NCBI GenBank assembly: GCA_016202305.1
Contig: JACQPB010000034.1
Span: forward strand, 27,262-91,261
Source: Candidatus Iainarchaeum sp.
GTDB taxonomy: Archaea > Iainarchaeota > Iainarchaeia > Iainarchaeales > Iainarchaeaceae
DNA: 64,000 nucleotides
Reading direction: 5' to 3'
Shown here piece after piece: positions 1 to 64,000 of the stretch; positions within the stretch are counted from its first letter, which is position 1; the number at the start of each line of letters is the position of its first letter. Below the pieces are notes generated by a model. That model worked only from the letters and a program-made list of their open reading frames with translations, was not told where the DNA came from and searched no databases. The position numbers and the translations under genes are program-made.

Positions 1-639
1 TATCCTAAAGTAGGCCTGCAGTGGAATATCCACCTTCACGTTCTTCGGCACGAAAACGAACGAGCCCCCTGACCATACAGCGCTGTTCAGTGACGCGAAT
101 TTATTGTCGTTGAGAGGTATGACTTTCCCGAAGTGCTCCCTGACAATATCAGGATATCTCCTGAGGCCTTCGTCCATCGACATGAAAACTACACCCTGCT
201 TTTCCAGGTCCGCACGGATGCTGCTGTACATCACTTCACTGTCATATTGCGCTTCCACTCCTGCCAGCACTTTCCTTTCGGCCTCGGGTATGCCCAGCCT
301 GTCGAATGTTTTCTTGACGTCTTCCGGGACCTCTTCCCAGCTTCTCCTCTTCTGGCTTCCTGCGCTCATGTAGTAAATTATCTCGTCAAAGTTGATTTCG
401 CTCAGGTCAGGGCCCCACTGCGGCATCGGCCTTTCCGTGAATGCCTTGAGCGCCCTTAGCCGGAAGTCCAGCATCCATCCGGGTTCGTTCTTCATGGCGG
501 ATATTTTCCTCACGGTTTCCTCGTTGAGCCCTTTGCCGAAAACTACTTCGTAGTTCTTGGTGCTGTAGCTGAAGTCGTACTTTGTGTAATCTGTCTGCGT
601 GAGCTGTCTTTCGCGCATCCTGCTCTCGCTGTCGGCCAT
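1..639 (-). CDS. sufB: Fe-S cluster assembly protein SufB (partial; C-terminus beyond window start)
   Basis: Hand translation of the minus strand from the ATG at 639 gives [61 protein letters not shown]..., which matches the SufB N-terminus (INEEVVRAISAKRNEPEWMLEFRL in E. coli). It starts right after the sufC stop. It is not in the ORF track because it runs off the window edge. Confidence 0.8.
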
Positions 640-1416
640 TCACTCCGCCCCCTTGGCCTCGTGGCCGAACTCTTTTATTATCTCGGTGTAGCCTTTTTCC
701 TCAAGCTCTTCGGCTATTTGGTGGCCGCCTGACTTGATTATCCTGCCGTCGTGCATTATGTGCACGAAATCCGGCTTCAGATGCGTGAGTATCCTCTTGT
801 AGTGTGTTATCACGAGCGCTCCGAAGTCCTTCGAGCGCATGCCGCTCACGGTTTCGGAAACGAGCTTGAGCGAATCTATGTCCAGCCCGGAGTCGGTTTC
901 GTCCATTATGGCGATTTTGGGTTTCAGGAGGAGCATCTGGAGTATTTCTGCGCGCTTCTTTTCGCCGCCGGAGAATCCTACGTTGAGTTCCCGCTCGATG
1001 AAGTCCTCGCCCATCTTGAGGGATTTGGCGGCTTCCTTCACTTTTTGCCTGAATTGTATGATGCTCATAGTGTTGAGCGGGTTCCTGGCCTTGTATGTCG
1101 CGTATAGGAACCTGCCGAATGTCAGCCCGCTTATTTCGAATGGGTACTGGAATGACATGAACAGTCCCATTTTTGCCCTCTCGTCTGCTGGCATTCCGAG
1201 CACGCTCTTTCCGTTGAAGAGCACATCCCCTTTCGTGACCGCGTATTTCGGGTGCCCCATTATTACGCTGGATAGCGTGCTCTTTCCGGAGCCGTTGGGG
1301 CCCATTATCGCGTGCACTTCGCCCTGCTTCGCAGAGAGGTTAACTCCCTTGAGTATCTCCTTGCCCTCGATGCCTGCATGCAGTCCCTTGATTTCGAGTA
1401 TGCCCATAACAATCAC
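640..1416 (-). CDS. sufC: Fe-S cluster assembly ATPase SufC (ABC ATPase)
   Basis: Walker A GPNGSGKST, ABC signature FSGGEKKR and Walker B ILDETDSGLD; 258 aa; directly upstream of sufB. Confidence 0.9.
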   Translation of the reverse strand: MIVMGILEIKGLHAGIEGKEILKGVNLSAKQGEVHAIMGPNGSGKSTLSSVIMGHPKYAVTKGDVLFNGKSVLGMPADERAKMGLFMSFQYPFEISGLTFGRFLYATYKARNPLNTMSIIQFRQKVKEAAKSLKMGEDFIERELNVGFSGGEKKRAEILQMLLLKPKIAIMDETDSGLDIDSLKLVSETVSGMRSKDFGALVITHYKRILTHLKPDFVHIMHDGRIIKSGGHQIAEELEEKGYTEIIKEFGHEAKGAE

Positions 1417-1462
1417 GCATCCGCATAATGCCAGTGGATTTCCCTGCCGGGGTGCGGCGGGT

Positions 1463-1792
1463 TCATATCCTTTTCACGCCGGCTTCAGCGAGCATCTGGC
1501 CTGATGCGTCGAACTCCTTGCACACGACGCACATTCCTTCAAAGCCCTTGTCCGAGTTCAGCAGCATGTCGGCCATTTCGCGTATTTTCCGCTGGTCGTT
1601 GTCGCTGAACTTGTGCGAACCTCCGCGCTTGTGCTTGAGGTATTGGCATACCGCCGCTTCCGTGAGGCCGAGCTTCTTCGCGACTGTCTTGCGCGTCACC
1701 TGTTTTTCGTTGATGAGGTAACTTGCTATTTCGCGCCTCACTGCCGGCAGCACATGCCAGCTTATTATTTCGCACGGGAATGTCAGGCCCAT
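1463..1792 (-). CDS. HTH transcriptional regulator with C-terminal CxxC, putative suf operon regulator
   Basis: 109 aa with an HTH-like stretch KTVAKKLGLTEAAVCQYL and C-terminal CVVCKEF. It sits immediately upstream of, and co-oriented with, sufCB. Confidence 0.45.
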   Translation of the reverse strand: MGLTFPCEIISWHVLPAVRREIASYLINEKQVTRKTVAKKLGLTEAAVCQYLKHKRGGSHKFSDNDQRKIREMADMLLNSDKGFEGMCVVCKEFDASGQMLAEAGVKRI

Positions 1793-1900
1793 TTTATCAC
1801 CACAACCAACCCATGATTAACAATTGTTAATAATTGTTTTTAAACGTGTTGGTTCGCCCCATGAATACCCCGTATACGTGGTTTCAGCTTTTTAAAGGTT

Positions 1901-2581
1901 TTGAGGCACAATTGGACCATGTCGCGGCTCAAGGAGATGAAGGCTGCAGGAAACGATGGCGAGTCTTCCGGCCTGCTTTACACTGTCATCGGCGTTGCAC
2001 TCGTGATTGCGGTGCTTGCCGCATTCTACCTCTTTCTTTTCTCCCCTCAGCCTAAATTCGGCCTCGATGCGCTTGAAAAGGGCGGCCACAGTGAGGGCAA
2101 CCCTGATTCAAAGGTTCGCATAGTGGAGTTTTCGGATTTTGAGTGCCCGGCCTGCGGTGACGCTTACGACCAGCTAAAGACGTTTCTTCCCCAGTACCTG
2201 GACAGGGTCAAGTTCACGTACATGCATTTTCCGATAAGCAACCTCCACCCTTTTGCCAAGAAGGCCGCGGAGTCTTCCGAATGCGCCGCGGAGCAGGGTG
2301 ACCATTTCTGGGCCATGCACGACAAGCTGTTCGATAACCGCAGGAACCTCGCGGTCAGCGACCTCAAGGGCTACGCAAAGGACCTCGGCCTCGACACGAA
2401 CGCCTTCAATAGCTGCCTCGAATCAGGGAGGTATGCCACTGCTGTCGCATCATCCTTCTCGCTCGGCCGTGGCTTCGGCGTGTCCGGGACCCCGACGTTC
2501 TTCATCAATGGCGAAAAGGCGAACTTCGATTCTTATGCGCAACTTAGGCAAATCATAGACCAGAAACTGGCTTCGGGCTGA
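1901..2581 (+). CDS. membrane-anchored DsbA-like thiol:disulfide oxidoreductase
   Basis: N-terminal TM helix, then a thioredoxin fold with CPAC (SDFECPACG). True start probably at MSRLKEMK. A T-run follows the stop. Confidence 0.7.
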   Translation: MRHNWTMSRLKEMKAAGNDGESSGLLYTVIGVALVIAVLAAFYLFLFSPQPKFGLDALEKGGHSEGNPDSKVRIVEFSDFECPACGDAYDQLKTFLPQYLDRVKFTYMHFPISNLHPFAKKAAESSECAAEQGDHFWAMHDKLFDNRRNLAVSDLKGYAKDLGLDTNAFNSCLESGRYATAVASSFSLGRGFGVSGTPTFFINGEKANFDSYAQLRQIIDQKLASG

Positions 2582-2680
2582 GCATTCGCGCATTTTTTTT
2601 CACCGGCCTAATGAAAGCACTCACATTAAAAACCTTTTCTGGCGGAATTTCATTCCAGTATTAACTTCGGAGGTTTTTTC

Positions 2681-3511
2681 TTGGAAGCTGACAAATCCAA
2701 TGCGGGTGGGATGAGCCCGTCAATGATGCTCTCGGCGAGCATACTCATATCCGCGCTCGTTCTCGCGGGTGCGCTCTTCTTCGTGGGAGCCGACATAAGC
2801 AAGCAGATAGGCACGATAAAAATAACCGCGGGTTCCGGCCAGGAAGCAGGTGCGCAGCAGGGTGGCGCGCAGACTGCTGGCACGGCCAACACTGGCGGTT
2901 CAGCCGCACAGAAGCAGGTCACTTTCCAGGGCCTCGTGGAGAGCGCTCTGATAATAGGTGACTCGAATGCGAAGGTCACGGTGCTTGAGTTTTCGGATTT
3001 TTCATGCCCGTTCTGTGCTGCCTCGGCAGGCTTCGGCGGCCAGGATGTGATTGATTACTTGAAGAGCCGCGACCCACAGTGGGAGCCGATAGGCCCAAAA
3101 TTCATCGAAGAGTATGTCAAGACCGGCAAAGTCAAGCTGGCAATCAAGTATTATCCGGGTCATGGTACCGGCCAGCAGGCTCAGCTTGTCTCATGGTGTG
3201 CATACGACCAGAATCCGGATTACTTCGCGAAGTTCCACGACATCGCATACAAGAATCAGGGCGAAGCCAATGATGCAGCCAAGATGAAGGGCTATGCTGT
3301 GCAGGTCGGCGCTGACGCTGCGAAGCTCGACGAGTGCCTGAAATCGAACAAATACGTTTCAAGGCTCGACACCGAAGCCGAGGAAGGGAGCGCCATAGGA
3401 GTCAGCGGCACGCCGTACTATTACATAAACAATGCAAGCACCGTGCTGAAAGGGGCCTATTCATATTCTTATATGAAGCAGGCGATTGACGCGGAACTTG
3501 CGAAACAATAG
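2681..3511 (+). CDS. membrane-anchored DsbA-like thiol:disulfide oxidoreductase (second paralog)
   Basis: TM helix, a Gly/Ala/Gln-rich linker, then a thioredoxin fold with CPFC (SDFSCPFCA) and a DsbA-like C-terminal region. Confidence 0.7.
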   Translation: MEADKSNAGGMSPSMMLSASILISALVLAGALFFVGADISKQIGTIKITAGSGQEAGAQQGGAQTAGTANTGGSAAQKQVTFQGLVESALIIGDSNAKVTVLEFSDFSCPFCAASAGFGGQDVIDYLKSRDPQWEPIGPKFIEEYVKTGKVKLAIKYYPGHGTGQQAQLVSWCAYDQNPDYFAKFHDIAYKNQGEANDAAKMKGYAVQVGADAAKLDECLKSNKYVSRLDTEAEEGSAIGVSGTPYYYINNASTVLKGAYSYSYMKQAIDAELAKQ

Positions 3512-3553
3512 CATTTCAAATTCTGCGGCTTCGCGGCCGCATTGATTTTTTTA

Positions 3554-3588
3554 CCCCGGCCCTATTAATGCGCGGCCGGTTTTTTTTG
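3554..3588. terminator. GC hairpin plus T8 run (intrinsic-terminator-like)
   Basis: ccccggccc...gcggccgg followed by tttttttt, downstream of the DsbA-like gene. Confidence 0.4.
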
Positions 3589-3669
3589 CGGCATTGAGTT
3601 GCCACTGTCTCCAGGGCTTTCTTATTTGCGGCCGCGTGGTTTTCCCGCTCTCGCACCAATCGCTTTATA

Positions 3670-3933
3670 ATGGTTTTAAGCACATATTCCTTTGATATGG
3701 CAAGCGTAACCATTTACAGCACGCCTTCATGCGTATACTGCCGGATGGCGAAGAAGTTCTTCGAGGAGAACAATGTGAAGTACACGGAGTACAATGTCGC
3801 CGACGACTATGAAAAGGCCGAGGAAATGATAAAAAAGAGCGGCCAGCAGGGCGTGCCCGTGATTGACATCGACGGGAAGGTAATCGTGGGTTTTGACAAG
3901 GCGGCGATAAAGGAAGCTCTAAAAATTTCGTGA
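3670..3933 (+). CDS. glutaredoxin-like protein
   Basis: 87 aa with a CVYC active site (YSTPSCVYCRMAKKFF) and a GVPV motif. Confidence 0.75.
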   Translation: MVLSTYSFDMASVTIYSTPSCVYCRMAKKFFEENNVKYTEYNVADDYEKAEEMIKKSGQQGVPVIDIDGKVIVGFDKAAIKEALKIS

Positions 3934-4084
3934 AAAAGCAGAATCCTATCCATGAGACATTTTCGGCGGTGGCAATACAATATTTTCTTGGCCTCATGCT
4001 TGAAGCGAATAAACAAATGGTGTAGAAAGAATTCAACCAGAAAAGCGGAAGGCTCAAACGCCAATGTAAAACCGCTTGTTAAAA

Positions 4085-5216
4085 TTACAGGGAATACTCC
4101 CAAATCCTTTTTTCCTTGGCATTCCGGGCATTTGAAATTTCCCCCGCAACATCCTTTAGGAAAATCCTCTTTATTTCTTCAATATCCCTGACTCCGGAAC
4201 CCAGAATCCACATAAGTTTTGTCATGGCTGTTTCGCTAATCATGTCATGCCCTGGAATAGCACCGGCTTCCAAGGCCTTTCTCCCGCATTCATAAAGGTA
4301 CATCCATGAAGACCCTATCGCAGTCTGGGTTGAAACTATTATCGGGACACCGCTTTGCGTAGCCTTCTTTATTTCACCAATAAGTGAATTCTCTTCTATT
4401 GGCACATTCCCCGCGCCATACCCTTCAAGCACCATGCCTTTGTAACCCATTTTAATCAGAACTGAAATGATTTCAGGTTTCATGCCCGGCGTTATCTTAA
4501 CTATGGCAACCTTGTCTTCCATTTTATCGTAAAGCCTTATCTGGCCCATTTTTTTCTTATACGTCTCGCCAGACTTTCTGATATCGTGCTCTATTATCCC
4601 AAGTGGTAGCATACCAATGCTTTCAAACGCCTCGAATTCCAGTTCCCTGATTTTTTTGACCTGTTGCCCCGCAGTATTTTGCTGTTAAAAACAACCAAGA
4701 CCTCACAAATGTCGGTTTCCGTTGCTACCCTGAATGCATCCAGCATGTTCCTCTTTGCATCTGAACCTATTTTATGTGGAGGAACCTGTGAACCTGTAAC
4801 AACCACCGGAAAAGGAAGGTTTTGCAACAAAAATGAAAGTGCCGAGGCGGTATAATGAAGAGTGTCGGTGCCCTGCGTTATTACAACGCCATCGACCTCG
4901 TTTCGCTTCTCATATATTTTCTTTGCGACACTTACCCAATGGTGCGGCTGGAGATTGGACGAATCTGTCATCACAAGATCTACTATGTCCAAATCCGCGA
5001 TTCCGTTTACTTCTGGGATAAATGAAACCAAATCCTCTTCAGTAAAAGCCCCAGGGCTCCATATGAGCCATTGACCATTTTTGCGGTAATAGTCCCGCCC
5101 AAACCGATTAAGAGCAACTTTGGCATATTCAAAAATAACACTGCTAAACTATTTAAATGGGCTTCATATGCCCTAAGCTCTTTTTTTGTGCCTTGAGCAT
5201 GTGTGCGCCATCCCAA
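4085..5216 (-). pseudogene. L-asparaginase (frameshifted; three ORF fragments)
   Basis: The N-terminal fragment carries the GGTIT threonine motif, the middle fragment carries TQGTDTL, and the C-terminal fragment begins at PLG. The three lie in different frames and overlap at 4594-4612 and 5007-5031. Confidence 0.5.
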
Positions 5217-5275
5217 CTCTTATCCTTCATAGCATCGAGCGATATTCAGTGTGCAGTTCTGGCCTTTAGGCTTTA

Positions 5276-6229
5276 TTGATAAAGTTTTTGCAGGGGCTTG
5301 TTCTTATGGAAGAATATGATTTCCTCATAATCGGTGCCGGTTCCGCTGGCCTTCCGGCCGCGATTTACGCTGCGCGCTTCAGGCTCAAAACCCTCGTGAT
5401 TGGCGAGCTTCCCGGCGGCACAATCACGCAGACACATGTTGTGGAGAACTGGCCCGGCGTGATTTCCGCTACCGGCCTCGACCTGATGGATACGCTCATG
5501 AAACATGTGAATGCCAATGGTGTTGAGGTGCTCACGGACAAGGTCGTTTCTGTGGAAAAGAAGGGTGATTTCTTTTTCATCGTGAAGACCGCTGAAGGGA
5601 AGGTGTTCAAGGCAAAAACCATTTTGTTTGCAACCGGTACCTCTCGAAAAAAGCTCAATATTCCGGGCGAGAAGGAATTCGATGGCAAGGGCGTGAGCTG
5701 GTGTGCAGTTTGTGATGGGGTATTGTTCAAGAATAAAGTTGTTGCCGTCATCGGCGGCAGCGACAGCGCCGCGAAGGAGGCCCTCTTCCTTGCCGAGCAT
5801 GCAAGCAAGGTCTACATCATCCACCGTGGGGACAAGATAAGGCCGGAGCCAATCAATGGCGAGCGCGTTAAGGCCAACAGGAAAATAGAGCTGGTGCTGA
5901 ACAAAAACGTGTCGCAGATTTTCGGCGAGAAGTTCGTGAAGGGAGTGAAGTTCAAGGAGGGCGGGCAACTCAGTCTTGACGGCGTGTTCATAGAAATCGG
6001 CGCCACCGCCAATTCCGATTTGGCGAAGAAGATTGGTGTGAAAGCGGATGTGAACGGCGAGATAATAATCGACGAGGCCAGCCGCACTAATGTGCCGGGG
6101 GTTTATGCTGCCGGAGATGTAGCCAACAGGCACTTCAAGCAGGCCATCACGGGCGCTGCCGAGGGTGTCGTGGCCGCGTTCTCCGCGTACGAGGACATAA
6201 ATGCTCCCGCAGTCAAGAAGGGAAAGTGA
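5276..6229 (+). CDS. trxB: thioredoxin-disulfide reductase
   Basis: FAD-binding GAGSAG, redox-active CAVCDG and an NAD(P)-binding GGSDSA motif; 317 aa. Confidence 0.85.
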   Translation: MIKFLQGLVLMEEYDFLIIGAGSAGLPAAIYAARFRLKTLVIGELPGGTITQTHVVENWPGVISATGLDLMDTLMKHVNANGVEVLTDKVVSVEKKGDFFFIVKTAEGKVFKAKTILFATGTSRKKLNIPGEKEFDGKGVSWCAVCDGVLFKNKVVAVIGGSDSAAKEALFLAEHASKVYIIHRGDKIRPEPINGERVKANRKIELVLNKNVSQIFGEKFVKGVKFKEGGQLSLDGVFIEIGATANSDLAKKIGVKADVNGEIIIDEASRTNVPGVYAAGDVANRHFKQAITGAAEGVVAAFSAYEDINAPAVKKGK

Positions 6230-6617
6230 CATTCGAGGTGTTCGTTTGCCTGCAATCGCTATAATCGGCGCTTCTGCCAACCGCGAGAAATTCAGCAACA
6301 AGTGCGTCCGCCTCTACAAGTCGCTTGGGTGGGTGGTTTTTCCAGTAAATCCGAAGGATTCCGAAATTGAAGGCCTCAAGTGCTACAACTCCATTTCCGA
6401 GATTCCCTCGCAGGCTGACAGGGTCTCGATATACCTGCCGCCGCACGTTACCATTTCTATAATTCCGGAGCTTTTGCAGGCTGGCGTAAAGAGCGTCATC
6501 CTCAATCCCGGTGCTGAGTCAGACGAGCTTGTCAAGGGTCTGCGCGACAACGGCATAAACCCTAAGCTCGCTTGCAGCATCAGGATGGAAGGTCGTTCCC
6601 CGGAAGACATCAGGTGA
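6201..6617 (+). CDS. CoA-binding domain protein (start uncertain, probably downstream of the trxB stop)
   Basis: IAIIGASANREKFSNKCVRLYKSLGWVVFPVNP is typical of CoA-binding (succinyl-CoA-ligase-like) small proteins. Confidence 0.55.
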   Translation: MLPQSRRESDIRGVRLPAIAIIGASANREKFSNKCVRLYKSLGWVVFPVNPKDSEIEGLKCYNSISEIPSQADRVSIYLPPHVTISIIPELLQAGVKSVILNPGAESDELVKGLRDNGINPKLACSIRMEGRSPEDIR

Positions 6618-6657
6618 CCGGAACCGTTTTCTGCCTTTTCCCTCAAGCACTCTTAAT

Positions 6658-7644
6658 ATGGTTAGGGCAAAGTTCGGCGGGTTTTCGGGCAATCAGCTGA
6701 CTGAAGCTATTCTGTCGGCGGTTTCCGGCATCGAATTCAAGTCATTCGAGGCAGGCGTCCATTCGCGGGATGAGGCGAAGAAGCTCTCCCTGCGCCGCGA
6801 AACGGTTTCTTTCCTCGAAAGCTCCGGCCACGAGTACGTTCCTAACGGGAGTCCTGACGTTTGCATTCTCGTGGACGCCGAAAACGGGTTTGTCGAGGCA
6901 ATCCCGCAATCTGTTTTCGTGGAGGGTGCGTACAACAAGCTCAAGCGAGGAATAGCGCAGACTTTCCACTACTGCTACAAGTGCAAGGGCAGGGGTTGCA
7001 CGTTCTGCTCCGGGAAAGGCAAGCTTTCAGAGTTGTCCGTGCAGGAAGCCATCGATTCCGTTCTCCTGTCGGCTTTCGGCTCCCGCGAATCGAGGTTCCA
7101 CGGCTGCGGGCGCGAGGATGCAGATGTCCTCATGCTGGGAAAAGGCAGGCCTTTCGTGTTCGAGGTTATAGAGCCGCAAAAGCGCTCATTGGCGCTTCGG
7201 CCTCTTGAAAACATCGTAAATTCCGTATTTCTTGGAAAAGTGCAGGTGCATGGCCTCAAGTACTGCAAAAAGGAAAGGGTAGCGGAGCTGAAAAACACGG
7301 AGTTCGGCAAAATCTACTCCACAAAATGCTCGGCCAAAAAACCGGTTTCGCGGGAGGCGCTCGCCGGGCTTGTGGGAAAGCAATTCCATGTATTGCAGCA
7401 GACTCCTGAAAGGGTGGAGAAGCGCCGCGCAATGAAGGATCGTGAAAAATCCGCGCAAATATCCAAGGCGGAACTGCTTGCCAGCGGCTCTTTCCATGTG
7501 GAAATACTCGCTTCACACGGGCTCTACATAAAGGAGTTCGTTTCCGGTGACAACGGCAGGACAAGGCCGAGCGTTTCATCCCTTCTCGGAATCGAGTGCC
7601 ATTGCGACGAGCTGGACGTGCTGGAGATAGTTTTTGGAAAATAG
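6658..7644 (+). CDS. pus10: tRNA pseudouridine synthase Pus10
   Basis: Zn-binding CYKCKGRGCTFCSGKG followed by THUMP and PUS-like regions; about 330 aa as in archaeal Pus10. Confidence 0.7.
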   Translation: MVRAKFGGFSGNQLTEAILSAVSGIEFKSFEAGVHSRDEAKKLSLRRETVSFLESSGHEYVPNGSPDVCILVDAENGFVEAIPQSVFVEGAYNKLKRGIAQTFHYCYKCKGRGCTFCSGKGKLSELSVQEAIDSVLLSAFGSRESRFHGCGREDADVLMLGKGRPFVFEVIEPQKRSLALRPLENIVNSVFLGKVQVHGLKYCKKERVAELKNTEFGKIYSTKCSAKKPVSREALAGLVGKQFHVLQQTPERVEKRRAMKDREKSAQISKAELLASGSFHVEILASHGLYIKEFVSGDNGRTRPSVSSLLGIECHCDELDVLEIVFGK

Positions 7645-7656
7645 GGCCTCATGCAC

Positions 7657-8610
7657 CTATTCTTCCACATCCACTATACCTGTTTCAGTCACGCGGTAAA
7701 TCGCCTCTCCGTCCGGCAGCGATGGCGAGTCCACGAGCTTTGCAACACGCTTGTCTTCCTTGCTCTTGCGCAGGTATAATCTAGTTTTGGAATTGTGGGC
7801 GACTATGTTCCCCCCGATTGGCGCTGTCGGGTCGCCGAACAATATGTCCGGCCTTTCCATCACTTGATTAGTGACTAACACCGCTATGTTGTTTGCCTCG
7901 GCAAGCTTCATGAGGGTTCTCATGTGCACATTGAGTTTCTGCTGCCTGTCGGCAAGCGTGCCCCTTCCTATGAATTCCGCCCTGAATTGTGAGGTGAGCG
8001 AATCAACTATGAGCAATTTTATGTTTTTTTCCTTTATCATGTCTGCGGCTTTTTCCGCCAAAAGAATCTGGTGTTCGGAGTTATATGCGCGCGCCACATG
8101 GATGTTCTTCATTACCTCTTCCGTGTTTAGCCCCTGTGCCTCCGCTATTGCAGCAACCCTCTCCGGCCTGAAGCTGTTTTCAGAGTCAATGTAGAGACAG
8201 TTGCCTTCAAGGCCGCCTTTTTCTTTCGGCAATTGCACCATTACCGCTGTCTGGAAGCACCATTGAGTTTTTCCCGAGGCATATTTCCCATAGATTTCCG
8301 TGATTGATTGGGTTTCTATCCCCCCATTCAATAGCTCATCAACAGCCTTGCTCCCCGTGGTGAGTCTCCCAACAAGCTTCCTTTTTTCAGCCAGCACCGC
8401 GGCAGTTTCGTACCCAATTTCAAGTGCATCGCGCGCCGCCTTGACTGCTTTTTCAGCTGTTCCTTCCCCCAAACCGGCTGCTTCCTGCAGCTCTGCCGCG
8501 GAAGCCGTTGCAATGTTCTCGAGCGTCTTGTACCCGGCGCTTATCAGCTTCTCCGCCGCTTGCGGCCCTATGCCGGGCAAGTCCTCTATAGTCCTTATCT
8601 CCTTGGCCAT
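7657..8610 (-). CDS. radA: DNA repair and recombination protein RadA
   Basis: N-terminal HhH (IEDLPGIGPQAAEKLISAGY), Walker A GKYASGKTQ, and a VDSLTSQFRAEF motif. The start is taken at MAKEIRT; the longer ORF to 8730 is likely a spurious extension. Confidence 0.9.
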   Translation of the reverse strand: MAKEIRTIEDLPGIGPQAAEKLISAGYKTLENIATASAAELQEAAGLGEGTAEKAVKAARDALEIGYETAAVLAEKRKLVGRLTTGSKAVDELLNGGIETQSITEIYGKYASGKTQWCFQTAVMVQLPKEKGGLEGNCLYIDSENSFRPERVAAIAEAQGLNTEEVMKNIHVARAYNSEHQILLAEKAADMIKEKNIKLLIVDSLTSQFRAEFIGRGTLADRQQKLNVHMRTLMKLAEANNIAVLVTNQVMERPDILFGDPTAPIGGNIVAHNSKTRLYLRKSKEDKRVAKLVDSPSLPDGEAIYRVTETGIVDVEE

Positions 8611-8798
8611 ATTGATTCCTCCTGCATTAGCGGGCTTTCCACGGATTCGCCCCCTTGGCCGGGGGCCCCGCATTGCCCGATGCTTCATTAAGAAATGCAC
8701 CTTTGCTTTATAAATACAAGGAGGGTTCATTGCCGGTGCGGGATTGCTTTGCCAGAAAATCGAAAGGATGTTAATCAGTACATGGACATAGTTATTTC

Positions 8799-9425
8799 AT
8801 GCCGGCGCCCTCAAAGGAGAAGACAAAACCTCAATGGCTGATGAGGGAATGGGCCATTTCTTTTCTCGCTCTCCTCGGGGCAATAGCGGGCATAGTCGTC
8901 GTGCAGGTGAATCTCGAATCTTTTTCCTACGGCTTTGTTTTCTTGGTTGTCCTCTATCCAGCGGCCTTCGTGCTGTTCTTTCTTTTCCTCGCAAGGACAT
9001 TCGGGGTCATCATGCTGGCCATTTTTCCGGAGAAAAGCGCCGGGTCGCTGGAAATAGACGCGGAAAAAATAGTGCTGTCAATGGACAACAACACTGTATG
9101 TGCAATATACCTGAAGGACATCGACCGAATAATTCTTTCCGAAAAATTCAACGGGCTGTACATAAACTCGAAAAACGGCCAGGACTCCTATCGCCTTCCG
9201 CTGTCTTACGCGGACATTGAACAGCGGATAGACGCCATAAACAGCCCGCCGATTTTCAAGAAGGAAGGCCAGCTAATAGAGGGCAACAGCCCTGATTTGG
9301 GCCCCCACAAAAACCTTGAAGGCATAAAGACAAGCTATCGCCAGTACAGGGCCAAGGGCGGGGGATATGAAAGGGAAATAGACTCCGCTCACGGGGCGAA
9401 GACTATATATTATACGAAATTGTGA
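8799..9425 (+). CDS. hypothetical membrane protein
   Basis: Two to three N-terminal TM helices followed by a soluble domain; no recognisable motif. Confidence 0.35.
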   Translation: MPAPSKEKTKPQWLMREWAISFLALLGAIAGIVVVQVNLESFSYGFVFLVVLYPAAFVLFFLFLARTFGVIMLAIFPEKSAGSLEIDAEKIVLSMDNNTVCAIYLKDIDRIILSEKFNGLYINSKNGQDSYRLPLSYADIEQRIDAINSPPIFKKEGQLIEGNSPDLGPHKNLEGIKTSYRQYRAKGGGYEREIDSAHGAKTIYYTKL

Positions 9426-9439
9426 TGCAAAACCCCGCT

Positions 9440-10260
9440 TCATCCCTCGATTCCCTTCTCCGCCCTCGCGTTGCGGCCAAGGTGCAGCTCGTTTTCGCCG
9501 CGGTTTTCCTTCACGTACGCGCCCTCGATGCGCACCTTGGCCCCTTCCCCTATTTCCTCTATGGTGTCGCACATCTCGGCCCACGCTGTCGCGCGCATTT
9601 CCTCAAGGCCCTGCGCTATGATGAAGTTCATGACCTTGCCTTTTCCGCGCTCGTTCTCGAATTCCTTTGCGGGGAATATTTTCTTCACCGTGACTTCCAC
9701 GCACACGTCGTTCATGCCGTGCTCTAGCTCCTCCAGCTTCGATTGCCTCTTTTCAATCCGTGGCGCGTCCTCGTTTTTTGCCAGCGTGACCCTGCTGTTG
9801 TAGTTGAGGCTGAGTTGTAGCGCTCCGTTGTATGAGGAAACTGCGCAGTTCTCCAGCCTGATGACGTCGCTGCTGCCGGCCTTTGCAAGGCCGAACTTTT
9901 CCACGTCGGAGTTCCAGAATGTGGCGCGCACTTCGCCGCTGCCGTCCCAGAGGAGCGCGTTCTGGAGCTGGCCCTTTCTCCCGTTCCTGTCGAACTGTCT
10001 CGGCGGGAACAGAGTTTTTATCCGCGCGACCACATCTATGTTGTTCATGCCTTCCTTGAGGTCAGAAATCCTGGTGGTTTCCGCGGAGGCGCTGCCCGTG
10101 CGGACGCCGAGTTCTTTCGCGACCATTATGGCAGCGCCTGTGTCGGTGAGCAGGCCGGAGAACTTGCCTTTCTTCGCTTCCACCATCTGCCTTATGTCGT
10201 CCTGTGTCCTGCCCGTGCCGCGGGCTATCTCGCCCATGATTCTCTCGTGCTCCGAATCCA
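9440..10260 (-). CDS. replication protein A (RPA, OB-fold ssDNA-binding)
   Basis: Begins MDSEHERIMGEIARGTGRTQDDIRQMVEAKKGKFSGLLTD like an RPA wH N-terminus, then OB folds. The ORF-track start at 10435 is an upstream extension. Confidence 0.7.
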
Positions 10261-10457
10261 TGCCTGTCGAATAATGGAAAGCGCTTAAGTATAAAACCCT
10301 TACCGGCCAAATCATCGAGGTTTCGCAGGGGCGGAAGCCGCGTCTTGAGGGTCGCTTCTGGAGTGATGAAGCAGGGGTTATTGCGCGGCCAGGTGCCCGG
10401 AAAAGCGGTTCGACAAACCTTTTTATAGCTTTCAAATCCTTCTATTCATGGCTGGTT

Positions 10458-11252
10458 TTGATGAATCACTTCGGCAAGGTGTATAAGCAGATTCTGAAGG
10501 GGATAGAGGAGAAGGGCGGCCTCGCTTTTACCGTGATAGACCCTCCTAATCAGGAGCCTGTCGTTGCCGGGAAAATCGCCAAAATGGCGCAGGAAGCTGG
10601 CATTGACGCTATTGCCGTGGGCGGGAGCGTCGGCGCGCAGGGCGAGCTCCTTGACCACACGATACTGCAGGTGAAGGAGAACTGTTCGCTGCCGGTCATA
10701 CTTTTCCCCGGCAACATTGCGAGCATGAGCAAGCACGCGGACGCTATTTACTTCATGTCGATGCTGAACAGCCTCGACCCTTACTATATAACCGGCGCCC
10801 AGATTGCCGCGTCGGCCCCTGTCAAGCGCACGGGCCTCGAGGTGATTCCGACATCCTACGTTATCGTGGAGCCGGGAAGGGCCGTTGGCTGGGTAGGCCG
10901 CGCGCAGCCCGTTCCGCGCAACCTGCACTACCTCGCTGGCATAACCGCGCTCGCGGGCCAGTACATGGGCTCGCACCTTGTCATACTCGAGTCCGGCGGC
11001 GGTGCCGATTCGCCGGCGCCCCAGGAAATGATTGCCTATACGCGGAAAATGATTGACGTGCCGCTGCTGATTGCCGGCGGCGTGCGCAACGAGAAATACG
11101 CCTATGATTGCATAAAGGCTGGCGGCGACATCGTGCATGTCGGCACGGCCGTGGAGAACGAATCGGACAACTTCGCCAAGGCGAAATCGGTGATGCAGAA
11201 AATTGCCGACGCGGTGAAAAGGGCCGGAAGGGAAAAGAGGCCCAAGGCGTGA
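10458..11252 (+). CDS. geranylgeranylglyceryl phosphate synthase (PcrB family)
   Basis: TIM-barrel PcrB/GGGPS signature: AIAVGGS, ILFPGN, LVILESGGGA and IAGGGV. Confidence 0.85.
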   Translation: MMNHFGKVYKQILKGIEEKGGLAFTVIDPPNQEPVVAGKIAKMAQEAGIDAIAVGGSVGAQGELLDHTILQVKENCSLPVILFPGNIASMSKHADAIYFMSMLNSLDPYYITGAQIAASAPVKRTGLEVIPTSYVIVEPGRAVGWVGRAQPVPRNLHYLAGITALAGQYMGSHLVILESGGGADSPAPQEMIAYTRKMIDVPLLIAGGVRNEKYAYDCIKAGGDIVHVGTAVENESDNFAKAKSVMQKIADAVKRAGREKRPKA

Positions 11253-11357
11253 GCGGCCCTTTAAAAAATATCTCGCCGAAGAACACTTCTCGCAGAGAGT
11301 ATTTGTCGGCCCATATGTCACAACAAAGATTTCCTGAATAAACATTTCCTGCCACTT

Positions 11358-12962
11358 TCAGTTGGATTTTATGCCAAGCTCGGTTTGCATAAAATCGCCC
11401 ATATCTTTTCCTGTTGCATATTGCAGGAATTCCTTAAGTGGCTTTGTGCACTTGACATCAGTTAACTCTAGGCTGCAATTGGAAAAATCGAATTCCGGCT
11501 CTGGATTATATACTTTTTTGAAAAATTCATCAGAGAGATAATCAGATTGTTGTAAATGCTTGAAAATACATCTGCCTAAATCATGTCCAACCATAGTTCT
11601 AAAAGGCAGATTCTGGCAACCTGCTGGAATAGGGGCTTCGTTAAACCCAACATCTTGGAATGACCTAAAGCCAGAGTAAATGGCCAGCCCATCAGCAGAG
11701 CCTTCGATTAGCCAACCACTGTCACCTTTGTACTTTTGTACCATGTTTGTTTGGAGTGAATGCGCATATTCGTGGGCAAATTCCTGAACAAGTATTTTTA
11801 CCCCTAAAGTTTTATAGGTTTCTTCGTCCCCGTAGTTGATTGAAACAGAATCACCAAAACCTAGATTGCCTTCAGCACCTAAAACAATCATGATTGTTCT
11901 GGGTCCATAAATTGCAGAAACGTTTCTGTTGAGCCCAGTAATGGCACTATACTTCGACTTTATGTTTTCAGCGTTTTTCTGCACCCCGTCAAAGTCAATT
12001 TTTGAATTTTCAGTTGCAATAAAATATGAAGATAGCGTGGTGCTTTTTTTGACAATCTTATAATTTAGGACGGTCGTCTGATTTGGAAGGAGTTTTGCAT
12101 CTGCAATAGGGGTTTCGTTTGGAATTAAAAACTTGATTTTTTTTGCGCAAACAATGTTTGGAATGCTATTCAGGCTTATTGAATTATTAGGGTCATAAAC
12201 TACTGAGGCGTTTTGAATAAGGTCAACCAGATAATATGTGCCAATTGGTTTTCCTTCAAGCTGTATTTCTAATGCAGATTCCTTGGCCCCTCCAGCGATT
12301 GAAACTGTCGGCGTATCATTTGGGCATTCCGCTCCAATTCTTAGATTAGCAGTTAACAAGCTCATTATAACGTTTGTTTCTTTTTCGAAACAGGTGTTAT
12401 ATGCCTTGAAACACGAGCTGCTTAGACATTCCGCACAAGTTTGTCCGCAGGCAAAATAATTTGGTTGATACCCGTCAAATGTCATAAAATGAAAACAACA
12501 TCTGCCTGAGGTTTGCAATGTGTCCCAAAGGCACACCTGATTTCCAGAGCATAAAACGCCGCCCATTTCATTACAGGCTTGTAAATCGCCATTTTCTTGT
12601 GTTTTTATAACAAGAACAATATTTGAGACCGGTGAAGAAATAAAAACTTCTTTTCCATTTGAAGCAGTTCCCTTGCTCACTTTAATGGCATAATTTCCCG
12701 GCAGCAATTGCATCGCCGCTTTACCATCTTTTCCTGTCAGAGCAATTTGGTCTATCGTGCCGTTTATTTTCATCCAGTTGCCTTGTGCTCCGCTTTCAAA
12801 TGAATAGTTCGAGAAAGCACTCAGGCTAGCGCCCTCAACAGGATTTCCAAACTTATCTACTACCCGAACCTCAACTAGAACCGTTGGGTCATTAATGCAC
12901 CCTGACAAAAAAATAGTAAGTATTAATGCTAAAGTAACAATCGCAATAAACTTCATGAACAA
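11358..12962 (-). CDS. secreted lipoprotein with HExxH zinc-metallopeptidase motif
   Basis: Signal peptide plus lipobox (LTIFLSGC), a Cys-rich middle, and C-terminal FAHEYAHSLQ. Lies in AT-rich DNA. Confidence 0.5.
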   Translation of the reverse strand: MFMKFIAIVTLALILTIFLSGCINDPTVLVEVRVVDKFGNPVEGASLSAFSNYSFESGAQGNWMKINGTIDQIALTGKDGKAAMQLLPGNYAIKVSKGTASNGKEVFISSPVSNIVLVIKTQENGDLQACNEMGGVLCSGNQVCLWDTLQTSGRCCFHFMTFDGYQPNYFACGQTCAECLSSSCFKAYNTCFEKETNVIMSLLTANLRIGAECPNDTPTVSIAGGAKESALEIQLEGKPIGTYYLVDLIQNASVVYDPNNSISLNSIPNIVCAKKIKFLIPNETPIADAKLLPNQTTVLNYKIVKKSTTLSSYFIATENSKIDFDGVQKNAENIKSKYSAITGLNRNVSAIYGPRTIMIVLGAEGNLGFGDSVSINYGDEETYKTLGVKILVQEFAHEYAHSLQTNMVQKYKGDSGWLIEGSADGLAIYSGFRSFQDVGFNEAPIPAGCQNLPFRTMVGHDLGRCIFKHLQQSDYLSDEFFKKVYNPEPEFDFSNCSLELTDVKCTKPLKEFLQYATGKDMGDFMQTELGIKSN

Positions 12963-13070
12963 GTAAAATCACCTGAATATTTAACTCTTTAGAGTTTCCG
13001 CATTTCCGGCGCCATTATTCACTATATTTAAACTTATGTAGACCTCGCCGAAGAACTCTTCCTGCCGCAT

Positions 13071-14000
13071 TCATTGTTTTTCTTCCCCGGCCTTTTCATT
13101 CGCGGTCATTTCCTTCACGACTTCGGGCAGGTAGTTCCTTGTTGAGAGCCCGGCCTTCCATCCTGCCGCTTCCAGCTTTCTGGTGGAGTAAATCCTGTCG
13201 GCCTGCAGGCGCTTCACGTATTCCGGCTTCAGGAGCTTGTTGAACTTCAGCACCGAGTTCAGGGCCACGATGATGTTTCCGAGCCAGAGCGGGACCTTCA
13301 TCGTATTGCCTTTCATGCCGAGCGATGCGCGGATGAGGTTCACGGTTTCCTCCAATGTTAGCGCGTCCTTCTCCGCCGCGATGAATGTTTCGCCGTAGCA
13401 CTCCTCCTTCCCGATGCAGAATGCAATCGCTTCGGCCGCGTCCTCGGCCGCGACAAGCTGCCAGCGGTTGCTTCCGCTTCCTATCAGCGGAAAGCCTTTC
13501 TGCACTGTCTCGGCTATCTGGCGCCAGTATTCATTCGGCCCGAGGACGAGCGCGAGGCGCAGTATAGTCACGTGGAAGACTTCCTGGTAAGAGAGGGCCT
13601 TCCTTTCAGCGTCAAGCTTGCTCCTCTCGTACTGGGTTTCAGGCGCAGGCGGGGTTTCCTCGCCCTTCATGCCCGGGAGAGAGCCGTAAACTCCTGCCGT
13701 GCTCACGAGAATGAACTGCTGCACCGAATTAGCTGCGCATGCCTCCAGCGCATTCTCCGTCCCTTTCACGTTCACTTCGTAAAGGTCTTGCGCTTCCTCA
13801 TCCAGGATTGCAGCGAGGTGCACGACAGCTTCCGCGTTGCTGAACGCTTTTCCGAGCTTTGCCTTGTCAAGCACGTTGCAGTTTTCCATGGTGCAGGCCG
13901 TCACTTTATGCCCGCGCTCCACGAGCTTTTTGCACACGATTTTTCCGAGAAAACCCTCGCTTCCGGTGACAGCAACCCTCATCAATCGCACGCCCTTCAT
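13071..14000 (-). CDS. NAD-dependent epimerase/dehydratase (SDR family)
   Basis: Rossmann VAVTGSEGFLGK at the N-terminus and the overall extended SDR architecture. Confidence 0.75.
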   Translation of the reverse strand: MKGVRLMRVAVTGSEGFLGKIVCKKLVERGHKVTACTMENCNVLDKAKLGKAFSNAEAVVHLAAILDEEAQDLYEVNVKGTENALEACAANSVQQFILVSTAGVYGSLPGMKGEETPPAPETQYERSKLDAERKALSYQEVFHVTILRLALVLGPNEYWRQIAETVQKGFPLIGSGSNRWQLVAAEDAAEAIAFCIGKEECYGETFIAAEKDALTLEETVNLIRASLGMKGNTMKVPLWLGNIIVALNSVLKFNKLLKPEYVKRLQADRIYSTRKLEAAGWKAGLSTRNYLPEVVKEMTANEKAGEEKQ

Positions 14001-15109
14001 TTTTCCGCGACAATGACCTCATCATTGCCGATTTTTTTAGTTTCGGCTATCCTGGCCCTTACGCGCCTGCCGATTTTGAACGCCTCGAGGCCCTTTCGGA
14101 TTTTCATGCTTGCAATTATTATCACCAACCTGTCAAAAAGCCTTTCCTCGAGGAACCTGCTCGCAGTGAAGGCCCCGCCTTCCACGAGCACTGACCTTAT
14201 GCCAAGCGAATGCAGCGAGGCAAGCATCGCCCTCAGGTCTATCCTTCCGGCCCTGCTGCGGGCCACGAGTATTTCAGCCCCCTTCATAGCGAGCCTTCCG
14301 GCCCTTGCGCGGGGTGCGTCGCGCGTGCAGATTATCAGTGTTTCTCCGCCCTGAGAAACGACCCTTGCGTTTGGCGGCGTCCTCGCGCGCGGGTCAAGGA
14401 CAATCCTCGTCGGACTGAGGCTTTTGTCGCGCCTGTACGTGAGCTTCGGATTGTCCTTCAGCACGGTGTTCACGCCCACGAGTATGGCGTCATGCCTCAG
14501 CCGGAGTTCCTGCGTGTAACTGAAATCCTTTCTTCCGCTAATCCTTTTTGCGCGGCCATCCCCGTACGTGATGAATCCATCGCTCGACATGGCTGTCTTT
14601 ATTGTTATGAATGGCCTGCCGGAAAGCACGCTTTTTATGTAGAATTCGTTCTGTTTTTCCGCTTCTTTCCTGCAGAGCCCGAATTTCGTTTCCACGCCCG
14701 CTTTTCTAAGCGCTTTTGCCCCGTTTTTCGATGCCTTGTTTGGGTCTGGGCACGCGGCAAAAACCCGCCTTATTCCTGCGTGGAGTATCTCTTTTGTGCA
14801 TGGCGGCTGCTTTCCGTGGTGGTTGCATGGCTCCAGCGTGACATATAAGTCGGCGCCTTGTGCCTTTTTCCCGGCTTTTTCAAGCGCGTTAAACTCGGCG
14901 TGTTTTCCCCCGAAGAATCCGTGCCAGCCCCTTCCGACGACCTTTCCTCCTTTCACCACCACAGCCCCTACCATCGGGTTCGGCGAAACCTTTCCAATGC
15001 CGCGCTCCGCCAGCCTTATGGCCTCCAGCATGAATTTCACGTGTGCAGCGTGCCGCGCATTTTTCCCGGTGGCTTTCCCGCGGGCCGACGCTAGGCTTTT
15101 CCTGCCCAT
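13997..15109 (-). CDS. ribD: bifunctional riboflavin biosynthesis deaminase/reductase RibD
   Basis: N-terminal CMP/dCMP-type deaminase (HAEFNAL, TLEPCNHHGKQPPC) plus a C-terminal RibG reductase domain; 370 aa. Confidence 0.8.
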   Translation of the reverse strand: MGRKSLASARGKATGKNARHAAHVKFMLEAIRLAERGIGKVSPNPMVGAVVVKGGKVVGRGWHGFFGGKHAEFNALEKAGKKAQGADLYVTLEPCNHHGKQPPCTKEILHAGIRRVFAACPDPNKASKNGAKALRKAGVETKFGLCRKEAEKQNEFYIKSVLSGRPFITIKTAMSSDGFITYGDGRAKRISGRKDFSYTQELRLRHDAILVGVNTVLKDNPKLTYRRDKSLSPTRIVLDPRARTPPNARVVSQGGETLIICTRDAPRARAGRLAMKGAEILVARSRAGRIDLRAMLASLHSLGIRSVLVEGGAFTASRFLEERLFDRLVIIIASMKIRKGLEAFKIGRRVRARIAETKKIGNDEVIVAEK

Positions 15110-15940
15110 TCAGATTCCGCCCGTCATTATCTGGGGGAAGCCCGGCATCGCGAGCGCGAGCAGGACGCCGAGGAATATGAACGGCCCGAACCTCGGCAGG
15201 TTCCTGTAGACCGCGACTTCAATAATGCCTGCGCCGTAAAGCTTCGCCTTCTCGCTTTCCCCTATGACTGCCTTGAGCCCGAGTCCGGCCTTTTCCTGCA
15301 CCGCCTTCCTCTCCTCTTCGCGCATGAAATCATGTGCAAGTAGCTCGTCGTCCTCGAGCTCGGAAACCCTGATTCTCTTCACGAAGAATTCCTTCCTGAT
15401 GCCTTTCTCAAGCGCCGCGAAAGCGAGTCCGAACAGCATTGGAACGCCCAGTGTGGCTGCGTACTGCGGCGAGATGAAGCCGTAAGAGTACAGCGCGTAA
15501 AAATACGCCGCTATGAAAACAAGCAGCAGCGCGGAGCGCAGGATTCCCTTGGAATTGTATTGCGTGTCAATGCCTTTCCTCGCGTAGCCCGTGACATAAT
15601 ACGCGGAGAAGAACACCACTGCGCAAAGGCCGCCGAGGAACGCGGCCGAAAGGATGAAGAGTCCGCCTCCATAGGAGGGCATGATGAGCGCAATCCCGGT
15701 GTAAAGCTTCACATCGCCCCCGCCGAGCTTGCCTGTGTAGTAGAGCGCGTATCCGAGTCCGAACACGATTGCCCCGAGAGCTATGCCGGTGAATTGCTGC
15801 TCGTATATGTCAGCGAGCAGGCCAAGCGCAATCAGCGGGAGCGTCACCCAGTCATAAATATACCCTGTCTTGAAATCCGTGTAGGCGCCAGCCGCTGACG
15901 CGATAAGGACGGCGGCTTCCCTTAGCAAAATTTCCTGCAT
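15110..15940 (-). CDS. A24-family prepilin/preflagellin peptidase (PibD/FlaK-like)
   Basis: Polytopic membrane protein with catalytic Asp motifs DFKTGYIYD and GGGDVKL. Confidence 0.65.
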   Translation of the reverse strand: MQEILLREAAVLIASAAGAYTDFKTGYIYDWVTLPLIALGLLADIYEQQFTGIALGAIVFGLGYALYYTGKLGGGDVKLYTGIALIMPSYGGGLFILSAAFLGGLCAVVFFSAYYVTGYARKGIDTQYNSKGILRSALLLVFIAAYFYALYSYGFISPQYAATLGVPMLFGLAFAALEKGIRKEFFVKRIRVSELEDDELLAHDFMREEERKAVQEKAGLGLKAVIGESEKAKLYGAGIIEVAVYRNLPRFGPFIFLGVLLALAMPGFPQIMTGGI

Positions 15941-15943
15941 GAT

Positions 15944-16657
15944 TCATCTCTCCGGCTTTTTTATATAAACAACTCGACGCTCAAGCGATATTTTTGCGTC
16001 TGGAAGCAATTCTTTGAATTGTCCCATAAGTGTTTCTTCTGTCCACAAGTATCCTACAGGCTTAATCCATGAAGTTAATCTTAAAAGAAAATTTCTTATG
16101 CGGGCGTTGGGAATATTGAACGCCATAACACCGCCGTCCTGCATGCATTCATATAGTTTTCGGAATTTTTCTAGCTGTGCCATATGTTTTGGCTTGTCAG
16201 ATTCTCCAAGTAAATGAGATAGGCCAAGATGTGAAACAATACAATCTGGTCTGATATTGCCCAATCTGAGATATCTATCCAAATCATTGCTGTCGCACTG
16301 GATAAATTTCACATTTTTTATTTTATCCCATTCCTTATAAGAGTCTACAGAATACCCCAAAACCGTGGCCCTGTTTCCATAAAACGATGTCGCCTCTCTA
16401 ACCATGGCCCCTCCACCGCAACCCCAGTCAAGGAGTATTTGTTTTTTCCCGGTCGCATCAAACCGCTTTAGCAAGAAATCGTCTTTGCCAAAAATTCTTT
16501 GGAACGTCCTGCGTATTTTAGTAAATTTTGTAAATTCAATCGGCCAGCCCCAATATCGCTCCATAATTTCACTTTGAGGCCTGCCTTTAGAGTCTACCCC
16601 TCTTCTAAATGTAGTCGGCAACCTCCCTACCTTTCTTCTGGGGTCATAAATAGGCAT
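15944..16657 (-). CDS. class I SAM-dependent methyltransferase
   Basis: Motif I LLDWGCGGGAMV; located in AT-rich DNA. Confidence 0.6.
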   Translation of the reverse strand: MPIYDPRRKVGRLPTTFRRGVDSKGRPQSEIMERYWGWPIEFTKFTKIRRTFQRIFGKDDFLLKRFDATGKKQILLDWGCGGGAMVREATSFYGNRATVLGYSVDSYKEWDKIKNVKFIQCDSNDLDRYLRLGNIRPDCIVSHLGLSHLLGESDKPKHMAQLEKFRKLYECMQDGGVMAFNIPNARIRNFLLRLTSWIKPVGYLWTEETLMGQFKELLPDAKISLERRVVYIKKPER

Positions 16658-16688
16658 ATCATCATCCTTGGTTCACTTACTGGGAAAT

Positions 16689-18038
16689 TCACCTTATCCT
16701 GAACTTCTTTTTCTTGGCGAACATTTTCTGCAGCTTCTTCATGTCCACGCCGTCTCCCTTCCCTAGCTTCTCCGCGTCCATCGCGCTGAACTTGCTGAAC
16801 ACTTTCCTCATTTTCTTGAAGCTCTTGAGGAGCTCGCGCACCTGCTCCTGCGTGGTGCCGGAGCCACGCGCAATCCTGGCTATCCTGCTTTTGTTGAGGG
16901 TTTCCGGGTCGGACCTTTCCTTCGCGGTCATCGAGTCTATGATGTGCCCGAACTTGTCAAGCTTCTGCTCCCCCATCTCCGCGAACTCCTTAGGCATCTG
17001 CGCCCCAATGCCCATCATGTCGAGCACCTTGCCGAGCGGCCCCATCTTCCGAGCGGCCTTCATCTGCTGGTAGAATGTCTGGAGGCTGAAGTTTTCGCCC
17101 AGCACGTCCTCGGCGTCAAGCCATTCTTCTTCCTGTATTTCCTGCGCCTTCTCAAGGAGCGCCTGCAAATCGCCGTATCCCATTATCCTGCTCAGGTAGC
17201 GCACGGCGTCGAACTCCTGTAGGTCCTCGGCTTTCTCTCCTGTGCCGAGGAAATATACCTTGGCCCCGGTTGCAGCGCATGCAGCGAGCGCGCCTCCGCC
17301 CTTGGCCGAGCCGTCCATTCTAGTAAGGACGACGCCGTTCATTCCCACGAGCGCGTGGAAAGCCTGTGCCTGCTTCTTCGCTACCTGTCCGACATCCGCC
17401 CCTATGACAAGCCATTTCTCCGTCGCGCCGAATTCTCGGTCTATGGTCTTCAGCTCTTTTGAAAGCTCCGTGTCAAGGGCGCTCCTGCCGGCGGAATCGC
17501 ATATCACGAGGTCGCATGCCACGAGGGCCGCGAGCCCCTTGCGCACGGCCTTGCCCGCGTCCTTTTCCTTCTCGTCGCCGTAGAATTCCGAGCCTGTCTT
17601 CTCCGCTAGCGTTCGCAGCTGCTCTACTGCGGCCGGCCTGAAAACGTCGGCTGCAAGGAGGCCCACTTTCATGCCGCGCTTCGAGTACCACTTCGCGAGC
17701 TTGCCGCATGTTGTCGTTTTGCCATTCCCGTTTAGCCCGATGAGCAGAATCCTCCGGGGTTTTTCCGGCGGTGCGGAGCGGCCTCCCAGCATTTGCGCCA
17801 GCCTGTCGTGCGTGGCCTTTATCACGTGCTCGCGCCGGCTGATTCCGGGGGGAAGGTCCTTAAATGCGTCTTCCTCTATGTCCTTGCTGAGCTTGAGCAC
17901 GAGCGCCAGTTCGACGTCGGCTGAAATCAGCGCGCGCTGGAGTTCCTTCACCGCTTCCTTGACCGAGGCTTTGTCAAGCGAGGCGCTGTTCCTCAGCCTC
18001 TCCATCGCCTTCCTCAACGATTCGCCAAAGCCCATCAA
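16689..18038 (-). CDS. srp54: signal recognition particle protein SRP54
   Basis: N domain, a G domain with GLNGNGKTTT and DSAGR, and a C-terminal methionine-rich M domain. Confidence 0.9.
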   Translation of the reverse strand: MMGFGESLRKAMERLRNSASLDKASVKEAVKELQRALISADVELALVLKLSKDIEEDAFKDLPPGISRREHVIKATHDRLAQMLGGRSAPPEKPRRILLIGLNGNGKTTTCGKLAKWYSKRGMKVGLLAADVFRPAAVEQLRTLAEKTGSEFYGDEKEKDAGKAVRKGLAALVACDLVICDSAGRSALDTELSKELKTIDREFGATEKWLVIGADVGQVAKKQAQAFHALVGMNGVVLTRMDGSAKGGGALAACAATGAKVYFLGTGEKAEDLQEFDAVRYLSRIMGYGDLQALLEKAQEIQEEEWLDAEDVLGENFSLQTFYQQMKAARKMGPLGKVLDMMGIGAQMPKEFAEMGEQKLDKFGHIIDSMTAKERSDPETLNKSRIARIARGSGTTQEQVRELLKSFKKMRKVFSKFSAMDAEKLGKGDGVDMKKLQKMFAKKKKFRIR

Positions 18039-18044
18039 ATCGCC

Positions 18045-19220
18045 CTAAAAATCATCTTCATTTTTGCCCTTCACAAATTCCATGAACAGTCCATGGAAAA
18101 AATGGTAATTGGCCCTCCTAGGCTTATTCAAAATTCCTTTTCTGACAGCTTCCTGGATATATGGTGCCACCTCGGTGCTTTTCATATGTAATGCTCCAAC
18201 CACATCTTTGAAAAGGAATTCTTTCCGCTTCACGCTTTTTGCAACTTTGATAATGACTTTTTTAGCTTTTGGGGATATCGGGTGGAACATCGGGTTAAAA
18301 AAATCTTTTTCCAGCTGGAAAAGAATTCTTGGGCTGGCCATGCCATAATGTGATTCGGTAAGCCGGTTTTCGTTCTCTTTCAGCTGGTCAAAGACATGGG
18401 CGCACATCGAGACGACAACATAAGGGTGGCCCTCGCTCTTTTCGAAAATTTTCATTTTCACGGACTCGTCGCAGTGCACGCCTACGGTGGAAAGTTTTCT
18501 GTCTATATATTGCGATATTTCATGCTTTGTGAAATTTTCAAGCGCTGATGTCGGGAAAAACCTGTTGAGTGGTGAGAACGATTCTGACATTCTTTCAGGA
18601 AAGTTGAGTTTGCCTGACAGGACTATGCTGTATTTTGCCTCGCTCGCCAGTCTCTGGAATGTTTCACGCAAGAATTCCAATGCGCCTTCCACCCGCTCCA
18701 AAGCTTCAGCTTCGTCTATTAGCACAACTATGGCTGAGTAGTCATCCCTGACTTTATTCCAAATTCCGACAAAATTTTTCCTCAGGATGGATTGCGCCGC
18801 GATTTTTTTCTCTTCTATCCTAAGGCTGAATTCCTTGTAAGAAAATTCTGGCTTCAATGTCTTAATCCAGTCTCCAATCCCGGAAATTTTCTCCATGAGC
18901 ATGGAATTCGAGAGCATTTCTTGCTTTATTCCCAGAACTAGATAATCAGTTAGTGTAGGTATGTCGCTTACACTTCCTTCATAGTTTGACATCCTGAATA
19001 CGAGGCAGCGGTTTTTCCTCGCCAAATCCTCCATTTTCGCAAGAATAGAAGTTTTCCCCATCCCTCTATTGCCGGTGATGCTCATGTTCATCGGTGAACC
19101 GTGCATTGTCTGTGCCAGATTTTTTTGGAATTCCTCCAATTCCTTGTTTCTTCCGACAAAGAACTCTGGCAGTGCGGGTACTTGTGGATTAAAAGGGTTG
19201 TACCTGATGATTTTTACCAT
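18045..19220 (-). CDS. archaeal ATPase family protein (Arch_ATPase/AAA+ with C-terminal wHTH-like region)
   Basis: Walker A GNRGMGKTS and Walker B VVLIDEAE; 391 aa; AT-rich DNA, followed by a 330-bp non-coding spacer. Confidence 0.55.
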   Translation of the reverse strand: MVKIIRYNPFNPQVPALPEFFVGRNKELEEFQKNLAQTMHGSPMNMSITGNRGMGKTSILAKMEDLARKNRCLVFRMSNYEGSVSDIPTLTDYLVLGIKQEMLSNSMLMEKISGIGDWIKTLKPEFSYKEFSLRIEEKKIAAQSILRKNFVGIWNKVRDDYSAIVVLIDEAEALERVEGALEFLRETFQRLASEAKYSIVLSGKLNFPERMSESFSPLNRFFPTSALENFTKHEISQYIDRKLSTVGVHCDESVKMKIFEKSEGHPYVVVSMCAHVFDQLKENENRLTESHYGMASPRILFQLEKDFFNPMFHPISPKAKKVIIKVAKSVKRKEFLFKDVVGALHMKSTEVAPYIQEAVRKGILNKPRRANYHFFHGLFMEFVKGKNEDDF

Positions 19221-19549
19221 ATTGTTTACACAGTTAGAAATGTTTATAAATATTCACTAACTTTACAAATATTCTAATTTTAGCTCGCCGGCCGCTATAA
19301 CCCTACGGGCTTTGCAAAGGCGCGAATCGGTGCGAAGTATGTGGCTGATAGATGTGGATTCTGGCTGAATAACTCCCTATTCACAACTGCTGTTGGGGTG
19401 TGGGTAGTTCGCAAGAAATGTAATTTACCGCCGCCTATTTGGGCTATTTTTTCTTCAACACTTGCCCTTTACCGCATTTTATGGTTTTTGTGTTATCCTG
19501 CTTTTAAATAGTTTTCCCGGCAGGCTTGCGCCGCCGGTATTTGCCTTAT

Positions 19550-19759
19550 TCATGCCTTCACTACTTGGACCTGTTTTGTGCCTGCCGTCGCGTCGAAGAG
19601 GTCTTCCTTTTTCTTCGTCCTGAAATTCGCGTATGGCCTGTACTTGGTCTTTGTCCATGCTTCCGGCTGCTTCTTCCTGAGTTTGAATTCCTGCTTCAGG
19701 AACTTGACGCGCAGCTGTTCGCTGGACTCCAGTCCTATGAGTTCATCGAGACTCGCCAT
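19550..19759 (-). CDS. small basic hypothetical protein
   Basis: 69 aa, Lys/Arg-rich, with no recognisable motif. Co-oriented downstream of the TRAM gene. Confidence 0.3.
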   Translation of the reverse strand: MASLDELIGLESSEQLRVKFLKQEFKLRKKQPEAWTKTKYRPYANFRTKKKEDLFDATAGTKQVQVVKA

Positions 19760-19794
19760 TTTCCAATCCCCCTTTGAGTTGCAAAACCAAGACT

Positions 19795-20136
19795 TTATTT
19801 CTCTTCTTCCGAGTCCACGGATTCGTCTCCCATGTCCTCGTCTTCTTCCGCATCTTCCTCGGATTCGTCTCCCGATTCCTCTTCCGAAGGCTCCTTGTCC
19901 TTGGGCTCTGCCTCGCCAATTACCTCTCCGAAGCTCACCTTTCCGCGGACGGCATTGACCTTGACCTTCACCTTGTCGCCCTTCTGGACATTCGGCACTA
20001 TTATGACATAACCCTCTATCTTCGCTATGCCATCACCCTTCTCCCCAATGCCCTCAATCTCGACATCATAGGATTCGCCTTCCTTCACGGGTATGTCGCC
20101 GAACCTGTTGCCCGGCCTCCTGTCGTTTCCCATCAT
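19795..20136 (-). CDS. TRAM domain protein with acidic C-terminal tail
   Basis: YDVEIEGIGEKGDGIAKIEGYVIIVPNVQKGDKVKVKV is a classic standalone archaeal TRAM OB-fold. The tail is poly-E/D/S. Confidence 0.65.
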   Translation of the reverse strand: MMGNDRRPGNRFGDIPVKEGESYDVEIEGIGEKGDGIAKIEGYVIIVPNVQKGDKVKVKVNAVRGKVSFGEVIGEAEPKDKEPSEEESGDESEEDAEEDEDMGDESVDSEEEK

Positions 20137-20489
20137 GTTTATTCACTCCTCCTGTAACGATGCGGACGCGGCAAGCACCTTTTTTTGAAGCGCGTAAGGC
20201 CCTGTAGAAAAAGGTATTTGCCGAAAATCCAATCCTACATATATGCTGCGCAAGTCATATTTAAAGTAGACGATTTACAAAGGCCCCAGCAGTCGGGGCC
20301 ATGCCAAAACGCCAGGAATCCCGTAAACGCCGTTAAATAGGCCATATGGCTCTGTAGCCCATGGGTTGGCAATAAGCGCGGGGTTGGTGGAGAGGCCCTC
20401 CAAATAGCCCTTATTATGTAGAAGTCAGCATGTTTTGCCCGCCAAAGCGCGTTTATACTGAATAGGGAAAGTGCCTTAAAAGAAGAGCT

Positions 20490-20783
20490 TTATTTCACGA
20501 TTTTGAGCTGGCCTTTCTTGCCAGTCGAGACCTGGAGTTGTCCCCTGAACTCGGAGCACCAGCCTTCCGTAATCTGGATGGTGTTGCCCTCGTTGACCTG
20601 CTCGCACTGCTCGTTCCAGAGAGTGACGCGCACTTCCTGGCCGTCCTCATCCTTTCCTGCGCAGTTGCACACCGTGCCGGAGCCCCTGTCATTCGCGTAC
20701 TTGCGCGGCTCTTCCTTCGAAACCACTTCAAGCGTCATTTCCGGGACAGGCGTATTGGCCCTTAGTTCAGCGACCTTCATCAA
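20490..20783 (-). CDS. single OB-fold ssDNA-binding protein (RPA-like SSB)
   Basis: 97 aa with an MKVAELRANTPVPEMTLEVVSKEEPR...VTLWNEQ...EFRGQLQVSTGKKGQLKIVK pattern typical of short archaeal SSB. Confidence 0.65.
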   Translation of the reverse strand: MMKVAELRANTPVPEMTLEVVSKEEPRKYANDRGSGTVCNCAGKDEDGQEVRVTLWNEQCEQVNEGNTIQITEGWCSEFRGQLQVSTGKKGQLKIVK

Positions 20784-20890
20784 ATCACTCTAAAACTTCG
20801 CCCAGAAAATGCTTATAAATGAAACACTTTGCCTCCAAAAAACAGGATTATTTGTTTGTCGGACATGCCTATCCCAAACCCTTACAGCCG

Positions 20891-21340
20891 TCACGGCCCT
20901 GCCTTCGTATCTACCCCAATCTTCTCCACGAACGCTTTCATGCCGTATTTCCTGATTTCCCTTGCCTTGTTAAAGTCCCGGTCTTCCGTCACCATTGCCT
21001 CCAAGCCGCGCTCCTTGGCAACAGCGTAATGGATGGCATCCCTTGGCATTAACCTTACTTGCTCCATTGCTTCAACAGTCAGGTTTGCAGTGTCCCTTGT
21101 GGCATTCACAATTTCGAGGTTTCCCATCATCAGGAAATTCCTGCCAGCTTCCATGGCCGCTTCCCGCCCCTTGTTTTTCAGCACCAGAAACACAAGTTCC
21201 TCGAAAGTAACAAAGCTTGTGACACCAACGAAAGCCCCTTCCTGCATCGCTTTTATGATTGCCGCGGCGTGATGCCATCTTTCGTCCATGCTCAGGGCAA
21301 GGTACGCGAAAACGGTTGTCTCGAGGTAATATCTCGTCAT
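20891..21340 (-). CDS. PIN-domain toxin (VapC-like)
   Basis: PIN acidic residues (ETTVF..., VTED.DF) and a 4-nt overlap with the upstream antitoxin. Confidence 0.65.
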   Translation of the reverse strand: MTRYYLETTVFAYLALSMDERWHHAAAIIKAMQEGAFVGVTSFVTFEELVFLVLKNKGREAAMEAGRNFLMMGNLEIVNATRDTANLTVEAMEQVRLMPRDAIHYAVAKERGLEAMVTEDRDFNKAREIRKYGMKAFVEKIGVDTKAGP

Positions 21341-21603
21341 GGAAACGCCTTTGGGAACCCTTCCACAAACTGCTTCTTGAGTTTGCTAGGGCTGACCTTG
21401 ATTTTTTTCCCGGAAAAGGCTATTCTCCTGAAAGATTCTATCACCTCATCAGACCTCGGCCTTGAAATGAGCACGCCGTTCTTCTCTTTTCTGGCCGCAA
21501 CTTTCCCGTAGGGCGATATGCCATATTCATCCCGCATGCTCTTTGGTATGAGCACCTGCCCCTTAGGCCCGACGCTGATTAGGACTTCCGCCATGAGTAC
21601 CAC
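21337..21603 (-). CDS. AbrB/SpoVT-type antitoxin (VapB-like)
   Basis: N-terminal swapped-hairpin motif VGPKGQVLIPKSMRDEYGI. Confidence 0.6.
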   Translation of the reverse strand: MVLMAEVLISVGPKGQVLIPKSMRDEYGISPYGKVAARKEKNGVLISRPRSDEVIESFRRIAFSGKKIKVSPSKLKKQFVEGFPKAFP

Positions 21604-21708
21604 CTACAGGAATACTTTGGTATAACTGTTATTTATACTTTTTGGCTGCAAGGGCTTTGTGCAAGTAAATCCTAAAATGGAGCATTACTTGCACAGAAAT
21701 TTGAATAT

Positions 21709-22215
21709 TTACACAGACAGGAAATCTGGAAATTTATTAATTTTGTTCGGAAACATTTTCTCAAACAATTTTTTAAGTTGTGGATAAAAGTCAGTTATCT
21801 TTTCCATTTTATCTAATGGAATATTAGTTGCTCTGTGTTGTATTTCGTTTCGTAATTTGTGAAATTTAGTAATTGCCTCCTGTAATTCTGTTTTCTCATC
21901 CTCTTCTAAACGAAGATTTCTCAAGACTATTTTCAGGCAATCCCCATAATCAATTGTTCTAGTTTCCTCCTCAGACTTGGTTATTTTAAGCCCATCTTTA
22001 AGAACACTCTTTTCAATAAACTCAATTATGAATCCTTTCTCGACTAAAAAAGCTTTCATTAAAAGCTCAGTTGCATGGTCAAGTTGAACTATTGCAATTC
22101 TCTCTATCATGTATCTTCGAGTTTCAGGATTACGCACTTCAAGAATTGTTTTTACATTTGTGATAAGCTCTATTGCAAAATCACACATATTTGTTGCATC
22201 TTCTATTTTTAGCAC
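21709..22215 (-). CDS. HEPN-domain protein
   Basis: C-terminal Rx4H motif (KLRNEIQH); 168 aa; very AT-rich DNA. Confidence 0.45.
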   Translation of the reverse strand: MLKIEDATNMCDFAIELITNVKTILEVRNPETRRYMIERIAIVQLDHATELLMKAFLVEKGFIIEFIEKSVLKDGLKITKSEEETRTIDYGDCLKIVLRNLRLEEDEKTELQEAITKFHKLRNEIQHRATNIPLDKMEKITDFYPQLKKLFEKMFPNKINKFPDFLSV

Positions 22216-22344
22216 AATATACTTTAGGGGGATAAATCTTTTATTGTCAATTCATTTGTTTCTTGTATTACCTGCACGATGTTAAAGCATAGGGCTTTGA
22301 GCAGTAGCTCGTTTTTCTGTGCCCCAAGGTCTTCGCTCTTGGTA

Positions 22345-23658
22345 TCATATTATCCTGTCTATTATGAATCCCGGCCTGAACTCCAGCAGGTCATCGTGGC
22401 CCTGTCCCGTGCCGATGTAGAGTATGGGCTTGTGCAGCTTGTGGAGGAGCGAAATAGCGGTGCCGCCCTTGGCGTCGGTGTCAATCTTCGTGAGCACGAA
22501 GCCGTCTATCCCTATTGCGGCGTCGAACTCCGATGCCTGCTCCAGGAGTGCCTGCCCGGTGTAAGCTTCGCCGACATATATCTTCATGTCGGGCTGTACC
22601 ACGCGCACGATTTTCCTGAGTTCGCCGAGGAGGTTCGTGTTCGTTTCCTGCCTTCCTGCAGTGTCGATGAGCACGAAGTCTATTCCCTTGGCCTGTGCGG
22701 CCTTCACGGCGTCAAAGGCGACTGCCGCGGGGTCCGAGCCGTACTGGTGCTTCACCACCTTGATGCCGAGGCGTGCGGCATGCGTTTCTAGCTGTTCGAT
22801 GCTCGCGGCCCTGAATGTGTCCCCTGCCGCGAGGATGCATGTCCTGCCTCTTGTCATCAGCATTTTCGCGATTTTGGCGATTGTGGTGGTCTTGCCCGCG
22901 CCGTTCGGGCCGAGGAAGAGCACTTTCGTGGGCCTTTTGCCTGCAGCGAGCAGGTCAATGTGCGGGGTTTCCATTATTTTTTCAAGCGAGGCCCTTATCT
23001 CCTGTTTCAGGAATTTTGTGAGGTCGGCGCTCGCCGGTATTTCCTTTCCCACGAGCCTTTCCCTGAGTTCCTTGACAATCGCGTTTGCGGTGTCCTGCTC
23101 GACATCCGATTCGAGCAGGCTCAGCTCGAACTCGTCGAAGAATTCGCGGGTTTCCGGCTCCGTGACTTTTATTTTTCCCCCGAGGAAGCCGCCGATTTTA
23201 GTCAGTATGCCTGTGCGTGCCCTGAGTTCGCGCTTTCCGTCCTCTTTCCCTTCGCGGATTTTTTCCGGTGCTGCCTTTCCTTCCGCGCCGGTTTCATTTT
23301 CGGCCACGGCGGCTTCTTCCTCCGGCGCTTCTTCCGTTTTCGGCTCTTTTGCGGCGGAAGTTATTTTCCGTGCGCGGCCCCTCTCTTTCCGTGCAGGCTT
23401 CTCTTCAGGCGCCTGCGGCTCTTCCTTGGTTTTTTCCTGTTCCGGTGCGGCGGGTGTCTCTATGGATTTTATTTTCGGTGGCTGTGGCACGCTTTCAGGG
23501 GGCGTGGTTGCGGTTGCCGCTTCCGCAGGCTTTTCTTCCCGGCCTGCATCGGCCGGATTTTCGTTCGGCCTTTTGGCCTGCAGTGTTTCCTTGAGCTTTT
23601 CCGTGAAGCCCGATATTTTTTTCTTCAGGAAGTCAAACATAAGAATGAATCGCCGCAA
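22345..23658 (-). CDS. ftsY: signal recognition particle receptor FtsY
   Basis: Low-complexity E/K/P-rich N-terminus, then an NG domain with GPNGAGKTTT, DTAGR and GTGQ. Confidence 0.9.
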   Translation of the reverse strand: MRRFILMFDFLKKKISGFTEKLKETLQAKRPNENPADAGREEKPAEAATATTPPESVPQPPKIKSIETPAAPEQEKTKEEPQAPEEKPARKERGRARKITSAAKEPKTEEAPEEEAAVAENETGAEGKAAPEKIREGKEDGKRELRARTGILTKIGGFLGGKIKVTEPETREFFDEFELSLLESDVEQDTANAIVKELRERLVGKEIPASADLTKFLKQEIRASLEKIMETPHIDLLAAGKRPTKVLFLGPNGAGKTTTIAKIAKMLMTRGRTCILAAGDTFRAASIEQLETHAARLGIKVVKHQYGSDPAAVAFDAVKAAQAKGIDFVLIDTAGRQETNTNLLGELRKIVRVVQPDMKIYVGEAYTGQALLEQASEFDAAIGIDGFVLTKIDTDAKGGTAISLLHKLHKPILYIGTGQGHDDLLEFRPGFIIDRII

Positions 23659-23668
23659 AGCCGTGGCT

Positions 23669-24106
23669 TCACTTCTGCTGCCTTTGCATGTACTGCATTC
23701 CCGCGGATAGCACCTGCTCTAGCTGTGTGAGCCTTGCGAGCGTGTGCTGCTGTTCCTGCGCGGCTTTCTCTGTCGCCTTGTCTATTTCGGCAATCCTCTG
23801 CTCGAGCATTTTTTCCAGTTCTTTCCTGTCGGTTTCCCTGAAGACGTTCCCAGTGAGGGAGGCGATGCCTTTCTCGGTGTCGTCAATGATGGCGTGCACG
23901 AAAATGCCTGCGCCGAGATTCACGAGCATTTTTTCCCCTTTCCCGTTCTTCCCGAGTTCCGCAAGTGCGTCGCGTGCGCCGTACATTTCCGTCCTGAAGT
24001 TCTGGAAGGAGGCGATTCTCCTGTTTGTCTCGCCGAGCTTGTCGCGTTCCTGCTGCACGAGCTGCGCTATCTGCTGGCCGTTGAGCCTCACGGTTTTATC
24101 TTCCAT
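23669..24106 (-). CDS. pfdA: prefoldin alpha subunit
   Basis: Coiled coil – beta hairpin – coiled coil architecture of 145 aa, in the conserved position after FtsY. Confidence 0.75.
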   Translation of the reverse strand: MEDKTVRLNGQQIAQLVQQERDKLGETNRRIASFQNFRTEMYGARDALAELGKNGKGEKMLVNLGAGIFVHAIIDDTEKGIASLTGNVFRETDRKELEKMLEQRIAEIDKATEKAAQEQQHTLARLTQLEQVLSAGMQYMQRQQK

Positions 24107-24110
24107 GGAA

Positions 24111-24296
24111 TCACTTCTTTTCCTTCACTTCGCCTATTTTTACGGCGTTCCTCTTGAGCTTGTGCTTGGAGCCCATGAGCGAGAGCGTCTTTTCCTTCGC
24201 GAAGTTCTCGCTGTGCGCCTCTATTTCTTTTTCGAACTGGTGCTCCTGCCCATCTGCGGCGTAGGTTCCCTTTATCTGGTAAATTTTCGTTTCCAT
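24111..24296 (-). CDS. rplX: 50S ribosomal protein LX (L18Ae/L20A)
   Basis: 61 aa: YQIKGTY...EHQFEKEI...KEKTLSLMGSKHKLKRNAVKIGEVKE matches LX. Confidence 0.7.
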   Translation of the reverse strand: METKIYQIKGTYAADGQEHQFEKEIEAHSENFAKEKTLSLMGSKHKLKRNAVKIGEVKEKK

Positions 24297-24297
24297 G

Positions 24298-24960
24298 CTA
24301 ATCTCCCCTCAATCCCTCGTCTATTTTGCTCATTTCTATTCCTGATGTGCTCGCGCCGGCGACTGCGCCCTTGGTGTTGGCGATGACGCTGTTTCCGACG
24401 AAGACATCCCCATAGTTCGCCGTTGTGGGCCTTCCATTGACCTTGAACTTCTCAGTCACTTCGGCAAAATCCTCCTTGCTGATATCTGGGTGGCAGATAA
24501 GCCCTTTATTTGTTACTGTTAGGCAGGCGCCGGCCAAGTCCGAGCCAGCAATCCGCATTGTGCCGAATTTCACGCCGAAGAACCTCTCGAGTTCCTTTAC
24601 TTCGTCCTCCTGCAGGAGGCTGCTCGCTATTCCCGCGTTCCTGTTGATGGCTATGAGGTTTCCGGTGCATTCGTATCCTTTCAGCACGAAAACTTCCATG
24701 CCGTGGCTTTCAAGCGCCTTTATTTCGTGCTTTTCGGCTATCACGGAAACGGCTATTTTCCTGGCGTGTGCTCTGGACAGGGCTCCTATGAGGGGGCTGT
24801 TGCCGAGGCTGGCCTTCATCACTTCCACGTCGAGTGCATTCTCTATTGCCTTGAGTTCCCTGGCCTCAATCGAGTGCGGGACCATGGCTATTTCTTCCGT
24901 GGAGGTGCAGAATATGCCTATATAGGGCGAACCCCTGATGGTGCCCTTTGTGAAATTCAT
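24298..24960 (-). CDS. eif6: translation initiation factor 6 (aIF6)
   Basis: Five-fold pseudo-repeat; the motifs GSPYIGIF and SVIANTKG are typical of IF6. Confidence 0.85.
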   Translation of the reverse strand: MNFTKGTIRGSPYIGIFCTSTEEIAMVPHSIEARELKAIENALDVEVMKASLGNSPLIGALSRAHARKIAVSVIAEKHEIKALESHGMEVFVLKGYECTGNLIAINRNAGIASSLLQEDEVKELERFFGVKFGTMRIAGSDLAGACLTVTNKGLICHPDISKEDFAEVTEKFKVNGRPTTANYGDVFVGNSVIANTKGAVAGASTSGIEMSKIDEGLRGD

Positions 24961-24985
24961 CTCAATCCCGGCGGGAAAAGCAGGT

Positions 24986-25450
24986 TCATGCCGTTCCCCG
25001 CTTCATTTCTGCCGCTTTTGCGGCTTCTTCCTTGGCCTTCTTGTCCTCGAGTTTCTTCCGCTTTTCGTCTTCAGCTTCCTTGCTTTCAGCAATTGCTTCC
25101 GCGCTTTTTTCCTCTTTTGCCCCTTTCTTGGCGGAAGTTTTCTTCTGTTCCTTCCTTTTCTTTGCTTCCTCGCGCTGCTTGATATAAGTTTCCATTTCCT
25201 TGCCGCCCTGCAGGAACACTGCTATCCTGTCCTGCTCCTTGAGGAGCACTGCAGGTATCCTGTGCGGTATGTTCTTGGAGTTCTTGTGCAGGAATGCGTT
25301 GACCTCGTTGCTCAGCGCGTATTTTTTGAAGCGCGTGTGCTTCTTCACGAAGTCCCTTATTTCCGCGATTGCCTTCCTTATCCTCACCCTCGGCGGGAAA
25401 AGGAACGCTTTCTTCAGCGGAATCGTGTAATTCGCCTGCTCGCCCTTCAT
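24986..25450 (-). CDS. rpl31e: 50S ribosomal protein L31e with K/E-rich C-terminal extension
   Basis: YTIPLKKAF...PPRVRIRKAIAEIRDFVKKH...NIPHRIPAVL is the L31e core. An extra ~65-aa Lys/Glu/Ala-rich tail follows. Confidence 0.75.
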   Translation of the reverse strand: MKGEQANYTIPLKKAFLFPPRVRIRKAIAEIRDFVKKHTRFKKYALSNEVNAFLHKNSKNIPHRIPAVLLKEQDRIAVFLQGGKEMETYIKQREEAKKRKEQKKTSAKKGAKEEKSAEAIAESKEAEDEKRKKLEDKKAKEEAAKAAEMKRGTA

Positions 25451-25722
25451 TCATATCCCTTCCTTTGCCCTTTGGTCTTGAACATCCTGCTCTTGTACTT
25501 CTTGCCGCTCCTGACCTTCTTCCCGGTCTTGCCCTGCTCCTTGAGCTTCTTCTTGAAGGCCCTGCCGAGGCCTGTTTCGCGCCAGTGCCTCTTCGCTTTC
25601 TTGTTCCATATCCTGCGGCCCGCCTTCTGCAAAACCCACACCGGCGCATTTGTCACGCCGGGGCCTATCTTCTTCCTCGATGATATGAGGAATTCCTTTT
25701 CTTCCTGCGATTTCCTTCCCAT
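25447..25722 (-). CDS. rpl39e: 50S ribosomal protein L39e with K-rich C-terminal extension
   Basis: The PVWVLQK...RRIWNKKAKRHWRETGL core matches L39e (PVWV...RRHWRRT.L). It is extended by ~40 aa. Confidence 0.65.
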   Translation of the reverse strand: MGRKSQEEKEFLISSRKKIGPGVTNAPVWVLQKAGRRIWNKKAKRHWRETGLGRAFKKKLKEQGKTGKKVRSGKKYKSRMFKTKGQRKGYE

Positions 25723-25866
25723 AAGAACACCGTTTTTTTATAGTAATCCTTCGTTATATGGCCTATCCCGGCCCGAGCCGAGATAGCCGCCTTGCAGAGC
25801 CAAGCTCTGCGAGGCCCAGTGCCCAATGGGCGCCGGGTCGCTCCCAACCGCCGAAATGGTTGTTTT

Positions 25867-26202
25867 TCACTTCCTCTTCACTTCAATTTTCGTCTCCCTT
25901 TCGTTCCTCAACTGCATCAGTATCTGCTTTACCTGCTCCTCGTTCAGCTTTTCCTTGACATAACCCCTTTGCACAAGCCCCATCACTGCCTGGAATGCCT
26001 TTCCGTAAAGTTCCTTGTTCACGAGCTTCACATTGTTCAGGCGCTCAAGGGCCCTTTCTTCTAGGAGCCTCTTCAGCATCTGCTGGGCTTTCTGTTCTGC
26101 CTCCGCCTGTTTTTCCTGTTCCTCCTTCTGTTTCGCGTATAGCTGCTGCAATTCCTCGAGCTTCTTCTGCCTGAGCTGTTCCTCGTCCACGCTCCTCACC
26201 AT
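25867..26202 (-). CDS. PDCD5-like DNA-binding protein (COG2118)
   Basis: LRQKKLEELQQ...LLEERALERLNNVKLV in the conserved position between L39e and S19e. Confidence 0.7.
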   Translation of the reverse strand: MVRSVDEEQLRQKKLEELQQLYAKQKEEQEKQAEAEQKAQQMLKRLLEERALERLNNVKLVNKELYGKAFQAVMGLVQRGYVKEKLNEEQVKQILMQLRNERETKIEVKRK

Positions 26203-26910
26203 TCATCCGGCAGGCGCATATTGCTTCTTCTCGTCATGCGCCTTGTCCTCAGGCTTCGCCTGTGCGGGTTTGCCGGCATGCCCGGGCTTCGCGTGCTCAT
26301 GGGCTTTCGCCTGGCCGTGTCCGTGCTCCGGTGGCGTGCCTTCTTTTCCCGCGGCGGGCTTCTGTGGAGCAACTCCTTGCGGCTTCGCGTCTTTCTGCGC
26401 CTGTGCCGCCTGCCTCTGCTGTTCCGCCTTCGCCCTTGCCTCGACGCGCTTCGCGGCTTCCTCCGAGTATTTCTGCTCCTTGGCTTTCACGGAAGCGTCA
26501 AATGTTGCCTGTGCCGTCTTGGCTTTTTCGAAGAGGTATTTTTCGCCTTTTCCGCTGACGCTCCTGCCTTTCTTCTCTTTCTTGAGCAGGCCTTCCTTTT
26601 CCAGCATCTGCAGGCATGTCCTGATTATCTTTCCCGATGCCTTGCGCTTCTCCTCGGGCTTCACGCCGCGATTTTTCCTGCCGCCATAATAGGTGCGCAG
26701 TGTGCCTGTGCCTGTTCCGCCTTCCTTGTACACCCTATAGAGCACGCTTGCGGCCCTCGTGTAGAACCAGTCCGGGTCGTTGGGCTGCCTTTCGCGGTGC
26801 GCTCCGGTCTTCACGTGCTCCGTGAAAGCCGGCTTCTTGAGCTTCGCCTTGAGGTCCTTCGCGACCTCGCTTATCAGCATTCCCGCGGGAACGTCATAGA
26901 TTCCCATCAA
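26203..26910 (-). CDS. rps19e: 30S ribosomal protein S19e with ~90-aa low-complexity C-terminal extension
   Basis: N-terminal 145 aa are canonical S19e (DVPAGMLISEVAKDL...WFYTRAASVLYRVY...YGG). The remainder is K/A/Q/E-rich with a HGHGQAKAHEHAKPGHAGKP tail. Confidence 0.8.
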   Translation of the reverse strand: MMGIYDVPAGMLISEVAKDLKAKLKKPAFTEHVKTGAHRERQPNDPDWFYTRAASVLYRVYKEGGTGTGTLRTYYGGRKNRGVKPEEKRKASGKIIRTCLQMLEKEGLLKKEKKGRSVSGKGEKYLFEKAKTAQATFDASVKAKEQKYSEEAAKRVEARAKAEQQRQAAQAQKDAKPQGVAPQKPAAGKEGTPPEHGHGQAKAHEHAKPGHAGKPAQAKPEDKAHDEKKQYAPAG

Positions 26911-27072
26911 TCCACCTTTTCCGTAAAAACCATATTAATTCCGGCTCCAGTTTTTTATCCTCCTTGCGGAGAAAACTGAAATGTTCCAGCCCCAAAAGGG
27001 ACGAACCCCCGATTCGGAGAATCAGAAGTAACTTAATCCGCCTGCCAAAGCCTTATAAAGCTAATTTCGTGC

Positions 27073-27903
27073 TCATCCGCCTGCCAGGCCCTTGATTTCG
27101 CTGTCGCTCAGGGCGCGGTTCAGGATGATGAGCTCGTCAATCTGTCCGTTGAAATACCTACCATCTACTCGGGGTGGGTCGTCCCATCCACCCGCACCTA
27201 TAGCCATGATTGATGTGCCCGGGTCGTTCCAGATTGTCTTGCCGTCAAGCGCTTCTGGGTGGCTGGCGAGCAGGGTGCCATTGGTATAGGTCTTTGCCGT
27301 TGTGCCGTCATAAGTGCTGGCCACATGATACCATCGGCCTGGCTGCGGGGACCAAGGGTCTGTATAGCACGCTATGTACTCGTTGCCGCAAGGGCCAGTA
27401 CCGCTCGTGTCGGAAGGGTAGAGTTCCAGCCACCACCCTGTGCTATTGTAACCAAATGTCCACCCTCGCCATTTCTGCGAAACCTCCTGCGTGGTTCCGG
27501 AAGGGCTTGCGTTGAATTTTATCCACGCCGCAATTGTTATCTGGCTCATGTTGCTGAATGCAGGAGTAGGATTTACTTTTATGTAACTGCTAGTGCCGTT
27601 AAAGCTTGCCACATTTCCGCGCGTGGTGTCACCTACAATCGTGGCTCCGCCAAAGCCGGCCCCGTTGTTCCCTTTGCCCGATGAGTCGGAATAAGCCGTG
27701 TCGTCCAGCTTCCAGTAGCCAGCACCATTCGTAACCATCAGCTGCTTTACTTGTATCGTGTACAGGCCGCTTTTTGTCTGCCCCGAGCTGGCTTGCGATG
27801 TGCTGAGGAGCAGCACAATCACTATTGAGCCGATTACGACTGCGCCGCCTATGAGGAGCAGGTATTCGAGCGCGCCTTGCCCCTTGTTCATGCTTGATAC
27901 CAT
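27073..27903 (-). CDS. archaeal type IV pilin-like protein with LamG/ConA-like lectin domain
   Basis: Class III signal peptide MNKGQGALEYLLLIGGAVVIGSIVIVLLL (KGQ cleavage motif plus hydrophobic helix), then a ~230-aa laminin-G/ConA-like beta-sandwich. Confidence 0.6.
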   Translation of the reverse strand: MVSSMNKGQGALEYLLLIGGAVVIGSIVIVLLLSTSQASSGQTKSGLYTIQVKQLMVTNGAGYWKLDDTAYSDSSGKGNNGAGFGGATIVGDTTRGNVASFNGTSSYIKVNPTPAFSNMSQITIAAWIKFNASPSGTTQEVSQKWRGWTFGYNSTGWWLELYPSDTSGTGPCGNEYIACYTDPWSPQPGRWYHVASTYDGTTAKTYTNGTLLASHPEALDGKTIWNDPGTSIMAIGAGGWDDPPRVDGRYFNGQIDELIILNRALSDSEIKGLAGG

Positions 27904-27917
27904 ATTCTTCCGCTAAT

Positions 27918-28283
27918 TTATTTGTTTGTATTTGGCTTTCTCCCGGTCTTCCTCTCATGCCCGCACTCCAGGCACTTGACAACGGCCCATGTGGCCGTCC
28001 TTGTTATCTTGGAGTTTCCCTGCCCGAAAAATGCCCCGCATTTTTTGCAGAATTTCGTCTTAAGCGTATCAGGAATCCTTGCGCGCAGTTTTTTTGAGAC
28101 GCCCCGCGCGATTTCGACGTATCTTTTGCTCCTCTCCGGGTGTGCGCCGAATTCATGCTCAGCCAGCTCGAAGAGCCTCCAGATGCGCTCCGTGCCGAGC
28201 TCCTGCATTTTCGCGTGCTTCATTCCAATATTGTGCCGCAAACGGTTAAAAGGGTTGTCGAGGGGGATTTTGCGGTTTCGCAT
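27918..28283 (-). CDS. rnp4: RNase P protein component Rpp21/Rpr2
   Basis: C-terminal zinc ribbon CKKCG...CLECG and a basic N-terminal helix. The start is probably internal, at MKHAKMQELG. Confidence 0.7.
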   Translation of the reverse strand: MRNRKIPLDNPFNRLRHNIGMKHAKMQELGTERIWRLFELAEHEFGAHPERSKRYVEIARGVSKKLRARIPDTLKTKFCKKCGAFFGQGNSKITRTATWAVVKCLECGHERKTGRKPNTNK

Positions 28284-28403
28284 CGGGTGCGAATCAGTGG
28301 CTGTATTTGTGCCGACGCCATTTTGCCGCGAACAAAGAGGCTATCCGGTATGTTCACAGGCACTTCCGGTGGCACGCGTTCACTGCTGCGGCGCTCCAAG
28401 AAA

Positions 28404-29107
28404 TCATTTTGTGCTGTTTTCTTCAACGGTTTTCTTCGATTCGTTTATGAGGTGCTTGAGCACGTTGTATGCGCGCTCCGCGTTCGTTTCGTCGACAATG
28501 AAGTGTATGTCCGGCGGGGAGCTGAGAAGCTCTATGCTTATCCCCTTCTTGGCCAGGTGGGATGTTATTTCGGCGAGCACGCCATAGGTGCTGAATGACT
28601 GCAGCGGCATCCTGAATGTCAGCATTGCGCTGTTCCGGAACGAATGTACAACGTCATCGGAAAGCTCCTCCACGAGGTCGTGCAGCCTGTTGTCCTTCAT
28701 TATCACCATGACCTGGTCGGCGCCCTGCAGCAGCACGCGCATCTCTCCGAGCCTCCAGTCGCCGTGGCCGAAGAGTTTCTCCACTTTCTCCACGACATGG
28801 GGCCTCTTCTTGAAGTGCGCGTATGCCATGTTGTCCTGCAGCGTTATTTCCGCTTCCGAAAAGAGGCTGGCGAAGTTCGGGTGCTCCTGTTTTTCGAGCT
28901 CGTCGGCATAGCGCTTGATGGCGACTATTACGGATTCTTCATTAGGGCTTTTCCCGAGTTTCTCGCCGAGCGGCTGCAGCATGCTCCTTGCAAGGGCGGA
29001 GTAATTGACGATGCCGTCGCTCAGCGCTGACTTGACATGGGGCATTGTGTCTATCTCATGCCTTACCGCTTCAGACAATGAGTGTCCGTTGTCGCCGTTT
29101 CTCCCCA
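28404..29107 (-). CDS. ACT-domain regulatory protein
   Basis: C-terminal ACT-like fold (YGVLAEITSHLAKKGISIELLSSPPDIHFIVDE). The start is taken at MGRNGDNGHS. Confidence 0.45.
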
Positions 29108-29733
29108 TAAATAACAAAAAACTTACATAAGATTTAAAAATATAACATTTTAATGTAAAAATGCAAGTTTTTGGTCGTTTTTGGTTATTTTTGTAAAGAA
29201 TCGGTCTTTTTGGGTTTTGGCTAAAATTTATCCGCGCAAACAAGATTTTTTTTCCAAATCGGGCTTTAAACACAATAAAACCCATCATTTCGGCTTTTCT
29301 TGGCCGTGAGCCTTATTAATATCGCAGCGGATATACTGTCATGAAGTTTCACAAAAAAGAAATGGCCGGGAGGAAGAAAAGCCTCCTTGACACATACGGT
29401 GATGGCGTAATAATTTATGTGAATGGCGCGCCGTCCTTGGTCAAGCTCGGCGGGAGGGGGCGCATGGGCTGACAGGAATGTTTCCGAAGCAACTTTTTCA
29501 GGAGGTGTTACAATGTTCAACCGGGGCCCTCGTTGGGGGGCTCCACCAATTTCCAAAACTATTTTTTCGGCCTCGAAGAATTGATTTATGTCAAGCTTTT
29601 GCCGAATTATTTTCTTTGTTTGCTATAGCGAGTTTCTGCCTGTGCAAAGTCAATGCAAGAATAGTCAATGCAAGAATATTTCGCCCTGACAAATCGCCTT
29701 GTCGCCGCAGGCCCGTTTCCGGATGTGCGCGGA

Positions 29734-29807
29734 TGGTGCACCCGCCGGGATTTGAACCCGGACCAAGAGCTTGGAGGGCTCCTAGGCTGCCGTTACCCCA
29801 CAGGTGC
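29734..29807 (-). tRNA. tRNA-Gly (anticodon TCC), CCA encoded
   Basis: Hand fold gives acceptor GCACCTG/CGGGTGC, T-arm CCGGG-TTCAAAT-CCCGG, anticodon stem GGAGC/GCTCT with loop CCTCCAA, and a 3' CCA. Confidence 0.55.
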
Positions 29808-29890
29808 GCAAACCTAATTTCCTCTAAACCATTATTTTAAATCGTTGTTTTCCGCACCTGCCTTAAATACTATTTGCCAGTAATCTCCTC

Positions 29891-30517
29891 ATGCGTGGAC
29901 TGTTCATCGTCTTCGATGGGCTCGATGGCGCGGGAAAAGGCACCGCATTGCGCGGCGCGAGGTCGTTCCTTATCGCAAAAGGGATTCCGGAGGAAAAAAT
30001 GCTAGTGACTGCCGAACCAACAGGCGGCCTTCACGGAAAGAAGCTGAGGGAAATGCTTTCCCAGCAGGTGAACCCGGAAGTGAATGCGCGGCAGTTCCTC
30101 GACCTCTACATTGCCGACAGGAAGGAGCACACGGAAAGTGAAATACTTCCGGCCATCTCCGCTGGAAAAATAATTCTCTGTGACCGCTACAAGTACAGCA
30201 CTTTCGTCTATCAGGGCCTGCAGGGCATCCCTCTGGAGAAAATACGCGGGCTTCATGCCGGCATGCCAGTGCCCGACATAACCTTCATACTAGACCTTCC
30301 CGCAGAAACCGCATTGGAGAGGATTTCCCGCAGGAAGAGGCGCGAGGTGTTCGAGGAAATAGGGTTCATGGAAAAGGTGAGGCAGGGCTTCCTGTCGCTG
30401 AAGCGCGCCATTCCGGAGGAAAATATTGTCGTTGTAGACGCTTCCCGCAGCATCCGTGATGTGAGGGGCGAAATCAATGCCACGCTTGAAAAACTGATTG
30501 CGACCGCCGGGAATTGA
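29891..30517 (+). CDS. tmk: thymidylate kinase
   Basis: P-loop FIVFDGLDGAGKGT, a DRY motif (CDRYKYS) and a lid region; 208 aa. Confidence 0.85.
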   Translation: MRGLFIVFDGLDGAGKGTALRGARSFLIAKGIPEEKMLVTAEPTGGLHGKKLREMLSQQVNPEVNARQFLDLYIADRKEHTESEILPAISAGKIILCDRYKYSTFVYQGLQGIPLEKIRGLHAGMPVPDITFILDLPAETALERISRRKRREVFEEIGFMEKVRQGFLSLKRAIPEENIVVVDASRSIRDVRGEINATLEKLIATAGN

Positions 30518-30646
30518 ACCCGGGTCTGAGCCTGATTACAGCTTTGCTGATTACGCGCTTTTCCTTCTAATCAGCGTTTTTCTTTTCGTACACCGAAAAG
30601 AAAAAAGTGTGGCAAGGCCCAATCATAACCGTTAGACCACGGTCGC
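30509..30646 (-). tRNA. tRNA-Gly (anticodon GCC) with a 66-nt intron at the canonical 37/38 position
   Basis: The 5' exon is GCGACCGTGGTCTAACGGTTATGATTGGGCCTTGCCA (+30610-30646). The 3' exon is AGGCTCAGACCCGGGTTCAATTCCCGGCGGTCGCA (+30509-30543). The acceptor and anticodon stems pair only if 30544-30609 is spliced out. Confidence 0.55.
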
Positions 30647-30674
30647 TTTGAAGGAATTTTCCCTGCAAATCCTT

Positions 30675-31262
30675 TTAAACCATCATTCCCCGAATCCACT
30701 TCCGGAGTTTCTGGATTATCTTTGCCGGCTTTCTGCTGTAGCATACTTTCGCATATTTTTCGCCGATTGATTTCATGATTGCTTTTGCGCTTGAGGAAAA
30801 TCCGCCGGTCCCTGAAAGTATCCCGATGGGTTTCTTCATCATTATCGCAAGTGTGAATTCATTAAGCGTGCCTATTCCGCCAGAGGCGAACACTACTGCA
30901 TCAGAAGCTTTTACGAGTTCTATGTTCCTGCCAACGAAACCTTTTCCGGTGAATATTATCTCATCAAACCCTTCGACAGGATATCCATATTCGAGAACGT
31001 GCTCCTCTGCGCTTTTTGCAGGGGAAATGCCGAGGGTTTTCCCGCCCGCTTTCCTTGCACCTTGCGCCGCTGCATGGCTTGCGCCAATGGTAGCGCCTGT
31101 GACAAGGTGAAACCCGCCGAGCGCTATGGCCCGGCCAAGCTCTTCACAGGATTTTAGCGCCTTTCTCCCGGCTTTTTTCCCGCCACAGACAGCAATCATT
31201 TTCTGCATAATTTTTGCCATTGAATTTCGCATACGGCCAGTGCTTCGTCTTTGGCCATGCAT
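30675..31262 (-). CDS. LOG-family (TIGR00725) Rossmann-fold protein
   Basis: MIAVCGG..., GGFHLVTGA and VVFASGGIGTLNEF motifs of the LOG/lysine-decarboxylase-like family. Confidence 0.65.
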   Translation of the reverse strand: MHGQRRSTGRMRNSMAKIMQKMIAVCGGKKAGRKALKSCEELGRAIALGGFHLVTGATIGASHAAAQGARKAGGKTLGISPAKSAEEHVLEYGYPVEGFDEIIFTGKGFVGRNIELVKASDAVVFASGGIGTLNEFTLAIMMKKPIGILSGTGGFSSSAKAIMKSIGEKYAKVCYSRKPAKIIQKLRKWIRGMMV

Positions 31263-31266
31263 TGGT

Positions 31267-32154
31267 CTACATGTTCCTGAGCCTCGCTATCCTGTCGGCA
31301 ATCGGTGGGTGCGTGCTGAACATGCCGTCGAAAAAGCTGCGCCTGTTCTTGAGGGGGTTGTCTATGTACATGTGCGCTGTAGCCTTGTTCGCGGCCTCTA
31401 GGACTTCCTTGTCCCCGCCGATTTTCGCCAGCGCGCTCGCAAGGCCGTTAGGGTTTCTCGTGAGCAGTGCGGCCGAGGCGTCCGCGAGGTATTCGCGCTG
31501 CCTTGAAATTGCCATGTTGATTATTGCCGCGATGAAAGGCGTGAGCACTGCGAGAGCCACTCCAGCGAGGAGGAGGACGAGGCCCATGCGGCCCTGCTCC
31601 CTGTCCCTGTGCCCCCAGAGCGTTGCCCTCAGCAGCACGTCGCTCAGCAGTGCGGTAACGCCTACAAGCACCGAGACTATAGTGGATAGCCTGATGTCGT
31701 AGTTCTTTATGTGGCTCATCTCGTGGGCGATGACGCCTTCGAGTTCCTGCCTGTCGAGCTTCTGGAGGATTCCTGTGGTGACCACCACGATTCCGTGCTC
31801 CGGGTCCCTGCCGGTTGCAAACGCGTTCAGTGCGGTGTCGTTTATCACGTACGCTTTCGGCTTGGATATTCCGGCGGCGACAGAAAGGCCGTCGATGACG
31901 TTGAAAAGGTACGGGTGCTCATCCTTCTTCACTTCGCGGGCTCCGCTTATCGCCAGGACAATCCTGTCGGAGTAAAAGTAGTTCACCAGCGAATAGACGA
32001 TTACGAATATTCCGCCGATTGCGAGGCCGAAGCTGCCTATGCCGAACACTATCCTGCCGAGCAGCCACGCAAGCACTATTATGAAAATGGAGAATGCCGC
32101 CACGAGGATTATGGTGTTGCGCTTGTTTTCCCCTATCTGTTCGTACATACGCAC
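31267..32154 (-). CDS. htpX: zinc metalloprotease HtpX
   Basis: TM helices plus HEMSHIKN (HExxH), with a downstream E as in M48 peptidases. Confidence 0.85.
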   Translation of the reverse strand: MRMYEQIGENKRNTIILVAAFSIFIIVLAWLLGRIVFGIGSFGLAIGGIFVIVYSLVNYFYSDRIVLAISGAREVKKDEHPYLFNVIDGLSVAAGISKPKAYVINDTALNAFATGRDPEHGIVVVTTGILQKLDRQELEGVIAHEMSHIKNYDIRLSTIVSVLVGVTALLSDVLLRATLWGHRDREQGRMGLVLLLAGVALAVLTPFIAAIINMAISRQREYLADASAALLTRNPNGLASALAKIGGDKEVLEAANKATAHMYIDNPLKNRRSFFDGMFSTHPPIADRIARLRNM

Positions 32155-32186
32155 CCGCCCGGAATCCTGTGGTCATGCCGGTGTTT

Positions 32187-32750
32187 TCAGAACTGGACTT
32201 TCACGTTTTCCCGTGCAGCTTCCTCTATGCGGAAATATTCGTTCTTCCTGAACCCGAACGCTGACGCGATTATGCTGTCCGGCAGGGTTTCCACTTTGGT
32301 GTTGAATGCCAGTACGGTGTCGTTGTAGAACTGGCGCGTGTAGGCGAGCTTCGACTCGATGCCGGATAGCTCTTCCTGCAGCATGAGGAAATTCTGGTTG
32401 GCCTTGAGGTCAGGGTAGGCTTCCGAAACCGCGAACAGGCTTTTTAGCGCGCCGGAGAGCATGTTCTCCGCGGCCATTTTTTCCTTAGGGCTTCCTGCCT
32501 TTGTTATTGCGGCCCTTGCCTCCGTGACCATTTTCAGGGTTTCTTTTTCGTGCTTGGTGTAGCCTTTCACGGTTTCGATGAGGTTGGGAACGAGGTCGTA
32601 CCTTCTCTTGAGCTGGACGTCTATTTGGCTCCACGAGTTCTCTATCCTGTTCCTGAGCGTGACGAACCCGTTGTACGCCAGCACAAGCCAGATTACTGCT
32701 ATTGCTATTATTCCTATTATCAGAAGTCCTATTGTTTCAACAAGCCCCAT
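32187..32750 (-). CDS. lemA: LemA family membrane protein
   Basis: N-terminal TM helix and the LemA core (YNGFVTLRN...QRRYDLVPNL...TE). Confidence 0.85.
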   Translation of the reverse strand: MGLVETIGLLIIGIIAIAVIWLVLAYNGFVTLRNRIENSWSQIDVQLKRRYDLVPNLIETVKGYTKHEKETLKMVTEARAAITKAGSPKEKMAAENMLSGALKSLFAVSEAYPDLKANQNFLMLQEELSGIESKLAYTRQFYNDTVLAFNTKVETLPDSIIASAFGFRKNEYFRIEEAARENVKVQF

Positions 32751-32922
32751 TCAATCAACTCCACACGGATAATATTATTGCCTACCTTGTATTTAATAGC
32801 AAAGGACAAAAAGGAAACAATGCCTTGGCCATACGGCCATGCCCCGATGTCCTTTGGGCGTGATTTCTGCAGGCCCTTGTTTCCATTCAAGTGTCCGCCA
32901 CTATAACTTTATTTTTTTGTCA

Positions 32923-32995
32923 TGGGCCGGGCAGGATTCGAACCTGCGACCTCATCGGTGTAAACGATGTGTCATAGCCGCTAGACCACCGGCCC
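32923..32995 (-). tRNA. tRNA-Val (anticodon TAC)
   Basis: GGGCCGGTGGTCTAGCGGCTATGACACATCGTTTACACCGATGAGGTCGCAGGTTCGAATCCTGCCCGGCCCA. Acceptor and T-arm fold cleanly, with anticodon stem CATCG/CGATG and loop TTTACAC. Confidence 0.7.
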
Positions 32996-33172
32996 GGCTT
33001 TTCTTTTTCTTTGGCGGAAAAAGAACGAATCCGGCCGAAAAGAAAAGAAAGGCAAATGGTTAAAGCATTGACGGAGGCGGAAAAGATTGAAAAATGTCGG
33101 ATGCGGGCATGAATCATGGCCCGATTCGCGCTATCTTTAAATAGTCCCTTAGTGTAATTAGGTTGGGTTTGC

Positions 33173-33640
33173 ATGGGCCGGTTAGTGCATTTCAGGGTCG
33201 CGGGAAGGGATGTGCATATAGTCAAGCTTGTCGGCGCCTTCATCATTTTCGGGGCGGCCCTGATGTTCGTTCAGTCTTCCTCGCAGATGTTCGATTCGTG
33301 GGACATAATGAAGTATTATGATTCGTGCGTCCTCGGCATAAGCAGCAACCAGACGCCGGATTATTATAAGTCGCAGTTCGGTTTTTGTGCCGGCATACTC
33401 CGCGAGGCTACCGGCATTGTTGTGAGGCCTGACCATCCTTTCCTGACGCTCCGCCAGTTCTCCGTTGGCCTGCTTGCACCCATGGCCTCACTGCTTTTCT
33501 GGCTCGCGGTCCTGTTCCTCGGTTATCTTCTTTACAGGAGCGACAGGGTGTACCTGCCGATTGGCGGGAGTTTCGGTTCTTCTGGGGTGGCTCCGTTTTC
33601 CGGGCCAGTGAGGAAGTTTGCGCCGAAGGGCAGGAAATAG
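33173..33640 (+). CDS. hypothetical membrane protein
   Basis: Three predicted TM helices and no motif. Confidence 0.3.
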   Translation: MGRLVHFRVAGRDVHIVKLVGAFIIFGAALMFVQSSSQMFDSWDIMKYYDSCVLGISSNQTPDYYKSQFGFCAGILREATGIVVRPDHPFLTLRQFSVGLLAPMASLLFWLAVLFLGYLLYRSDRVYLPIGGSFGSSGVAPFSGPVRKFAPKGRK

Positions 33641-33680
33641 CCCGCGTTTTTCACGGAAATATTATTCGGAAAGCAACCGC

Positions 33681-35048
33681 TCATAGCGCGGTCGCCTTCA
33701 CTCCTTTCATGCTTTCCACTTTGCCTTTCCTTGCGCCTATGACATACTTAGCGCCTGCCTTCTCCGCGGCTTCGACGAGCCTTTTTGTCACCACTCCATC
33801 GAAGATGACGGCGTGCGGACTTTTTGCCTTGCCAACTTCCGCGACCAGGTCCTTGACCTTGACTTCCTTCATCACTTTGTTTTCCTGGTCCAGGATTCTG
33901 GCGTTCATGGTGCCCTTGAGTTCCTGCAGCATGGGCTTGTAGGCTGATTCCTCTTCGGGGGAAAGCATTTCCTGTGGCTGCGGCACCGGCATTCCCTGGC
34001 CTATGGGGCCGTCCTGTGAAAACGGCGTGACCTCGAACATCCTGCCGCCGCCCTGGCGTTCATGCGGTGCGCCTTCGCCTCTCCACGGGGGCCTCGTGCC
34101 GCGCCTTCCGTGCCTTTCACGCCCGTCGTGTCCGTGCAGCCTTGGGGGGCCTTCCCGGAACCCGCGCCTCGGAAAGCCGCTTTCGCGTTCGGGCCTGAAT
34201 TCCCGCGGCCTGAAGTGTGTTTCTGCCGCAAGCTCTTCAATTGCCTTCACTCTCCTCTTCAGTGACTGGAGTATTTCTTTCCTTGCGAGTTCCTCCACTT
34301 CCTTGCCGTCCGGTGCCTTGGCTATGTATTCAATGCGCGCAATCTGCGCAAGCTTCCTTGCATTGAGGGAGCCTCCGCGGTCCCCGTCGACGAAGGCCGT
34401 TATCTGCTTGCGCTTGCTGAGGTCTATTATCGTCTGGGGTATGTTGGAGCCGTTCATGCCGATGACGTTCCTTATCTGGTTCCTGAGGAGGTTTAGGACG
34501 TCTGCCCTTCCCTCCACTACTATAACTTCGGCGCTGGATTCTATGTCCGGGCCGGCCGGCAGCTTGTCCGGGCCGTACTCGCATATGTCCGCGGCGCGTG
34601 CGTCCTCGCGTATTTCCTCGCTCAGCATCTGTGTTTCCGGCGAGCTCTTGTCCATTAGCCGCTTGAGCAGTTCCTTTGCCCTGTCCTTTATCTCTTTCCT
34701 CTTGTCCGAGCGCGTGTCCTCTATGTCCACTATCTCGAGCTTGGCTTCGCATGGCCCGACCTTGTCAACGCTCTCGATGCTTGCCCCGAGCAGGCTGGTC
34801 TCCGCCATGTCCATGGAACTCGGCACGAGGACCTCGCCCTTCGTCCTTCCCATTGATGTATTCAGGATTATCTCTATGCGGCCGAGCTTCCCGTTCTTCT
34901 GGAGCTCCTTGAGGTCCATTTCATCGCCGAGCAGGCCTTCGCTCTGCCCGAAAATCGCGCCGACTATGTCGGGTTTGTCAACTATCCCGTCTATCTCGAA
35001 TTTTATTTTCACCATGTACTTCACGGCGTTTATGTAAGTCTTTGCCAT
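33681..35048 (-). CDS. dnaG: DNA primase DnaG (archaeal, TOPRIM)
   Basis: TOPRIM motifs VVEGRADVLNL and DGDRGG. A Gly/Arg-rich insert precedes the C-terminus. Confidence 0.85.
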   Translation of the reverse strand: MAKTYINAVKYMVKIKFEIDGIVDKPDIVGAIFGQSEGLLGDEMDLKELQKNGKLGRIEIILNTSMGRTKGEVLVPSSMDMAETSLLGASIESVDKVGPCEAKLEIVDIEDTRSDKRKEIKDRAKELLKRLMDKSSPETQMLSEEIREDARAADICEYGPDKLPAGPDIESSAEVIVVEGRADVLNLLRNQIRNVIGMNGSNIPQTIIDLSKRKQITAFVDGDRGGSLNARKLAQIARIEYIAKAPDGKEVEELARKEILQSLKRRVKAIEELAAETHFRPREFRPERESGFPRRGFREGPPRLHGHDGRERHGRRGTRPPWRGEGAPHERQGGGRMFEVTPFSQDGPIGQGMPVPQPQEMLSPEEESAYKPMLQELKGTMNARILDQENKVMKEVKVKDLVAEVGKAKSPHAVIFDGVVTKRLVEAAEKAGAKYVIGARKGKVESMKGVKATAL

Positions 35049-35132
35049 TGTCATCACTCCGTAACTGGCTTCCAACGCATTTCGTGCGGTGCATTTCCTG
35101 CCCCGCGCTGCGTTTCATTGCTGCATATAAAA

Positions 35133-35420
35133 TCAGGTTTTGGGGTTGCGGGATATTATCTCTGTTATTTCCGGCATCGAAATCCCTTCGAGCAGGATTA
35201 TTTTCTGCCTGCTTTTTCCGCCGGAAACTATCCGCGTCTTGGCATGAAACAGCTTTCCAAGCTCTTCAATGATTTCCATGTTCGCTCCGCCCTTGAGGGC
35301 TTTCGCGGAAACCTTGACTCTGAGAGCTTTCGTCCACGGGTTGAAACCCATTACAGCGAACTTTTTCGAATTTGGAATCACTTCCAGTCCGAGTTCAACT
35401 GATTGTTTCGCTGTGCTCAT
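35133..35420 (-). CDS. DUF167/YggU family protein
   Basis: 95 aa with a LEV...NSKK...G..P....LRVKVSAKALKGGAN pattern typical of UPF0235. Confidence 0.55.
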   Translation of the reverse strand: MSTAKQSVELGLEVIPNSKKFAVMGFNPWTKALRVKVSAKALKGGANMEIIEELGKLFHAKTRIVSGGKSRQKIILLEGISMPEITEIISRNPKT

Positions 35421-35652
35421 TGTTTCATGCTGTCAAACGTAAACCAATGCTTTGCCGCCAAAACCTGAGTTTAAGCGCAATCTGCCGTAATAAGGCATTA
35501 CTAACAATTGCCCTGTGAAAAGTATATTAACCTCTTGGTTCCCGTTCAGGGCCCATAAAAACCGTTAAAATGCCTTAAAATGGCGAAAGAAGGCTTTTTA
35601 TTGTGGGCAAATGCCCGTACCACTTATTAAATCCGCCATTCCTCTTTCATGC

Positions 35653-36114
35653 ATGGCCCATTACAACAAGGGCGCCAATGCCGAGCGCGAATTAGTGCGG
35701 CTTTTCTGGGGCAAGGGCTTTGCCATCGCGCGGATTGCGGGTTCCGGCAAGAATGCCCTCCCGATGCCGGACCTCATAGTCATGGGCAAGGGCCGGTCGA
35801 TAGTCATCGAGGCCAAGGCTTGGCGCGCGAACAATCTCACGATACTGGACGGGCAGATGCAGGAGCTCTTCAAGTGGCATGAGCTGGCAAATGCCGAGGT
35901 TTATGTCGCGTGGAAGTACCCCAACAAGGGGTGGTTCTTCATAAGGCCCCGGGATTTCCGCAAGAACAAGCATTACTCGATTTCATTCACGGAAGCGCAG
36001 CGCAAGGGCGCGACACTCGAAATACTGCTCGGCGAGCAGAGCCGGCTCCGCGATACTGCCGAATCAAGTCCTTCCGGGCAAAAAAAGCAAGCGCAGCCAT
36101 CATCTGGAAGATAG
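35653..36114 (+). CDS. hjc: Holliday junction resolvase Hjc
   Basis: AERELVRLFWGKGFAIARIAGSG...DLIVMGKGRSIVIEAKA carries the PD-(D/E)xK motifs of Hjc. The start is taken at MAHYNKG. Confidence 0.8.
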   Translation: MAHYNKGANAERELVRLFWGKGFAIARIAGSGKNALPMPDLIVMGKGRSIVIEAKAWRANNLTILDGQMQELFKWHELANAEVYVAWKYPNKGWFFIRPRDFRKNKHYSISFTEAQRKGATLEILLGEQSRLRDTAESSPSGQKKQAQPSSGR

Positions 36115-36295
36115 GGCCTTGCCGTATTCGTTGAGTTCCCGGAGCGCGTTCTCGAGGTGTATCCGCGCCCTCAGGCCCTTCTCCTTTTCCCTGAGCTTTT
36201 CGACTTCCCTGATAACGAGTTCGAACTCTATCATGCGGACCGATAGAATGTTCCCCGAAATGGTTTAAAAACTGGTGCTGGCTTCCAAAGCGGCT

Positions 36296-39200
36296 TCACA
36301 TCACTGTAGCCGCAAACAGCATGGTTATGGTTATCAGTGCCATCACGGCCAGGTATACGAGCGAGAATATGCTTATCGGCTTGCCGAAGTTTGCGAAGAG
36401 CAGGTAAAGCGTGCCGATTCCGAAAACCACGCCAAGCAGCCAGAGCACGTTAGCTATCACTGAGCTTCTTTTCACTACGTTCTTCATCCCTGTCTTTTCG
36501 AGGTCCTGCCTCACCTGCTGTATCGACTCGGCTATTTCCTCGAGGTCCTCTTCGTTCGGCAGGGATTTCTGCAGGTTCCCGAACCTGTTCAGGATGATTG
36601 TGTTGGTTTCCTGCTTGAGTTTCTGCATTTCCTGTCTTGTGACAAGTATGTTCTGGGTGAGCTGCTGCTGGACCTGCTGGGCCGTTGCCGCATTTTCCTG
36701 CCTCGCGAGTTGCCTTGCCTGCTCAGGCGTGACCCTTTGCAGCTCGGCTATTTCCTTGAGCGACTTCGCGAGCTTGCCTATTTCGGTGCCGGACTTCTGG
36801 GACTCCTCCTTGAGCAACTGCCTCACCTGCTCGTAGGCCGACCTCTGCTGTATGCCGAGCTCTATGACGGACTTTCCGAGGTCTTTCTTGATTTCCTCTA
36901 CCGCGGCCGGGGTTTCCTGCTTCACAATCTGCCTGAGCTGTTCCGGGTTGAGCCTTGGCAGCTGGCTCTTGAGGCCTTCAATCGTGCGCACTGCTTCCTG
37001 TCTCGCGAGCTGCACGGCCTGCTCTTTCTGTTTTTCCATTTCCTGCCTTGTGAGCTGTATTTCCTGCTTGGCCATCTTTTCGACGCTCGAGCGTATGTCC
37101 TGTACGCCTTTCTCGGTTTCCTTTCGTGCTGATTGCAATTCGTCCCTTGTGAGCTTCACGAGCTGTGTCTTCAGCTCTCCTGCGAGGCTGGAATTTTCGC
37201 GCCTCACGAGCTGGAGGAGTTCCGGCTTCTGCTTCTCAATTTCCTGCCTCGTGGCCGCAAGCTGTTCCTGTGCGAGCCTGGAAAGTTGTACTATCTGGGG
37301 CTTCTGTGCCTCGATTTCCCGTTTCATGCTCGCAAGCTCCTCCTTCCCGCTCTTGAGAAGCTGTGTGCTTGCGCTCTTCTGGTTCTCTATTTCCTGTTTG
37401 GTTGTCTGGACGTGTTCCCTGCTGAGCTGGAGCATCTGCGAGAACTGCGTGCGCTGCTTTTCCGCTTCCTGCCTTGCGCCCTGCAGTTGCTCGCCGAGTA
37501 TGCGCATCATCTGCTCTCTGAGGCTCTCCGTCTCCTTCTTTGTCTGCTGGGAGTATTCCTGCGACATCTTAGTTAACTGACCTTTCAGCGATTGCGCGGT
37601 GTTTGCAGATTCGGCCTTCACGAGTTGCGTAAGCTGTGGCTTCTGCCTTTCGAGTTCCATGCGCAGTTCAGCGAGTTCCGTCTGCGTAAGCTTCACGATT
37701 TCGCCCTTCATTTCCTCCGCGGTTTTTGCGGATTCCTGCTTCACTGCCTGCCTTATGCGCTCAGGAACTTCCTTCTGCTGGGTGTTGAATTCCTTAAGCG
37801 ATTTTGTAAGCTCATTCTGGACTTCCTTCACGAGTGCCGGTGTCTCGTCCTTCACCAGCAGCCTGAGCTGCTCATGGTTGAGTTTTGGCATGTTGCGCTT
37901 CATTTCCTCGATTGTGCGGGCCGCTTCCTGCCTCGTAATCTGCGCAGTCTGCGATTTTTGCTTTTCCATTTCCTGTCTTGCGGTATCTATCTCCTGGCGC
38001 GTAAGCTTCATGAGGCTGTTCCTGAGCTCCTCGGAAGCCTCGCTGGTTTCCTGTTTTGCGGCCGTCAGTTCTTCCTGTACAAATTTCATTATCTGGTTGC
38101 GGGTGTCCTGGGTGATTCTTGAGGCTTCCTGCTTCGAGAGCTGTGCGAGCAGCGGCTTCTGCCTCTCGATTTCCTGCCTTAGCTGCGTGAGCTCTTCCTG
38201 GGTAGTCTTCACTATGCTGTTGCGCAGCCCCTGGCTCGTGGATGCTGCCTCCTGCTTCATGAATTGCGTGAGCAGCGGCTTTTGCCTTTCCAATTCCTGC
38301 TTCAGCTGCTGCATCTGGTCCTGGTTTGTCTTGGAGAGCTGACTCTTGAGCTCCTGTACAGCTGCCGTGGCTTCCTGCCTGAGCATCTGCGCTATCTGCG
38401 GCTTCTGCTTTTCCATTTCCTGCCTTAGCAGCTGTATGTCCTGTGCCGCCTTGGCTACATTGCTCTTGAACTCAGATGGGTTGCCGAATTCGCGCCTCAC
38501 TATCTGCAGCACCTGTTCGGCGTTAAGCTTCTGCGAGCTCATTTCCTTTGCGGCATTCAGCAGTTGTTCCTTGGCCTCTTCGTTTGCCTTGGCCGTTTCA
38601 TTGCGCAGGCGCTCCACTTCGTGCATTGCTGTGGAAATTTCCTGCCTGAGCTCCTTCACTGGTGCGCTGGTCTCCTGCTTCACCAGTTGCGCTATCTGTG
38701 GCTTCTGCCTCTCGATTTCCTGCCTCAGGGTGGTTATTTCCTGCGAGGCTTTGAGCGCCTGTGCCCTGAGCTCCTGCGCGCTCGCGGCGTACTCGCGCCT
38801 TACAATCTGGGTTATCTGTTCGGGGTTCAGTTTCTGGTTCCTTATGTCCTCGACTGCGCGCGCGAACTGCTGCTTTGTTTCCTCTGCCGCCCTCAGGCTT
38901 TCCTGCCTGATTTGCTGGGCATCCATGAGCGCCTTCGCGACCTGCTGGCGCATTTCCTGCGCTGGCCCGATTTCGCCTTTTATGTGCTGGAACTGCTCTT
39001 CAGCCGCTTTTGTGAACTGCTTCCTGATGTCCTCGGTCGCATACTTCGTTTCCTGCTTGAGTTGCTCCGCCACTGCCATGGCCTCTTGCTTTATGGTCTG
39101 CTCGAACTCAGGCTTCTGCTTCTCTATTTCCTGCTTTATCTGCTTCCTCAGCTGGCTTGCCTGGTCGAGCGCGGTTTCCATCATGCGCTGCTTCAGCTCC

Positions 39201-40057
39201 TCTGCGGTGCTTTCCGACTCGCGCTTCACAATCGCCTCTATTTCCGGCTTCTGCTTTTCGGTTTCCTGTTTTGCAATCTGCTTTATCTCGAGCACGAGTT
39301 CCAGCAGCTGGTCCTGGTTTGTCTTGGCCTGGCCGTTGAGGTCCCTTATAGTCTTGGCGAGCTGCTGTCTCAGGTCCTCGGTTGCCGACATGGCTTCTTC
39401 CTTGACCTGCTGCGTGACGTTCGGCAGCTCTTTCTGTATCTCCATCTTGAGTGTGCGCTGTATGTCTATGACCTGGTCCTGCGCGAGCTTGCTTTGCACG
39501 CTGACGTCCTTGAGGGACCTCTTGAGTTCGAGCACCTGGTTCTGGAGCGACTTGTTCTGGTCGGAGGTGCTTTTTTGGTAGTCCTTGATGTTGGTGATGA
39601 AGTTCTTGGTTATCTGGTGCCTGAGGTCCTCGGTGATGTTGATTGCCTCTTCCTTGACCTGCTGGACGAGGTTCGGCATCTCCTTCTCTAGCTCGCTCCT
39701 CACCGTGTCGTTGATTTGCTGTATCTGGTCCTCGGATGGGAGTCCCGGGCCGGTTTCCTTGATGTTGCCGATTATCGTCTTGGTTATCTGGTGCCTGAGG
39801 TCCTGTGTGGCGTTGGAGGCCTCTTCTTTTATCGCCTGGGAAATAGCCGGCCTCTGGCTCTCTATCTGGTCCTCGACTATCTTCTTGAGTTCGGCCTTGA
39901 GGAGGTTGAAGGTGTCTGCCTGCGCGAGAAGCAGGAGTTTCTTGGCCTTGTCCATGCTTACTCCGAGGTCGCGGAGCGTGCTGAGTATTTTATCCTCGCT
40001 TTCACCGTCGCGCACCATCTGGTCAATAGTGTCTATGATGCTAGGTTCCCTGGCCAT
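36296..40057 (-). CDS. giant repetitive coiled-coil protein with C-terminal membrane anchor (two TM helices)
   Basis: 1253 aa, almost entirely heptad-rich Q/E/K/L sequence. It has at least 15 copies of a ~30-aa unit, QE(I/M)E(K/R)QKPxxxQxxKQE...TxxLxxQ. The C-terminus has two hydrophobic helices (VIANVLWLLGVVFGIGTLYLLF and ISIFSLVYLAVMALITITMLF). Confidence 0.7.
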   Translation of the reverse strand: MAREPSIIDTIDQMVRDGESEDKILSTLRDLGVSMDKAKKLLLLAQADTFNLLKAELKKIVEDQIESQRPAISQAIKEEASNATQDLRHQITKTIIGNIKETGPGLPSEDQIQQINDTVRSELEKEMPNLVQQVKEEAINITEDLRHQITKNFITNIKDYQKSTSDQNKSLQNQVLELKRSLKDVSVQSKLAQDQVIDIQRTLKMEIQKELPNVTQQVKEEAMSATEDLRQQLAKTIRDLNGQAKTNQDQLLELVLEIKQIAKQETEKQKPEIEAIVKRESESTAEELKQRMMETALDQASQLRKQIKQEIEKQKPEFEQTIKQEAMAVAEQLKQETKYATEDIRKQFTKAAEEQFQHIKGEIGPAQEMRQQVAKALMDAQQIRQESLRAAEETKQQFARAVEDIRNQKLNPEQITQIVRREYAASAQELRAQALKASQEITTLRQEIERQKPQIAQLVKQETSAPVKELRQEISTAMHEVERLRNETAKANEEAKEQLLNAAKEMSSQKLNAEQVLQIVRREFGNPSEFKSNVAKAAQDIQLLRQEMEKQKPQIAQMLRQEATAAVQELKSQLSKTNQDQMQQLKQELERQKPLLTQFMKQEAASTSQGLRNSIVKTTQEELTQLRQEIERQKPLLAQLSKQEASRITQDTRNQIMKFVQEELTAAKQETSEASEELRNSLMKLTRQEIDTARQEMEKQKSQTAQITRQEAARTIEEMKRNMPKLNHEQLRLLVKDETPALVKEVQNELTKSLKEFNTQQKEVPERIRQAVKQESAKTAEEMKGEIVKLTQTELAELRMELERQKPQLTQLVKAESANTAQSLKGQLTKMSQEYSQQTKKETESLREQMMRILGEQLQGARQEAEKQRTQFSQMLQLSREHVQTTKQEIENQKSASTQLLKSGKEELASMKREIEAQKPQIVQLSRLAQEQLAATRQEIEKQKPELLQLVRRENSSLAGELKTQLVKLTRDELQSARKETEKGVQDIRSSVEKMAKQEIQLTRQEMEKQKEQAVQLARQEAVRTIEGLKSQLPRLNPEQLRQIVKQETPAAVEEIKKDLGKSVIELGIQQRSAYEQVRQLLKEESQKSGTEIGKLAKSLKEIAELQRVTPEQARQLARQENAATAQQVQQQLTQNILVTRQEMQKLKQETNTIILNRFGNLQKSLPNEEDLEEIAESIQQVRQDLEKTGMKNVVKRSSVIANVLWLLGVVFGIGTLYLLFANFGKPISIFSLVYLAVMALITITMLFAATVM
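36900..39300. repeat. dispersed in-frame direct repeats (~35-bp core GGCTTCTGCYTYTCSATTTCCTGCC and derivatives) inside the giant gene
   Basis: At least 10 copies visible on the + strand at irregular 70-450 bp spacing. Each encodes the QEIE(R/K)QKP motif. Confidence 0.7.
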
Positions 40058-40723
40058 TCATTCCACCTTCAAAGGCTCGGCGTATTGTTCTGTAGTATTT
40101 GCGCCTGTCACGTTAAAATAGATTGTGGTCTCGCCCTTTTGCAGCGGCGTCAGGCTATACCGCACAGTTGCGCAGTTTCCGGCTGATATGGCCTCGTTAT
40201 CGTCCATGTTGGGCTCTTCCCTGAAGAACCCGTACTGGTGCGTTTCTTGTACCATCATGTTCATCTCGCTTTCCGTGGCGTTGCATATCTCGGCCGCCAG
40301 CGTGAATTCCTTGCCGGCTTCGAGCTTGCCTGCCGGGTTCATCCTGAATGTGAAGGGCGGCTTCCTTTCAATCACCACCGTGCGCTGGAAAGTCTTCTGG
40401 AGTGGCAGTTCCGCGATGATTGTGACTTCTCCAGGGGCGATTCCTTCGAAGTTCAGGAGTTTCCTTTCCTTCGGCTGAAGGGTGCTGAAACGGCCCAGGT
40501 CCTTGGCTTCGCCGTTTCCTGTGCGGTACTTCACTGTCACGTCCTCGAGTTGCAGGTCGGTGGAGTTTTCTATGTAAAATACCCTTGCGCCCGAGGCGTC
40601 CTTCTCGTCTATTATCCTTATTTCGGCGCTGAACAAAAGTATGTACGCGAAAATCGCCATGAACACGAAGTAGACTATTATGAGTATCATGAGCGGCGTC
40701 GTGGATTTCTTCCTGTGAAGCAT
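40058..40723 (-). CDS. membrane-anchored hypothetical protein, translationally coupled to the giant coiled-coil gene
   Basis: N-terminal TM helix (LMILIIVYFVFMAIFAYILLF) plus a ~190-aa extracytoplasmic domain. Its stop abuts the giant gene start at 40057/40058. Confidence 0.4.
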   Translation of the reverse strand: MLHRKKSTTPLMILIIVYFVFMAIFAYILLFSAEIRIIDEKDASGARVFYIENSTDLQLEDVTVKYRTGNGEAKDLGRFSTLQPKERKLLNFEGIAPGEVTIIAELPLQKTFQRTVVIERKPPFTFRMNPAGKLEAGKEFTLAAEICNATESEMNMMVQETHQYGFFREEPNMDDNEAISAGNCATVRYSLTPLQKGETTIYFNVTGANTTEQYAEPLKVE

Positions 40724-40789
40724 CCCTAAGCTTGGGTTTTTGGTTCTTTTAAGCTTTATTGGCGTGGCATCCTCTATGGCCCTCAGGCC

Positions 40790-41581
40790 TCATGTGGGGC
40801 GCCCTGCGGTTCCGGCCTGTTTCCCGACGTTTTCCGGCGCGAACCTGATCTTGCCTTCCTGGAAGTCCATTATGAGTATGCGTGCCGCCGCGTTGATGTC
40901 GGGCCTCCCCCCGCGGACCAGTTTTTTGCGTGAAAAAGCGAGTTTCTCCAGCAGTTCCTCGCCGTCGCGCGCATCAATGCCGTATGCCGCAACAATCTCG
41001 CTGCGCTGTGTCCTCAAGAGATAGTCCGCGACATCCATTGCAGTGCCTTCGAGGTCCTTGAGGTGCTGGAAGTTCTTCACCGAAAGCAGCACCATCAGCG
41101 TTTCGTCCTTTACATCTATTGGTATGATGCCGGGCGAGTCTATCAGGAGAAGCTTGCTGCCGGCCCTGACGAACTGCTTGCCCTTCGTGAAGCCGGCTAT
41201 GCTCGAGGTGCGCGCGGCCTTCCTTCCCTTGAGCATGTTGATGACGCTGCTCTTTCCTGTATTGGGGTACCCGACAACCGCGACCTTTGCCTCTTCTCCC
41301 CCGGCGAGTCTCGCTATGGCCATCCGGAGGCGCGTGACTCCCTGCCTTTTCTTCGCCGAGACGAAGACGCATTCAGTGCCCATGCCGAGTTTCTCCCTCT
41401 CCGCCTCGCGCTTTGAAATCATGTCAGCCTTGTTTATCACGATTAGCAGTTTCTTGCCTTCGCGCGCCACCAGGTTCTCGAGCTCCGGAATCCTTGTCTT
41501 TGCCGGGAAGCGCGAGTCAATAACCTCCACCACTACGCTGGCGTCCATCACTATTCTCTTTACCATGTCCCAGTAACCCAT
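40790..41581 (-). CDS. circularly permuted GTPase (YlqF/RbgA-Nog2-like ribosome biogenesis GTPase)
   Basis: Motifs in G4-G1-G3 order: NKAD, then GYPNTGKSS, then DSPG. Confidence 0.75.
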   Translation of the reverse strand: MGYWDMVKRIVMDASVVVEVIDSRFPAKTRIPELENLVAREGKKLLIVINKADMISKREAEREKLGMGTECVFVSAKKRQGVTRLRMAIARLAGGEEAKVAVVGYPNTGKSSVINMLKGRKAARTSSIAGFTKGKQFVRAGSKLLLIDSPGIIPIDVKDETLMVLLSVKNFQHLKDLEGTAMDVADYLLRTQRSEIVAAYGIDARDGEELLEKLAFSRKKLVRGGRPDINAAARILIMDFQEGKIRFAPENVGKQAGTAGRPT

Positions 41582-41603
41582 AAATCCACCCGAAAGCGAA
41601 TGT

Positions 41604-41837
41604 TCACTTTATGGTCTCCTTTATTATGTGCCCCGCGGCCTTGAAAAAATAGGTGCCTGCAAAGACCACCGCGAGGAAGACCGCGAAAATGCCTATGGGG
41701 CTGGCTTCGGAGAAAAGCGATGCTTCCTTCAGGAAGCCGAGTGCGGCCCCGGCGAAGGAGAGCAGCACGAGAGCCGCCAGCGCGCACCCTGTTCCAACGG
41801 CAATCAGGGTGAGCTTTCCGGGCTGCATAAAAACCAA
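41604..41837 (-). CDS. small two-TM membrane protein
   Basis: 77 aa with two hydrophobic helices. Confidence 0.3.
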   Translation of the reverse strand: MVFMQPGKLTLIAVGTGCALAALVLLSFAGAALGFLKEASLFSEASPIGIFAVFLAVVFAGTYFFKAAGHIIKETIK

Positions 41838-41852
41838 TTTTCTGGCCGCGTG

Positions 41853-42254
41853 TCAGAGCAGCTTGAGGTGCTTCGTGAACCCGTCTATCTCGCTTTCCGG
41901 TGCGGGGCCAATAGCAATGCACGTGATTGTCCCGGATTCCAGCTGCGTCCTTCCCGCGTCCTTGACGAGTGCTGTAGGGAGCGCCTTTTTCGCTTTCTCG
42001 AAAATCTCGAGCAGTTCCTTCTCGCTGCCCGCCTTGAGCACGACCTTGGCTGTCCCCGTGGCCTTCCATTCCTCCACCCATCGCGGGTTCACCCTCAAGG
42101 ATTTCTCGTAAGCGTCCAGGGAAGCGTGGCTGCATTGGGCCGCGATTTTGCCCTTGCCCATCTTGAGGTCTGAGCGCACTACTATCGCCTGCTTGAACTG
42201 CATGGACAAAAAATGGAGCAACCGGAATTTAATACTACCCCAAAAAACCTTCAA
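41853..42254 (-). CDS. pth2: peptidyl-tRNA hydrolase Pth2 (archaeal type)
   Basis: VVRSDLKMGKGKIAAQCSHA...CIAIGP is canonical PTH2. Confidence 0.85.
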   Translation of the reverse strand: MKVFWGSIKFRLLHFLSMQFKQAIVVRSDLKMGKGKIAAQCSHASLDAYEKSLRVNPRWVEEWKATGTAKVVLKAGSEKELLEIFEKAKKALPTALVKDAGRTQLESGTITCIAIGPAPESEIDGFTKHLKLL

Positions 42255-42660
42255 AAATATTGGCTGCGGTTATTTCGGGGTGTCTTTCAAAGCTGCCTGT
42301 GTCCTCTGTCACAATCGATGTGACCCCATTCCTTTCCATGGTGGCAATCAGCAACGCGTCCCAGAATGGTATTCTGTGCTCTGCACTTATTTTAAGTGCC
42401 AGTACCGAATCAGTGTAATTGTCCTGAATGAGGTGGAATCCATTTGCAAAATTCTCTGCGGCTTCGTGTATTTTTTTTGCTTCAATTTTTTTCTTCAGGC
42501 ACACAGAAATGAATTCCCTGATGTTCTGGAGAGAGAGGAAATACCTGTTGCCATCATTCTCTATGCCACTTAGCCATGCATTTGTTACAGCCTGCTTTTC
42601 CGGTTCCTTTGTGTCGATTGCATAAACCAGTATATTTGTATCCACTAGAAAGTCACTCAT
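42235..42660 (-). CDS. PIN-domain toxin (VapC-like)
   Basis: FLVDTNILVYAID at the N-terminus and TEDTGSF near the C-terminus. The start is taken at MSDFLVD. It overlaps pth2 by 20 nt. Confidence 0.6.
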   Translation of the reverse strand: MSDFLVDTNILVYAIDTKEPEKQAVTNAWLSGIENDGNRYFLSLQNIREFISVCLKKKIEAKKIHEAAENFANGFHLIQDNYTDSVLALKISAEHRIPFWDALLIATMERNGVTSIVTEDTGSFERHPEITAANIFEGFLG

Positions 42661-42886
42661 AGGCCTCAGCCCTTGAAAATTTCCCAATGCCGAGGTTCTT
42701 TGCGTTTTTTGCCATTTTAAGGATCCGGCCGAAGGCTTCCTTCCTTGATTTTTCCCTTTCAAGAAGGTCTACGGCGTCCTCGGCGGTATTTGAGATTGCG
42801 CCCTTTTTGTCTCCATACATATCCTTTGCCAGTTTTCGCAGTTTTTTATCATGGTTATCATCCATGAATAAAACTATCTGTGGCAT
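42653..42886 (-). CDS. putative antitoxin (VapB-like), partner of the PIN gene
   Basis: 77-aa charged protein overlapping the PIN start. A palindromic operator lies upstream. Confidence 0.4.
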   Translation of the reverse strand: MPQIVLFMDDNHDKKLRKLAKDMYGDKKGAISNTAEDAVDLLEREKSRKEAFGRILKMAKNAKNLGIGKFSRAEAYE

Positions 42887-42897
42887 AGAATCACTGA

Positions 42898-42917
42898 CTA
42901 ATTAGGTGTCTAATTAG
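42898..42917. promoter_or_regulatory. tandem palindromes CTAATTAG-gtgt-CTAATTAG (candidate antitoxin operator)
   Basis: Two copies of the self-complementary octamer CTAATTAG separated by 4 bp, 12 bp upstream of the putative antitoxin start. Confidence 0.4.
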
Positions 42918-43013
42918 ATTTAAATGTTTGGTTTAACGGAAATCAACTTTGAAGTTTAATGCGCCAGATGGAAAAGCACTAAACATTAAAAGCCTGCAAC
43001 CCCCTATTACAAT

Positions 43014-43637
43014 GTGGCTAAATACACAAGGCAAAGATACGGGTTTTTGCGCACATCCCAATTTCCTGGCCCAAAGGCAAAAGGGGCGATTTTGAACGCC
43101 GAAAAGCCCTCCGCAAATACGGGGGCAAGGAAACGCAAAATGCCGGGTGCTGGCAAAACCCAGCCGCCGAGAGGCAGGCGTTCACCAGTCGTAACAGTCG
43201 CGGATGTCACGCGGGAAGTATTGGAGTATGCAAATTGCCAGAGGCGCAAAGGTACGCCGCTCTATCAGCGCCGAAGTAGATTCTTTAACAACTTCCATGG
43301 GCTTTTGCCTAGAGCTTATAGGCGCTTTGGGCCGCGAGGGGAGCCCTTAAACAAACCGATAATACGCAATGCGGATTCCGCCATAAGAAAACTCCGCCTG
43401 GATGCTGATGCCATGGAAAAATTTCGGAAAGCCAAAGAGGAACTTGCCAACTTCACTTTTAACTATTTTAATTATCATAGGCGTAAGGAACTTGGCTTGA
43501 AAGAAAAAGACTTAGATGCGGCATATTCAAAGTTTTGGTCAGCCGAAGAACGCCTCGATATAATTGACAAAGTCTTCATTCCGTTGTATGCGGAACTGAG
43601 AACTATGGGCTATAGCCACATAGAATTAATCGGTTAG
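43014..43637 (+). CDS. basic (R/K-rich) hypothetical protein
   Basis: 207 aa with high Arg/Lys content, in AT-rich DNA, convergent with the cyclase gene. Confidence 0.35.
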   Translation: MAKYTRQRYGFLRTSQFPGPKAKGAILNAEKPSANTGARKRKMPGAGKTQPPRGRRSPVVTVADVTREVLEYANCQRRKGTPLYQRRSRFFNNFHGLLPRAYRRFGPRGEPLNKPIIRNADSAIRKLRLDADAMEKFRKAKEELANFTFNYFNYHRRKELGLKEKDLDAAYSKFWSAEERLDIIDKVFIPLYAELRTMGYSHIELIG

Positions 43638-44243
43638 GCATATCACCCTGCACGGCGCGCCGTCGGCATCGGCTATTCTGAGCGGCATTATGGTGCACTC
43701 GAACTTTTTGCCTATGAGGCCTTCGAGATTCACGAGGTTTTCAAGAATCAGCACACCATTGCCCAAAAGCTCCCTGTGCGTGGCGAAAGGCTCATTGTCC
43801 GGCGAGAGACAATCGATTCCAACAATCTTCACTTTTTTGGCGACCAATTCCTTGGCGGTTTGCAGTGAAATCGATGTGCTGTTCCCGAAGTAGTTTTCGG
43901 AATGGCAGTTCTTCGAGTTGCCCGTGCAGAACAAGACAAAATCCGCGCCGTCGGCCTTCGAAGTGTCGGCAATTATCTCCTTCCTTTCATTGCTTTTGCG
44001 CGCATCCAGCACAACCGCATTTCCGATGAATGTTGAGAGGGGAAAATCTTCCAGCTTTTTGCCTCCCTGCAATATGTGGAAAGGCGCGTCAACGTGTGTG
44101 CCAAAATGCGAGCTTATCTCAAGGCCTTTCGTGTTAAACCCGTCTTTTCCAACCATGCTCTTCTGCCAGATGCGCGGCCTGGGGTCTCCGGGGTAGACAG
44201 GGGTGCGAGCGTCAATTGGCATCGTGAGGTCGATGATTTTCAA
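43626..44243 (-). CDS. putative cyclase / kynurenine-formamidase-like family protein
   Basis: HFGTHVDAPFH metal-binding motif of the PF04199 cyclase family. Confidence 0.7.
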   Translation of the reverse strand: MKIIDLTMPIDARTPVYPGDPRPRIWQKSMVGKDGFNTKGLEISSHFGTHVDAPFHILQGGKKLEDFPLSTFIGNAVVLDARKSNERKEIIADTSKADGADFVLFCTGNSKNCHSENYFGNSTSISLQTAKELVAKKVKIVGIDCLSPDNEPFATHRELLGNGVLILENLVNLEGLIGKKFECTIMPLRIADADGAPCRVICLTD

Positions 44244-44247
44244 AGCC

Positions 44248-44817
44248 TCACTTCCTCACAAATTGCATGGTTTTTGGGTCAAAAACATACTCTCTTTTCC
44301 TATTTGCGACAAACCGCAATTTAAGCCCGGCTTTTTCCATTTTGTTTACCGATTTTCTTATTTGCTTTGTGAACTTTTTCTGGTCTTTCGGATCGCTGAA
44401 AGGCGTGCTGGGCTGGCTTTGGTATTTTAAATATGGCCGGGGTTCCCGATTGACAAGCTTTTTTAATTTCCTTGTCTTATTCGGCCGCCTCATTTTCACA
44501 AACGTATATCCTAACGCGGGTTTTCCTTCGCGGACTGCAATGGCGATAGTTTTCTTTGGATGGCCCAATATCCATTTTAAGTCAGTGGTGCTTGGAAGAA
44601 CAAACTGCCTCTCATTCCGGGCATGATTGTGTGTATGGACCTGTAAAGTTTCTTTCTTTTTAGGCAGCCGTGCTGTTGTCACTTCGGCGGTTTTTTCCTT
44701 AATGCTTGCTTTTACAAGTGCTTCGCGTGGCCGTTTATACCAGAGGACTTCCCTGTGACTTGGGCTCATCTCAACTCTTGCTGTAGGACTTGGCCTTATG
44801 CGCGGCGGCATGTTCAC
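44248..44817 (-). CDS. basic (R/K-rich) hypothetical protein
   Basis: 189 aa, very basic. Its start overlaps the alaX stop (ATGA). Confidence 0.35.
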   Translation of the reverse strand: MNMPPRIRPSPTARVEMSPSHREVLWYKRPREALVKASIKEKTAEVTTARLPKKKETLQVHTHNHARNERQFVLPSTTDLKWILGHPKKTIAIAVREGKPALGYTFVKMRRPNKTRKLKKLVNREPRPYLKYQSQPSTPFSDPKDQKKFTKQIRKSVNKMEKAGLKLRFVANRKREYVFDPKTMQFVRK

Positions 44818-45531
44818 TCAAGCTCCCAATAAATTCTCCGGTTCTCCGCGCCTTTGTTCTTCATGTCAACAATCTTCACTCTGCCGATTTCTTTCGTGCT
44901 CTTCACGTGCGTGCCGCCGTCGGCCTGCACGTCAAAATCCCCGATGGAGAGGATGCGGAACACTTTCAGGTCTTTTGGCAGCACGTCCTTGAGCCTGAAC
45001 AGCTCGGCCCTTGCCAGCGCTTTTTCGCGCTCCTCGAAAGCGATTGAAACCGGCAAGTCCCTCGCAATCACCTCGTTCGCCTTTGCCTCGACTTCCGGTA
45101 TTTTTTCCTTGGTGAACTGCGGCGCGTCAAAATCCATGCGGGTTTGCTGCTCGCCGAGCTGGTTGCCGGTAATGAGCGCCCCATACTCTTTGTGTACCAC
45201 CGCGGCCATTATGTGCGCGGACGTGTGCATGCGCATGTGCTTGTAGCGTTTCTCCCAGTCGAGCACGCATTTCACCTTGTCTCCAGCGCGTAGCCCTTCA
45301 TGGTCGACCTCGTGCGAAACCTCTTCCGCGGAATTTTTCACCGAAACGACCTTGTATTCCTGCCCGTCCTGCGTGGCCATTTTTCCGGTGTCGCATGGCT
45401 GCCCTCCGCCCTGCGCGTAGAAAACCGTCCTGTCGAGCTCGATGAACCTGCCTTCAGCTTTCAGGACTTTCGCTTCGCATTCGCGCATGTATGAGTCAGA
45501 GAGATAAAGCCTTTCTGTCATAGTGCAACAG
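44814..45531 (-). CDS. alaX: alanyl-tRNA editing protein AlaX (AlaXM type)
   Basis: MTERLYLSDSYMRECEAKV..., HTSAH, the CGGTHV zinc motif and the second additional domain. The start is taken at MTERLY rather than the longer ORF. Confidence 0.8.
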
Positions 45532-45561
45532 CCACGGTGAAAATTCAGGTTTTTCCGTGAT

Positions 45562-46059
45562 TCATTTATCCTGCGGCTCGTCAGGCCCAGGTTCCGGGGA
45601 ATCTTCAGTGCCCTCTCCGGGTGCCTCTTCCTGCCCTGTTTCGGAGGGCTCTTCTTCAGTGTCTTCGTCTTCGGAATCCTCATCTTCGTCTTCTTCCTCT
45701 TCTTCCGAATCAGTTTCCGGTTTTCCGCTCGTGATTCCGGTGTAGGCTATCTTTTTTGTAATCCCTTTCTCTCCCCAGAGGTAGGTGAGTGTCGCCTCCG
45801 TTCCTTTCGGGAGCACGACTGTTTTTTCCCTGCCTCCGAGTTCCATGGGCTCCTTGAGTGTGAACAGCCTGCTGTACCTCAGCTTCGCCCTGTCGCCCAT
45901 GGCCTGCAGGAGCTGGAAAACCGCCTCGTCGTTGCCGTTGCCTACTATCCTGTCGAATTCGTCGCCGTCAGAAACCTCGAATTCGAGGGTTTCCTTGGTC
46001 TTCCTGAACGGAGGCCGCCAGTCGTTCTCAAGCGTGGTTATCTGGAAAACTGCTTTCAT
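45562..46059 (-). CDS. hypothetical protein with poly-acidic C-terminal tail
   Basis: ~110-aa globular N-terminus followed by a DSEEEEEDEDEDSEDEDTEEE tail. Confidence 0.4.
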   Translation of the reverse strand: MKAVFQITTLENDWRPPFRKTKETLEFEVSDGDEFDRIVGNGNDEAVFQLLQAMGDRAKLRYSRLFTLKEPMELGGREKTVVLPKGTEATLTYLWGEKGITKKIAYTGITSGKPETDSEEEEEDEDEDSEDEDTEEEPSETGQEEAPGEGTEDSPEPGPDEPQDK

Positions 46060-46123
46060 GGAAAAAGTAAGTGCAGGGAAGTATAAATAGTTTTCTGGAG
46101 CCTCGGCTTGTTATGTATTTTCC

Positions 46124-47074
46124 TCATGCCGTCATCGCGAGCCCTATGGTTGCGGCTATCACGGCCGCTGCTGCCAGTGCCTGGTGCCTGGCCAGTTTTT
46201 CGCGGTTTGCCGAGACTCCGAGGAGGACGGCTACCGCAACATACCCTTCGGTTATGGCTGTTATTATAGAGAGTTCGCCGCCGGAAACCGCGGCCGCGTA
46301 GAGGAGCCAGCCGAGGACCGCGGTCAGGGCTGTTGCGGCCGAGAGCTTCATGCTTGACGCAACCTTTGCTGGCATGGCTTGCAGGCGCTTCTGCCTCCAC
46401 AGGAGCGCGCCTGACAGCAGTGCGCTCACGGTCCAAGGGAACCATATCGCGATTGCGGGCGAGGCCTGCCGCGAGGCTGCGGCCGTGAGGAAGTTCATGG
46501 CCGCGAATATGAGGGCGGCGAGGAGCGCGAGCGCCGCGCCTTTCTCGACTTTGCCGAAAATCCTGCGCGCATCGAGGGTTTCGAGGGACACGAGGGCCGT
46601 TCCTGCAATGACCGCGGCTATGAGCGCCCACTGTGCAGTGCCTATGGCGTCCCCGAAGAACATGATGCCGAGGATTATAGTGAACGGCAGCTCCATCACG
46701 AGCACGGCGTCAATCACGGAGAGCTTGCCCGCCCTGAGGGCCTCGAAGCTCACGATGCCGCTCAGCCATCCTATCGCGCCGAGCGTTAGCATCAGCGGGA
46801 TGCTTGCGGTGGTCAGGCTGGCGATGTCGTGCAGCACGAGCGGGAGCAGCAGCACGGCCGCGGTAAGGTCAATCAGGAGCAGCGTCTCGAGGTTGCCGAT
46901 TATCCTGCATAGCTTCTGTATGAGGTAGTCGGCCGCGCCCCATAGCAGCATCACGGCGAAAGCGGCAAGGATGGCATAGCTCATGCATGATTTTTGCAGC
47001 GCCATGTTCATTAATGTTAGTTTCCCGCACCGGCAATGAGCTCCCCTCTCCTTTAAAAGGCCGGGAACACACAT
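46124..47074 (-). CDS. EamA/DMT family transporter
   Basis: About 10 TM helices in a two-repeat EamA organisation. Confidence 0.7.
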   Translation of the reverse strand: MCVPGLLKERGAHCRCGKLTLMNMALQKSCMSYAILAAFAVMLLWGAADYLIQKLCRIIGNLETLLLIDLTAAVLLLPLVLHDIASLTTASIPLMLTLGAIGWLSGIVSFEALRAGKLSVIDAVLVMELPFTIILGIMFFGDAIGTAQWALIAAVIAGTALVSLETLDARRIFGKVEKGAALALLAALIFAAMNFLTAAASRQASPAIAIWFPWTVSALLSGALLWRQKRLQAMPAKVASSMKLSAATALTAVLGWLLYAAAVSGGELSIITAITEGYVAVAVLLGVSANREKLARHQALAAAAVIAATIGLAMTA

Positions 47075-47080
47075 TATTTC

Positions 47081-48145
47081 ATGACGGTTTCAGCGGTCAT
47101 ACAGGAAACGGTCAACGCGATTCATTCCTCGGAGCAGGGGAAGAAGGCCATGGCCGAAAGGCTTTTGCCGCTCAAGGGCCGCGCATTCGAAATTTCCGCA
47201 GAGATGCGGGAGGAAAGGCTCGTTTCAAAAGTGCGGGGCTGGGTTCCTGACTGCAGGATTGCTGGCGTCGACTCGGGTTTTGTGGCGAAGCGCCTCGCAT
47301 CTGTTGATCTTGTGCTCGTCAGGGCAATGGGGGTGGTCTTTGATTACAGCAAAGGCGTCCTTGCGTCCGCCAGCTACCATCCGGGCTATTTCCGGTTCCC
47401 GGAGCCACACCTGAGCTTTCCGGCTCTGGAGCAGGACGAGGTCGAGCAGAGCAAGAGCCTGTTGCGCCTGCACGAGGAGCTCGGGGCCGCGAAAAAGCTC
47501 ATAGAAAAGCACTCGCCGAAATACCTCTTCCTCGATGGCAGCATCGTGCCGCAGTACCAGGACAAGCCGAGGCGCGAGTCCGCGCTGACGGGAAAGTACG
47601 CAGACCTCGTTTCCGGCTTCGATTCGTTGTATGCGCTCGCTGAAAAGAATGCATGCACGCTCATTGCCACGGTGGAGGACAGCAGGGGCAGGCGCTTCAT
47701 GGAGCTCCTCTCCGGCCTCGCAGGCTCGCCAGTCGCGGCGATGCTCGACCCGTCATTCCTGGATTATTACCTTGATGTCGGGGAGCGCACCTGCGCCTTC
47801 ACATACACAAAGGACATCGAGAAGCACCCGGTGCTGCAGGACTTCAACTCGAAGTGGGCCGGCTCGATTCATGGCCTCTACCTCAAGCCCGCGCCGCTTG
47901 ACAGGCCGCTGCGCTGCGAGTTCATATGCCACGGGGACGTCGCCGAAAAAGCGGACGAGATAGCTTCCGTCGCGATGGCCCTCAGCTCGATGCACCGCGA
48001 GTATGCCTATCCTTCTGTGCTGATAGAGGCCGACCTGCGCGCGAAGCTCAGCGGGGACGAAATAGACATAGTGTACAACAAGATAATGGACAAGCTCGGC
48101 GCCGGCGTGAGGCTCAGGATGCGCAGGGAGAACAGGCCATTCTGA
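47081..48145 (+). CDS. nurA: NurA 5'-3' nuclease
   Basis: RNase-H-like NurA motifs IAGVDSGF and LFLDGSI. Positioned upstream of herA. Confidence 0.6.
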   Translation: MTVSAVIQETVNAIHSSEQGKKAMAERLLPLKGRAFEISAEMREERLVSKVRGWVPDCRIAGVDSGFVAKRLASVDLVLVRAMGVVFDYSKGVLASASYHPGYFRFPEPHLSFPALEQDEVEQSKSLLRLHEELGAAKKLIEKHSPKYLFLDGSIVPQYQDKPRRESALTGKYADLVSGFDSLYALAEKNACTLIATVEDSRGRRFMELLSGLAGSPVAAMLDPSFLDYYLDVGERTCAFTYTKDIEKHPVLQDFNSKWAGSIHGLYLKPAPLDRPLRCEFICHGDVAEKADEIASVAMALSSMHREYAYPSVLIEADLRAKLSGDEIDIVYNKIMDKLGAGVRLRMRRENRPF

Positions 48146-48193
48146 GGTAAGATTTTTATATTGAAAAGTAAGATATTGTATATGTGATGTAAG

Positions 48194-48445
48194 ATGTATG
48201 AAACAACCCTTTCATCAAAAGGGCAGTTGGTGCTGCCCGCAAAGGCGCGTGCCGAAAGGAAGCAGCGGCCCGGCACAAAATTCAAGGTTTTCCCTACGCC
48301 TTTCGGGTACGAGCTGATAGAAATTCCGAAAAATCCGCTAAAGGCTCTTTCAGGCCTTGCAAGCCACTTGGATATTTCTTCAGCAGACATAAAAAAGATG
48401 AGGAGAGAGGATGACAAAAGAAGGGAAAAACTCTTTGGTATTTGA
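48194..48445 (+). CDS. AbrB/MazE-family antitoxin
   Basis: LSSKGQLVLPAKAR is a swapped-hairpin motif. Overlaps the downstream PIN gene. Confidence 0.6.
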   Translation: MYETTLSSKGQLVLPAKARAERKQRPGTKFKVFPTPFGYELIEIPKNPLKALSGLASHLDISSADIKKMRREDDKRREKLFGI

Positions 48446-48821
48446 CACTTCCGCAATGCTCAAACTGCTCAAGAATGAGGCCGGACACGAATCAGTTTCC
48501 ACAATCTTGGCTTCGGCTGTCGGTCGCACGAGGTGTTTGGCGAGCATTCTGAGCATTCATGAGCTTGTCTGGTCAGTCGGCCGCAGCGATTTGAAGGCAA
48601 CGGCTTCCGCTGTTTCATATTTTGAAGAGGTATTGAAGTTTGTGCCGCAAGACAGCAAAGACGCCGTCAACTCGGCCAATCTGAGGCTGCGGTACCGGCA
48701 TCTGGGGCTTTCTTCTGCCGATGCCTTCATTATCCAGCTTGGGATTGACAATGCTGCCGAAATAATCACCTGCGACAAAGCATGGCTCGGCGTGAAAGAG
48801 GCGAAAGTGAGGGTTGTGTGA
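48411..48821 (+). CDS. PIN-domain toxin VapC
   Basis: LVFDTSAML at the N-terminus and ITCD near the C-terminus; 136 aa. Confidence 0.65.
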   Translation: MTKEGKNSLVFDTSAMLKLLKNEAGHESVSTILASAVGRTRCLASILSIHELVWSVGRSDLKATASAVSYFEEVLKFVPQDSKDAVNSANLRLRYRHLGLSSADAFIIQLGIDNAAEIITCDKAWLGVKEAKVRVV

Positions 48822-48828
48822 GGAGATT

Positions 48829-48948
48829 TCATGACCTGCCCGCGCTGCCGCTCGAGGATGATGAAGGAGGCCCCTGACCTGAAGGGCCGCCAGTACAGGT
48901 GCCCCAACTGCGGGTATGAGGGGCCGGCACCTGTTGGATTGATGTAAT
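48829..48948 (+). CDS. zinc-ribbon small protein (39 aa)
   Basis: MTCPRCRSRMMKEAPDLKGRQYRCPNCGYEGPAPVGLM has two CxxC pairs. Read manually; too short for the ORF track. Confidence 0.45.
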
Positions 48949-48949
48949 T

Positions 48950-50518
48950 TTGTTGGCTTTGGTGTTGTTGTTGTCTGAAAAACAAGGGGAGGAAATCGGC
49001 ACAGTGATAAGTTCGCCCGAGGGCCCTTCGCCGAACAGTGTGGACCTCATAGTGAATGCAGGCATACTCCATCGCGGCCAGTTCGTTGAAATGGATTATG
49101 CGCAGGGCACGCTCGTCTGCCTCGTGAACAATGTCCTGAAGAGCAACAAGTACTTCGAGCGCTTCGAATCCGTGAAAGAGTACGAAAGCTCCGGCAGGAA
49201 GCTCTTCGAGCAGTTCCCGACGCACGAGTGGGAGTACCTCGTCGCAATGACAAGGCCGCTTGGCGTGTTCAGTGAGGGGCTCGTGAAGCGCTCCACTTTC
49301 CCGCCATCACCCGGGACGAAAGTGAGGGTCGCGGCACGCGAGACGCTTGAAAAGTTCCTGGGCTTGGATTCGGAGAAAGGCCTGCACCTCGGGGAGATTG
49401 AGCACCACAATACTCTGGTGAAAATAAATTTGTCACGCCTTTTGCAAAAGCACCTTGCCATTTTGGCGATGTCCGGCGCGGGAAAATCGGTTTTGTCCGC
49501 AGTGATTATTGAGGAACTGCTCCAGAGGAAAAAAGAAAACGGCCGTATCGGAGTCGTGGTGATGGATGCGCACGGCGAGTACCGTGCATTCGCCGAGCCG
49601 GTGCGCGACGGGAAAAGCGTTGACTTTTCATCAAAGACAAAGTTTGTGCGCGCAACCGATGTGCAGATTGGCGTCCCAAAGCTCTCCATCGGGCTGTTCG
49701 CGGCTCTCATTCCCGGCCTCTCCGCGCCGCAGAAGCGCGACCTTGCGAGGGTGATTGACAAGCTCAGGGCGGAGATGAAGGGTGGCCTCGGCCCTTTCGA
49801 TTTCAACGCGGTGAAATCCGAAGTTTTGAATGATGAGGACATAAAGGGTGCGACAAAGGATGCGCTCATCGGCTGGATAATGTCGCTCGAGCAATTGGGC
49901 CTCTTCGGCAAGACCGACAATCCCGGCATAGCCGACCTCGTAAGGCCGGGCCAGCTTACAGTGATTGACCTCAGCGACGTGATTGAGCTGAAGAAGAAGC
50001 AGATTATCGTGGCTTACTATGCGCGCAAGCTCTTTGATGAGCGAAGGCGCAACAAGGTTCCGCCCTTCACGCTCATATGCGAGGAAGCCCACCAGCTGGC
50101 CCCTGAAAATGTATCAAAGGAGGGTTCGATAAGCAAGCATGTGATAGAAACAATAGCGCGCGAAGGGAGGAAGTTCGGCGCGGGCATATGCCTGATTTCG
50201 CAGAGGCCCGTGAACCTGTCCACTACGGCTTTGTCGCAATGCGGCACCCATATTATCCTGCGTGTCACCAACCCTTATGACCTTGACCATATCAAGCAGA
50301 CGAGCGAGGGCATAGACCAGCGCACCCTTGAGATGATAACTTCGCTGCGCACCGGCGAGGGCATAATTGTAGGGGAAGCCGTGAATTACCCCGTCTTCTT
50401 CAAAGTGAGGAAGAAGCTTTCGCAGGACTCGGGGCGCGAGGCCACGCTTGAGAAGGCCGCTGTCGATTTCGAGGAGTCGCGTGACGCTTCAAGGAAGGAC
50501 ATCGAGGACCTTCTCTGA
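48950..50518 (+). CDS. herA: HerA DNA helicase/translocase (FtsK-HerA superfamily)
   Basis: HAS-barrel N-terminus, Walker A MSGAGKSV, Walker B VVVMDAHGE and ICEEAH. Putative TTG start. Confidence 0.8.
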   Translation: MLALVLLLSEKQGEEIGTVISSPEGPSPNSVDLIVNAGILHRGQFVEMDYAQGTLVCLVNNVLKSNKYFERFESVKEYESSGRKLFEQFPTHEWEYLVAMTRPLGVFSEGLVKRSTFPPSPGTKVRVAARETLEKFLGLDSEKGLHLGEIEHHNTLVKINLSRLLQKHLAILAMSGAGKSVLSAVIIEELLQRKKENGRIGVVVMDAHGEYRAFAEPVRDGKSVDFSSKTKFVRATDVQIGVPKLSIGLFAALIPGLSAPQKRDLARVIDKLRAEMKGGLGPFDFNAVKSEVLNDEDIKGATKDALIGWIMSLEQLGLFGKTDNPGIADLVRPGQLTVIDLSDVIELKKKQIIVAYYARKLFDERRRNKVPPFTLICEEAHQLAPENVSKEGSISKHVIETIAREGRKFGAGICLISQRPVNLSTTALSQCGTHIILRVTNPYDLDHIKQTSEGIDQRTLEMITSLRTGEGIIVGEAVNYPVFFKVRKKLSQDSGREATLEKAAVDFEESRDASRKDIEDLL

Positions 50519-50624
50519 TTCTCGGAAAGGCTCGCTGTTCGCGGATGTGAGCCAGCGCAGGTGAAGTGAGGGTATTCCTCTCGGCAAAGCCTTAAATGTA
50601 TTCATATAGAATGGATACGGTTCC

Positions 50625-51236
50625 ATGTTCGACCTCTTCGGCAAGGTGCAGGACCTTCTCCTGGGCTTTGGGTACACTGCGCTTTTCGCCATTGTATTCG
50701 CGGAGTCGGGTCTTTTCTTCGGTTTTTTCCTTCCAGGCGATTCGTTGCTGTTCACGGCCGGCCTCATGGCTTCACAGGGCCTCTTTGACGTTAAAATCGT
50801 TCTGGTCGGTGTCGCGGTTTCGGCTATCCTCGGTGACCAGGTCGGCTACTGGATGGGCTCGAAATTCGGCAGGGGTTTCTTCAACAGGCCTGACTCCATA
50901 TTCTTCAATCCGAGGCACATAGAGGACGCCGAGGCTTTCTATGCGAGGCACGGCAAGAAGACAATCGTGCTGGCGAGGTTTGTTCCTGCGGTGAGGACTT
51001 TCGCCCCGATTGTCGCCGGCATGGCGCACATGGATTATCGGACGTTCGTTTCATACAATGTCTTGGGCGGGGTGCTTTGGTCCGTTGTTTTCGTGCTGGC
51101 CGGATACTTCCTCGGCCGTGCATTCCCGGAATCCGGAAACCTGATAGCCTACATTGTCATTGCAATTGTCCTGGTAACTACCGTCCCTATAGTGATGGAG
51201 TTCCTGAAAAGGCTGAAAAATAGGGGAGGGCGCTGA
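50625..51236 (+). CDS. DedA-family membrane protein
   Basis: DedA/SNARE-associated core (FFLPGDSLLFTAG...VLARFVP.VRTF). Confidence 0.8.
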   Translation: MFDLFGKVQDLLLGFGYTALFAIVFAESGLFFGFFLPGDSLLFTAGLMASQGLFDVKIVLVGVAVSAILGDQVGYWMGSKFGRGFFNRPDSIFFNPRHIEDAEAFYARHGKKTIVLARFVPAVRTFAPIVAGMAHMDYRTFVSYNVLGGVLWSVVFVLAGYFLGRAFPESGNLIAYIVIAIVLVTTVPIVMEFLKRLKNRGGR

Positions 51237-51302
51237 CGCGGAGTTGGCACCGGCAATGAGGTGTCTCCCAAGGCTTTTTAAAGCGGGTTACGAAACTCTG
51301 TC

Positions 51303-52799
51303 ATGCTCCCAAGCACGCTGTACCTTTCACGCGTATCATACTCTTCGGAGAAGCGGCAGATAATAGTCGAGTTTTCAAACCGCTGTGAGAGGGTTTCCCA
51401 GAGGCACCAGTTCTTCCCCAAATTTTTTTTCCAGCTAGGCGCTATTCCAGAGGCGGATTTCAGGGCTGTAGTGGCAGGTTTTGCCCCGCAGAAGTTCAAG
51501 GTGACTGTGAATGACGGAGTGGCATCCGTTTTTGCGGCAAGCTTCTCCGACTTGAAGGCTCTGAACAATTTCCTTGGAAAGTGCTTTGGCTCCAGGTGCA
51601 ATATAGTGGAGCCGGAGAGGCAGTTCCTCATGGAGCGTGGCTGGAATTATTTCGATTCTTTCTCCAGGGATTCAGAGGGCGTGCACAGGCTGGAGAGGTT
51701 CGATTTCCCCGATGTCAATCTCCCGTTCCTTTCAGCCGCTTTCAAGGAAACCGTCACAGAACTGCTCCGGAGCAATGATGCGCTTGCAAACGACCTGCTT
51801 TCAAAGGCCGCGCTGTCCCGCATTCTCCGTGTTCCTCTAATGGGGCGCGAGGCTGGCGACCCTCCTGTGGAAATTTTGCTCGAAAACATTTTTTTCACGG
51901 CTGGCATGCCTCTGCCTGTAGGTGCATCGTCGCCTTCCGGTCGTATTAATTTTTTTCCGGGAAAGGGCGAGATTGACTTTTCACGCCTGGTTGCCATGCT
52001 GTCGTCGAGGCCGTTCAGCAACATAGGGTTTGAAACAATGAACTGCCAGTGCTGCAGGCCTTCTTCCCCGGATGCGCGGAACATTCTTCCTTCCGGTCTC
52101 GTAAAAGTCAGGTTCCTGCGTGAGGGCTTTTACTTCAGTCCTTTTTCCATGGTTTGGGCGCACGAGTTCCATGAATCAATGCCTTTCAGGGAACTGCGTG
52201 AATCGCGGATGAGGGAGTACTGCCATCAGGTTCCGCCTGCGGGGCCTTTCAGCAGGGGCTCCGAAGGATTCGTTATGCTGATTGACGCTGTTTCCCTGGA
52301 GAGGCAGGGTTTTGTGGAAGTGCTCCGGGACTACTCTCCCGCATGGTTTTGCACGGTCAATGAAGGCTCCCTTTCCCGCGAGGTGAATTCTCTCCTGCGT
52401 TGCCTGTCATCGCTTGAATCTCTCATACATTCCGAGGGCGCGAAGGTGGCCGCTTCCAACGGGCTTTTCTTTTCGCAGGCAATCGGGAGCAGCCCGGAGT
52501 TTTTCTATCGCAAGGCGCTCAAGGGCGTGGTTTCCGCGCTGCTTTCCTCGCTGCCTGCGCAGCTCATAACTCCAGGTGGCAGGTTTTTCTCGAAAAATGT
52601 CGCGATGGCGCTGGAAGCGCTTAATGGCGGCATCGCCCGTGATTTCGAGGATTCGGTCATAAACGGCTGTGAAAGGGTGATTTTCCCGTGTTTTTCCAGG
52701 GCCGTCGTGGATAAGGCCTCGATAATGACGCTCGCAAAGCGGTTTTCCGAGTTATATAATGTGGAAATGCCATTGTTGGGCATCAGGTCAAATTCATAG
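51303..52799 (+). CDS. hypothetical protein (498 aa, no recognisable motif)
   Basis: Long ORF at normal GC with no Walker, HExxH or phosphoesterase motifs. Co-oriented upstream of rpoK–rps17e. Confidence 0.4.
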   Translation: MLPSTLYLSRVSYSSEKRQIIVEFSNRCERVSQRHQFFPKFFFQLGAIPEADFRAVVAGFAPQKFKVTVNDGVASVFAASFSDLKALNNFLGKCFGSRCNIVEPERQFLMERGWNYFDSFSRDSEGVHRLERFDFPDVNLPFLSAAFKETVTELLRSNDALANDLLSKAALSRILRVPLMGREAGDPPVEILLENIFFTAGMPLPVGASSPSGRINFFPGKGEIDFSRLVAMLSSRPFSNIGFETMNCQCCRPSSPDARNILPSGLVKVRFLREGFYFSPFSMVWAHEFHESMPFRELRESRMREYCHQVPPAGPFSRGSEGFVMLIDAVSLERQGFVEVLRDYSPAWFCTVNEGSLSREVNSLLRCLSSLESLIHSEGAKVAASNGLFFSQAIGSSPEFFYRKALKGVVSALLSSLPAQLITPGGRFFSKNVAMALEALNGGIARDFEDSVINGCERVIFPCFSRAVVDKASIMTLAKRFSELYNVEMPLLGIRSNS

Positions 52800-52865
52800 G
52801 GCGGCCTTTTTAATTCTTTGCTGGGAAAGAGTGTTACTATCCTTCGCTCGTTTTAAAGTGTTTTT

Positions 52866-53072
52866 ATGCCGAATTTGACTCGTTTTGAGGTGACGCGCCT
52901 TATAAGTGCCAGGGCGTTGCAGATTTCCTTGGGCGCGCCGGCGCTTGTCAAGGCCCATAAAGGCGATGTGCCGCTTGACATCGCAAGGCTGGAGTTCGAG
53001 AAGCGGGTAATTCCGCTTGCCGTTCTTCGCGAGTTTCCCGATGGCCACGTGGAAAAAATAGACGTCAATTGA
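52866..53072 (+). CDS. rpoK: DNA-directed RNA polymerase subunit Rpo6 (RpoK/Rpb6)
   Basis: TRFEVTRLISARALQISLGAPALV is the canonical Rpb6/omega fold. Confidence 0.8.
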   Translation: MPNLTRFEVTRLISARALQISLGAPALVKAHKGDVPLDIARLEFEKRVIPLAVLREFPDGHVEKIDVN

Positions 53073-53087
53073 GTTGCTGGTGTTGCA

Positions 53088-53282
53088 ATGGGCAAGGCGG
53101 TTCCACAGAAGGTCAAGAGCAAGGCAAAGGCCCTGTTTGCGGCTTATCCTGAGCAGGTAAGTGAAGACTTCGAATCCAACAAGAAATTCGTGGACACTTT
53201 TGACATGCCTCTCAGCATGACAGAGCGCAACCTGGTAGCGGGATTCCTCACCCGAATGAAGATAAAGGCCAAAGCCGCCTGA
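53088..53282 (+). CDS. rps17e: 30S ribosomal protein S17e
   Basis: MGK...VKSKAKALFAAYPEQVSEDFESNKKFV matches S17e ([23 protein letters not shown]). Confidence 0.65.
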   Translation: MGKAVPQKVKSKAKALFAAYPEQVSEDFESNKKFVDTFDMPLSMTERNLVAGFLTRMKIKAKAA

Positions 53283-53310
53283 AACCGCATTTCATTTTCC
53301 GCGCTGGTTT

Positions 53311-55362
53311 TCATTCTGAAACAACTTTTGTCACGCCGTCCTTGCTCTTCTCGCGTTCCAGCACGTAAAGTTTTCCGCTTGCGGCGTTTTCCATCTCCTT
53401 GTCATGCGTGATTATGAACACCTGTTCTATGAGCGCTGGCAGTCTGCCCCCTAGCATGCCTGCAAGCTCCTTCACCGCATTCGCGTCGAGGTTGTGCGTC
53501 GGCTCGTCGAGTATTATCCACCCGAGGTTTTGCGTGAGCACGAGCGAAGTGGCAATCCTTATCGTGAGCGCGGCAGCGCTCCTCTCCCCGCCTGAAAGTA
53601 TGCCGTCTACCCTCACCCATTCGCCGTTCAGCTGCCTCACCATTATCTCGTAGCTACCCTCTTCCACTGAAATCCTCACGCTCGTGAAGTCCTCGTAAGG
53701 ATACACGTTGGGCCATATCTCGTCCATGGCCTCGTTTATTGTCTGTATCATCGCGCCTCTCATCTCCGCCTGGGTTGACCTGAGGGCGGAGGCAAATATC
53801 GCTAGCTTCTCCAGTGCCTTCTCAGTGGCGGCCACCTGGCCTTCAAGCGTCTTTACCCGCTCTCCGGCTTCGCGCATGATTTTCGCGGATGATTCGATTT
53901 CCTTGAGGAGTTCCTCCGCGGCTTTCAGCTCTGATTTCAGTTTTGCTGTTCTTTCCGAGACTGAATAGAAAGCGGCGCGTTCCTTGGCAAGCCCATTTTC
54001 GTCGAAGCCGAGTTTCCTTATTTGCGCGTTGGTTTCATTGGTCTTTGCATCAAGCTCTTCCAGTTGCTTCTTGCAGCGCTCCGCCTCTTCTGTTGCCTCC
54101 ATTGCGTGCCTCAGTTCCAGTAGCGAGCCTTGCATGGTTTCCTTTTCGGCATCAAGCTTCCCGGTTTTTTCCTGCAATTCACGGGCATTTTTTTGCGCGG
54201 CGGAGAGCTTCTTTTCCAGCTCTGCTATAGATTTCCGTGCTTTCTCCGACTCTTCCTCGAGTTCCTCCCCCAGTTTTTCACGGTCATGCTTATCCATAGG
54301 CCTCTTGCATACGGGGCACTTGCCGCTAATAGTTTCTGCGTTGCGCAGGCTTTTGCCGGCGTTTTCAAGGGTATTCTTTTGCACTGCGAGGCCTTCCCTT
54401 GCAATGGCAATGTCTTTTTCAGCGTGTTCCTTTTCAGTGGCGAGTTCCTTCTTCAGGTGCGTGAGTAATGCCAGTTTTTTCTCTGTTTCCGCAATGCTTT
54501 CCTTTGCCTTTTCGTGGCCTGTGCGGTCAAGCTTCCGCTTCAGCTTTGCGAGCTGTTCGGAAAGGCTTTCTTGCCTAGACTTTGCCGTTATCAGGGCTTC
54601 ATGGAGCTTGTTGTGAAGTTTTTGCTTCTCCTCCATTGCCTTCAGGCGTGCGGTTGCCGCCTTCCCTTCTTCCTGTAGCCTTGCAAGCTCTTCCGCATTT
54701 TTCCCGAGTTCGTGCTTTTTTTCCAGTGCCCTTTTTTCATATTCTGCAAGAGACTTAGGGTCCACCTTCTTTTTTTGCTCCGCGAGGAATGCTTTCCTGT
54801 CATCCGCCGTTTTCCTGAGCCTGTTTGACAGCGTGACGCTGTTGGCCCTCACTCTTTCGTACTTGTCCAGCCCAAGCAGTTCGTCGAGCTTCTCCTTCCT
54901 CTGGGCGGCTGACAGCTTGAGGAAATAATCTATCTGGTTCTGCTCGGAATAAATGGCGCGGCTGAACAGGTCATACGTGGCCTCGAGAGTTTCCTCGATT
55001 TTTTTCGTGACTTCCGTCATCTTAGGGCCGGAAATTATCCTTGTGCCCTCCCGGAGGTAGGCTTCACTGATGCCGTTGCGCTTCACGGTCCTTTCTACCT
55101 CGTAGTCCTTTCCTGCATATTCGAATGAAAGTGTCACGGTGCCCTTTTCCTGCTTTATGGGCTTTGCCATTATGGTTTCCTCCAGGCTCACTTTGCGCGC
55201 CGCCTGCGAGGGGAATGTTCCGTACAACGCGAAGGAAATCGCGTCCATGAGGCTCGACTTTCCGCTGCCCATGTGCCCCACGATTACATTGGTGCCCCTG
55301 ACGAACTCGAACGTGCTGTCGAGGTGGGTTTTCCAGTTCTGCAGTCTTATGCTCTTAATCAT
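53311..55362 (-). CDS. rad50: Rad50 ATPase (short form, 683 aa)
   Basis: Walker A GHMGSGKSS, a central coiled coil with a CPVC zinc hook, signature LSGGERSAAAL, Walker B ILDEPT, and an H-loop ITHD. Confidence 0.8.
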   Translation of the reverse strand: MIKSIRLQNWKTHLDSTFEFVRGTNVIVGHMGSGKSSLMDAISFALYGTFPSQAARKVSLEETIMAKPIKQEKGTVTLSFEYAGKDYEVERTVKRNGISEAYLREGTRIISGPKMTEVTKKIEETLEATYDLFSRAIYSEQNQIDYFLKLSAAQRKEKLDELLGLDKYERVRANSVTLSNRLRKTADDRKAFLAEQKKKVDPKSLAEYEKRALEKKHELGKNAEELARLQEEGKAATARLKAMEEKQKLHNKLHEALITAKSRQESLSEQLAKLKRKLDRTGHEKAKESIAETEKKLALLTHLKKELATEKEHAEKDIAIAREGLAVQKNTLENAGKSLRNAETISGKCPVCKRPMDKHDREKLGEELEEESEKARKSIAELEKKLSAAQKNARELQEKTGKLDAEKETMQGSLLELRHAMEATEEAERCKKQLEELDAKTNETNAQIRKLGFDENGLAKERAAFYSVSERTAKLKSELKAAEELLKEIESSAKIMREAGERVKTLEGQVAATEKALEKLAIFASALRSTQAEMRGAMIQTINEAMDEIWPNVYPYEDFTSVRISVEEGSYEIMVRQLNGEWVRVDGILSGGERSAAALTIRIATSLVLTQNLGWIILDEPTHNLDANAVKELAGMLGGRLPALIEQVFIITHDKEMENAASGKLYVLEREKSKDGVTKVVSE

Positions 55363-55464
55363 GCAAAAAGAATTAGGCCGCCAAAAGGTTAAAACGGCTT
55401 CACACTCTGGGGCAATAGAGCTAAAAATATACGGGCAATTCGGAGTGCGTTTTTGTGGCGGTTT

Positions 55465-55764
55465 CTACAGCAGCGTCATTCCCTCTATTTCCGCGTCCTC
55501 CACTTCCTCGAGCGCGGAAATCTCGGAAATAACCCTGTCAGGGAGGCTTTCGTCCTTGGAGTCTATCAGGATGCCTGCCTTGATGACCTCTACTCCGAAG
55601 CCTATAGGTTCGCGGCGCACGTCCTTGACTGCGCCAGATTTTATGCCTTTCACGGCCGCCACTGTTTCGTCAAGTTTTTCCATGTCCTTGGCGTTTATCC
55701 TTATTATGAGGAGTGTCTTGTCAGGCATACCAACCAGCCGAAAACCGTGAAGCCGCTTTTCCAT
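55465..55764 (-). CDS. ef1b: elongation factor 1-beta (aEF1b)
   Basis: 99 aa; the C-terminus EVEDAEIEGMTLL and the overall pattern match aEF-1beta. Confidence 0.85.
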   Translation of the reverse strand: MEKRLHGFRLVGMPDKTLLIIRINAKDMEKLDETVAAVKGIKSGAVKDVRREPIGFGVEVIKAGILIDSKDESLPDRVISEISALEEVEDAEIEGMTLL

Positions 55765-55920
55765 TCAAGGGCCGGTGAATCCGCAGCCTGGGCACTTGTA
55801 GGCGAGGCTCTTGGCCCTTGCCTCAAGGCTCCTTGTTATGCGCTCCTTGCATTGCGGGCAGTGGAACTCTACGAAGTCATTAGTGACTATCTTGTTCGTC
55901 GTTATGCATCGCTTTATCAT
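55765..55920 (-). CDS. zinc-ribbon protein (COG2888-like), 51 aa
   Basis: Manual read gives MIKRCITTNKIVTNDFVEFHCPQCKERITRSLEARAKSLAYKCPGCGFTGP. Its stop abuts the ef1b start, the conserved archaeal pairing. Confidence 0.5.
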   Translation of the reverse strand: MIKRCITTNKIVTNDFVEFHCPQCKERITRSLEARAKSLAYKCPGCGFTGP

Positions 55921-56025
55921 CAGGACACCAATTACTATTCTCTTCCTGGGAAGCTTTATAAACCTTTAATTCTGGGCAGAACCCCCAGGCAACCTATTAA
56001 AACCGATTTTACACCATTCTTGTCC

Positions 56026-56100
56026 TCAGGGCCCGTAGTTTAGCCAGGACAAAATTCTCCGCTTCGGACGGAGCGATCGTGGGTTCGAATCCCACCGGGC
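56026..56100 (+). tRNA. tRNA-Arg (anticodon TCG)
   Basis: GGGCCCGTAGTTTAGCCAGGACAAAATTCTCCGCTTCGGACGGAGCGATCGTGGGTTCGAATCCCACCGGGCCCG. Acceptor, anticodon stem CTCCG/CGGAG (loop CTTCGGA) and T-arm fold. Confidence 0.7.
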
Positions 56101-56352
56101 CCGCCTTTTTCTTTCCGTCTAAAAGAGAAAAATCCGACGCAAAAAGAGGATAGCCTGCGTTCACTTTATCCTGATGTTCGCTACTGAGAAGTTGAATGTT
56201 ATCAGTGTTATAAGTATGGAAACAACGCTAAAGCTTTTCTCCGAAATCTGTCTGAACCCGAGCGTGTCCCCTCCTAACAATACTATGTAGAAGGCCGTGG
56301 CGGCAAACAACGAGTAAACGATATTTTTCAGCACGAAAGCCATGTGTCCGCC

Positions 56353-56727
56353 TCACAGCATGAAGAAGTTATAGTAGAACAGCACCGCATAAGTGGTCAG
56401 TGAAAAAGCCAGCGGTACGTGCTTTTGCCAGTCCTTTGTTTTTTCCAGTGCGGTGAGCACTGAGAGCCTGGCAAAGTAAAGTACCATTAGTGCGGGTGCG
56501 GTATAGAAAACCAGGTCGTGGGCTCTGAGGAGGTCTGCAAAGCCAAGGAGCAGGCCAGTAATCACCATGAAGTTCAGCAGCACTTTTTGGCCGTTTCCGA
56601 AAAAATAACCTGCCGCAACGAACGCGAAAACCCAGAAAGGCGCCCCGGCTACAAGGCCGATGAAATATCCTGCATCAAGGTAGAGAGCCCTCTGGATTAT
56701 CTCAACTAACACCTTCCCACCGGACAA
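56353..56727 (-). CDS. hypothetical polytopic membrane protein
   Basis: Four predicted TM helices; followed by a 60-aa membrane ORF at 56161-56343. Confidence 0.35.
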   Translation of the reverse strand: MSGGKVLVEIIQRALYLDAGYFIGLVAGAPFWVFAFVAAGYFFGNGQKVLLNFMVITGLLLGFADLLRAHDLVFYTAPALMVLYFARLSVLTALEKTKDWQKHVPLAFSLTTYAVLFYYNFFML

Positions 56728-56754
56728 ATAGGGTTTCCAGCGGCTATTATAGTT

Positions 56755-57540
56755 TTGTTGTCTGTAATACAGACAACATTTATATATAACTTCCCCCCTG
56801 ATAGCTTCGTGCGCAAGGATGCCCTTAGGGGGATTGGCCTATTAGATAGCGAAATAGACGTTTACGTTTCTCTCCTGAAGAACGGCCCGTGCCTCGCGAG
56901 CAGGGTTTCTGCCGACACTGGCATAAACAGGACGCACACCTACGAGCTGATACAGAAGCTTGTTGAGAAGGGCACGGCGAGCTACGTAATCAGGGAAAAC
57001 AGGAAATACTTCAGCGTGATTTCCCCAAAAAACCTGCTGAATTACATTGACGAGCAGAAGCGGAATCTTGACGGCAAACGCGAGGAGATTTCGCAATTGA
57101 TTCCGGAGCTTGAGAGCCTGAAGCAGAAGCATGAGGGCATTGAAGTTGAGGTATTCAAAGGCCCGGAAGGTGCAAAGACCATCCTGAACCATGTTTTCGA
57201 AGTTGGCCGTGATAATCACGTTTTCCCTATAACCGGCGTCCTTTTCGACATGTTGCCTGTTTTTTACCGGAATTATCAGGCAAGAATGGCCGCAGCTGGG
57301 TTAAAGCGCTGGCTTCTCGCAACTGAGGACAAGCGTGGGCTTTACGATGGCCAGCCATTGGTAAAGGTGCGCTACATCCCGTCAGAATTCAATCTGCCTG
57401 CCTCCACCTGGGTATACGGTGAATACGTGGTTTTGTTCATCCGCGGAGAGGAACTCACAATAGTAAGAATCCGCAGCAAGGCAGTTTCAAAGGTATATAT
57501 GAAGTTTTTCAAAACTTTCTGGAATCTATCGAAGAAGTGA
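56755..57540 (+). CDS. TrmB-family transcriptional regulator
   Basis: N-terminal wHTH (LLDSEIDVYVSLLKNGPCLASRVSADTGINRTHTYELIQKLVEKG) plus a C-terminal effector-like domain. Confidence 0.65.
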   Translation: MLSVIQTTFIYNFPPDSFVRKDALRGIGLLDSEIDVYVSLLKNGPCLASRVSADTGINRTHTYELIQKLVEKGTASYVIRENRKYFSVISPKNLLNYIDEQKRNLDGKREEISQLIPELESLKQKHEGIEVEVFKGPEGAKTILNHVFEVGRDNHVFPITGVLFDMLPVFYRNYQARMAAAGLKRWLLATEDKRGLYDGQPLVKVRYIPSEFNLPASTWVYGEYVVLFIRGEELTIVRIRSKAVSKVYMKFFKTFWNLSKK

Positions 57541-57543
57541 AGG

Positions 57544-58923
57544 CTAATACCCGAGGAACTCTTCCTCGCCTTTCAGATACCCTGTCAGGAACTGCCTGAA
57601 CCCGGCATTTTTCCTGTAAAGTGCGATTATCTCATTTTCATGCATTATTTTTGCGCGCTTGTTCAGCGCCTTCCTGATGCCCCCTTTCTCCTCGGTCTTC
57701 AGTTTTTTGAGGGCGTCCTTTATGAACGGTTCCACGTGCGTATACTTCCTTTCGACCTCAAGGACCCATCTGCTGTTCTCTATGCGCGGCCCGGATAACG
57801 GGTTCGGGTGCGCCCGGAGGAATGCTTCAGAGTTCATTCGGTCAGTGGCTTCGGGGCCGCGGAGAATCTTCGCTTTCTGCAGTTGCGTGGACTCCACTTC
57901 AAGCAAGATGAACATGTGCCTTGCGTGCTCGAGCCACTCTGCTGAGCGCTTGACCGCGAACCCCTGTGCTTCGCACATGGCCGCCATTTTTCTTCCCACT
58001 CTCCTCAGCTGGCCCCACATGATGTCTTCCACAATGCCTTTTGGGTAGCCAGTCGCTATGGCGACGAGTTCGGTCTTCCTGAGGAACCGCTTCAGTTTTT
58101 CCACGCTCCATGCCCTATGGGGTTTCGGGAAAAAGAAATTCATTGAAGGCTTTTGCAGGAATGCCCTTGCGGCGGCGATGAACCGCGCATACTGGTTCTG
58201 CGAAAGCGCGGCCGCTACATTCCTGTTTCTATCCACAGGGTCGATGACCACGAAATGCGAGCCGAATTTCCCGCGTGCCTCTTCAGCGCCCAAATGGCCT
58301 TCTACATCTACCACTTCGCCGGGTTTCCATCCGGAAGCTGCTTTGAGGGTGTTGGCGAAACTGCCGTATTTCAGCACGAGTATTTCTGCAACATACCCCG
58401 GGAAGCTGTTCGTGCTCAGGTCGGCGCCGTAGCACTTTACCCCCTTCATGAACTGCTTGAGGAGCCTGATTTCCCTCTCGTGCCCGGGCTTCATTTCGCG
58501 CAAAAGGTACTTGTTGTGGAACGCGCTCCTGTCCACTGCGCTTTTCAGGTTTTCCGCAGACGCTACGTCGTAAGCAGGCACTATTTCAACCTCAAAGCCG
58601 TTTATTTTTCCCCGTATATAGGGGTGCTCCGAATATGCCTTTTCCCATTTGTGGCCGCGGAACACTGACATGGCTGTGTGCAGCCCTTCTTTTTCGAATT
58701 CCTCGCGCGAGAGATTCTCCGGGAAGAAAACGAAGATGTCGAGGTCGTTGTCGCCGCGAAGATGCGTGTTGCGCGCCATGCTGCCAACAAGCTCAGCTCT
58801 CAGGTGCTTGCCTCGCACACTGCCTATCGCGCCGATTATTTTTTCGGCGAACTTTTTTTCGCGCACGATTTCTTCTCTTGTGGGCGTTATTTTCCAAATG
58901 ACCTTGTCTAGTATTTTTTCCAT
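57544..58923 (-). CDS. cca: CCA-adding tRNA nucleotidyltransferase (archaeal class I)
   Basis: GSMARNTHLRGDNDLDIFVFFP nucleotidyltransferase motif; 459 aa. Confidence 0.85.
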   Translation of the reverse strand: MEKILDKVIWKITPTREEIVREKKFAEKIIGAIGSVRGKHLRAELVGSMARNTHLRGDNDLDIFVFFPENLSREEFEKEGLHTAMSVFRGHKWEKAYSEHPYIRGKINGFEVEIVPAYDVASAENLKSAVDRSAFHNKYLLREMKPGHEREIRLLKQFMKGVKCYGADLSTNSFPGYVAEILVLKYGSFANTLKAASGWKPGEVVDVEGHLGAEEARGKFGSHFVVIDPVDRNRNVAAALSQNQYARFIAAARAFLQKPSMNFFFPKPHRAWSVEKLKRFLRKTELVAIATGYPKGIVEDIMWGQLRRVGRKMAAMCEAQGFAVKRSAEWLEHARHMFILLEVESTQLQKAKILRGPEATDRMNSEAFLRAHPNPLSGPRIENSRWVLEVERKYTHVEPFIKDALKKLKTEEKGGIRKALNKRAKIMHENEIIALYRKNAGFRQFLTGYLKGEEEFLGY

Positions 58924-58986
58924 TTTTCCGCCTGGATTGCCATTGTTTATATACTCTTGAATTCAATATAAAATAACCTTGTTTGG

Positions 58987-60564
58987 GTGTTCAGGATGGG
59001 TGATTTTTTCCCAGAGAAAAAAGGCAGGCTGGTAGATTCATACGCTAGGGTTTCCATATATGAGGGGTTCCCGTTTTTCTACTATGAGGTTTCAGGCCAT
59101 GCATTCTCGGCGGAGGAAGCGGCGGTTTACGATGCCCTCGTTTCGATAATTTCCGGCAGGATGGGCTTTGATGAGGCGCAGGGCTCTAAGGGCAAGTCTC
59201 TCCCGAAGGCGTTTGTGGAGGGTTTCAGGGAGAAAATACTGAAGCCAATCACTTATGGCCAGGCGCTGGAATTCATACTGCCATCCGAGGATTACTCGGC
59301 CATTTCTTCATCGTTTCTTGCGCTTGTGTCGGAGCACCTGCATTTCGTGAAGAATCCCGCGCTTCTCGCGGAGCTGGTTTTCGGGGATTCGATAGGGTAC
59401 GGCAAAATATCCGCGTTGATGCTTGACGAGAATCTCGAGGAAATAATGGTCAACGGTTATGAAAGGGACATATTCATCTACCATCGCAAGTACGGCCACT
59501 GCAAGACGAACCTCAGGTTTTTGTCACGCAAGGACCTGGATTCCCTGGTGCAGAAAATCGCGAGGACGGTTGGCAAGAAGCTCGACGCCGACTCGCCTCT
59601 GCTCGATGCGCGCCTTCCCGACGGCAACCGTGCAAACGCCACTTATACTTTCGTGACTCCATTCGGTCCGAGCCTCACTATACGGAAATTCACCGGCGTG
59701 CCATTGAGCATAGTGGACCTCATATCCAACAACACGCTTTCCAGCGAAGTTGCGGCATTTCTCTGGGTGATGGTGGAGGGTTTGGGCGTCGAGCCCATGA
59801 ACATCATAGTCACTGGGGGTTCCAGCTCCGGGAAGACAACTACCCTTAATGCCCTCGCATCCTTCATACGTTTTCCGGAGCGCATAGTTTCCATAGAGGA
59901 CACTCTTGAGCTTCAGCTCCGCGGGCGCGAGAACTGGGTGCAGATGGAGGCAAGACCGAGGATAGGCGTGCAGGAAGGCGTGTATATGGATGACCTGCTC
60001 AGGAACGCCATGAGGATGAGGCCTGACAGGCTAATAGTGGGGGAGGTGCGCGGTTCCGAGGCTCAGGTGATGTTTGTCGCAATGGATACCGGCCATAAAG
60101 GGTGTCTTGGGACTCTGCATGGCAACTCCGCGAAAGAGATGCTGCTTCGCCTGAAGTCCGAGCCCATGTCCGTGCCGGAGCCGCTGCTCTCTCTCCTTAA
60201 TCTCGTGGTCGTCCAGTCCCGCCTCAGGATAAACGGCAAGGGCATCGTCAGGCGCGTCATTTCAGTGACCGAGGTAAGCTCCATGGAAAGCAGGCCGTTG
60301 TTAAGCAATGCCTACGAGTGGAATGGGAAAGAGGATGCGCTTTCAAGGACCAGTGTGCCAATAGCCCTGCTTGACCTGCTTTCCCAGAAGACGCTCCGCA
60401 CGAAAAAGGAAATAGAGCAGGAAATCGGCGTGAGAAGGCGCGTATTGGAATGGATGCTCAGGAATGGCCTTACTGCACAGCCTGAAGTGGAGCTCCTGAT
60501 TCAGCAGTATTATTACAATCCCGACGAAATACTTGCAAAAGTCCTCTCAGACACCACTTCATAG
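58987..60564 (+). CDS. type II/IV secretion-system ATPase (FlaI/VirB11/GspE family)
   Basis: Walker A VTGGSSSGKTTT, an Asp box, Walker B/His box (GEVRGSEA, TLHGNS) and an N-terminal FlaI-like domain. Confidence 0.75.
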   Translation: MFRMGDFFPEKKGRLVDSYARVSIYEGFPFFYYEVSGHAFSAEEAAVYDALVSIISGRMGFDEAQGSKGKSLPKAFVEGFREKILKPITYGQALEFILPSEDYSAISSSFLALVSEHLHFVKNPALLAELVFGDSIGYGKISALMLDENLEEIMVNGYERDIFIYHRKYGHCKTNLRFLSRKDLDSLVQKIARTVGKKLDADSPLLDARLPDGNRANATYTFVTPFGPSLTIRKFTGVPLSIVDLISNNTLSSEVAAFLWVMVEGLGVEPMNIIVTGGSSSGKTTTLNALASFIRFPERIVSIEDTLELQLRGRENWVQMEARPRIGVQEGVYMDDLLRNAMRMRPDRLIVGEVRGSEAQVMFVAMDTGHKGCLGTLHGNSAKEMLLRLKSEPMSVPEPLLSLLNLVVVQSRLRINGKGIVRRVISVTEVSSMESRPLLSNAYEWNGKEDALSRTSVPIALLDLLSQKTLRTKKEIEQEIGVRRRVLEWMLRNGLTAQPEVELLIQQYYYNPDEILAKVLSDTTS

Positions 60565-61106
60565 TGCGGTCCTGAACGGGAAAGCTCAGAGGCCATGAGG
60601 CAAACAGAGTTTGCGGGGAACTCGGCTGAAAAATTCGTTTTGGAAAGCTTTTCAGTAATTTCCTTGGCCTCCTCGAATGAAGCATTTCTGTTCCTGGCGA
60701 GCGTTATGTGGGCGTGGAAATCAGGATTAACGATGCCTAATCCGCGTGATACGATTCCTGCAATTTTGCCGAGTTCTTCGGCTCCTTCGGTTATGCCGAG
60801 CCACAGCACATTCTTCCCGAAGCTTCCTATTCCGGTGCAACAAACAGTGAATTGGGCAACATCCTGAAGTTCCGCTTTTTCAAATCCGGCCTTTAGATTT
60901 TCCGCGTCTTCCGGAAGCACTTCCCCGATGAAGCAAATGGTTATGTGGAGATTTTCCTTTTCCACGTGCTTGAATGCTTCTTCCGGTACCAGTGCAACCA
61001 GTTTTCTGCTTATATTTGTTTTCACTTCCTCCGGCAGCCGAACCGCAACAAACAGCCTCATCATTTCACCGAAGCGTCTTCCTGAATTCACTTTCAAGCC
61101 TTTCAA
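60513..61106 (-). CDS. thpR: 2H-phosphoesterase (RNA 2',3'-cyclic phosphodiesterase ThpR / LigT)
   Basis: Two H-x-T-x motifs (HITICF and HITLAR); 197 aa. Confidence 0.7.
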   Translation of the reverse strand: MKGLKVNSGRRFGEMMRLFVAVRLPEEVKTNISRKLVALVPEEAFKHVEKENLHITICFIGEVLPEDAENLKAGFEKAELQDVAQFTVCCTGIGSFGKNVLWLGITEGAEELGKIAGIVSRGLGIVNPDFHAHITLARNRNASFEEAKEITEKLSKTNFSAEFPANSVCLMASELSRSGPHYEVVSERTFASISSGL

Positions 61107-61680
61107 GCCGTGAGTAGTTCTTCGCCAGCATCCTGTTGGCCATTGGAAATATCGAATCTATGTAGTCCTCCCCGACCATCGCACGGCCGGAGATTTTCAC
61201 CCGGAAGCTCATTCTCTCGGTTCCCTGGAGCTCTATAAGGAATTTTTCCTTTTCTGCGACAATTATCCCGCCGCGTTTCACTCCGGCATTCTTCATTGCA
61301 CCCAGTACCTTGACGGAATCCCGGAGGTTTGCGCATCCTATATGGAGTATGAACGGCTCAAGCTTGAACCATAGTTCGCCACGGGTATTCTCCCTGAGGC
61401 CTTCCAATAGCTCTTCCAGGGACACTTCCCTGTGCCACTTCCTGTGGAAAAGATTGTCCTTTTTCCTATCGCCGCGCTTCTCAAGGAGCATTATGCGGCC
61501 GCTGCAGCAACTGGACGTATAGTATCCTTTCGTCCCGGAGATGAACCTGCACAGGCTCTCCATCTGCTCGTCCACTTTCCCTTGCGAGAGGGCGGTTTCA
61601 AATGTTTTCCCGTGCCTCTCTTTTATCATGGAAAACCGAGATTTAGCCAATTTTTGCATAATAAGGTATCCTCCCCCCAT
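61066..61680 (-). CDS. taw3: tRNA wybutosine-synthesis protein Taw3 (TYW3 family)
   Basis: SSCCSGRIMLLE motif in a ~200-aa protein. Overlaps the thpR start. Confidence 0.6.
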   Translation of the reverse strand: MGGGYLIMQKLAKSRFSMIKERHGKTFETALSQGKVDEQMESLCRFISGTKGYYTSSCCSGRIMLLEKRGDRKKDNLFHRKWHREVSLEELLEGLRENTRGELWFKLEPFILHIGCANLRDSVKVLGAMKNAGVKRGGIIVAEKEKFLIELQGTERMSFRVKISGRAMVGEDYIDSIFPMANRMLAKNYSRLERLESEFRKTLR

Positions 61681-61765
61681 GTACGCCTATTACCAATTAA
61701 GGCCCTTAAAGGCAGTTTAACCGACTATTTTTTTATCCTTCTGCTGCCCCATTCTTTACAGTGTT

Positions 61766-62560
61766 GTGATGAAGGGTCTTGGGCTTTCTGCAGTGTTCAT
61801 TGTCATGCTTTCATCGGCAGGGTTTGGTGTTGTCAGCATGAGCTATCCTTCTCATGTCCAGGTTGCTGGCGGCTCCGGCATTGAAGCAGGCTTTGTGTCT
61901 CCGGGCCAGTCGTTTCCTGTCGCGTTTTCGGATAATGCGGGCAATGGGCAGACCTGGGATTCACTTTCCATTTCCGGGCTTCCAAGTGGTTGGCAGCTGG
62001 TTTCGAACGAAAAGACAGACGCATCCCTTTCCGCGACAATAAAGGTGCCTGATTTTGAGAAGCATGGAAGGTATTCGTTCAAGGCAGCCCTTGCAGGCGG
62101 CGCTGGTGTTTCTGAGCAGGTAGGCGTTTCTATCGAGGTGAAGCGTAACCTCATTGAAGTGTCATTCGTAAAGAAGTCCGCTGACGAGTTCTACCTTGTC
62201 GGCGGCAAAATAATTTATACCGCCACGATAAGCAACTCTTCAATAGCGCCTGCCAGTGTCAGGCTGTCGTCAACCCTTCCCGGAAACTGGTACCGCGAGA
62301 AATCTGTTACGGTGGGCCCGCAGAGCACGCAGGACATAAACCTTGTCGTGACGCCGCAGACTTCCGGGAGAAAAGAGTTCTTTTTTCAGGGATTCGCCGG
62401 GCAGAAAGGCGACATCGTGAAGACTTTTTCATCAGAAGTTGATGTGAAGCCGACATTCAGGGGAGAACTCGGCTCACCGAATTCTGGTTTCCCGTTCTTC
62501 ACGTTTTCCATGCTGCCTTTCCAGCTATTCAATTCTTTCCTCGGGATTTTATTCCAATGA
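61766..62560 (+). CDS. secreted cell-surface protein with C-terminal TM anchor
   Basis: Signal peptide, a beta-rich region predicted from S/T/G/V content, and a C-terminal hydrophobic helix. Confidence 0.4.
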   Translation: MMKGLGLSAVFIVMLSSAGFGVVSMSYPSHVQVAGGSGIEAGFVSPGQSFPVAFSDNAGNGQTWDSLSISGLPSGWQLVSNEKTDASLSATIKVPDFEKHGRYSFKAALAGGAGVSEQVGVSIEVKRNLIEVSFVKKSADEFYLVGGKIIYTATISNSSIAPASVRLSSTLPGNWYREKSVTVGPQSTQDINLVVTPQTSGRKEFFFQGFAGQKGDIVKTFSSEVDVKPTFRGELGSPNSGFPFFTFSMLPFQLFNSFLGILFQ

Positions 62561-62575
62561 ATTTTTCTACATTTT

Positions 62576-64000
62576 TCACAATTCCTTTGCCATATATGCG
62601 CCTTCGCGTGAGTATGCGTGCTTTCTCCTGTAATATTCCCGTGCGCCTACCCCGCTGGTCACCAGCATCTTGTCCGCTCCGAACCTTTCCTTTGCTATTT
62701 CCTCGGCGCGGCTCAGGAGCCTGTGCCCGAAGCCCCGGTGCTGCTGGCTGGTGTCTTTCTTCTCTCCGAGGCCGAGTTGCGCTCCGAAGACGTGAAGCTC
62801 CCTTATGCATGAAGTGCTCCCAGTGAATTCCTTCCTGAAGGGCGCATGCGGCATCCGAAGCCTGCAGAATCCTAGCAGGAGGTCATTCGTCATGTCCTCA
62901 AAAGATATGAAAACCTCCTTCCCTTTGCTTGCAGTGTATTCCCTTTCCACGAGGCTGATATTGGAATAATCTATGCTCGCGCCTTTCCCTGTGTTGATTC
63001 CTGATTCCCTGCACCGGATGCACCTGCACCTGGCTCCTTTTTCTTCGCATTTCTGCTCCACAAGCTGCCTGAGGTTGTTCTTGTCTATGCCTCCGAGAGC
63101 AAGCTTCACCGGTATATCACGCTGCACTCTGTGCACTCTTGTCCATTCCGGGAAAAAACGCTTCGCTTCCGCTATTATTTCCGCGGCCTCCGCGGTGCTC
63201 AGCGGGCTGAATTTTCCCTGCTCATAGATTTTTGCAAGCGCAGTTCCAGGCATCACCATGCAGGGGTATATCTTCAGCCCGTCAGGCCTGAAGTCATCGT
63301 TCCCGAAAGCCTCGCGGAACATTTCAATGTCTTTACTGTGTGAGCTCATCGGCTGTCCGGGCATCATGTGGTACGTCACTTTCAGGCCAGAATCCTTCAG
63401 CAGCCTTGTTGCTTCAATGGTGTCATCGAGTGTATGGCCGCGATGGGTGAAGGCGAGCACCTCGTCGTAAAGGCTTTGTGCGCCGAGTTCCACGCGCGTA
63501 GCGCCGAGGTGCAGCATTTCATTTATGTGCGGTTCCTTGCACCAGTCGGGTTTCGTCTCTATGCACATTGTCACAATCCTGATTCGCGCTTCTTCGTTCC
63601 GTGCCTGTTCTCTCTCAAGGTTTCCGTGCGGTGTCTGCGGTGCGGGGTGAGGTTCCTTGCTTCCTCTTTCCGCTCGGGCATAGAATTTGTGGGGCATGGA
63701 CATTCCGTGCTCGAAGAACTTTTCCGGGAAATCGTTTGCCGCCCTGAAAGCCCCTTCTATGAACTCTTCCTGGTATTGCCTCGGGGTGGCGGGAAATGTT
63801 CCGCCCATTATTATGAGCTCAATTTTCTCCGGGTTGTGGGCGGTGGCATAGTATTGCTCAATCCTGCTGATTGTCTGCGCATACGGGTCATAATTGTTGC
63901 TTATGCCCCGCATCGTGGCCGGTTCATGCCCGGTATACGACTGTGGCACATTGCCAAAAGGGCTTCCGGGGCCGCCGGGGCAATATATGCATGTCCCGTG
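62576..64000 (-). CDS. elp3: tRNA uridine(34) acetyltransferase Elp3 (radical SAM + GNAT), N-terminus beyond window end
   Basis: The frame continues past 63949 as ...HGTCIYCPGGPGSPFGNVPQSY..., a radical-SAM Cys-cluster region. A C-terminal GNAT domain (QHRGFGHRLL) is present. The ORF-track M at 63949 is an internal GTG. Confidence 0.85.
   Translation of the reverse strand, partial: HGTCIYCPGGPGSPFGNVPQSYTGHEPATMRGISNNYDPYAQTISRIEQYYATAHNPEKIELIIMGGTFPATPRQYQEEFIEGAFRAANDFPEKFFEHGMSMPHKFYARAERGSKEPHPAPQTPHGNLEREQARNEEARIRIVTMCIETKPDWCKEPHINEMLHLGATRVELGAQSLYDEVLAFTHRGHTLDDTIEATRLLKDSGLKVTYHMMPGQPMSSHSKDIEMFREAFGNDDFRPDGLKIYPCMVMPGTALAKIYEQGKFSPLSTAEAAEIIAEAKRFFPEWTRVHRVQRDIPVKLALGGIDKNNLRQLVEQKCEEKGARCRCIRCRESGINTGKGASIDYSNISLVEREYTASKGKEVFISFEDMTNDLLLGFCRLRMPHAPFRKEFTGSTSCIRELHVFGAQLGLGEKKDTSQQHRGFGHRLLSRAEEIAKERFGADKMLVTSGVGAREYYRRKHAYSREGAYMAKEL

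Follow-up and report, generated by a model that had tools for sequence, protein, structure and literature searches.

In the 64-kb stretch of DNA analysed here as a whole (the window), which comes from a DPANN archaeon of Iainarchaeota type, srp54 and ftsY bracket a row of genes that are all encoded on the minus strand (Table). The genes listed by the original prediction are all present between these two flanks: an ATPase, a TRAM gene, an SSB-like gene, a PIN–AbrB pair and a 168-aa HEPN protein. That list had missed a 69-aa ORF (orf69) and did not describe the relic of an IS5-like transposase gene lying between ftsY and the HEPN gene. The two non-coding spacers of about 330 bp were correctly seen; they measure 329 and 353 bp, and neither contains an Rfam family or a tRNA.

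Table. Features of the srp54–ftsY stretch and its surroundings (positions in the window)
Feature	Position	Strand	Remarks
237-aa SAM-methyltransferase-like gene	15944..16657	-	third slot (srp54–A24 peptidase); Methyltransf_23, 27.7 bits
srp54	16689..18038	-	core flank; SRP54/SRP_SPB/SRP54_N domains
391-aa solitary P-loop/AAA+ ATPase	18045..19220	-	orf69–srp54 slot; AAA_16, AAA_22, nSTAND1 over Pfam thresholds
ATPase cassette promoter-proximal region	19221..19282	-	similarity to L060
Spacer 1	19221..19549		329 bp
orf69	19550..19759	-	core; small basic 69-aa protein
TRAM-domain protein, acidic tail	19795..20136	-	core; PF01938, 50 bits
Spacer 2	20137..20489	-	353 bp; TATA box TTTAAATA, conserved block and GGAGG, all 5′ of TRAM
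97-aa single OB-fold, SSB/RPA-like protein (OB97)	20490..20783	-	core
PIN-domain toxin, VapC-like (PIN149)	20891..21340	-	PF01850, 64 bits
AbrB/SpoVT-like antitoxin, VapB-like (AbrB88)	21337..21603	-	upstream of PIN
11-bp-stem hairpin	21658..21695	-	14 nt past HEPN stop codon
168-aa stand-alone HEPN RNase-like protein, DUF3644-like (HEPN168)	21709..22215	-	GTG start; RNEIQH motif
IS5-like transposase gene relic	22224..22340	-	last ~38 codons and stop
ftsY	22345..23658	-	core flank; SRP54 GTPase domain

When the window proteins were compared by tblastn, the order ftsY–OB-fold gene–TRAM–orf69–srp54 was found to be kept in four related Iainarchaeota MAGs. Because of this conserved order, TRAM, the SSB-like OB gene and orf69 are core genes. 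Only 5-6 relatives, all MAG contigs, entered the comparison: the OB-fold gene keeps its place in 4 of them, TRAM and orf69 in 5, and TRAM is syntenic in all. Identities are 68-76% for srp54 (Iainarchaeota-like MAGs), 55-58% for the syntenic ftsY (L004, L006 and L007), 64-75% for OB97 (L004-L007) and 70-81% for orf69 (L004-L007 and L060), which has host-like GC, no Pfam match and no known family. The TRAM protein scores 77 bits against the ‘TRAM RNA chaperone’ model NF053605, under its cut-off of 85. As for the SSB assignment, an SSB/RPA-like OB fold holds, while every SSB model stays under its cut-off (Ssb-like_OB, 22.4 bits; NCBIfam SSB models, 42-48 bits). The promoter regions of OB97 and TRAM are both conserved: the OB97 promoter TTTATAAGCATTT is found in relatives, and the TATA box and sequence block of spacer 2 are kept in alignment A3 (5 relatives), in which no consensus RNA structure was found. 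These genes would thus belong to a housekeeping row running ...S19e–L39e–L31e–eIF6–LX–PfdA–ftsY–OB–TRAM–orf69–srp54–A24 peptidase–ribD.

Each gene was also compared in GC with every window of equal length along the 64-kb stretch. The patchy GC drops described originally are upheld by this formal comparison: they are real but strictly patchy. The HEPN gene is indeed very AT-rich (GC 0.316, GC3 0.26, z -4.1, within the lowest 0.2%), followed by the methyltransferase gene (GC 0.412, GC3 0.39, z -2.4) and the ATPase gene (GC 0.429, GC3 0.50, z -2.35). Core genes have 51-59% GC, and TRAM, OB97, PIN and AbrB are ordinary (GC 0.51-0.57, GC3 0.61-0.75, with PIN at 0.51 and 0.61).

The accessory genes fill three independent slots between the core genes. 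The ftsY–OB slot holds AbrB–PIN and the HEPN gene here, and different genes or none in relatives; the orf69–srp54 slot is occupied by the ATPase both in the window and in a single relative, L060; the srp54–A24 peptidase slot holds the low-GC methyltransferase gene, which sits just beyond the stretch first described. By tblastn, none of ATPase, PIN, AbrB, HEPN and methyltransferase occurs at this locus in L004-L007. The PIN gene is found here in none of the relatives, and the methyltransferase is likewise missing at this site in L001-L007, the corresponding slot of L060 carrying radical-SAM and aminotransferase genes instead. In L004 the slots contain a GT2 gene and a gene resembling methyltransferases. 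A gene of 240-260 aa, encoded on the other strand, is common to L005 and L006; L005 also has a 145-aa ORF, and in L007 the ftsY–OB slot is a 135-bp gap with no gene.

The srp54–ftsY stretch is therefore a row of conserved core genes, between which lie separate variable slots, and not one defence islet. The original prediction took the whole of 18045-22215 as a single AT-rich accessory or defence islet, in which the ATPase would sense infection and HEPN and PIN would be effectors. An ATPase, a toxin–antitoxin pair and a HEPN gene do lie within 4.2 kb on one strand, two of these pieces are AT-rich, and the ATPase P-loop region is weakly similar to nSTAND1, BrxD and ‘DS41_1 anti-phage’. Nevertheless, we judge this reading very improbable. 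Core, syntenic genes of normal composition (TRAM, OB97, orf69) intervene, and the three accessory pieces have three compositions (GC 0.43 for the ATPase, 0.51 for PIN–AbrB and 0.32 for HEPN). Moreover, the pieces occur apart: L060 has the ATPase at this very site, and the PIN, AbrB and HEPN of the window are unmatched anywhere in its 12,958-bp locus, a contig that begins just upstream of TRAM and leaves the ftsY–OB slot outside view. No such ATPase recurs within 3 kb of HEPN homologues. Finally, PADLOC detected no known complete defence system in the region.

Nothing in the ATPase itself supports a sensor role. It is an AAA+ protein, as was recognized, consisting of an AAA+ core, a lid and a short C-terminal domain, but it fails the ‘Arch_ATPase’ model PF01637 (ATPase_2; 19.7 bits, cut-off 33.2); the family profile matches the RuvB lid and 2fna in PDB. 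Neither sensor repeats or domains nor effector domains were found in it, no conserved partner gene was seen in the neighbourhoods examined, and PADLOC returned nothing consistent on 34 family members. At least 146 homologues share 45-61% identity, their source names, where given, being DPANN lineages. Conservation in this DPANN-wide family is strong (mean column identity 60%; dN/dS 0.034 against L060), and the gene is solitary in four different neighbourhoods and AT-richer than the host in 5/5 genomes. Directly 5′ of the ATPase start, about 60 nt match L060 at 87% identity, the remaining spacer being not alignable. In its behaviour the ATPase is a lone gene under strong constraint that changes neighbourhoods, rather than a component of one system with HEPN or the toxin–antitoxin genes; the orf69–srp54 slot would have received it as a promoter-plus-gene cassette.

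AbrB and PIN overlap by 4 bp, judging from their ORF coordinates, and form a plausible VapBC pair, as originally proposed, even if AbrB88 remains under the cut-offs (MazE_antitoxin, 21.4 bits for 24.7; TIGR01439, 21.9 bits). Alternatively, HEPN168 could be a toxin with an AbrB-fold antitoxin, AbrB88 neutralizing or repressing both HEPN168 and PIN149 in a three-gene module. In the window, 105 bp separate the HEPN stop from the start of the AbrB gene, which follows downstream in the same orientation, and small AbrB-like proteins adjoin HEPN homologues in three loci (L034, L043, L048), that of L034 being an 85-aa protein encoded 45 bp upstream of the homologue on the same strand. We find such a module unlikely: from HEPN to AbrB the GC rises abruptly from 0.32 to 0.51, a stable hairpin together with a TATA-like, AT-rich stretch lies between the two genes, AbrB88 overlaps PIN in the classic VapBC manner and shows no similarity that could be detected to the AbrB-like proteins adjoining the homologues, and most homologue loci have no such neighbour, one having an HTH-nucleotidyltransferase. 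The hairpin is located close to the inner boundary of the AT-rich fragment, in a region with an MFE of -23.9 kcal/mol against -15.0 kcal/mol for shuffles (z -3.1).

The 168-aa protein is a genuine HEPN with an intact Rx4H site, in line with the first description. In its AF2 model (pLDDT 89.1, pTM 0.85), helix 105-127 ends with R122..H127, and E50..K54 belong to helix 34-59. The best Foldseek matches are HEPN toxins (7bxo, 5yep, 6m6u, 2hsb, 8xdj), with weak E-values (0.06-1), probabilities of about 1 and TM-scores of 0.6-0.7 on the target. The family is small, 66 clusters (alignment A2) in a search space of 5.8 billion, with 23 representative clusters at E<=1e-30, and its hosts are DPANN-type archaea. 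E50, K54, L57, F118, R122, N123, I125 and H127 are invariant. HEPN168 scores 24.6 bits against DUF3644 (cut-off 27.6), which 8 of 11 family members match, and itself matches PDC-S64 and PDC-S19; in the family these match 40/66 and 27/66, and HEC-08 1/66. It is a minimal HEPN that stands alone, placed in the DUF3644/EC042_2821-like branch and related to PDC-S64/S19 and HEC-08. As noted before, it has no MNT partner, no MNT or nucleotidyltransferase gene being found near it.

The transposase relic abuts the ftsY stop and ends 8 nt ahead of the HEPN start. It was detected by tblastn with 3/3 intact transposases from HEPN-homologue loci, the best match being 59% over 34 aa (E 4e-5) and the other two queries giving E 0.002-0.003; a search for terminal inverted repeats and target duplications found none. 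Next to HEPN homologues in L043, L046/47, L048, L050 and L056, IS5-like transposases are found intact and carry an N-terminal SWIM finger. Other homologue neighbours are Vsr and a C5-methylase (L043), a methyltransferase and PstI-type endonuclease on the upstream side with a McrB-like gene on the downstream side (L045), Type IIG enzymes (L050, L057, L058) and a DruA-like gene (L046, L048). The homologues have a gene GC of 25-36% in hosts of 27-45%. In the window, HEPN has no conflict-type neighbours other than the IS relic and the VapBC pair, and no restriction-modification or other defence system was found. Because of the relic and of the transposase and restriction-modification neighbours of its homologues, the HEPN gene, which is compositionally foreign and transposon-associated, would be a recent import and probably a defence-type single-gene RNase, its role being deduced from homologue contexts elsewhere. 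Overall, the original observation is partly confirmed and its interpretation partly supported.

Two other views of the imported gene were weighed. It might be an inert hitch-hiker, the functionless leftover of a decayed insertion-sequence event, in keeping with the truncated transposase, a GC3 showing no amelioration and the lack of partner genes. This is unlikely, since nothing is missing from the ORF in length (168 aa for 157-168 in most of the family), all invariant and nearly invariant residues numbered in A2 are kept, and the transposase deletion stops short of the HEPN start, sparing an AT-rich TATA-like stretch. Such an edge could fit selection for the gene, or simply a recent event. 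On the other hand, the AT-rich genes could be native with unusual codon usage, HEPN serving RNA processing, as some HEPN families do (PMC3710099), and the ATPase replication or chromatin; the ATPase family is widespread and constrained, and adjoins orc1/cdc6 in one Micrarchaeia genome. The tiny, patchy HEPN family, its absence from this site in every relative in view, the flanking relic and the association elsewhere with restriction-modification genes and insertion sequences make this highly unlikely, as do, for the ATPase, a neighbourhood that differs in every lineage examined and its AT-richness relative to each host.

We consider it reasonably likely, as a whole, that a core row with independently filled slots has received an imported HEPN gene acting as a single-gene effector. 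The gaps of the housekeeping row would act as variable slots that Iainarchaeota lineages fill differently, three of them having been filled independently in this genome. In the ftsY–OB slot, an older AbrB–PIN pair of nearly host-like composition would have been joined by a younger AT-rich fragment of about 0.7 kb (about 21650-22344), made of the truncated 3′ end of the IS5-like transposase gene, the intact HEPN gene and the terminal hairpin; the third slot would have gained the methyltransferase by insertion. The HEPN gene probably came from a low-GC DPANN donor, with or next to an insertion sequence. Its product would be a dimeric metal-independent RNase using R122/N123/H127 and E50/K54, most likely a compact effector of defence or abortive infection encoded by a single gene, or else a conflict toxin.

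The model and motifs of HEPN168 agree with the motif and helix placement that define HEPN proteins (Anantharaman et al. 2013, PMC3710099). Its relative HEC-08, a DUF3644 HEPN with zinc fingers, defends E. coli and needs the histidine of its Rx4-6H motif (bioRxiv 10.1101/2024.01.29.577857), and compact single-gene candidate systems have been reported as enriched in DPANN archaea (PMC12988326).

The AT-rich accessory or defence islet originally predicted between srp54 and ftsY turns out to be a conserved translation/SRP gene row in which three independent slots vary. Every gene between 13 and 27 kb of the window lies on the minus strand. The original gene list was correct with three qualifications. 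It overlooked a 69-aa ORF, named here orf69. Its 'SSB' gene does encode an OB fold (97 aa, OB97), with a likeness to SSB/RPA models that stays below their cut-offs. Its 'Arch_ATPase' is indeed a P-loop ATPase, which fails the gathering threshold of PF01637 (19.7 bits versus 33.2) and passes those of AAA_16 (37.9 versus 32.6), AAA_22 (34.1 versus 27) and nSTAND1 (29.1 versus 27.1). No RNA gene was found in the region, both spacers included, either with Rfam at gathering and E<=1 or with ARAGORN for tRNA.

Features of the gene row in order of transcription (window positions; GC of each segment judged against all same-length windows of the 64-kb window)
Feature	Position	Strand	GC	GC3	Remarks
ftsY	22345-23658	-	0.57		high end of GC; first gene in transcription direction
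Gap, ftsY to HEPN gene	22216-22344				129 bp
Transposase relic, KSEDLGAQKNELLLKALCFNIVQVIQETNELTIK	22340-22239
Stop of the relic frame	22226-22224				8 nt ahead of HEPN GTG
HEPN ORF (HEPN168)	21709-22215	-	0.316	0.26	168 aa, RNEIQH, GTG start; z -4.1, lowest 0.2%
Gap, HEPN to AbrB gene	21604-21708				105 bp
Hairpin	21658-21695
AbrB/SpoVT-like gene (AbrB88)	21337-21603	-	0.506	0.62	88 aa; 4-bp overlap with PIN gene; GC ordinary
PIN gene (PIN149)	20891-21340	-	0.511	0.61	149 aa; GC ordinary
OB-fold gene (OB97)	20490-20783	-	0.565		97 aa; GC ordinary
Spacer 2	20137-20489				353 bp
TATA box TTTAAATA, then conserved block AGGATTGGAtT...GCAAATACC	~20200-20275				in spacer 2, ~70-110 nt before TRAM start
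TRAM gene	19795-20136	-	0.538		113 aa; GC ordinary
orf69	19550-19759	-	0.514		69 aa; GC ordinary
Spacer upstream of ATPase gene	19221-19549				329 bp
P-loop ATPase	18045-19220	-	0.429	0.50	391 aa; z -2.35
srp54	16689-18038	-	0.59		high end of GC; start 6 bp past ATPase stop
Methyltransferase-like gene	15944-16657	-	0.412	0.39	z -2.4

Composition along this stretch is significantly non-uniform, as predicted, but it forms a mosaic and not one AT-rich block. Against a window mean of 52.2%, GC along the block runs at 0.43, 0.51-0.57, 0.51 and 0.32, and about 15 similar low-GC patches occur elsewhere in the 64 kb. The largest of them (11213-13208, GC 0.41) contains a 534-aa protein (11358-12962) whose hydrophobic N-terminal stretch is a possible signal sequence; the protein's sole match is a sub-threshold one to a CarboxypepD_reg-like domain.

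An SRP54 query retrieved seven Iainarchaeota/Diapherotrites-like MAG contigs (L001-L007) at 68-76% identity. Tblastn of the window proteins revealed the conserved order S19e–DUF–L39e–L31e–eIF6–LX–PfdA–ftsY–OB97–TRAM–orf69–srp54–A24 peptidase–ribD, which is fully visible in L004, L006 and L007; the L005 contig starts upstream of the OB gene and displays the row only from there. The OB97 promoter TTTATAAGCATTT is conserved across relatives. Upstream of TRAM, relatives likewise retain GGAGG, a TATA box and a sequence block, which makes spacer 2 core regulatory DNA. The block is common to most relatives, being partly degenerate in L005 and L007, and has neither a consensus RNA structure nor an Rfam match; no copy of the spacers exists elsewhere in the window. 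The basic orf69 (MASLDELIGLES...KTKYRPYANFRTKKK) matches no Pfam family; every visible relative has it between TRAM and srp54, with 70-81% conservation.

TRAM, OB97 and orf69 thus belong to the core genome. The remaining genes of the block do not: ATPase, PIN, AbrB, HEPN and methyltransferase are all absent from this locus in L004-L007 by tblastn. They occupy gaps whose content changes from one genome to another. Between ftsY and OB97, the window carries AbrB–PIN and HEPN, L004 a methyltransferase-like gene, L005 a 240-aa gene on the opposite strand and L006 a 260-aa homologue of the latter, while in L007 just 135 bp separate the two core genes. Between orf69 and srp54 are found the ATPase (window and L060, a further relative's contig), a GT2 glycosyltransferase (L004) or a 145-aa ORF (L005); L060 starts too late for its ftsY–OB97 gap to be in view. 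Just beyond the predicted islet, the gap between srp54 and the A24 peptidase gene forms a third variable slot: radical-SAM and aminotransferase genes fill it in L060, and in the window it holds a low-GC gene for a 237-aa SAM-methyltransferase-like protein, absent in L001-L007. A single accessory islet is incompatible with these core syntenic genes, which break the block, and with its uneven GC. We likewise rejected a single horizontally acquired island, as the block is not contiguous, not absent as a whole from relatives and not uniformly atypical in composition. Accessory genes that occupy variable slots are nothing unusual in a compact archaeal genome, and the window is one such case.

A slot within a core row, as in the window, was also observed at a locus with a HEPN homologue (L033:4904-7591), where this gene and three small unannotated ORFs lie between nusA and the S12 gene in the row rpoA–L7Ae/L30e-type–nusA–S12–S7; the RNA polymerase A'' gene of this locus carries an intein.

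The ATPase belongs to a tight DPANN-type family of its own (at least 146 clusters, 45-61% identity, ~385 aa, mean column identity 60%), whose sources, where named, are Micrarchaeota, Nanoarchaeota, Woesearchaeota and Naiadarchaeales. It resembles Arch_ATPase (PF01637; 2FNA, SSO1545) and Orc1/Cdc6-like proteins by a P-loop AAA+ core with lid and by weak matches to PF01637, 2fna and the RuvB lid. As a single sequence it has no relative in the PDB, where the family profile retrieves only the RuvB lid (2e-4) and the Arch_ATPase structure 2fna (4e-3). It differs in staying under the PF01637 and Orc1/Cdc6 cut-offs; the Orc1/Cdc6 match is confined to residues 17-66, around Walker A, and no Cdc6 lid or WHD was detected. 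The proposal of a sensor ATPase does not hold: the 391 aa contain no sensor or effector module, nor any domain beyond the ATPase and a short C-terminal region, the neighbours differ in five contexts and PADLOC gave no consistent family among 34 members. The gene is solitary everywhere, whether in the orf69–srp54 slot (window and L060), next to orc1/cdc6 (L061), within a SecY/ribosomal-protein cluster (L063) or beside S2 (L064), and no functional link to HEPN or TA genes was found.

In all five genomes the ATPase gene is AT-richer than its surroundings (GC 0.43/0.52, 0.41/0.51, 0.39/0.60, 0.465/0.626 and 0.317/0.348). These loci (window, L060:1783-2958, L061:5001-6158, L063:4001-5176 and L064:4001-5209) encode proteins of 385-400 aa; the GC deficit reaches 21 points, yet purifying selection is strong, and the housekeeping neighbourhoods vary among genomes. 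Window and L060 ATPases are 94% identical in protein and ~85% in DNA, versus 75% and 72% for srp54, and have about 60 nt of promoter in common. The recent transfer that these identities brought to mind is weakened by a dS of ~1.0, which together with a dN/dS of 0.034 denotes strong constraint, so that such a transfer is not demonstrable. The gene could be a mobile single-gene cassette. This uncharacterised ATPase family, compositionally foreign in each of the five genomes examined, is one of two modestly new elements of this work; widespread in DPANN-type archaea and strongly constrained, it merits its own study. Neither ATPase nor HEPN relatives occur in IMG/VR viral contigs, and a viral origin was rejected.

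The PIN–AbrB pair has the standard look of VapBC, as had been proposed: a small AbrB-like gene precedes and overlaps the PIN toxin gene in one operon, and PIN149 scores 64.1 bits against a cut-off of 23.6. It departs from known VapBC in that AbrB88 remains below the cut-offs of antitoxin models (21.4 versus 24.7; 21.9 versus 28.3) and that the first acidic position of PIN149 appears to be E7, where D is usual; this and the other presumed acidic positions (E47/E48, D101, D119/D121) were read from the sequence by eye. PIN149 has no sequence match in the PDB. The pair displays near host-like composition, with its own AT-rich upstream stretch. The pair and the HEPN gene most likely became neighbours through two events in the same permissive slot; a minority reading would have HEPN168 and PIN149 share AbrB88, encoded between them, as antitoxin. 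At 42235-42886, in another low-GC patch, a small ORF precedes a second PIN gene (49 bits); a further AbrB-like ORF, SSKGQLVLPAKAR, lies at 48194-48445. Together they hint at several pairs of VapBC type in the genome. An RHH–PemK toxin–antitoxin pair was also noticed in L060 (12040-12608 and 12745-), beside an intein-containing radA.

The HEPN call was sound, as was its conflict flavour; the island and the sensor ATPase were not. The RNEIQH ORF (NCBI HY544_02990, 'Candidatus Diapherotrites archaeon') is a real HEPN protein with an intact catalytic constellation, as its fold and invariant motif residues indicate. Since single-sequence AF2 gave a pLDDT of 49.5, an alignment-based model was used instead (pLDDT 89.1, pTM 0.85). 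It displays an up-down helical bundle with an insert of ~45 residues between helices 2 and 3. The Rx4-6H motif (R122-N123-E-I-Q-H127) sits at the C-terminal end of helix 105-127, next to a loop, and the second, acidic motif Ex3[KR] (E50-L-L-M-K54) in helix 2 (34-59). This is exactly the anatomy by which HEPN domains are defined, down to the polar N, D or H that follows the R (Anantharaman et al. 2013, PMC3710099). The top Foldseek matches in the PDB are HEPN–MNT toxins and AF_0298 (7bxo, 5yep, 6m6u, 2hsb, 8xdj, 7ae6), with a probability of ~1, a TM on target of 0.59-0.70 and weak E-values (0.06-1); the HEPN profile has no sequence relative in the PDB. As the catalytic motif is conserved, HEPN168 would act as a metal-independent RNase.

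Its family comprises 11 clusters by single-sequence search and 66 by profile search (5.8 billion searched), all stand-alone proteins of 123-211 aa. In the 66 sequences E50, K54, L57, F118, R122, N123, I125 and H127 are invariant, and R39, D46, A48, H119, Q126 and R128 nearly so. An exhaustive profile search of 1.84 billion representatives gave 23 matches at E<=1e-30, 48 at <=1e-10 and 171 at <=1e-3. Ten distant matches were scanned (242-646 aa): the profile aligns near the N-terminus in every one, and some carry DUF3644, HEPN, HEPN_Apea, OLD-TOPRIM, SWI2/SNF2 or zinc-ribbon regions.

To follow the origin of the gene, 23 loci with homologues were collected, about 20 of them non-redundant, and recurrent neighbours were found by clustering neighbour ORFs and by domain scans. 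The hosts are archaeal, as judged from neighbouring genes for RNA polymerase A, L7Ae, S12, thermosome and proteasome, and have 27-45% GC, the HEPN gene itself having 25-36%. A low-GC HEPN gene in a 52% GC host argues for recent import. Restriction-modification genes recur around homologues: Vsr with a C5-methylase (L043), a methyltransferase and BsuBI/PstI endonuclease directly upstream with McrB-like AAA_5 downstream (L045) and type IIG Eco57I/MmeI-like enzymes (L050, L057, L058). Small AbrB-like proteins are encoded near three homologues (L034, L043, L048); AbrB88, considered as their relative, shows no similarity to them. A DruA-like protein (PF14236, E 6e-80) is found at L046/47 and L048. 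Its gene (L046:4691-5881, L048:1-1132) adjoins both transposase and HEPN homologue on two different archaeal contigs; these loci of just a few kb show no DruB-E gene.

Another recurrent neighbour is a transposase of ~400-413 aa (L043, L046/47, L048, L050, L056), made of DDE_Tnp_1 with an N-terminal SWIM finger and IS5-like (NF033579, 120-132 bits, slightly short of the 140 cut-off). With three intact transposases as tblastn queries, the one shared match in the window is the 129-bp gap between ftsY and the HEPN gene. This relic is 59% identical to residues 370-403 of the 413-aa L043 transposase (E 4e-5; 0.002-0.003 with the remaining two), and its frame stays open almost to the HEPN start. Together with the HEPN gene and the hairpin, it defines an AT-rich fragment [transposase 3' relic – HEPN gene – hairpin]; since it starts right after the ftsY stop, a deletion has removed the remainder of the transposase as far as the essential gene. 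The TATA-like AT-rich stretch ahead of the HEPN start sits within the relic and probably now serves as the HEPN promoter.

The HEPN gene may be a passenger of the IS, or both may simply accumulate in the same hot spots. No convincing terminal inverted repeats bound transposase and HEPN in L043, L046, L048 and L050, which leaves the gene no more than a possible passenger. Depending on the locus, the transposase is found to the left or to the right of the HEPN gene. In the window, 20700-22400 contains no inverted repeats, and the insertions are not framed by target duplications. A broader scenario, which we hold to be rather unlikely, is that DPANN-type minimal DUF3644-like HEPN RNases are carried or mobilised by SWIM-finger IS5-like transposons, as antitoxin-free single-gene immune effectors or element addiction factors, the window being a 'fossil' whose transposase was deleted to the piece fronting the HEPN gene.

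The main outcome is a correction: the apparent defence islet resolves into a conserved row of translation/SRP genes whose gaps are hot spots. It illustrates how conflict genes enter even very compact DPANN genomes singly, between essential genes. The other modestly new element is a small stand-alone DPANN branch of DUF3644-like HEPN with an IS5-like companion, fossilised in the window. Compact single-gene candidate systems have been reported as enriched in DPANN archaea (PMC12988326), and the recurrent restriction-modification, DruA-like and IS neighbours of HEPN homologues fit this picture. HEPN168 would offer a tractable minimal HEPN for studying how an unpartnered, predicted RNase is controlled.

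Among known systems, the HEPN–MNT toxins (SO_3166/HepT–MntA; 5YEP, 7BXO, 7AE6) are the closest solved folds and are also small stand-alone HEPN proteins with Rx4H, but their identity to HEPN168 is 10-14% and HEPN168 has the insert between helices 2 and 3. Absence of an MNT partner was borne out: no gene of 18-22.4 kb encodes an NTase domain, and tblastn with an HTH-nucleotidyltransferase from L042 found nothing significant in the window. Such a neighbour occurs upstream of the HEPN gene at one of ~20 homologue loci (L041/L042). On this Aenigmarchaeota contig (L042:1006-1581, and L041), a gene for a 191-aa wHTH-nucleotidyltransferase, the sole MNT-like neighbour observed in the family, precedes that of the homologue P0004, a protein with a CxxC...CxxC tail at its C-terminus.

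DUF3644/EC042_2821 (PF12358) is the best Pfam match, with identical RN-x3-H and Ex3K motifs. HEPN168 reaches 24.6 bits (E 2.2e-5) where the gathering threshold is 27.6. Of 11 close relatives, 8 match at E<=1 (best E 2.5e-6), and some relatives have a precomputed PF12358 hit; this points to a sister or outlying group of DUF3644. HEPN168 is a minimal stand-alone relative of that branch. The EC042_2821 family adjoins restriction-modification genes (PMC3710099), as do homologues of HEPN168. It is, however, described as bacterial (PMC3710099) whereas the HEPN168 family is archaeal, of DPANN type, and lacks the wHTH, REase and Zn-ribbon fusions typical of EC042_2821, one member having a C-terminal CxxC...CxxC tail.

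PADLOC models link the family to single-gene HEPN defence candidates with an N-terminal HEPN of the same type: PDC-S64 matches 40 of the 66 members, PDC-S19 27, DUF3644 seven and HEC-08 one (at E<=1e-3). HEC-08, a single gene encoding a DUF3644 HEPN with zinc fingers, protects E. coli from phages, requires for this its Rx4-6H histidine H128 and matches the SO_3166 structure 5YEP (bioRxiv 10.1101/2024.01.29.577857). H127 of HEPN168 is equivalent to H128, and 5yep is among its own top Foldseek matches. On the other hand, these candidates are ~340-360 aa long or bear C-terminal zinc fingers, and the match is limited to the first ~110-150 profile positions; HEPN168 ends 41 residues past H127, without a Cys-rich tail, and is not a HEC-08 member. 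As it has no C-terminal module, its target recognition or regulation must differ from that of HEC-08, PDC-S64 and PDC-S19. HEPN168 represents a small, unannotated, stand-alone archaeal branch near DUF3644, HEC-08 and PDC-S64.

What the first reader, a model, noticed from the sequence alone, without database searches (positions are those of the whole stretch)
27073..27903. Pilin-like adhesin: class III signal peptide fused to a LamG/ConA-like lectin domain, with pilus machinery parts scattered
The protein begins with an archaeal type-IV-pilin signal (KGQ↓GALEYLLLIGG...) and continues into a laminin-G/concanavalin-like domain, a carbohydrate- or protein-binding module. A PibD/FlaK-type prepilin peptidase (15110-15940) and a standalone FlaI/VirB11-family ATPase (58987-60564) are in the same window. 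No FlaJ/TadC platform gene is. In a putative episymbiont this is a candidate host-attachment pilus tip.
Basis: partly seen in the sequence, partly recalled or inferred. Interest (0 to 1): 0.6.

Follow-up and report, generated by a model that had tools for sequence, protein, structure and literature searches.

The report
Archaeal pilin with lectin-like domain
This gene in a small uncultured (DPANN, Iainarchaeum/Diapherotrites) archaeon encodes a pilus-subunit-type N-terminus fused to a sugar-binding-type domain. It is the archaeal counterpart of the "modular pilins" known in bacteria, so it is a sensible candidate adhesin but not a new kind of system.

Summary
ORF 27073-27903(-), more likely starting at 27891 (272 aa), matches Pfam Class_IIIsignal (31.4 bits, cutoff 23.7) and Laminin_G_3 (85 bits). 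An AlphaFold model gives an N-terminal helix plus a ConA/LamG beta-sandwich that resembles carbohydrate-binding modules.

The window also holds an A24 peptidase and a T2SSE ATPase, and no platform gene. However, these two genes are conserved housekeeping-linked paralogues. They are not remnants of a scattered pilus locus. Related Iainarchaeota carry a compact Epd/Tad-like operon: ATPase, two single-domain T2SSF genes, tiny QGALEY pilins and a long A24 peptidase. In the one relative where both loci are held, the operon pilin has almost the same N-terminal helix as the large modular pilins; a second relative shows weaker similarity.

The gene sits in a conserved slot between Rpr2 and S19e. Relatives hold one to three pilins there, with different modules (LamG, DUF1080-like, CBM4_9, unknown).

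Best reading: a minor modular pilin that displays a glycan-binding module on an Epd/Tad-like pilus. Tip location, host attachment and the presence of the operon in this genome remain unproven. It is a new member of a known kind, of moderate interest.

The parts
27073..27891 (-). Coding sequence of the modular pilin (272 aa from the second ATG; the mechanical ORF starts at 27903)
   Evidence: ORF list. Identical to NCBI MBI4210455.1, 'class III signal peptide-containing protein'. Pfam PF04021 + PF13385.
27880..27891 (-). Leader peptide MNKG, predicted to be removed by an A24 prepilin peptidase (cleavage G|Q)
   Evidence: Inference from the DUF361 pilin rule: leader ends in Gly, +1 Gln, +5 Glu (PMC3875500). 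Leaders of 3-6 residues dominate in 306 related ORFs.
27796..27879 (-). Mature N-terminal hydrophobic helix QGALEYLLLIGGAVVIGSIVIVLLLSTS, the pilin polymerisation and membrane segment. It contains the Flp-like motif G|xxxxEY.
   Evidence: PF04021 match. Invariant QGALEYLLLIGG. AlphaFold helix at residues 6-31. In relatives the same helix is found in short operon-encoded pilins.
27091..27600 (-). LamG / concanavalin-A-like beta-sandwich module (residues 98-267 of the 272-aa form). It has a low-confidence Trp/Tyr-rich insertion at residues ~131-178.
   Evidence: PF13385, 85 bits. AlphaFold model pTM 0.70, core pLDDT 80-90. Foldseek best hits are AbnA domain 4 (5hon), the tetanus toxin Hc lectin-like domain and trans-sialidase lectin domains, E 1e-10 to 1e-8. 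PDB sequence hits 4qvs and 5hon.
27918..28283 (-). RNase P subunit Rpr2/Rpp21 gene, the upstream border of the conserved pilin slot. It ends 14-26 nt before the pilin start, on the same strand.
   Evidence: Pfam PF04032. Orthologues lie next to pilin genes in L003, L006, L007, L008, L011 and L034.
26203..26910 (-). Ribosomal protein S19e gene, the downstream border of the conserved pilin slot
   Evidence: Pfam PF01090. Orthologues lie downstream of pilin genes in the same six loci.
15110..15940 (-). Short (276 aa) A24 aspartyl prepilin peptidase paralogue, a possible but unproven processing enzyme
   Evidence: PF01478, 49.6 bits. D22 and GGGD motifs. Its 55%-identical orthologue sits after SRP54 in L034. 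No NCBIfam or PDB match.
58987..60564 (+). Standalone TadA/FlaI-family secretion ATPase paralogue (NCBI form is 522 aa). Its link to the pilin is uncertain.
   Evidence: PF00437, 141 bits. Best NCBIfam hit is FlaI at 283 bits, below the 550 cutoff. Orthologues are 60-67% identical and always sit between the CCA-adding enzyme and TYW3.

Best explanation
The gene encodes a modular minor pilin of an Epd/Tad-like type IV pilus.

Proposed mechanism, step by step:
1. The preprotein is inserted in the membrane (inferred).
2. An A24 aspartyl peptidase removes the 4-residue leader at NKG|Q (inferred by homology).
3. The mature N-terminal helix QGALEYLLLIGG..., carrying Glu+5 and Tyr+6 as in Flp pilins, lets the protein enter the helical core of a filament (inferred). 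That filament is built mainly from a short pilin with the same helix (inferred).
4. The C-terminal LamG/ConA-like beta-sandwich is thereby displayed outside the filament (inferred).
5. The displayed module binds a glycan, or less likely a protein, on a surface or another cell (inferred).

The gene lies in a housekeeping cluster between Rpr2 and S19e and is probably expressed with it (inferred). Related genomes hold one to three pilins in the same slot with different binding modules. The lineage therefore appears to vary what its pilus sticks to by swapping modules on a constant pilin helix.

Shown: the domain architecture, the fold class, the conservation of the N-terminus, the operon in relatives, and the slot and its variability.
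Inferred: cleavage, incorporation into the filament, glycan binding, and presence of the operon in this genome.
For: - Architecture: PF04021 + PF13385, both above Pfam cutoffs.
- Model: helix at residues 6-31, helix at 40-55, then a beta-sandwich. The fold is closest to carbohydrate-binding ConA-like modules.
- The same architecture recurs at ~30% identity in other metagenomic and DPANN proteins: P0003, P0004, P0007, P0008, and L003-L007, L012, L055.
- 34 of 78 related loci hold ATPase + TadB-like + TadC-like + long A24. All 34 have a QGALEY-type pilin of 54-184 aa between TadC and the A24. The two platform genes each have one T2SSF domain, which is the Epd/Tad hallmark (PMC6668835).
- Within one genome (JBDRLP010000027.1) the 88-aa operon pilin begins QGALEYLLLIGGAVLVAVIVITLLLSIA. 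The three modular pilins begin QGALEYLLLIGGAVLVAVIVITLILSIA.
- In L004 a LamG pilin lies 5 kb from the operon. It resembles the 55-aa operon pilin over the first ~40 residues.
- The slot Rpr2-[pilin x1-3]-S19e is conserved in six other genomes. The flanking proteins are 52-69% identical, but the pilin C-domains are ~30% identical or unrelated.
- Of 42 large QGALEY-type proteins, 9 carry LamG, 2 PF06439, 1 CBM4_9, 1 CBM96, 1 Big_5 and 1 an esterase.
- Precedent: bacterial modular pilins, including PF13385 modules (PMC8179133). S. sanguinis PilC has a lectin module that binds glycans (PMC9934059).
Against: - No platform gene or operon-type ATPase is in the window.
- A search with a relative's TadB-like protein listed 120 hits down to 52% identity, and none came from this 131,087-bp contig. 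The operon is therefore not demonstrated in this genome.
- The only indirect support for the operon is the following. The second pilin P0024 (MBI4210525) lies 31 proteins after the ATPase (MBI4210494) and is convergent with ThrRS. That is the position and gene count expected if a ~17-gene operon lies between them, as in JBDRLP and L004.
- There is no experimental evidence of cleavage, filament incorporation or ligand.
- One family member carries an esterase module. This suggests the N-terminus may serve more generally for surface display.
- The model is only moderately confident (mean pLDDT 68). The putative binding loops, residues 131-178, are unmodelled.
Confidence: 0.6

Rival explanations
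1. A bindosome-like surface protein. The class III N-terminus is processed and used only to anchor or export a glycan-binding protein at the cell surface, as with Sulfolobus sugar-binding proteins. The protein is not part of an extended pilus. Its role would be capture of polysaccharides for nutrition rather than adhesion.
For: - Large class III proteins of this lineage carry carbohydrate-binding modules and, in one case, an esterase.
- Most of them are encoded away from the pilus operon: 22 loci have none within ±10 kb.
- The window ATPase gives a generic sub-threshold hit to the bindosome ATPase BasE, 138 bits against a cutoff of 1000.
- Class III signals on non-pilin binding proteins are an established archaeal precedent (references cited in PMC3875500).
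Against: - The mature N-terminus keeps Glu+5 and Tyr+6.
- It is nearly identical to that of the short operon pilin of the same genome. This is expected for co-polymerising subunits and is not needed for a mere anchor.
- My recollection, not tested here, is that Sulfolobus binding proteins lack Glu+5.
- No ABC transporter genes are adjacent to the gene.
Confidence: 0.2
2. One reading: a tip-located adhesin that attaches an episymbiotic cell to its host.
For: - Bulky modular pilins are argued to fit best at pilus tips (PMC8179133 and PMC9934059).
- A LamG domain is predicted at the tip of haloarchaeal Tat-fimbriae, in TafC (PMC11821415).
- The pilin diverges fast relative to its neighbours (~30% against 52-69% identity). 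This is compatible with partner-specific recognition.
Against: - Glu+5 is retained, so the protein is not marked as the first (capping) subunit. In PMC9934059 the capping PilA lacks Glu5.
- No host, and no symbiotic lifestyle, is shown for this organism by any result here.
- The binding modules resemble polysaccharide-binding modules of glycosidases, which fits environmental glycans equally well.
Confidence: 0.15
3. An ordinary Sec-secreted or N-terminally anchored LamG protein whose N-terminus only looks like a class III signal.
For: The N-terminus is a short charged stretch followed by a hydrophobic helix, which in isolation also resembles a signal anchor. No signal-peptide predictor was available.
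Against: - The PF04021 match is above the gathering threshold.
- A 12-residue string is invariant across 100 related ORFs.
- The same motif is present in tiny pilins that sit between T2SSF genes and an A24 peptidase in 34 operons.
- The Gly-1/Gln+1/Glu+5 rule is met.
Confidence: 0.03

Closest known systems
Bacterial modular type IV pilins, especially Streptococcus sanguinis PilC (class III signal + ConA-like lectin module) and the IPR012902-PF13385 architecture (PMC9934059, PMC8179133)
   Same: A short pilin moiety with a class III signal and Glu+5 is fused to a ConA/LamG-type module. PF13385 is one of the commonest modules in bacterial modular pilins. The predicted role is glycan-mediated adhesion displayed by the pilus.
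   Different: This protein has the archaeal PF04021/DUF361-type signal (Gln+1) rather than the bacterial N-methylation motif; no PF07963 hit was reported. The pilin moiety is essentially helix-only, like Flp. The presumed machine is Epd/Tad-like, not T4aP/Com-like. The gene is embedded in a ribosomal/RNase P cluster.
Methanococcus maripaludis Epd pilins (DUF361, EppA-processed), including the large pilin-like proteins MMP0600, MMP0601 and MMP0709 (PMC3875500)
   Same: They share the PF04021 signal, Gly-1/Gln+1/Glu+5, a mixture of tiny (~55-75 aa) and large (200-300 aa) pilin-like proteins, pilin genes dispersed around the chromosome, and two A24 peptidases in one genome.
   Different: The present family also has Tyr+6, the Flp motif that M. 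maripaludis pilins lack. It carries recognisable binding modules. No experimental data exist for it.
Epd-like / Tad (Flp) pilus systems (PMC6668835)
   Same: Relatives carry an ATPase, two single-T2SSF-domain platform genes, very short pilins and an A24 peptidase in one operon.
   Different: That operon is not in this window and is not demonstrated in this genome. There is no secretin, as expected for archaea.
TafC of Haloarcula hispanica Tat-fimbriae (PMC11821415)
   Same: It is an archaeal filament subunit with a C-terminal laminin-G-like domain, predicted to point outward at the filament end. There is weak sequence similarity in the LamG part (NCBIfam NF052521, E 5e-4).
   Different: It uses an unrelated assembly principle: Tat export and donor-strand exchange. 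The score is 19 bits against a cutoff of 410, so this protein is not a member of that family.
[quoted passage not shown]
   Same: They combine a class III signal with a carbohydrate-binding protein, are processed by an A24 peptidase, and depend on a T4P-like ATPase/platform pair.
   Different: Those are ABC-transporter substrate-binding proteins next to transporter genes. Here the module is a LamG lectin-type fold without transporter genes, and the N-terminus matches a true short pilin.

Membership tests
Archaeal class III signal peptide / DUF361 pilins (PF04021) | Match to PF04021 above the gathering score | tested here: met
   31.4 bits against a cutoff of 23.7. 39 of 42 related large proteins also match.
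Archaeal class III signal peptide / DUF361 pilins (PF04021) | Short leader ending in Gly or Ala, Gln at +1, Glu at +5, then ~20 hydrophobic residues | tested here: met
   The sequence is MNKG|QGALEYLLLIGGAVVIGSIVIVLLL. The rule is taken from PMC3875500.
Archaeal class III signal peptide / DUF361 pilins (PF04021) | Cleavage by an A24 prepilin peptidase (EppA/PibD type) | not testable with these tools
   A catalytically plausible A24 gene is in the window. Relatives also have a long operon-encoded A24. Which enzyme acts, if any, needs an assay.
Type IV pilin (structural subunit of a filament) | Incorporation into a filament assembled by an ATPase + T2SSF platform | not testable with these tools
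   Support is indirect only: the N-terminal helix is nearly identical to that of the operon-encoded short pilin in relatives.
Type IV pilin (structural subunit of a filament) | Genomic linkage to the ATPase/platform genes | tested here: not met
   In the window the neighbours are Rpr2 and S19e, and no T2SSF gene lies within 64 kb. Linkage is seen in relative L004, where a LamG pilin lies 5 kb from the operon. Linkage is not obligatory for archaeal pilins (PMC3875500).
LamG / ConA-like lectin-glucanase superfamily (PF13385) | Profile match and beta-sandwich jelly-roll fold | tested here: met
   85.1 bits against a cutoff of 27.6. AlphaFold beta-sandwich. Foldseek probability 1.00 to ConA-like modules.
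LamG / ConA-like lectin-glucanase superfamily (PF13385) | Carbohydrate (or protein) ligand binding | not testable with these tools
   The nearest structures are carbohydrate-binding (5hon, TeNT Hc, trans-sialidase lectin domain). The candidate loops are modelled at pLDDT below 50.
Bacterial modular pilins as defined by Raynaud et al. 2021 (IPR012902 + extra module) | N-terminal pilin signal plus a C-terminal module not specific to pilus biology | tested here: met
   PF04021 + PF13385.
Bacterial modular pilins as defined by Raynaud et al. 2021 (IPR012902 + extra module) | Bacterial prepilin N-methylation motif (IPR012902 / PF07963) | tested here: not met
   No such family was reported at E<=1 in the Pfam scan. 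The signal is of the archaeal type.
Flp pilins (Tad system) | Flp motif G|xxxxEY followed by a hydrophobic stretch | tested here: met
   G|QGALEY is read directly from the sequence.
Flp pilins (Tad system) | Very short mature protein (about 50-80 aa) | tested here: not met
   The mature protein is 268 aa. The short form exists as separate operon genes in relatives.
Epd/Tad-like pilus system | ATPase + two single-T2SSF-domain platform genes + A24 peptidase + short pilins in one locus | tested here: not met
   Absent from the window. Present in 34 of 78 related loci. Presence elsewhere in this genome is unresolved.
Archaellum motor ATPase FlaI (for 58987-60564) | NCBIfam NF058587 above cutoff, and archaellum gene neighbourhood | tested here: not met
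   282.9 bits against a cutoff of 550. The neighbours are the CCA-adding enzyme, LigT and TYW3.
TafC fimbrial protein (NF052521) | Equivalog score at or above 410 bits | tested here: not met
   19.3 bits, covering the LamG part only.

The most novel reading that the evidence does not exclude
Iainarchaeota (Diapherotrites) use one Epd/Tad-like pilus as a display scaffold for an exchangeable repertoire of modules. The modules include LamG, DUF1080-like, CBM4_9, CBM96 and even an esterase. Each is grafted onto a copy of the major pilin's N-terminal helix. The genes are kept in conserved housekeeping slots (Rpr2-S19e, next to ThrRS), so they are constitutively expressed. Module swapping in these slots would set host or substrate specificity. 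The conserved standalone second ATPase could be a second motor for the same machine, for example for retraction.
Probability: 0.3. Interest if true: 0.6.

Novelty: new member of a known kind. Interest (0 to 1): 0.4.

Why it matters
DPANN archaea are thought to depend on contact with other cells, but the molecules that make that contact are largely unknown. This protein and its relatives give concrete, clonable candidates. Each has a constant pilin helix and a variable, lectin-type head, encoded at a conserved and easily located genomic position. That makes specificity directly testable with recombinant modules on glycan arrays or host envelopes.

It also extends the 'modular pilin' principle from bacteria to the archaeal Epd/Tad-like pili. 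The literature I could search describes no such archaeal pilins (the library is limited). In itself the protein is an expected combination of two common domains, and it is already annotated as a class III signal peptide protein.

Tried and rejected
- Rest of the 131-kb contig. The look-up of encoding contigs returned only 1.4-2.6 kb Logan contigs for P0001 and P0024, and nothing for the last window gene.
- Own genome in GTDB. The genome-contig scan did not contain this genome.
- Platform gene of this genome. I searched with a relative's TadB-like protein. Among the 120 hits listed (>=52% identity), none came from a 131,087-bp contig.
- P0151. This hit came from a 131,109-bp contig and looked promising, but it proved to be a different organism from the Rifle aquifer.
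- Accession numbers from the cluster look-up. These gave only a gene-count argument for the operon.
- Profile search of 1.84 billion representatives with five LamG pilins. It returned 355,743 hits led by giant multi-LamG proteins. It is uninformative about the pilin+LamG architecture (the first job was lost).
- PDB and NCBIfam searches with the short A24 peptidase. Both gave no match, so its subtype (FlaK, PibD or EppA) is unassigned.
- Window ATPase as the pilus-operon ATPase displaced from its platform. Rejected: orthologues of both coexist on single contigs.
- A catalytic GH16-like role for the ConA-like domain. Rejected: no ExDxxE-type motif is visible in the sequence. This was checked by eye only, so the evidence is weak.
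- Szabo et al. 2007 could not be read. The cleavage rule is cited from PMC3875500 instead.
Full report
**1. The observation**

The minus-strand ORF 27073-27903 (276 aa) is real. Pfam places a Class_IIIsignal domain (PF04021) at residues 6-30, with 31.4 bits against a gathering score of 23.7. It places a Laminin_G_3 domain (PF13385) at residues 102-271, with 85.1 bits against 27.6.

The database copy of the protein is P0001 = MBI4210455.1, from a 131,087-bp contig of a Candidatus Diapherotrites/Iainarchaeum MAG. It starts at the second ATG (27891; MNKGQG..., 272 aa) and is already named 'class III signal peptide-containing protein'. Homologues have leaders of mostly 3-6 residues, so I take 27891 as the start.

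An A/T-rich element (AAATAAATTA) overlaps the stop codon of the upstream Rpr2 gene. It is centred about 27 nt before this ATG. This is read directly and carries low weight.

**2. The signal and cleavage site**

The string QGALEYLLLIGG is invariant in seven aligned proteins. It heads 100 of 306 class-III-type ORFs in the related loci I collected.

DUF361/PF04021 pilins of Methanococcus maripaludis have leaders ending in Gly, with Gln at +1 and Glu at +5. They are processed by the peptidase EppA (PMC3875500).

**3. The C-terminal module**

An AlphaFold2 model built on a 24-sequence alignment has pTM 0.70 and mean pLDDT 68. It shows a helix at residues 6-31, a second helix at 40-55, and a beta-sandwich whose core has pLDDT 80-90. 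An unmodelled Trp/Tyr-rich insertion spans residues 131-178.

Foldseek against the PDB finds ConA-like modules with probability 1.00:
- domain 4 of the arabinanase AbnA (5hon);
- the lectin-like half of tetanus toxin Hc;
- trans-sialidase lectin domains.

Sequence search of the PDB agrees (4qvs, 5hon, pappalysin LamG). The fold class is therefore shown. The ligand is not.

**4.

15110-15940(-) is a Peptidase_A24 with both catalytic motifs, D22 and GGGD. 58987-60564(+) is a T2SSE ATPase. Its best NCBIfam hit is FlaI at 283 bits, well below the 550 cutoff.

No T2SSF/FlaJ/TadC gene is in the window. phmmer and tblastn with relatives' platform proteins find nothing. The polytopic ORFs are an EamA transporter, an M48 peptidase and a VTT/DedA protein.

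**5. What relatives show**

A scan of GTDB species genomes for [KR][AG]QGALEYL gave 164 confirmed pilin-like stretches in 78 loci. Nearly all are from Iainarchaeum/Diapherotrites and some Micrarchaeota MAGs.

Thirty-four of these loci carry a compact operon. In order it holds:
- a T2SSE ATPase;
- a TadB-like gene;
- a TadC-like gene;
- two to four tiny pilins;
- a long (~375 aa) A24 peptidase;
- further pilin-like genes.

ThrRS usually lies immediately upstream of the operon. Pfam confirms one T2SSF domain in each platform gene and an Arc_PepC domain in the long peptidase. Two single-domain platform genes plus very short pilins are the signature of Epd-like/Tad systems (PMC6668835). All 34 operons include a QGALEY-type pilin between the TadC-like gene and the peptidase.

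**6. The window's ATPase and peptidase are paralogues, not the operon's**

The window ATPase has orthologues of ~522 aa at 60-67% identity. Those examined lie between the CCA-adding enzyme and TYW3, as in the window. It is only 41-51% identical to operon ATPases.

Contig JBDRLP010000027.1 (149,730 bp) carries four things together:
- the pilin slot and a 275-aa A24 that is 55% identical to the window's (L034);
- the standalone ATPase (P0030, L081);
- about 20 kb further on, the full operon (L025).

These are shown. Matching contig lengths between searches indicate at least nine genomes with both the standalone ATPase and a TadB-like gene on one contig. 'Scattered machinery' is therefore the wrong picture. 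The lineage has a dedicated operon plus a second ATPase and a second peptidase, both conserved in housekeeping contexts.

**7. Is the operon in this genome?**

This is unresolved. A search with the JBDRLP TadB-like protein listed 120 hits down to 52% identity, and none was from the 131,087-bp contig.

Indirect evidence favours presence. A second pilin of this genome, P0024 (MBI4210525), lies on the same contig 31 proteins after the ATPase (MBI4210494). It is convergent with the 3' end of ThrRS. That is the layout in L004, where a large pilin is convergent with ThrRS and is followed by the operon.

The gene count also fits. In JBDRLP, 12 syntenic genes plus 17 operon genes separate the standalone ATPase from ThrRS. 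With the extra LigT in the window, that gives 30 intervening proteins, as observed. This is suggestive, not proof.

**8. Why I read the protein as a true pilin**

In JBDRLP the 88-aa operon pilin and the three large pilins of the slot share the mature N-terminus QGALEYLLLIGGAVLVAVIVIT(L/I)LLSIA almost letter for letter.

In L004 the LamG pilin lies 5 kb from the operon. It resembles the 55-aa operon pilin through about residue 40.

Retention of Glu+5 and of the exact core helix is what co-polymerising subunits need. A mere membrane anchor would not be so constrained.

**9. The slot**

The window region 15-45 kb is syntenic with L003, L006, L007, L008, L011 and L034. In all six, pilin genes lie between Rpr2 and S19e; in L003 a second copy precedes Rpr2.

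| Locus | Content of the slot |
|---|---|
| window, L006, L007 | one LamG pilin each |
| L003 | two LamG pilins |
| L034 | three pilins: PF06439 (DUF1080-like, also ConA-type), CBM_4_9, no Pfam match |
| L008, L011 | one and two pilins without Pfam matches |

Flanking proteins are 52-69% identical to the window's. The pilin is about 30% identical, or unrelated beyond the helix.

Of 42 large QGALEY-type proteins, 39 match PF04021. Nine carry Laminin_G_3. Others carry PF06439, CBM_4_9, CBM96, Big_5 or an alpha/beta-hydrolase esterase.

**10. Mechanism and rivals**

Most likely (about 0.6), this is a minor modular pilin displaying a glycan-binding LamG head on an Epd/Tad-like pilus.

The main rival (about 0.2) is bindosome-like surface display without filament incorporation. 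It is supported by the esterase-bearing relative and by the dispersed gene locations.

Glu+5 is kept, whereas capping pilins such as S. sanguinis PilA lack it (PMC9934059).

An ordinary Sec signal is very unlikely (about 0.03).

**11. Comparison with known systems**

The closest functional analogues are bacterial modular pilins. PF13385 is among the common grafted modules there (PMC8179133), and S. sanguinis PilC's ConA-like module binds glycans (PMC9934059).

The closest homologous family is the DUF361/Epd pilins of M. maripaludis. That family also includes dispersed genes and 200-300-aa members (PMC3875500).

TafC of haloarchaeal Tat-fimbriae is an independent archaeal case of a LamG domain at a filament end (PMC11821415). 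This protein is not a TafC (19 bits against 410).

My literature searches found no description of archaeal class III + lectin modular pilins, within a limited library.

**12. Verdict**

This is a new member of a known kind: a modular pilin of the archaeal Epd/Tad type.

Interest is 0.4. The domain combination is expected and already annotated. However, three features give a useful handle on DPANN surface recognition: the conserved variable slot, the shared helix with the operon pilin, and the repertoire of binding modules.

Noticed in passing
window 58987-60564 (+); L081-L083 10001-11569: A ~522-aa TadA/FlaI-type ATPase is conserved as a standalone gene between the CCA-adding enzyme and TYW3 (plus LigT and ELP3 nearby, all tRNA-related). 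It coexists with the operon ATPase on the same contigs in several genomes. Its partner and role (second motor, retraction, or something unrelated to pili) are unknown.
   Followed up: partly
window 15110-15940 (-); L034 19916-20743: The lineage has two A24 peptidases. The short one (275-276 aa) is encoded after SRP54 in a housekeeping block. The long one (~375 aa, with an Arc_PepC domain) is inside the pilus operon. This recalls the FlaK/EppA division of labour in Methanococcus, but no archaellum genes were seen.
   Followed up: partly
L025 4279-7704; L084 6686-9994; L081 1-1560: Relatives' operon ATPases (~1,100 aa) and a HerA helicase carry inteins with LAGLIDADG domains. The window's ATPase and HerA (48950-50518) are intein-free.
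   Followed up: no
L001 147-863 (P0024, MBI4210525), same contig as the window but outside it: This is a second large pilin of the same genome (238 aa). It has the same N-terminus and an unassigned C-terminal domain, and it is convergent with ThrRS. In relatives the pilus operon begins at this position.
   Followed up: partly
window 36296-40057 (-): A 1,253-aa ORF with no Pfam match and two predicted C-terminal transmembrane segments. Only short parts are similar to proteins in relatives (L003, L006). It may be a large surface or membrane protein.
   Followed up: no
window 1901-2581 (+) and 2681-3511 (+): Two adjacent membrane-anchored DsbA-like thioredoxin proteins suggest extracytoplasmic disulfide formation. 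The pilin's LamG insertion has two cysteines (GPCGNEYIAC).
   Followed up: no
window 51303-52799 (+); L081 2823-4319: A 498-aa protein without any Pfam match, conserved in position (after HerA and the Na/Ca exchanger or VTT gene) in relatives.
   Followed up: no
window 11358-12962 (-): A 534-aa protein with a lipobox-like N-terminus (LSGC) and a weak CarboxypepD_reg match. It is a possible surface lipoprotein.
   Followed up: no
L084 18113-20236; L086 16387-18231: A ~700-aa VWA-domain protein is encoded a few genes downstream of the pilus operon in a Rifle-aquifer relative. It may be another adhesin linked to the same machine.
   Followed up: no
L082, L083 (contig ends): Two independent assemblies of a close relative end 4-5 kb after the asparagine synthase gene. 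In JBDRLP the pilus operon starts at that point. The repeated pilin 5' ends may break assemblies there, which could explain why the operon is hard to find in MAGs.
   Followed up: no
L028, L033, L044 (labelled Thaumarchaeota) and L048 (labelled Bacteroidetes): Contigs carrying QGALEY-type pilins and Iainarchaeota-like operon genes are deposited under unrelated taxon names. These are probably binning errors.
   Followed up: no

Follow-up and report, generated by a model that had tools for sequence, protein, structure and literature searches.

Probable mobile VapBC cassette and a native zinc-ribbon gene in the nurA-herA interval of an uncultured DPANN archaeon

We consider it probable that the vapBC genes lying between nurA and herA of an uncultured DPANN archaeon (Candidatus Diapherotrites/Iainarchaeum) are an ordinary mobile module in a permissive junction, and that the zinc-ribbon gene beside them is native and encodes a candidate HerA/NurA partner. 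In the window, i.e. the whole 64-kb stretch of DNA analysed, the plus strand carries nurA, an AbrB-type vapB, a PIN-type vapC, a 38-aa CxxC…CxxC gene and herA in that order. These five co-oriented ORFs, with nurA and herA apart, had been recognized at essentially the same coordinates when the locus was first read from its letters alone (here called the sequence-only reading), and the gene identifications proposed then were borne out by profile and structure-sequence matches. The features of the locus are as follows:

47081-48145, plus strand, nurA, NurA-family nuclease gene, 354 aa (Pfam PF09376)
48146-48196, plus strand, predicted vapB promoter/operator (three GTAAGAT boxes and a TATA-like box)
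48194-48445, plus strand, vapB, predicted AbrB/SpoVT-type antitoxin, 83 aa (weak TIGR01439 match, AbrB profile match)
48411-48821, plus strand, vapC, predicted PIN-domain toxin, 136 aa (Pfam PIN PF01850, E=6e-14)
48831-48947, plus strand, ZnR-A, zinc-ribbon gene, 38 aa (CPxC-x17-CxxC, family HMM)
48971-50518, plus strand, herA, HerA/FtsK-type hexameric ATPase, 515 aa from TTG 48971 (DUF87, HerA_C, 4d2i)
50625-51236, plus strand, DedA/VTT-domain membrane protein gene (Pfam VTT_dom, E=2.6e-21)
51303-52799, plus strand, 498-aa "hypothetical" with a predicted degenerate family-B DNA-polymerase fold (AF2 and Foldseek)
53311-55362, minus strand, rad50, 683 aa, short coiled coil, CPVC zinc hook (SMC_N, AAA_23, Rad50_zn_hook)

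The assignment of NurA stood in the profile search, where PF09376 was matched above its cut-off and over nearly its full length (E=1.3e-9, 38.3 bits against a cut-off of 21, profile positions 2-253 of 254). D64 and E133 are shared by all 21 homologs compared, and D152 is almost constant among them. Neither phmmer nor the profile search matched a NurA chain in the PDB, and the single-sequence AF2 model reached a pLDDT of only 43. HerA matches DUF87 (PF01935, E=3.7e-28) and HerA_C, aligns over its full length with S. solfataricus HerA (4d2i, E=1e-32, residues 35-479) and has invariant Walker A (GAGKS) and Walker B (EEAH) motifs. Its best NCBIfam match is the DSB-repair helicase HerA (E=6e-45), and since it scores 154 bits against an equivalog cut-off of 800, it is a divergent member of the family. 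The herA ORF opens at 48950, where the sequence-only reading placed a TTG start 1 bp behind the zinc-ribbon gene. That gap is in fact 2 nt (stop codon TAA at 48945-48947), and the real start is almost certainly the TTG at 48971 (MSEKQGEEIGTV), in agreement with the NCBI call of 515 aa and with the N-termini of 31 homologs. The spacer between the zinc-ribbon gene and herA is thus 23 nt.

The archaeal HerA-NurA complex, as in S. solfataricus and P. furiosus, is usually encoded in a herA-mre11-rad50-nurA operon. The window resembles this system in the central DUF87 domain, Walker motifs and full-length 4d2i similarity of its HerA, and in having a NurA-family gene alongside herA and rad50 in the neighbourhood. 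It differs in that nurA precedes herA, the two genes are not contiguous, and the Iainarchaeia neighbourhood includes conserved zinc-ribbon and degenerate PolB-like genes. The window rad50 (E=3e-63 with NCBIfam Rad50) is short and convergent with the herA cluster, 2.8 kb downstream of herA, close to the 3 kb of the sequence-only reading. As in that reading, no mre11 was found in the window: the Mre11 phosphoesterase motifs GNH[DE] and GDLFH had no match in six frames over the 64 kb, and the mre11 adjacency of the canonical operon is missing at this locus. Moreover, none of the Iainarchaeia loci showed an Mre11-like ORF in the ±10 kb around herA; such ORFs near herA were found only in Undinarchaeota (L038 and L042).

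The interval between nurA and herA had been described as a single low-GC insert of about 800 bp. This applies to vapBC but not to the zinc-ribbon gene, which is an ancestral resident with host-like GC3. Low GC is confined to the 48-bp spacer (0.23), vapB (GC 0.46, GC3 0.49) and vapC (GC 0.51, GC3 0.58). The zinc-ribbon gene (GC 0.63) has the highest GC3 among the ten features compared (0.82; nurA 0.77, herA 0.71) and is therefore not part of the low-GC insert. The GC3 of vapBC was low in all four genomes measured, and that of the zinc-ribbon gene was host-like. Judging from these sequences, vapBC alone is the insert, a self-contained cassette with its own predicted promoter and operator.

The PIN toxin assignment is supported by the acidic tetrad D12, E51, D104 and D122, invariant in four orthologs. 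The AbrB assignment of the window VapB is weak: its match to TIGR01439 (AbrB; E=1.5e-4) lies under the curated cut-off and that of the L082 ortholog exactly at it, and a profile of the four VapB orthologs matched the AbrB regulators 2l66 and 5itj with E=0.01. The four orthologs share 31 invariant columns and a conserved C-terminal tail, SSxDIKKMRxEDD. As in type II VapBC systems, the small antitoxin gene overlaps the gene of a PIN toxin with four acidic residues (by 35 nt in the window and 29-35 nt in orthologs). The likeness to those with AbrB/SpoVT antitoxins extends to a weakly detected AbrB-like N-terminus, the repeated predicted operator in the cassette's own promoter and the mobility between contexts.

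The cassette begins 1 nt past the nurA stop codon. Three GTAAGAT boxes (48147-48153, 48168-48174 and 48189-48195), spaced at 21-bp intervals, surround a TATA-like box, TTTTTATAT, at 48153-48161, and the third overlaps the vapB ATG. Just these three copies of GTAAGAT occur in the 64-kb window when both strands are searched. The box-TATA-box-box arrangement is conserved in nucleotides upstream of vapB in L082, L083 and L087 and recurs in L182, whereas between genomes VapB and VapC share just 40-79% of their residues. A repeated operator around a TATA box corresponds, at the sequence level, to the autoregulated promoter of type II VapBC. Unlike in other such systems, the operator consists of three direct boxes with 21-bp phasing around an archaeal TATA box, and the cassette is lodged between co-oriented repair genes and placed to transcribe the downstream one. 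By analogy with its family, VapB would bind the three boxes via its AbrB-type N-terminal domain and, as these surround the TATA box and reach into the start codon, would thereby repress its own promoter. Its C-terminal tail would block the PIN active site, and upon loss of VapB, VapC would cleave RNA and arrest growth.

The spacers behind vapC (9 nt) and behind the zinc-ribbon gene are short, and the single T5 tract of this strand between 47000 and 50700 lies inside the vapB promoter. Transcription from this promoter thus probably continues through the zinc-ribbon gene into herA, which would provide both with a second, VapB-controlled promoter. In L082 and L087, a stable hairpin follows nurA (-21 kcal/mol, z -4.2 and -3.5); the downstream genes there need a promoter of their own.

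The vapBC pair was found 3' of nurA in five genomes (the window, L082, L083, L087 and L182). Divergence at its synonymous sites has reached saturation (pS 0.55-0.85), yet both ORFs have stayed intact, with pN/pS under 0.55 (0.36-0.53 for vapC). The sequence-only reading had allowed for an inert insert, recognizable by degraded toxin-antitoxin (TA) ORFs and by relatives with the zinc-ribbon–herA arrangement but without TA genes; such relatives exist, but the ORFs are not degraded. The carriers are not monophyletic on a neighbour-joining tree of NurA+HerA, and the VapB similarities conflict with this tree, the window protein being nearest to L083 and that of L082 to L087. The cassette may have been gained once, long ago, and then lost about five times, or relatives may have exchanged it.

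An intact cassette at the same site in five genomes at saturating divergence could also mean that the TA pair was co-opted into repair, either addicting the cell to the nurA-herA locus or serving to switch resection in response to damage or stress. The position of the vapB promoter, which could drive herA, the occurrence of TA-type genes of three kinds in the same junction and the comparable yafNO pair in the dinB operon (PMC3105422) fit this explanation. However, at least six close relatives (L084, L055, L088, L002, L041 and L054) have retained nurA, herA and the zinc-ribbon gene but lack vapBC, and the suggestion of the sequence-only reading that the TA genes stabilise the locus finds no support. 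The same AbrB/PIN pair together with this operator also occurs in an unrelated context, an archaeal TA island (L201). Moreover, the remaining junctions nearby hold no less cargo, at least one further PIN pair is present in the window (42235-42886), and core genes of a chromosome have no need of addiction modules. We therefore regard co-option as distinctly unlikely and the cassette as probably a mobile, selfish or stress-related module that has long stayed intact and does not belong to the resection machinery.

A TA module within a repair operon had been called unusual, which overstates the case for this lineage. The synteny comparison proposed at that time gave a divided answer: nurA and herA are nearly contiguous in outgroup archaea (spacers of 9-45 bp in Hadarchaeota, Micrarchaeia and a Methanobacteriota-labelled MAG) and mostly split by cargo in Iainarchaeia, where 29 of 36 loci carry more than 150 bp of variable cargo in this interval. 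The cargo includes HAD hydrolases, PTP-like phosphatases, GNAT, MazF-type and other PIN modules and a 23S_rRNA_IVP four-helix protein. Three kinds of TA were found in the junction, namely AbrB+PIN, MazF/PemK (L011 and L012, the latter with an antitoxin-like gene upstream) and a different PIN (L023). As the gap is usually filled with cargo, a TA pair there is not exceptional, and as the junction between herA and the PolB-like gene is equally variable, the nurA-herA junction is not a uniquely special hotspot.

A bacterial precedent is the E. coli yafNO TA pair, variably present inside the dinB operon (PMC3105422); within dinB-yafN-yafO-yafP, certain strains carry the pair and others cleanly lack it, and repeated losses were inferred (PMC3105422, PMC2814082). 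In both cases, a TA pair lies within a DNA-damage-related gene set and the flanking genes are conserved independently of it. The dinB-yafNOP system differs in being bacterial, SOS/LexA-controlled and RelE-like (PMC3105422, PMC2814082), and its TA pair uses the operon promoter, whereas the window vapBC cassette brings its own.

The zinc-ribbon gene encodes 38 aa, one fewer than first counted. It starts 9 nt past the vapC stop codon and is preceded by a GGAG Shine-Dalgarno sequence 5 nt upstream. An HMM of its family matched the nurA-herA interval of 12 close loci (E=1e-17 to 1e-23), the four cysteines are invariant in 24 of 24 family members, and the pN/pS of ZnR-A was 0.21-0.44 in nine of ten pairs. 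The family falls into two paralogous groups: form A has 37-43 aa, whereas form B has 57-80 aa and ends in a C-terminal EKFRKxF helix. In 21 Iainarchaeia loci the nurA-herA interval contains a family member, sometimes alongside TA genes but mostly in their absence. In 13 of these it is immediately 5' of herA (-17 to +55 nt), often overlapping it; a phosphatase-like gene follows it in five loci and other cargo in three, so that the partner could be other than HerA. Searching databases with the family profile returned small stand-alone proteins only and no fusion to NurA or HerA; most named matches were Diapherotrites/Iainarchaeum MAGs, and several could be tied to herA hits by locus tag or contig. 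On this sequence evidence, the gene is not an insert but a native, selected micro-protein gene and a long-conserved neighbour of herA. The protein would be co-expressed with HerA or the NurA-HerA complex and most plausibly acts on either. The proposal of a new HerA accessory subunit gains strength from the conserved position of the gene, from the purifying selection on it and from its close linkage to herA, and ZnR stays a candidate for this role.

ZnR carries only the generic CxxC…CxxC ribbon signature. It resembles archaeal zinc-finger micro-proteins (DUF1610/aS21, HVO_2753, RpoP, TFS) in being a basic, single ribbon with two CxxC knuckles and fewer than 80 aa. It differs from them in scoring below curated cut-offs (16-23 bits against 24-80 for these families and IS1595), in being confined to one Iainarchaeia clade and in its positional tie to nurA-herA. 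The weak matches to RpoP, TFS, DUF1610 and HVO_2753 would suit a generic nucleic-acid-binding micro-protein merely parked at this site. Similarly, ZnR might work with PTP/DSP-like phosphatases instead of HerA/NurA, as ZnR-A overlaps a phosphatase-like gene or lies within 12 nt of one in L084, L087, L088, L055 and L041, where the phosphatase-like proteins form two related groups. Yet the ribbon occurs without a phosphatase gene in the window, L002, L003, L006, L029, L034, L054 and L083, while phosphatase genes in the interval are always accompanied by the ribbon. The 64-kb window contains no phosphatase-like gene at all, and in 13 of the 21 loci the ribbon gene directly precedes herA. A role apart from HerA/NurA thus appears unlikely, and a HerA/NurA partner remains our preferred reading of ZnR.

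HerA-based defence systems against phage exist in bacteria, and the window HerA matches NCBIfam anti-phage HerA models (E=5e-38) nearly as well as the repair models (E=6e-45). If the region were a defence island with an anti-phage HerA-NurA, the TA modules, phosphatase and HEPN-like genes would be its co-localised cargo; TA modules and the 23S_rRNA_IVP protein are among the genes seen there. We find this highly unlikely, as nurA lies upstream of herA and co-oriented with it in all 57 related loci where both were found, from several archaeal phyla. The similarity to S. solfataricus repair HerA covers the full length, much of the cargo is not defence-related (HAD hydrolases, GNAT, DedA), and the conserved neighbours are rad50 and the housekeeping genes rpoK, S17e and EF-1beta.

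The native order of the clade is nurA, small zinc-ribbon gene(s), herA, cargo in some cases, the degenerate PolB-like gene, rpoK/S17e and convergent rad50, an order kept while the junctions tolerate small inserted genes. The DedA gene that separates herA from the PolB-like gene in the window is an example of such variable cargo; only some relatives have it. The 498-aa product of the latter, conserved between herA and rad50 in 43 related loci among those examined, gave no sequence match in Pfam, NCBIfam or the PDB. Its AF2 model (pLDDT 89, pTM 0.89) indicates that it is a degenerate family-B DNA polymerase in fold: all 50 Foldseek PDB matches listed were family-B polymerases (best E 1.4e-8, probability 1.0, TMq 0.34-0.50). 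An hhalign comparison with an approximate Pfu Pol sequence was not significant; the two aligned in collinear order, which retained the motif A Asp and placed ASN opposite the motif C DTD. The protein resembles the inactivated archaeal PolB2 group (PMC4104785) in its predicted fold, apparently degenerate motifs and location among repair genes. It is much shorter, was missed by Pfam DNA_pol_B and neighbours herA/rad50, whereas PolB2 neighbours radA-like genes and arCOG07300 (PMC4104785).

We raise only tentatively, as something we doubt more than we believe, that in one Iainarchaeia clade ZnR (38-80 aa) is a third subunit or regulator of NurA-HerA and that a degenerate mini-PolB acts in an mre11-less Rad50 pathway with herA under a VapB-controlled promoter. 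A stoichiometric third subunit or regulator would then define a distinct variant of end resection in a DPANN clade, and the loss of antitoxin under stress would raise resection capacity in the vapBC-bearing genomes.

The nurA–herA region of the window contains all five genes that the sequence-only reading had placed there (nurA, two toxin–antitoxin (TA) ORFs, a zinc-ribbon gene and herA), all on the + strand, with minor corrections of the coordinates. These genes and the two larger genes downstream are as follows.

Features of the nurA–herA–rad50 region
47081-48145, + strand: nurA, 354 aa (Pfam NurA, E = 1.3e-9, 38.3 bits against a gathering score of 21, whole domain)
48194-48445, + strand: vapB ORF, 83 aa, with an N-terminus typical of AbrB/SpoVT (SSKGQLVLPAKAR)
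48411-48821, + strand: vapC ORF of the PIN type, 136 aa (Pfam PIN, E = 6e-14)
48831-48947, + strand: zinc-ribbon gene, 38 aa, CPRC-x17-CPNC
48950-50518, + strand: herA ORF (DUF87, E = 3.7e-28; end-to-end alignment to S. solfataricus HerA 4d2i, E = 1e-32)
51303-52799, + strand: 498-aa 'hypothetical' gene with a PolB-like fold, between herA and rad50
53311-55362, - strand: rad50, with a zinc hook

The NurA product is a predicted one, based on Pfam and synteny; neither phmmer nor a 21-sequence profile produced a NurA match in the PDB, and the single-sequence AF2 model was poor (pLDDT 43). VapB remained under the cut-off of TIGR01439 (E = 1.5e-4) and its ortholog in the related locus L082 was at the cut-off, while a profile of four VapB orthologs matched the AbrB regulators 2l66 and 5itj in the PDB (E = 0.01). 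The corresponding VapC profile found no match in the PDB. The herA ORF read from its first start comprises 522 aa, and the database entry uses a different start. A conserved EEIGTV motif is located 4-7 residues after the start in 31 HerA homologs, and the N-termini of the homologs therefore place the true start at TTG 48971, in agreement with the NCBI call (515 aa).

The GC3 values are 0.77 for nurA, 0.49 for vapB, 0.58 for vapC, 0.82 for the zinc-ribbon gene (the highest among the genes compared) and 0.71 for herA, and the 48-bp spacer between nurA and vapB has a GC content of 0.23. The compositionally foreign part is vapBC only. A single low-GC insert comprising both vapBC and the zinc ribbon had been proposed to split the nurA–herA pair; this holds for vapBC, whereas the zinc-ribbon gene is excluded from the insert by its host-like GC3 and its distribution. 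We consider it probable that a mobile, autoregulated TA has settled at a permissive junction within the native cluster that comprises nurA, the zinc-ribbon gene and herA, which keeps vapBC as an insert and returns the zinc ribbon to the host locus.

The comparison set consisted of 80 genome loci with HerA relatives and seven contigs of the closest relatives. The order found by tblastn to be conserved in Iainarchaeia is nurA, herA, the 498-aa ORF and then the convergent rad50. A gap of 9-45 bp separates nurA from herA in the outgroups having both genes (Hadarchaeota, Micrarchaeia and a Methanobacteriota-labelled MAG), and the Iainarchaeia spacer measures between 4 bp and 5 kb (median 888 bp), exceeding 150 bp in 29 of the 36 loci. 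The nurA/herA junction was rejected as a uniquely special hotspot, since the junction between herA and the PolB-like ORF is variable to a similar degree (median 660 bp). Rather than forming a tight operon, these genes make up a conserved scaffold whose junctions are permissive. The spacer cargo in relatives includes HAD hydrolases, PTP/DSP-like phosphatases, GNAT and a 23S_rRNA_IVP four-helix protein. Toxin genes are also among it: L011 and L012 carry MazF/PemK genes, preceded in L012 by an antitoxin-like gene, and L023 has a PIN gene of another kind. Such toxin genes are what a defence-island reading of the locus would build on; with cargo unrelated to defence, such as HAD hydrolases and GNAT, occupying the same spacers inside a conserved gene order, we regard this reading as very improbable. 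HerA orthologs of about 850 aa or with split tblastn matches were seen in L041, L054 and L034 (proteins P0009, P0018, P0069, P0084, P0092 and P0105); most of the long ones contain a LAGLIDADG domain (PF14528) and are therefore intein-bearing. The herA gene of the window is without an intein.

An AbrB + PIN pair as in the window lies 3' of nurA in L082, L083 and L087 and in the metagenome contig L182, and is missing from L084, L055, L088, L002, L041 and L054. The carriers are non-monophyletic in a neighbour-joining tree of NurA + HerA, with which the similarities of VapB/VapC disagree; the identities among carriers are 40-79% for VapB/VapC versus 65-81% for NurA and 76-85% for HerA. This history may consist of an old gain followed by several losses or of exchange among relatives. 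Synonymous sites between the carrier genomes are saturated (pS 0.55-0.85). The right junctions of the cassette diverge straight after the vapC stop, and a search for flanking repeats as a target-site duplication gave none that was convincing. Rfam and tRNA scans found nothing close to the locus and thus no tRNA-linked integration. Decay of the TA ORFs to an inert remnant had been considered in the sequence-only reading; both ORFs are intact and under selection (pN/pS 0.15-0.53), and the acidic PIN tetrad D12, E51, D104 and D122 is invariant. Selection of this kind would also suit a TA co-opted by its host locus, an explanation that we find unlikely beside the absence of the pair from six related loci.

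Three further observations concern similar genes. At the vapBC position of L084 (5211-5369), there is a 52-aa AbrB-like ORF without a PIN gene and without GTAAGA boxes; this ORF would be a solo regulator or else a remnant of another kind. A second PIN gene of the window (42235-42886, - strand; 175-aa ORF, PIN E = 1e-12) is preceded by a 77-aa partner gene, is also present in L084 and probably forms another VapBC-type pair. An overlapping pair of 83 + 127 aa at 19526-20157 had no Pfam match.

The sequence GTAAGAT occurs in only three copies in the 64-kb window, all of them in the nurA–vapB spacer (48147, 48168 and 48189) and 21 bp apart. The boxes flank a TATA-like box, TTTTTATAT, and the vapB ATG lies partly within the third copy. 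This box–TATA–box–box layout upstream of vapB is conserved at the nucleotide level in L082, L083 and L087. A metagenome scan with the three-box pattern gave at least 120 matches, nearly all of them unrelated tandem repeats, and VapB homologs were found only in L182 and L201. The latter is a GC-rich contig of a different organism, in which three GTAAGA boxes with 20-21-bp spacing precede a 90-aa AbrB-type VapB and a 141-aa PIN VapC (9375-10103, - strand) inside a nucleotidyltransferase/TA island. As the same boxes accompany an AbrB/PIN pair there, the unit of mobility is the promoter/operator together with vapB and vapC. Judging from knowledge of the family, VapB would repress its own promoter via the GTAAGAT boxes and neutralise VapC, which would be an RNase. 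The cassette offers a clear archaeal case of a mobile type II system whose promoter/operator can be read from comparative sequence.

The vapB promoter may also transcribe the zinc-ribbon gene and herA. The vapC stop is separated by 9 nt, including a GGAG Shine-Dalgarno sequence, from the zinc-ribbon ATG, and 23 nt separate the zinc-ribbon stop from the herA start; from 47000 to 50700, the + strand has a single T5 run, namely the TATA box. From these short spacers and the single T5 run we infer read-through into herA. A stable hairpin (-21 kcal/mol) directly follows the nurA stop in L082 (4505-4560, z -4.2) and L087 (1293-1345, z -3.5), so that the downstream genes in these two loci are argued to depend on internal promoters. 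The stems of the two hairpins differ in sequence and both still pair; the window is without the hairpin.

The zinc-ribbon micro-proteins exist in two forms, whose HMMs cross-match each other. Form A (37-43 aa, MxCPxCxS…KGxQxxCxxCG[YF]xG) is encoded in all 12 of the 12 close-clade loci, and form B (57-80 aa, with an additional C-terminal EKFRKxF helix) occurs in tandem with form A in L002, L041, L054 and L083 and alone in L005, L006, L009 (AR10), L010, L016, L018, L026, L029 and L034. A ribbon gene thus lies between nurA and herA in 21 loci in total; within the clade it is absent only from L007 and L008, and the family HMM search of the compared loci found none outside the clade. The four Cys are invariant across 24 members, and pN/pS is 0.21-0.44 in 9 of 10 close pairs. 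In the same genome pairs, the ribbon gene has a lower pS (0.26-0.58) than nurA, herA and vapBC (0.55-0.85), which could reflect strong codon bias or nucleotide-level constraint. Searching 5.8 billion proteins with a ribbon profile gave 80 matches, all of them small (38-132 aa); the best-scoring named matches were mostly from Diapherotrites/Iainarchaeum MAGs, and several share a contig with herA matches or have adjacent locus tags (e.g. CL944_02650/CL944_02655). Ribbon genes and vapBC are distributed independently of each other. We conclude that the ribbon is a genuine micro-protein, specific to this lineage, under selection and positionally tied to nurA–herA; the family has been largely missed by gene callers.

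The ribbon gene is directly upstream of herA in 13 of the 21 loci (-17 to +55 nt, often overlapping); the intervening gene is phosphatase-like in five loci and other cargo in three. Our best inference from sequence comparison is that the ribbon would act physically with HerA or NurA. A Rosetta-stone search with the family profile among the 5.8 billion proteins returned no ribbon fusion to NurA or HerA. A partnership of the ribbon with the phosphatases, for which the five loci could speak, or a generic role is rather doubtful: tblastn of the 64-kb window found no relocated phosphatase gene. Every match of the ribbon to RpoP, TFS, DUF1610, HVO_2753 and IS1595 was under the family cut-off. NurA–HerA is described as a two-component machine. 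A lineage-specific third component, as the ribbon may be, is directly testable by co-expression, and we consider the zinc ribbon a more useful result than the TA cassette.

PTP/DSP-like phosphatase genes flank the ribbon in many relatives, many of them with a basic tail at the end. One group keeps the HCx5R active-site motif, and a second, downstream of form A, looks degenerate there.

Phosphatase-like genes in related loci
L009, 9148-9687
L087, 2073-2591
L088, 2840-3445
L041, 6450-6974
L082, 5410-5844
L084, 5483-5908
L055, 8301-8795
L087, 2731-3162

In most Iainarchaeia loci, the 498-aa ORF keeps its place between herA and rad50; it had no annotation at the sequence level (no match in Pfam or NCBIfam). 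Its AF2 model, built from a 16-sequence alignment, reached pLDDT 89 and pTM 0.89, and all 50 matches listed by Foldseek against the PDB were family-B DNA polymerases (best E 1.4e-8, probability 1.0). An hhalign comparison with Pfu Pol was collinear and statistically insignificant; in it, EIDFS falls opposite motif A, and ASNGLFF opposite the motif C sequence DTDGLYA. This suggests that the protein may be a catalytically degenerate polymerase. The neighbourhood of the inactivated PolB2 group differs from that of the 498-aa ORF (PMC4104785). The reported absence of an mre11 gene from the window was borne out, as no Mre11 phosphoesterase motif was found in any frame of the 64 kb; likewise, the 10 kb on either side of herA contained no Mre11-like ORF in any of the Iainarchaeia loci. 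A PolB-like protein beside herA and rad50 without mre11 is a candidate for the organisation of DSB processing in reduced DPANN genomes.

The closest known systems include the AbrB-type VapBC modules and the archaeal HerA–NurA complex; the latter has the same proteins, whereas the locus described here has another layout, no mre11 and extra conserved genes. The E. coli dinB-yafN-yafO-yafP genes are a bacterial parallel to the placement of a TA in a DNA-repair context. The TA itself is ordinary and belongs to a known kind, while the arrangement of nurA, zinc ribbon and herA differs from known layouts; no description of it came up in literature searches that combined HerA/NurA with DPANN or with TA. 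Both the PolB-like neighbour and the conserved ribbon merit specialist attention.

The rad50 gene is flanked by RpoK/Rpb6-like and S17e-like genes (52866-53282, + strand) and, on the other side, by genes for EF-1beta and a 51-aa zinc ribbon of the aS21/DUF1610 type (55465-55920, - strand); this layout of housekeeping genes is kept in relatives. Elsewhere in the window, a 1253-aa ORF (36296-40057, - strand) contains many coiled-coil-like repeats (…EIEKQKPQIAQL…) and a hydrophobic C-terminal segment.
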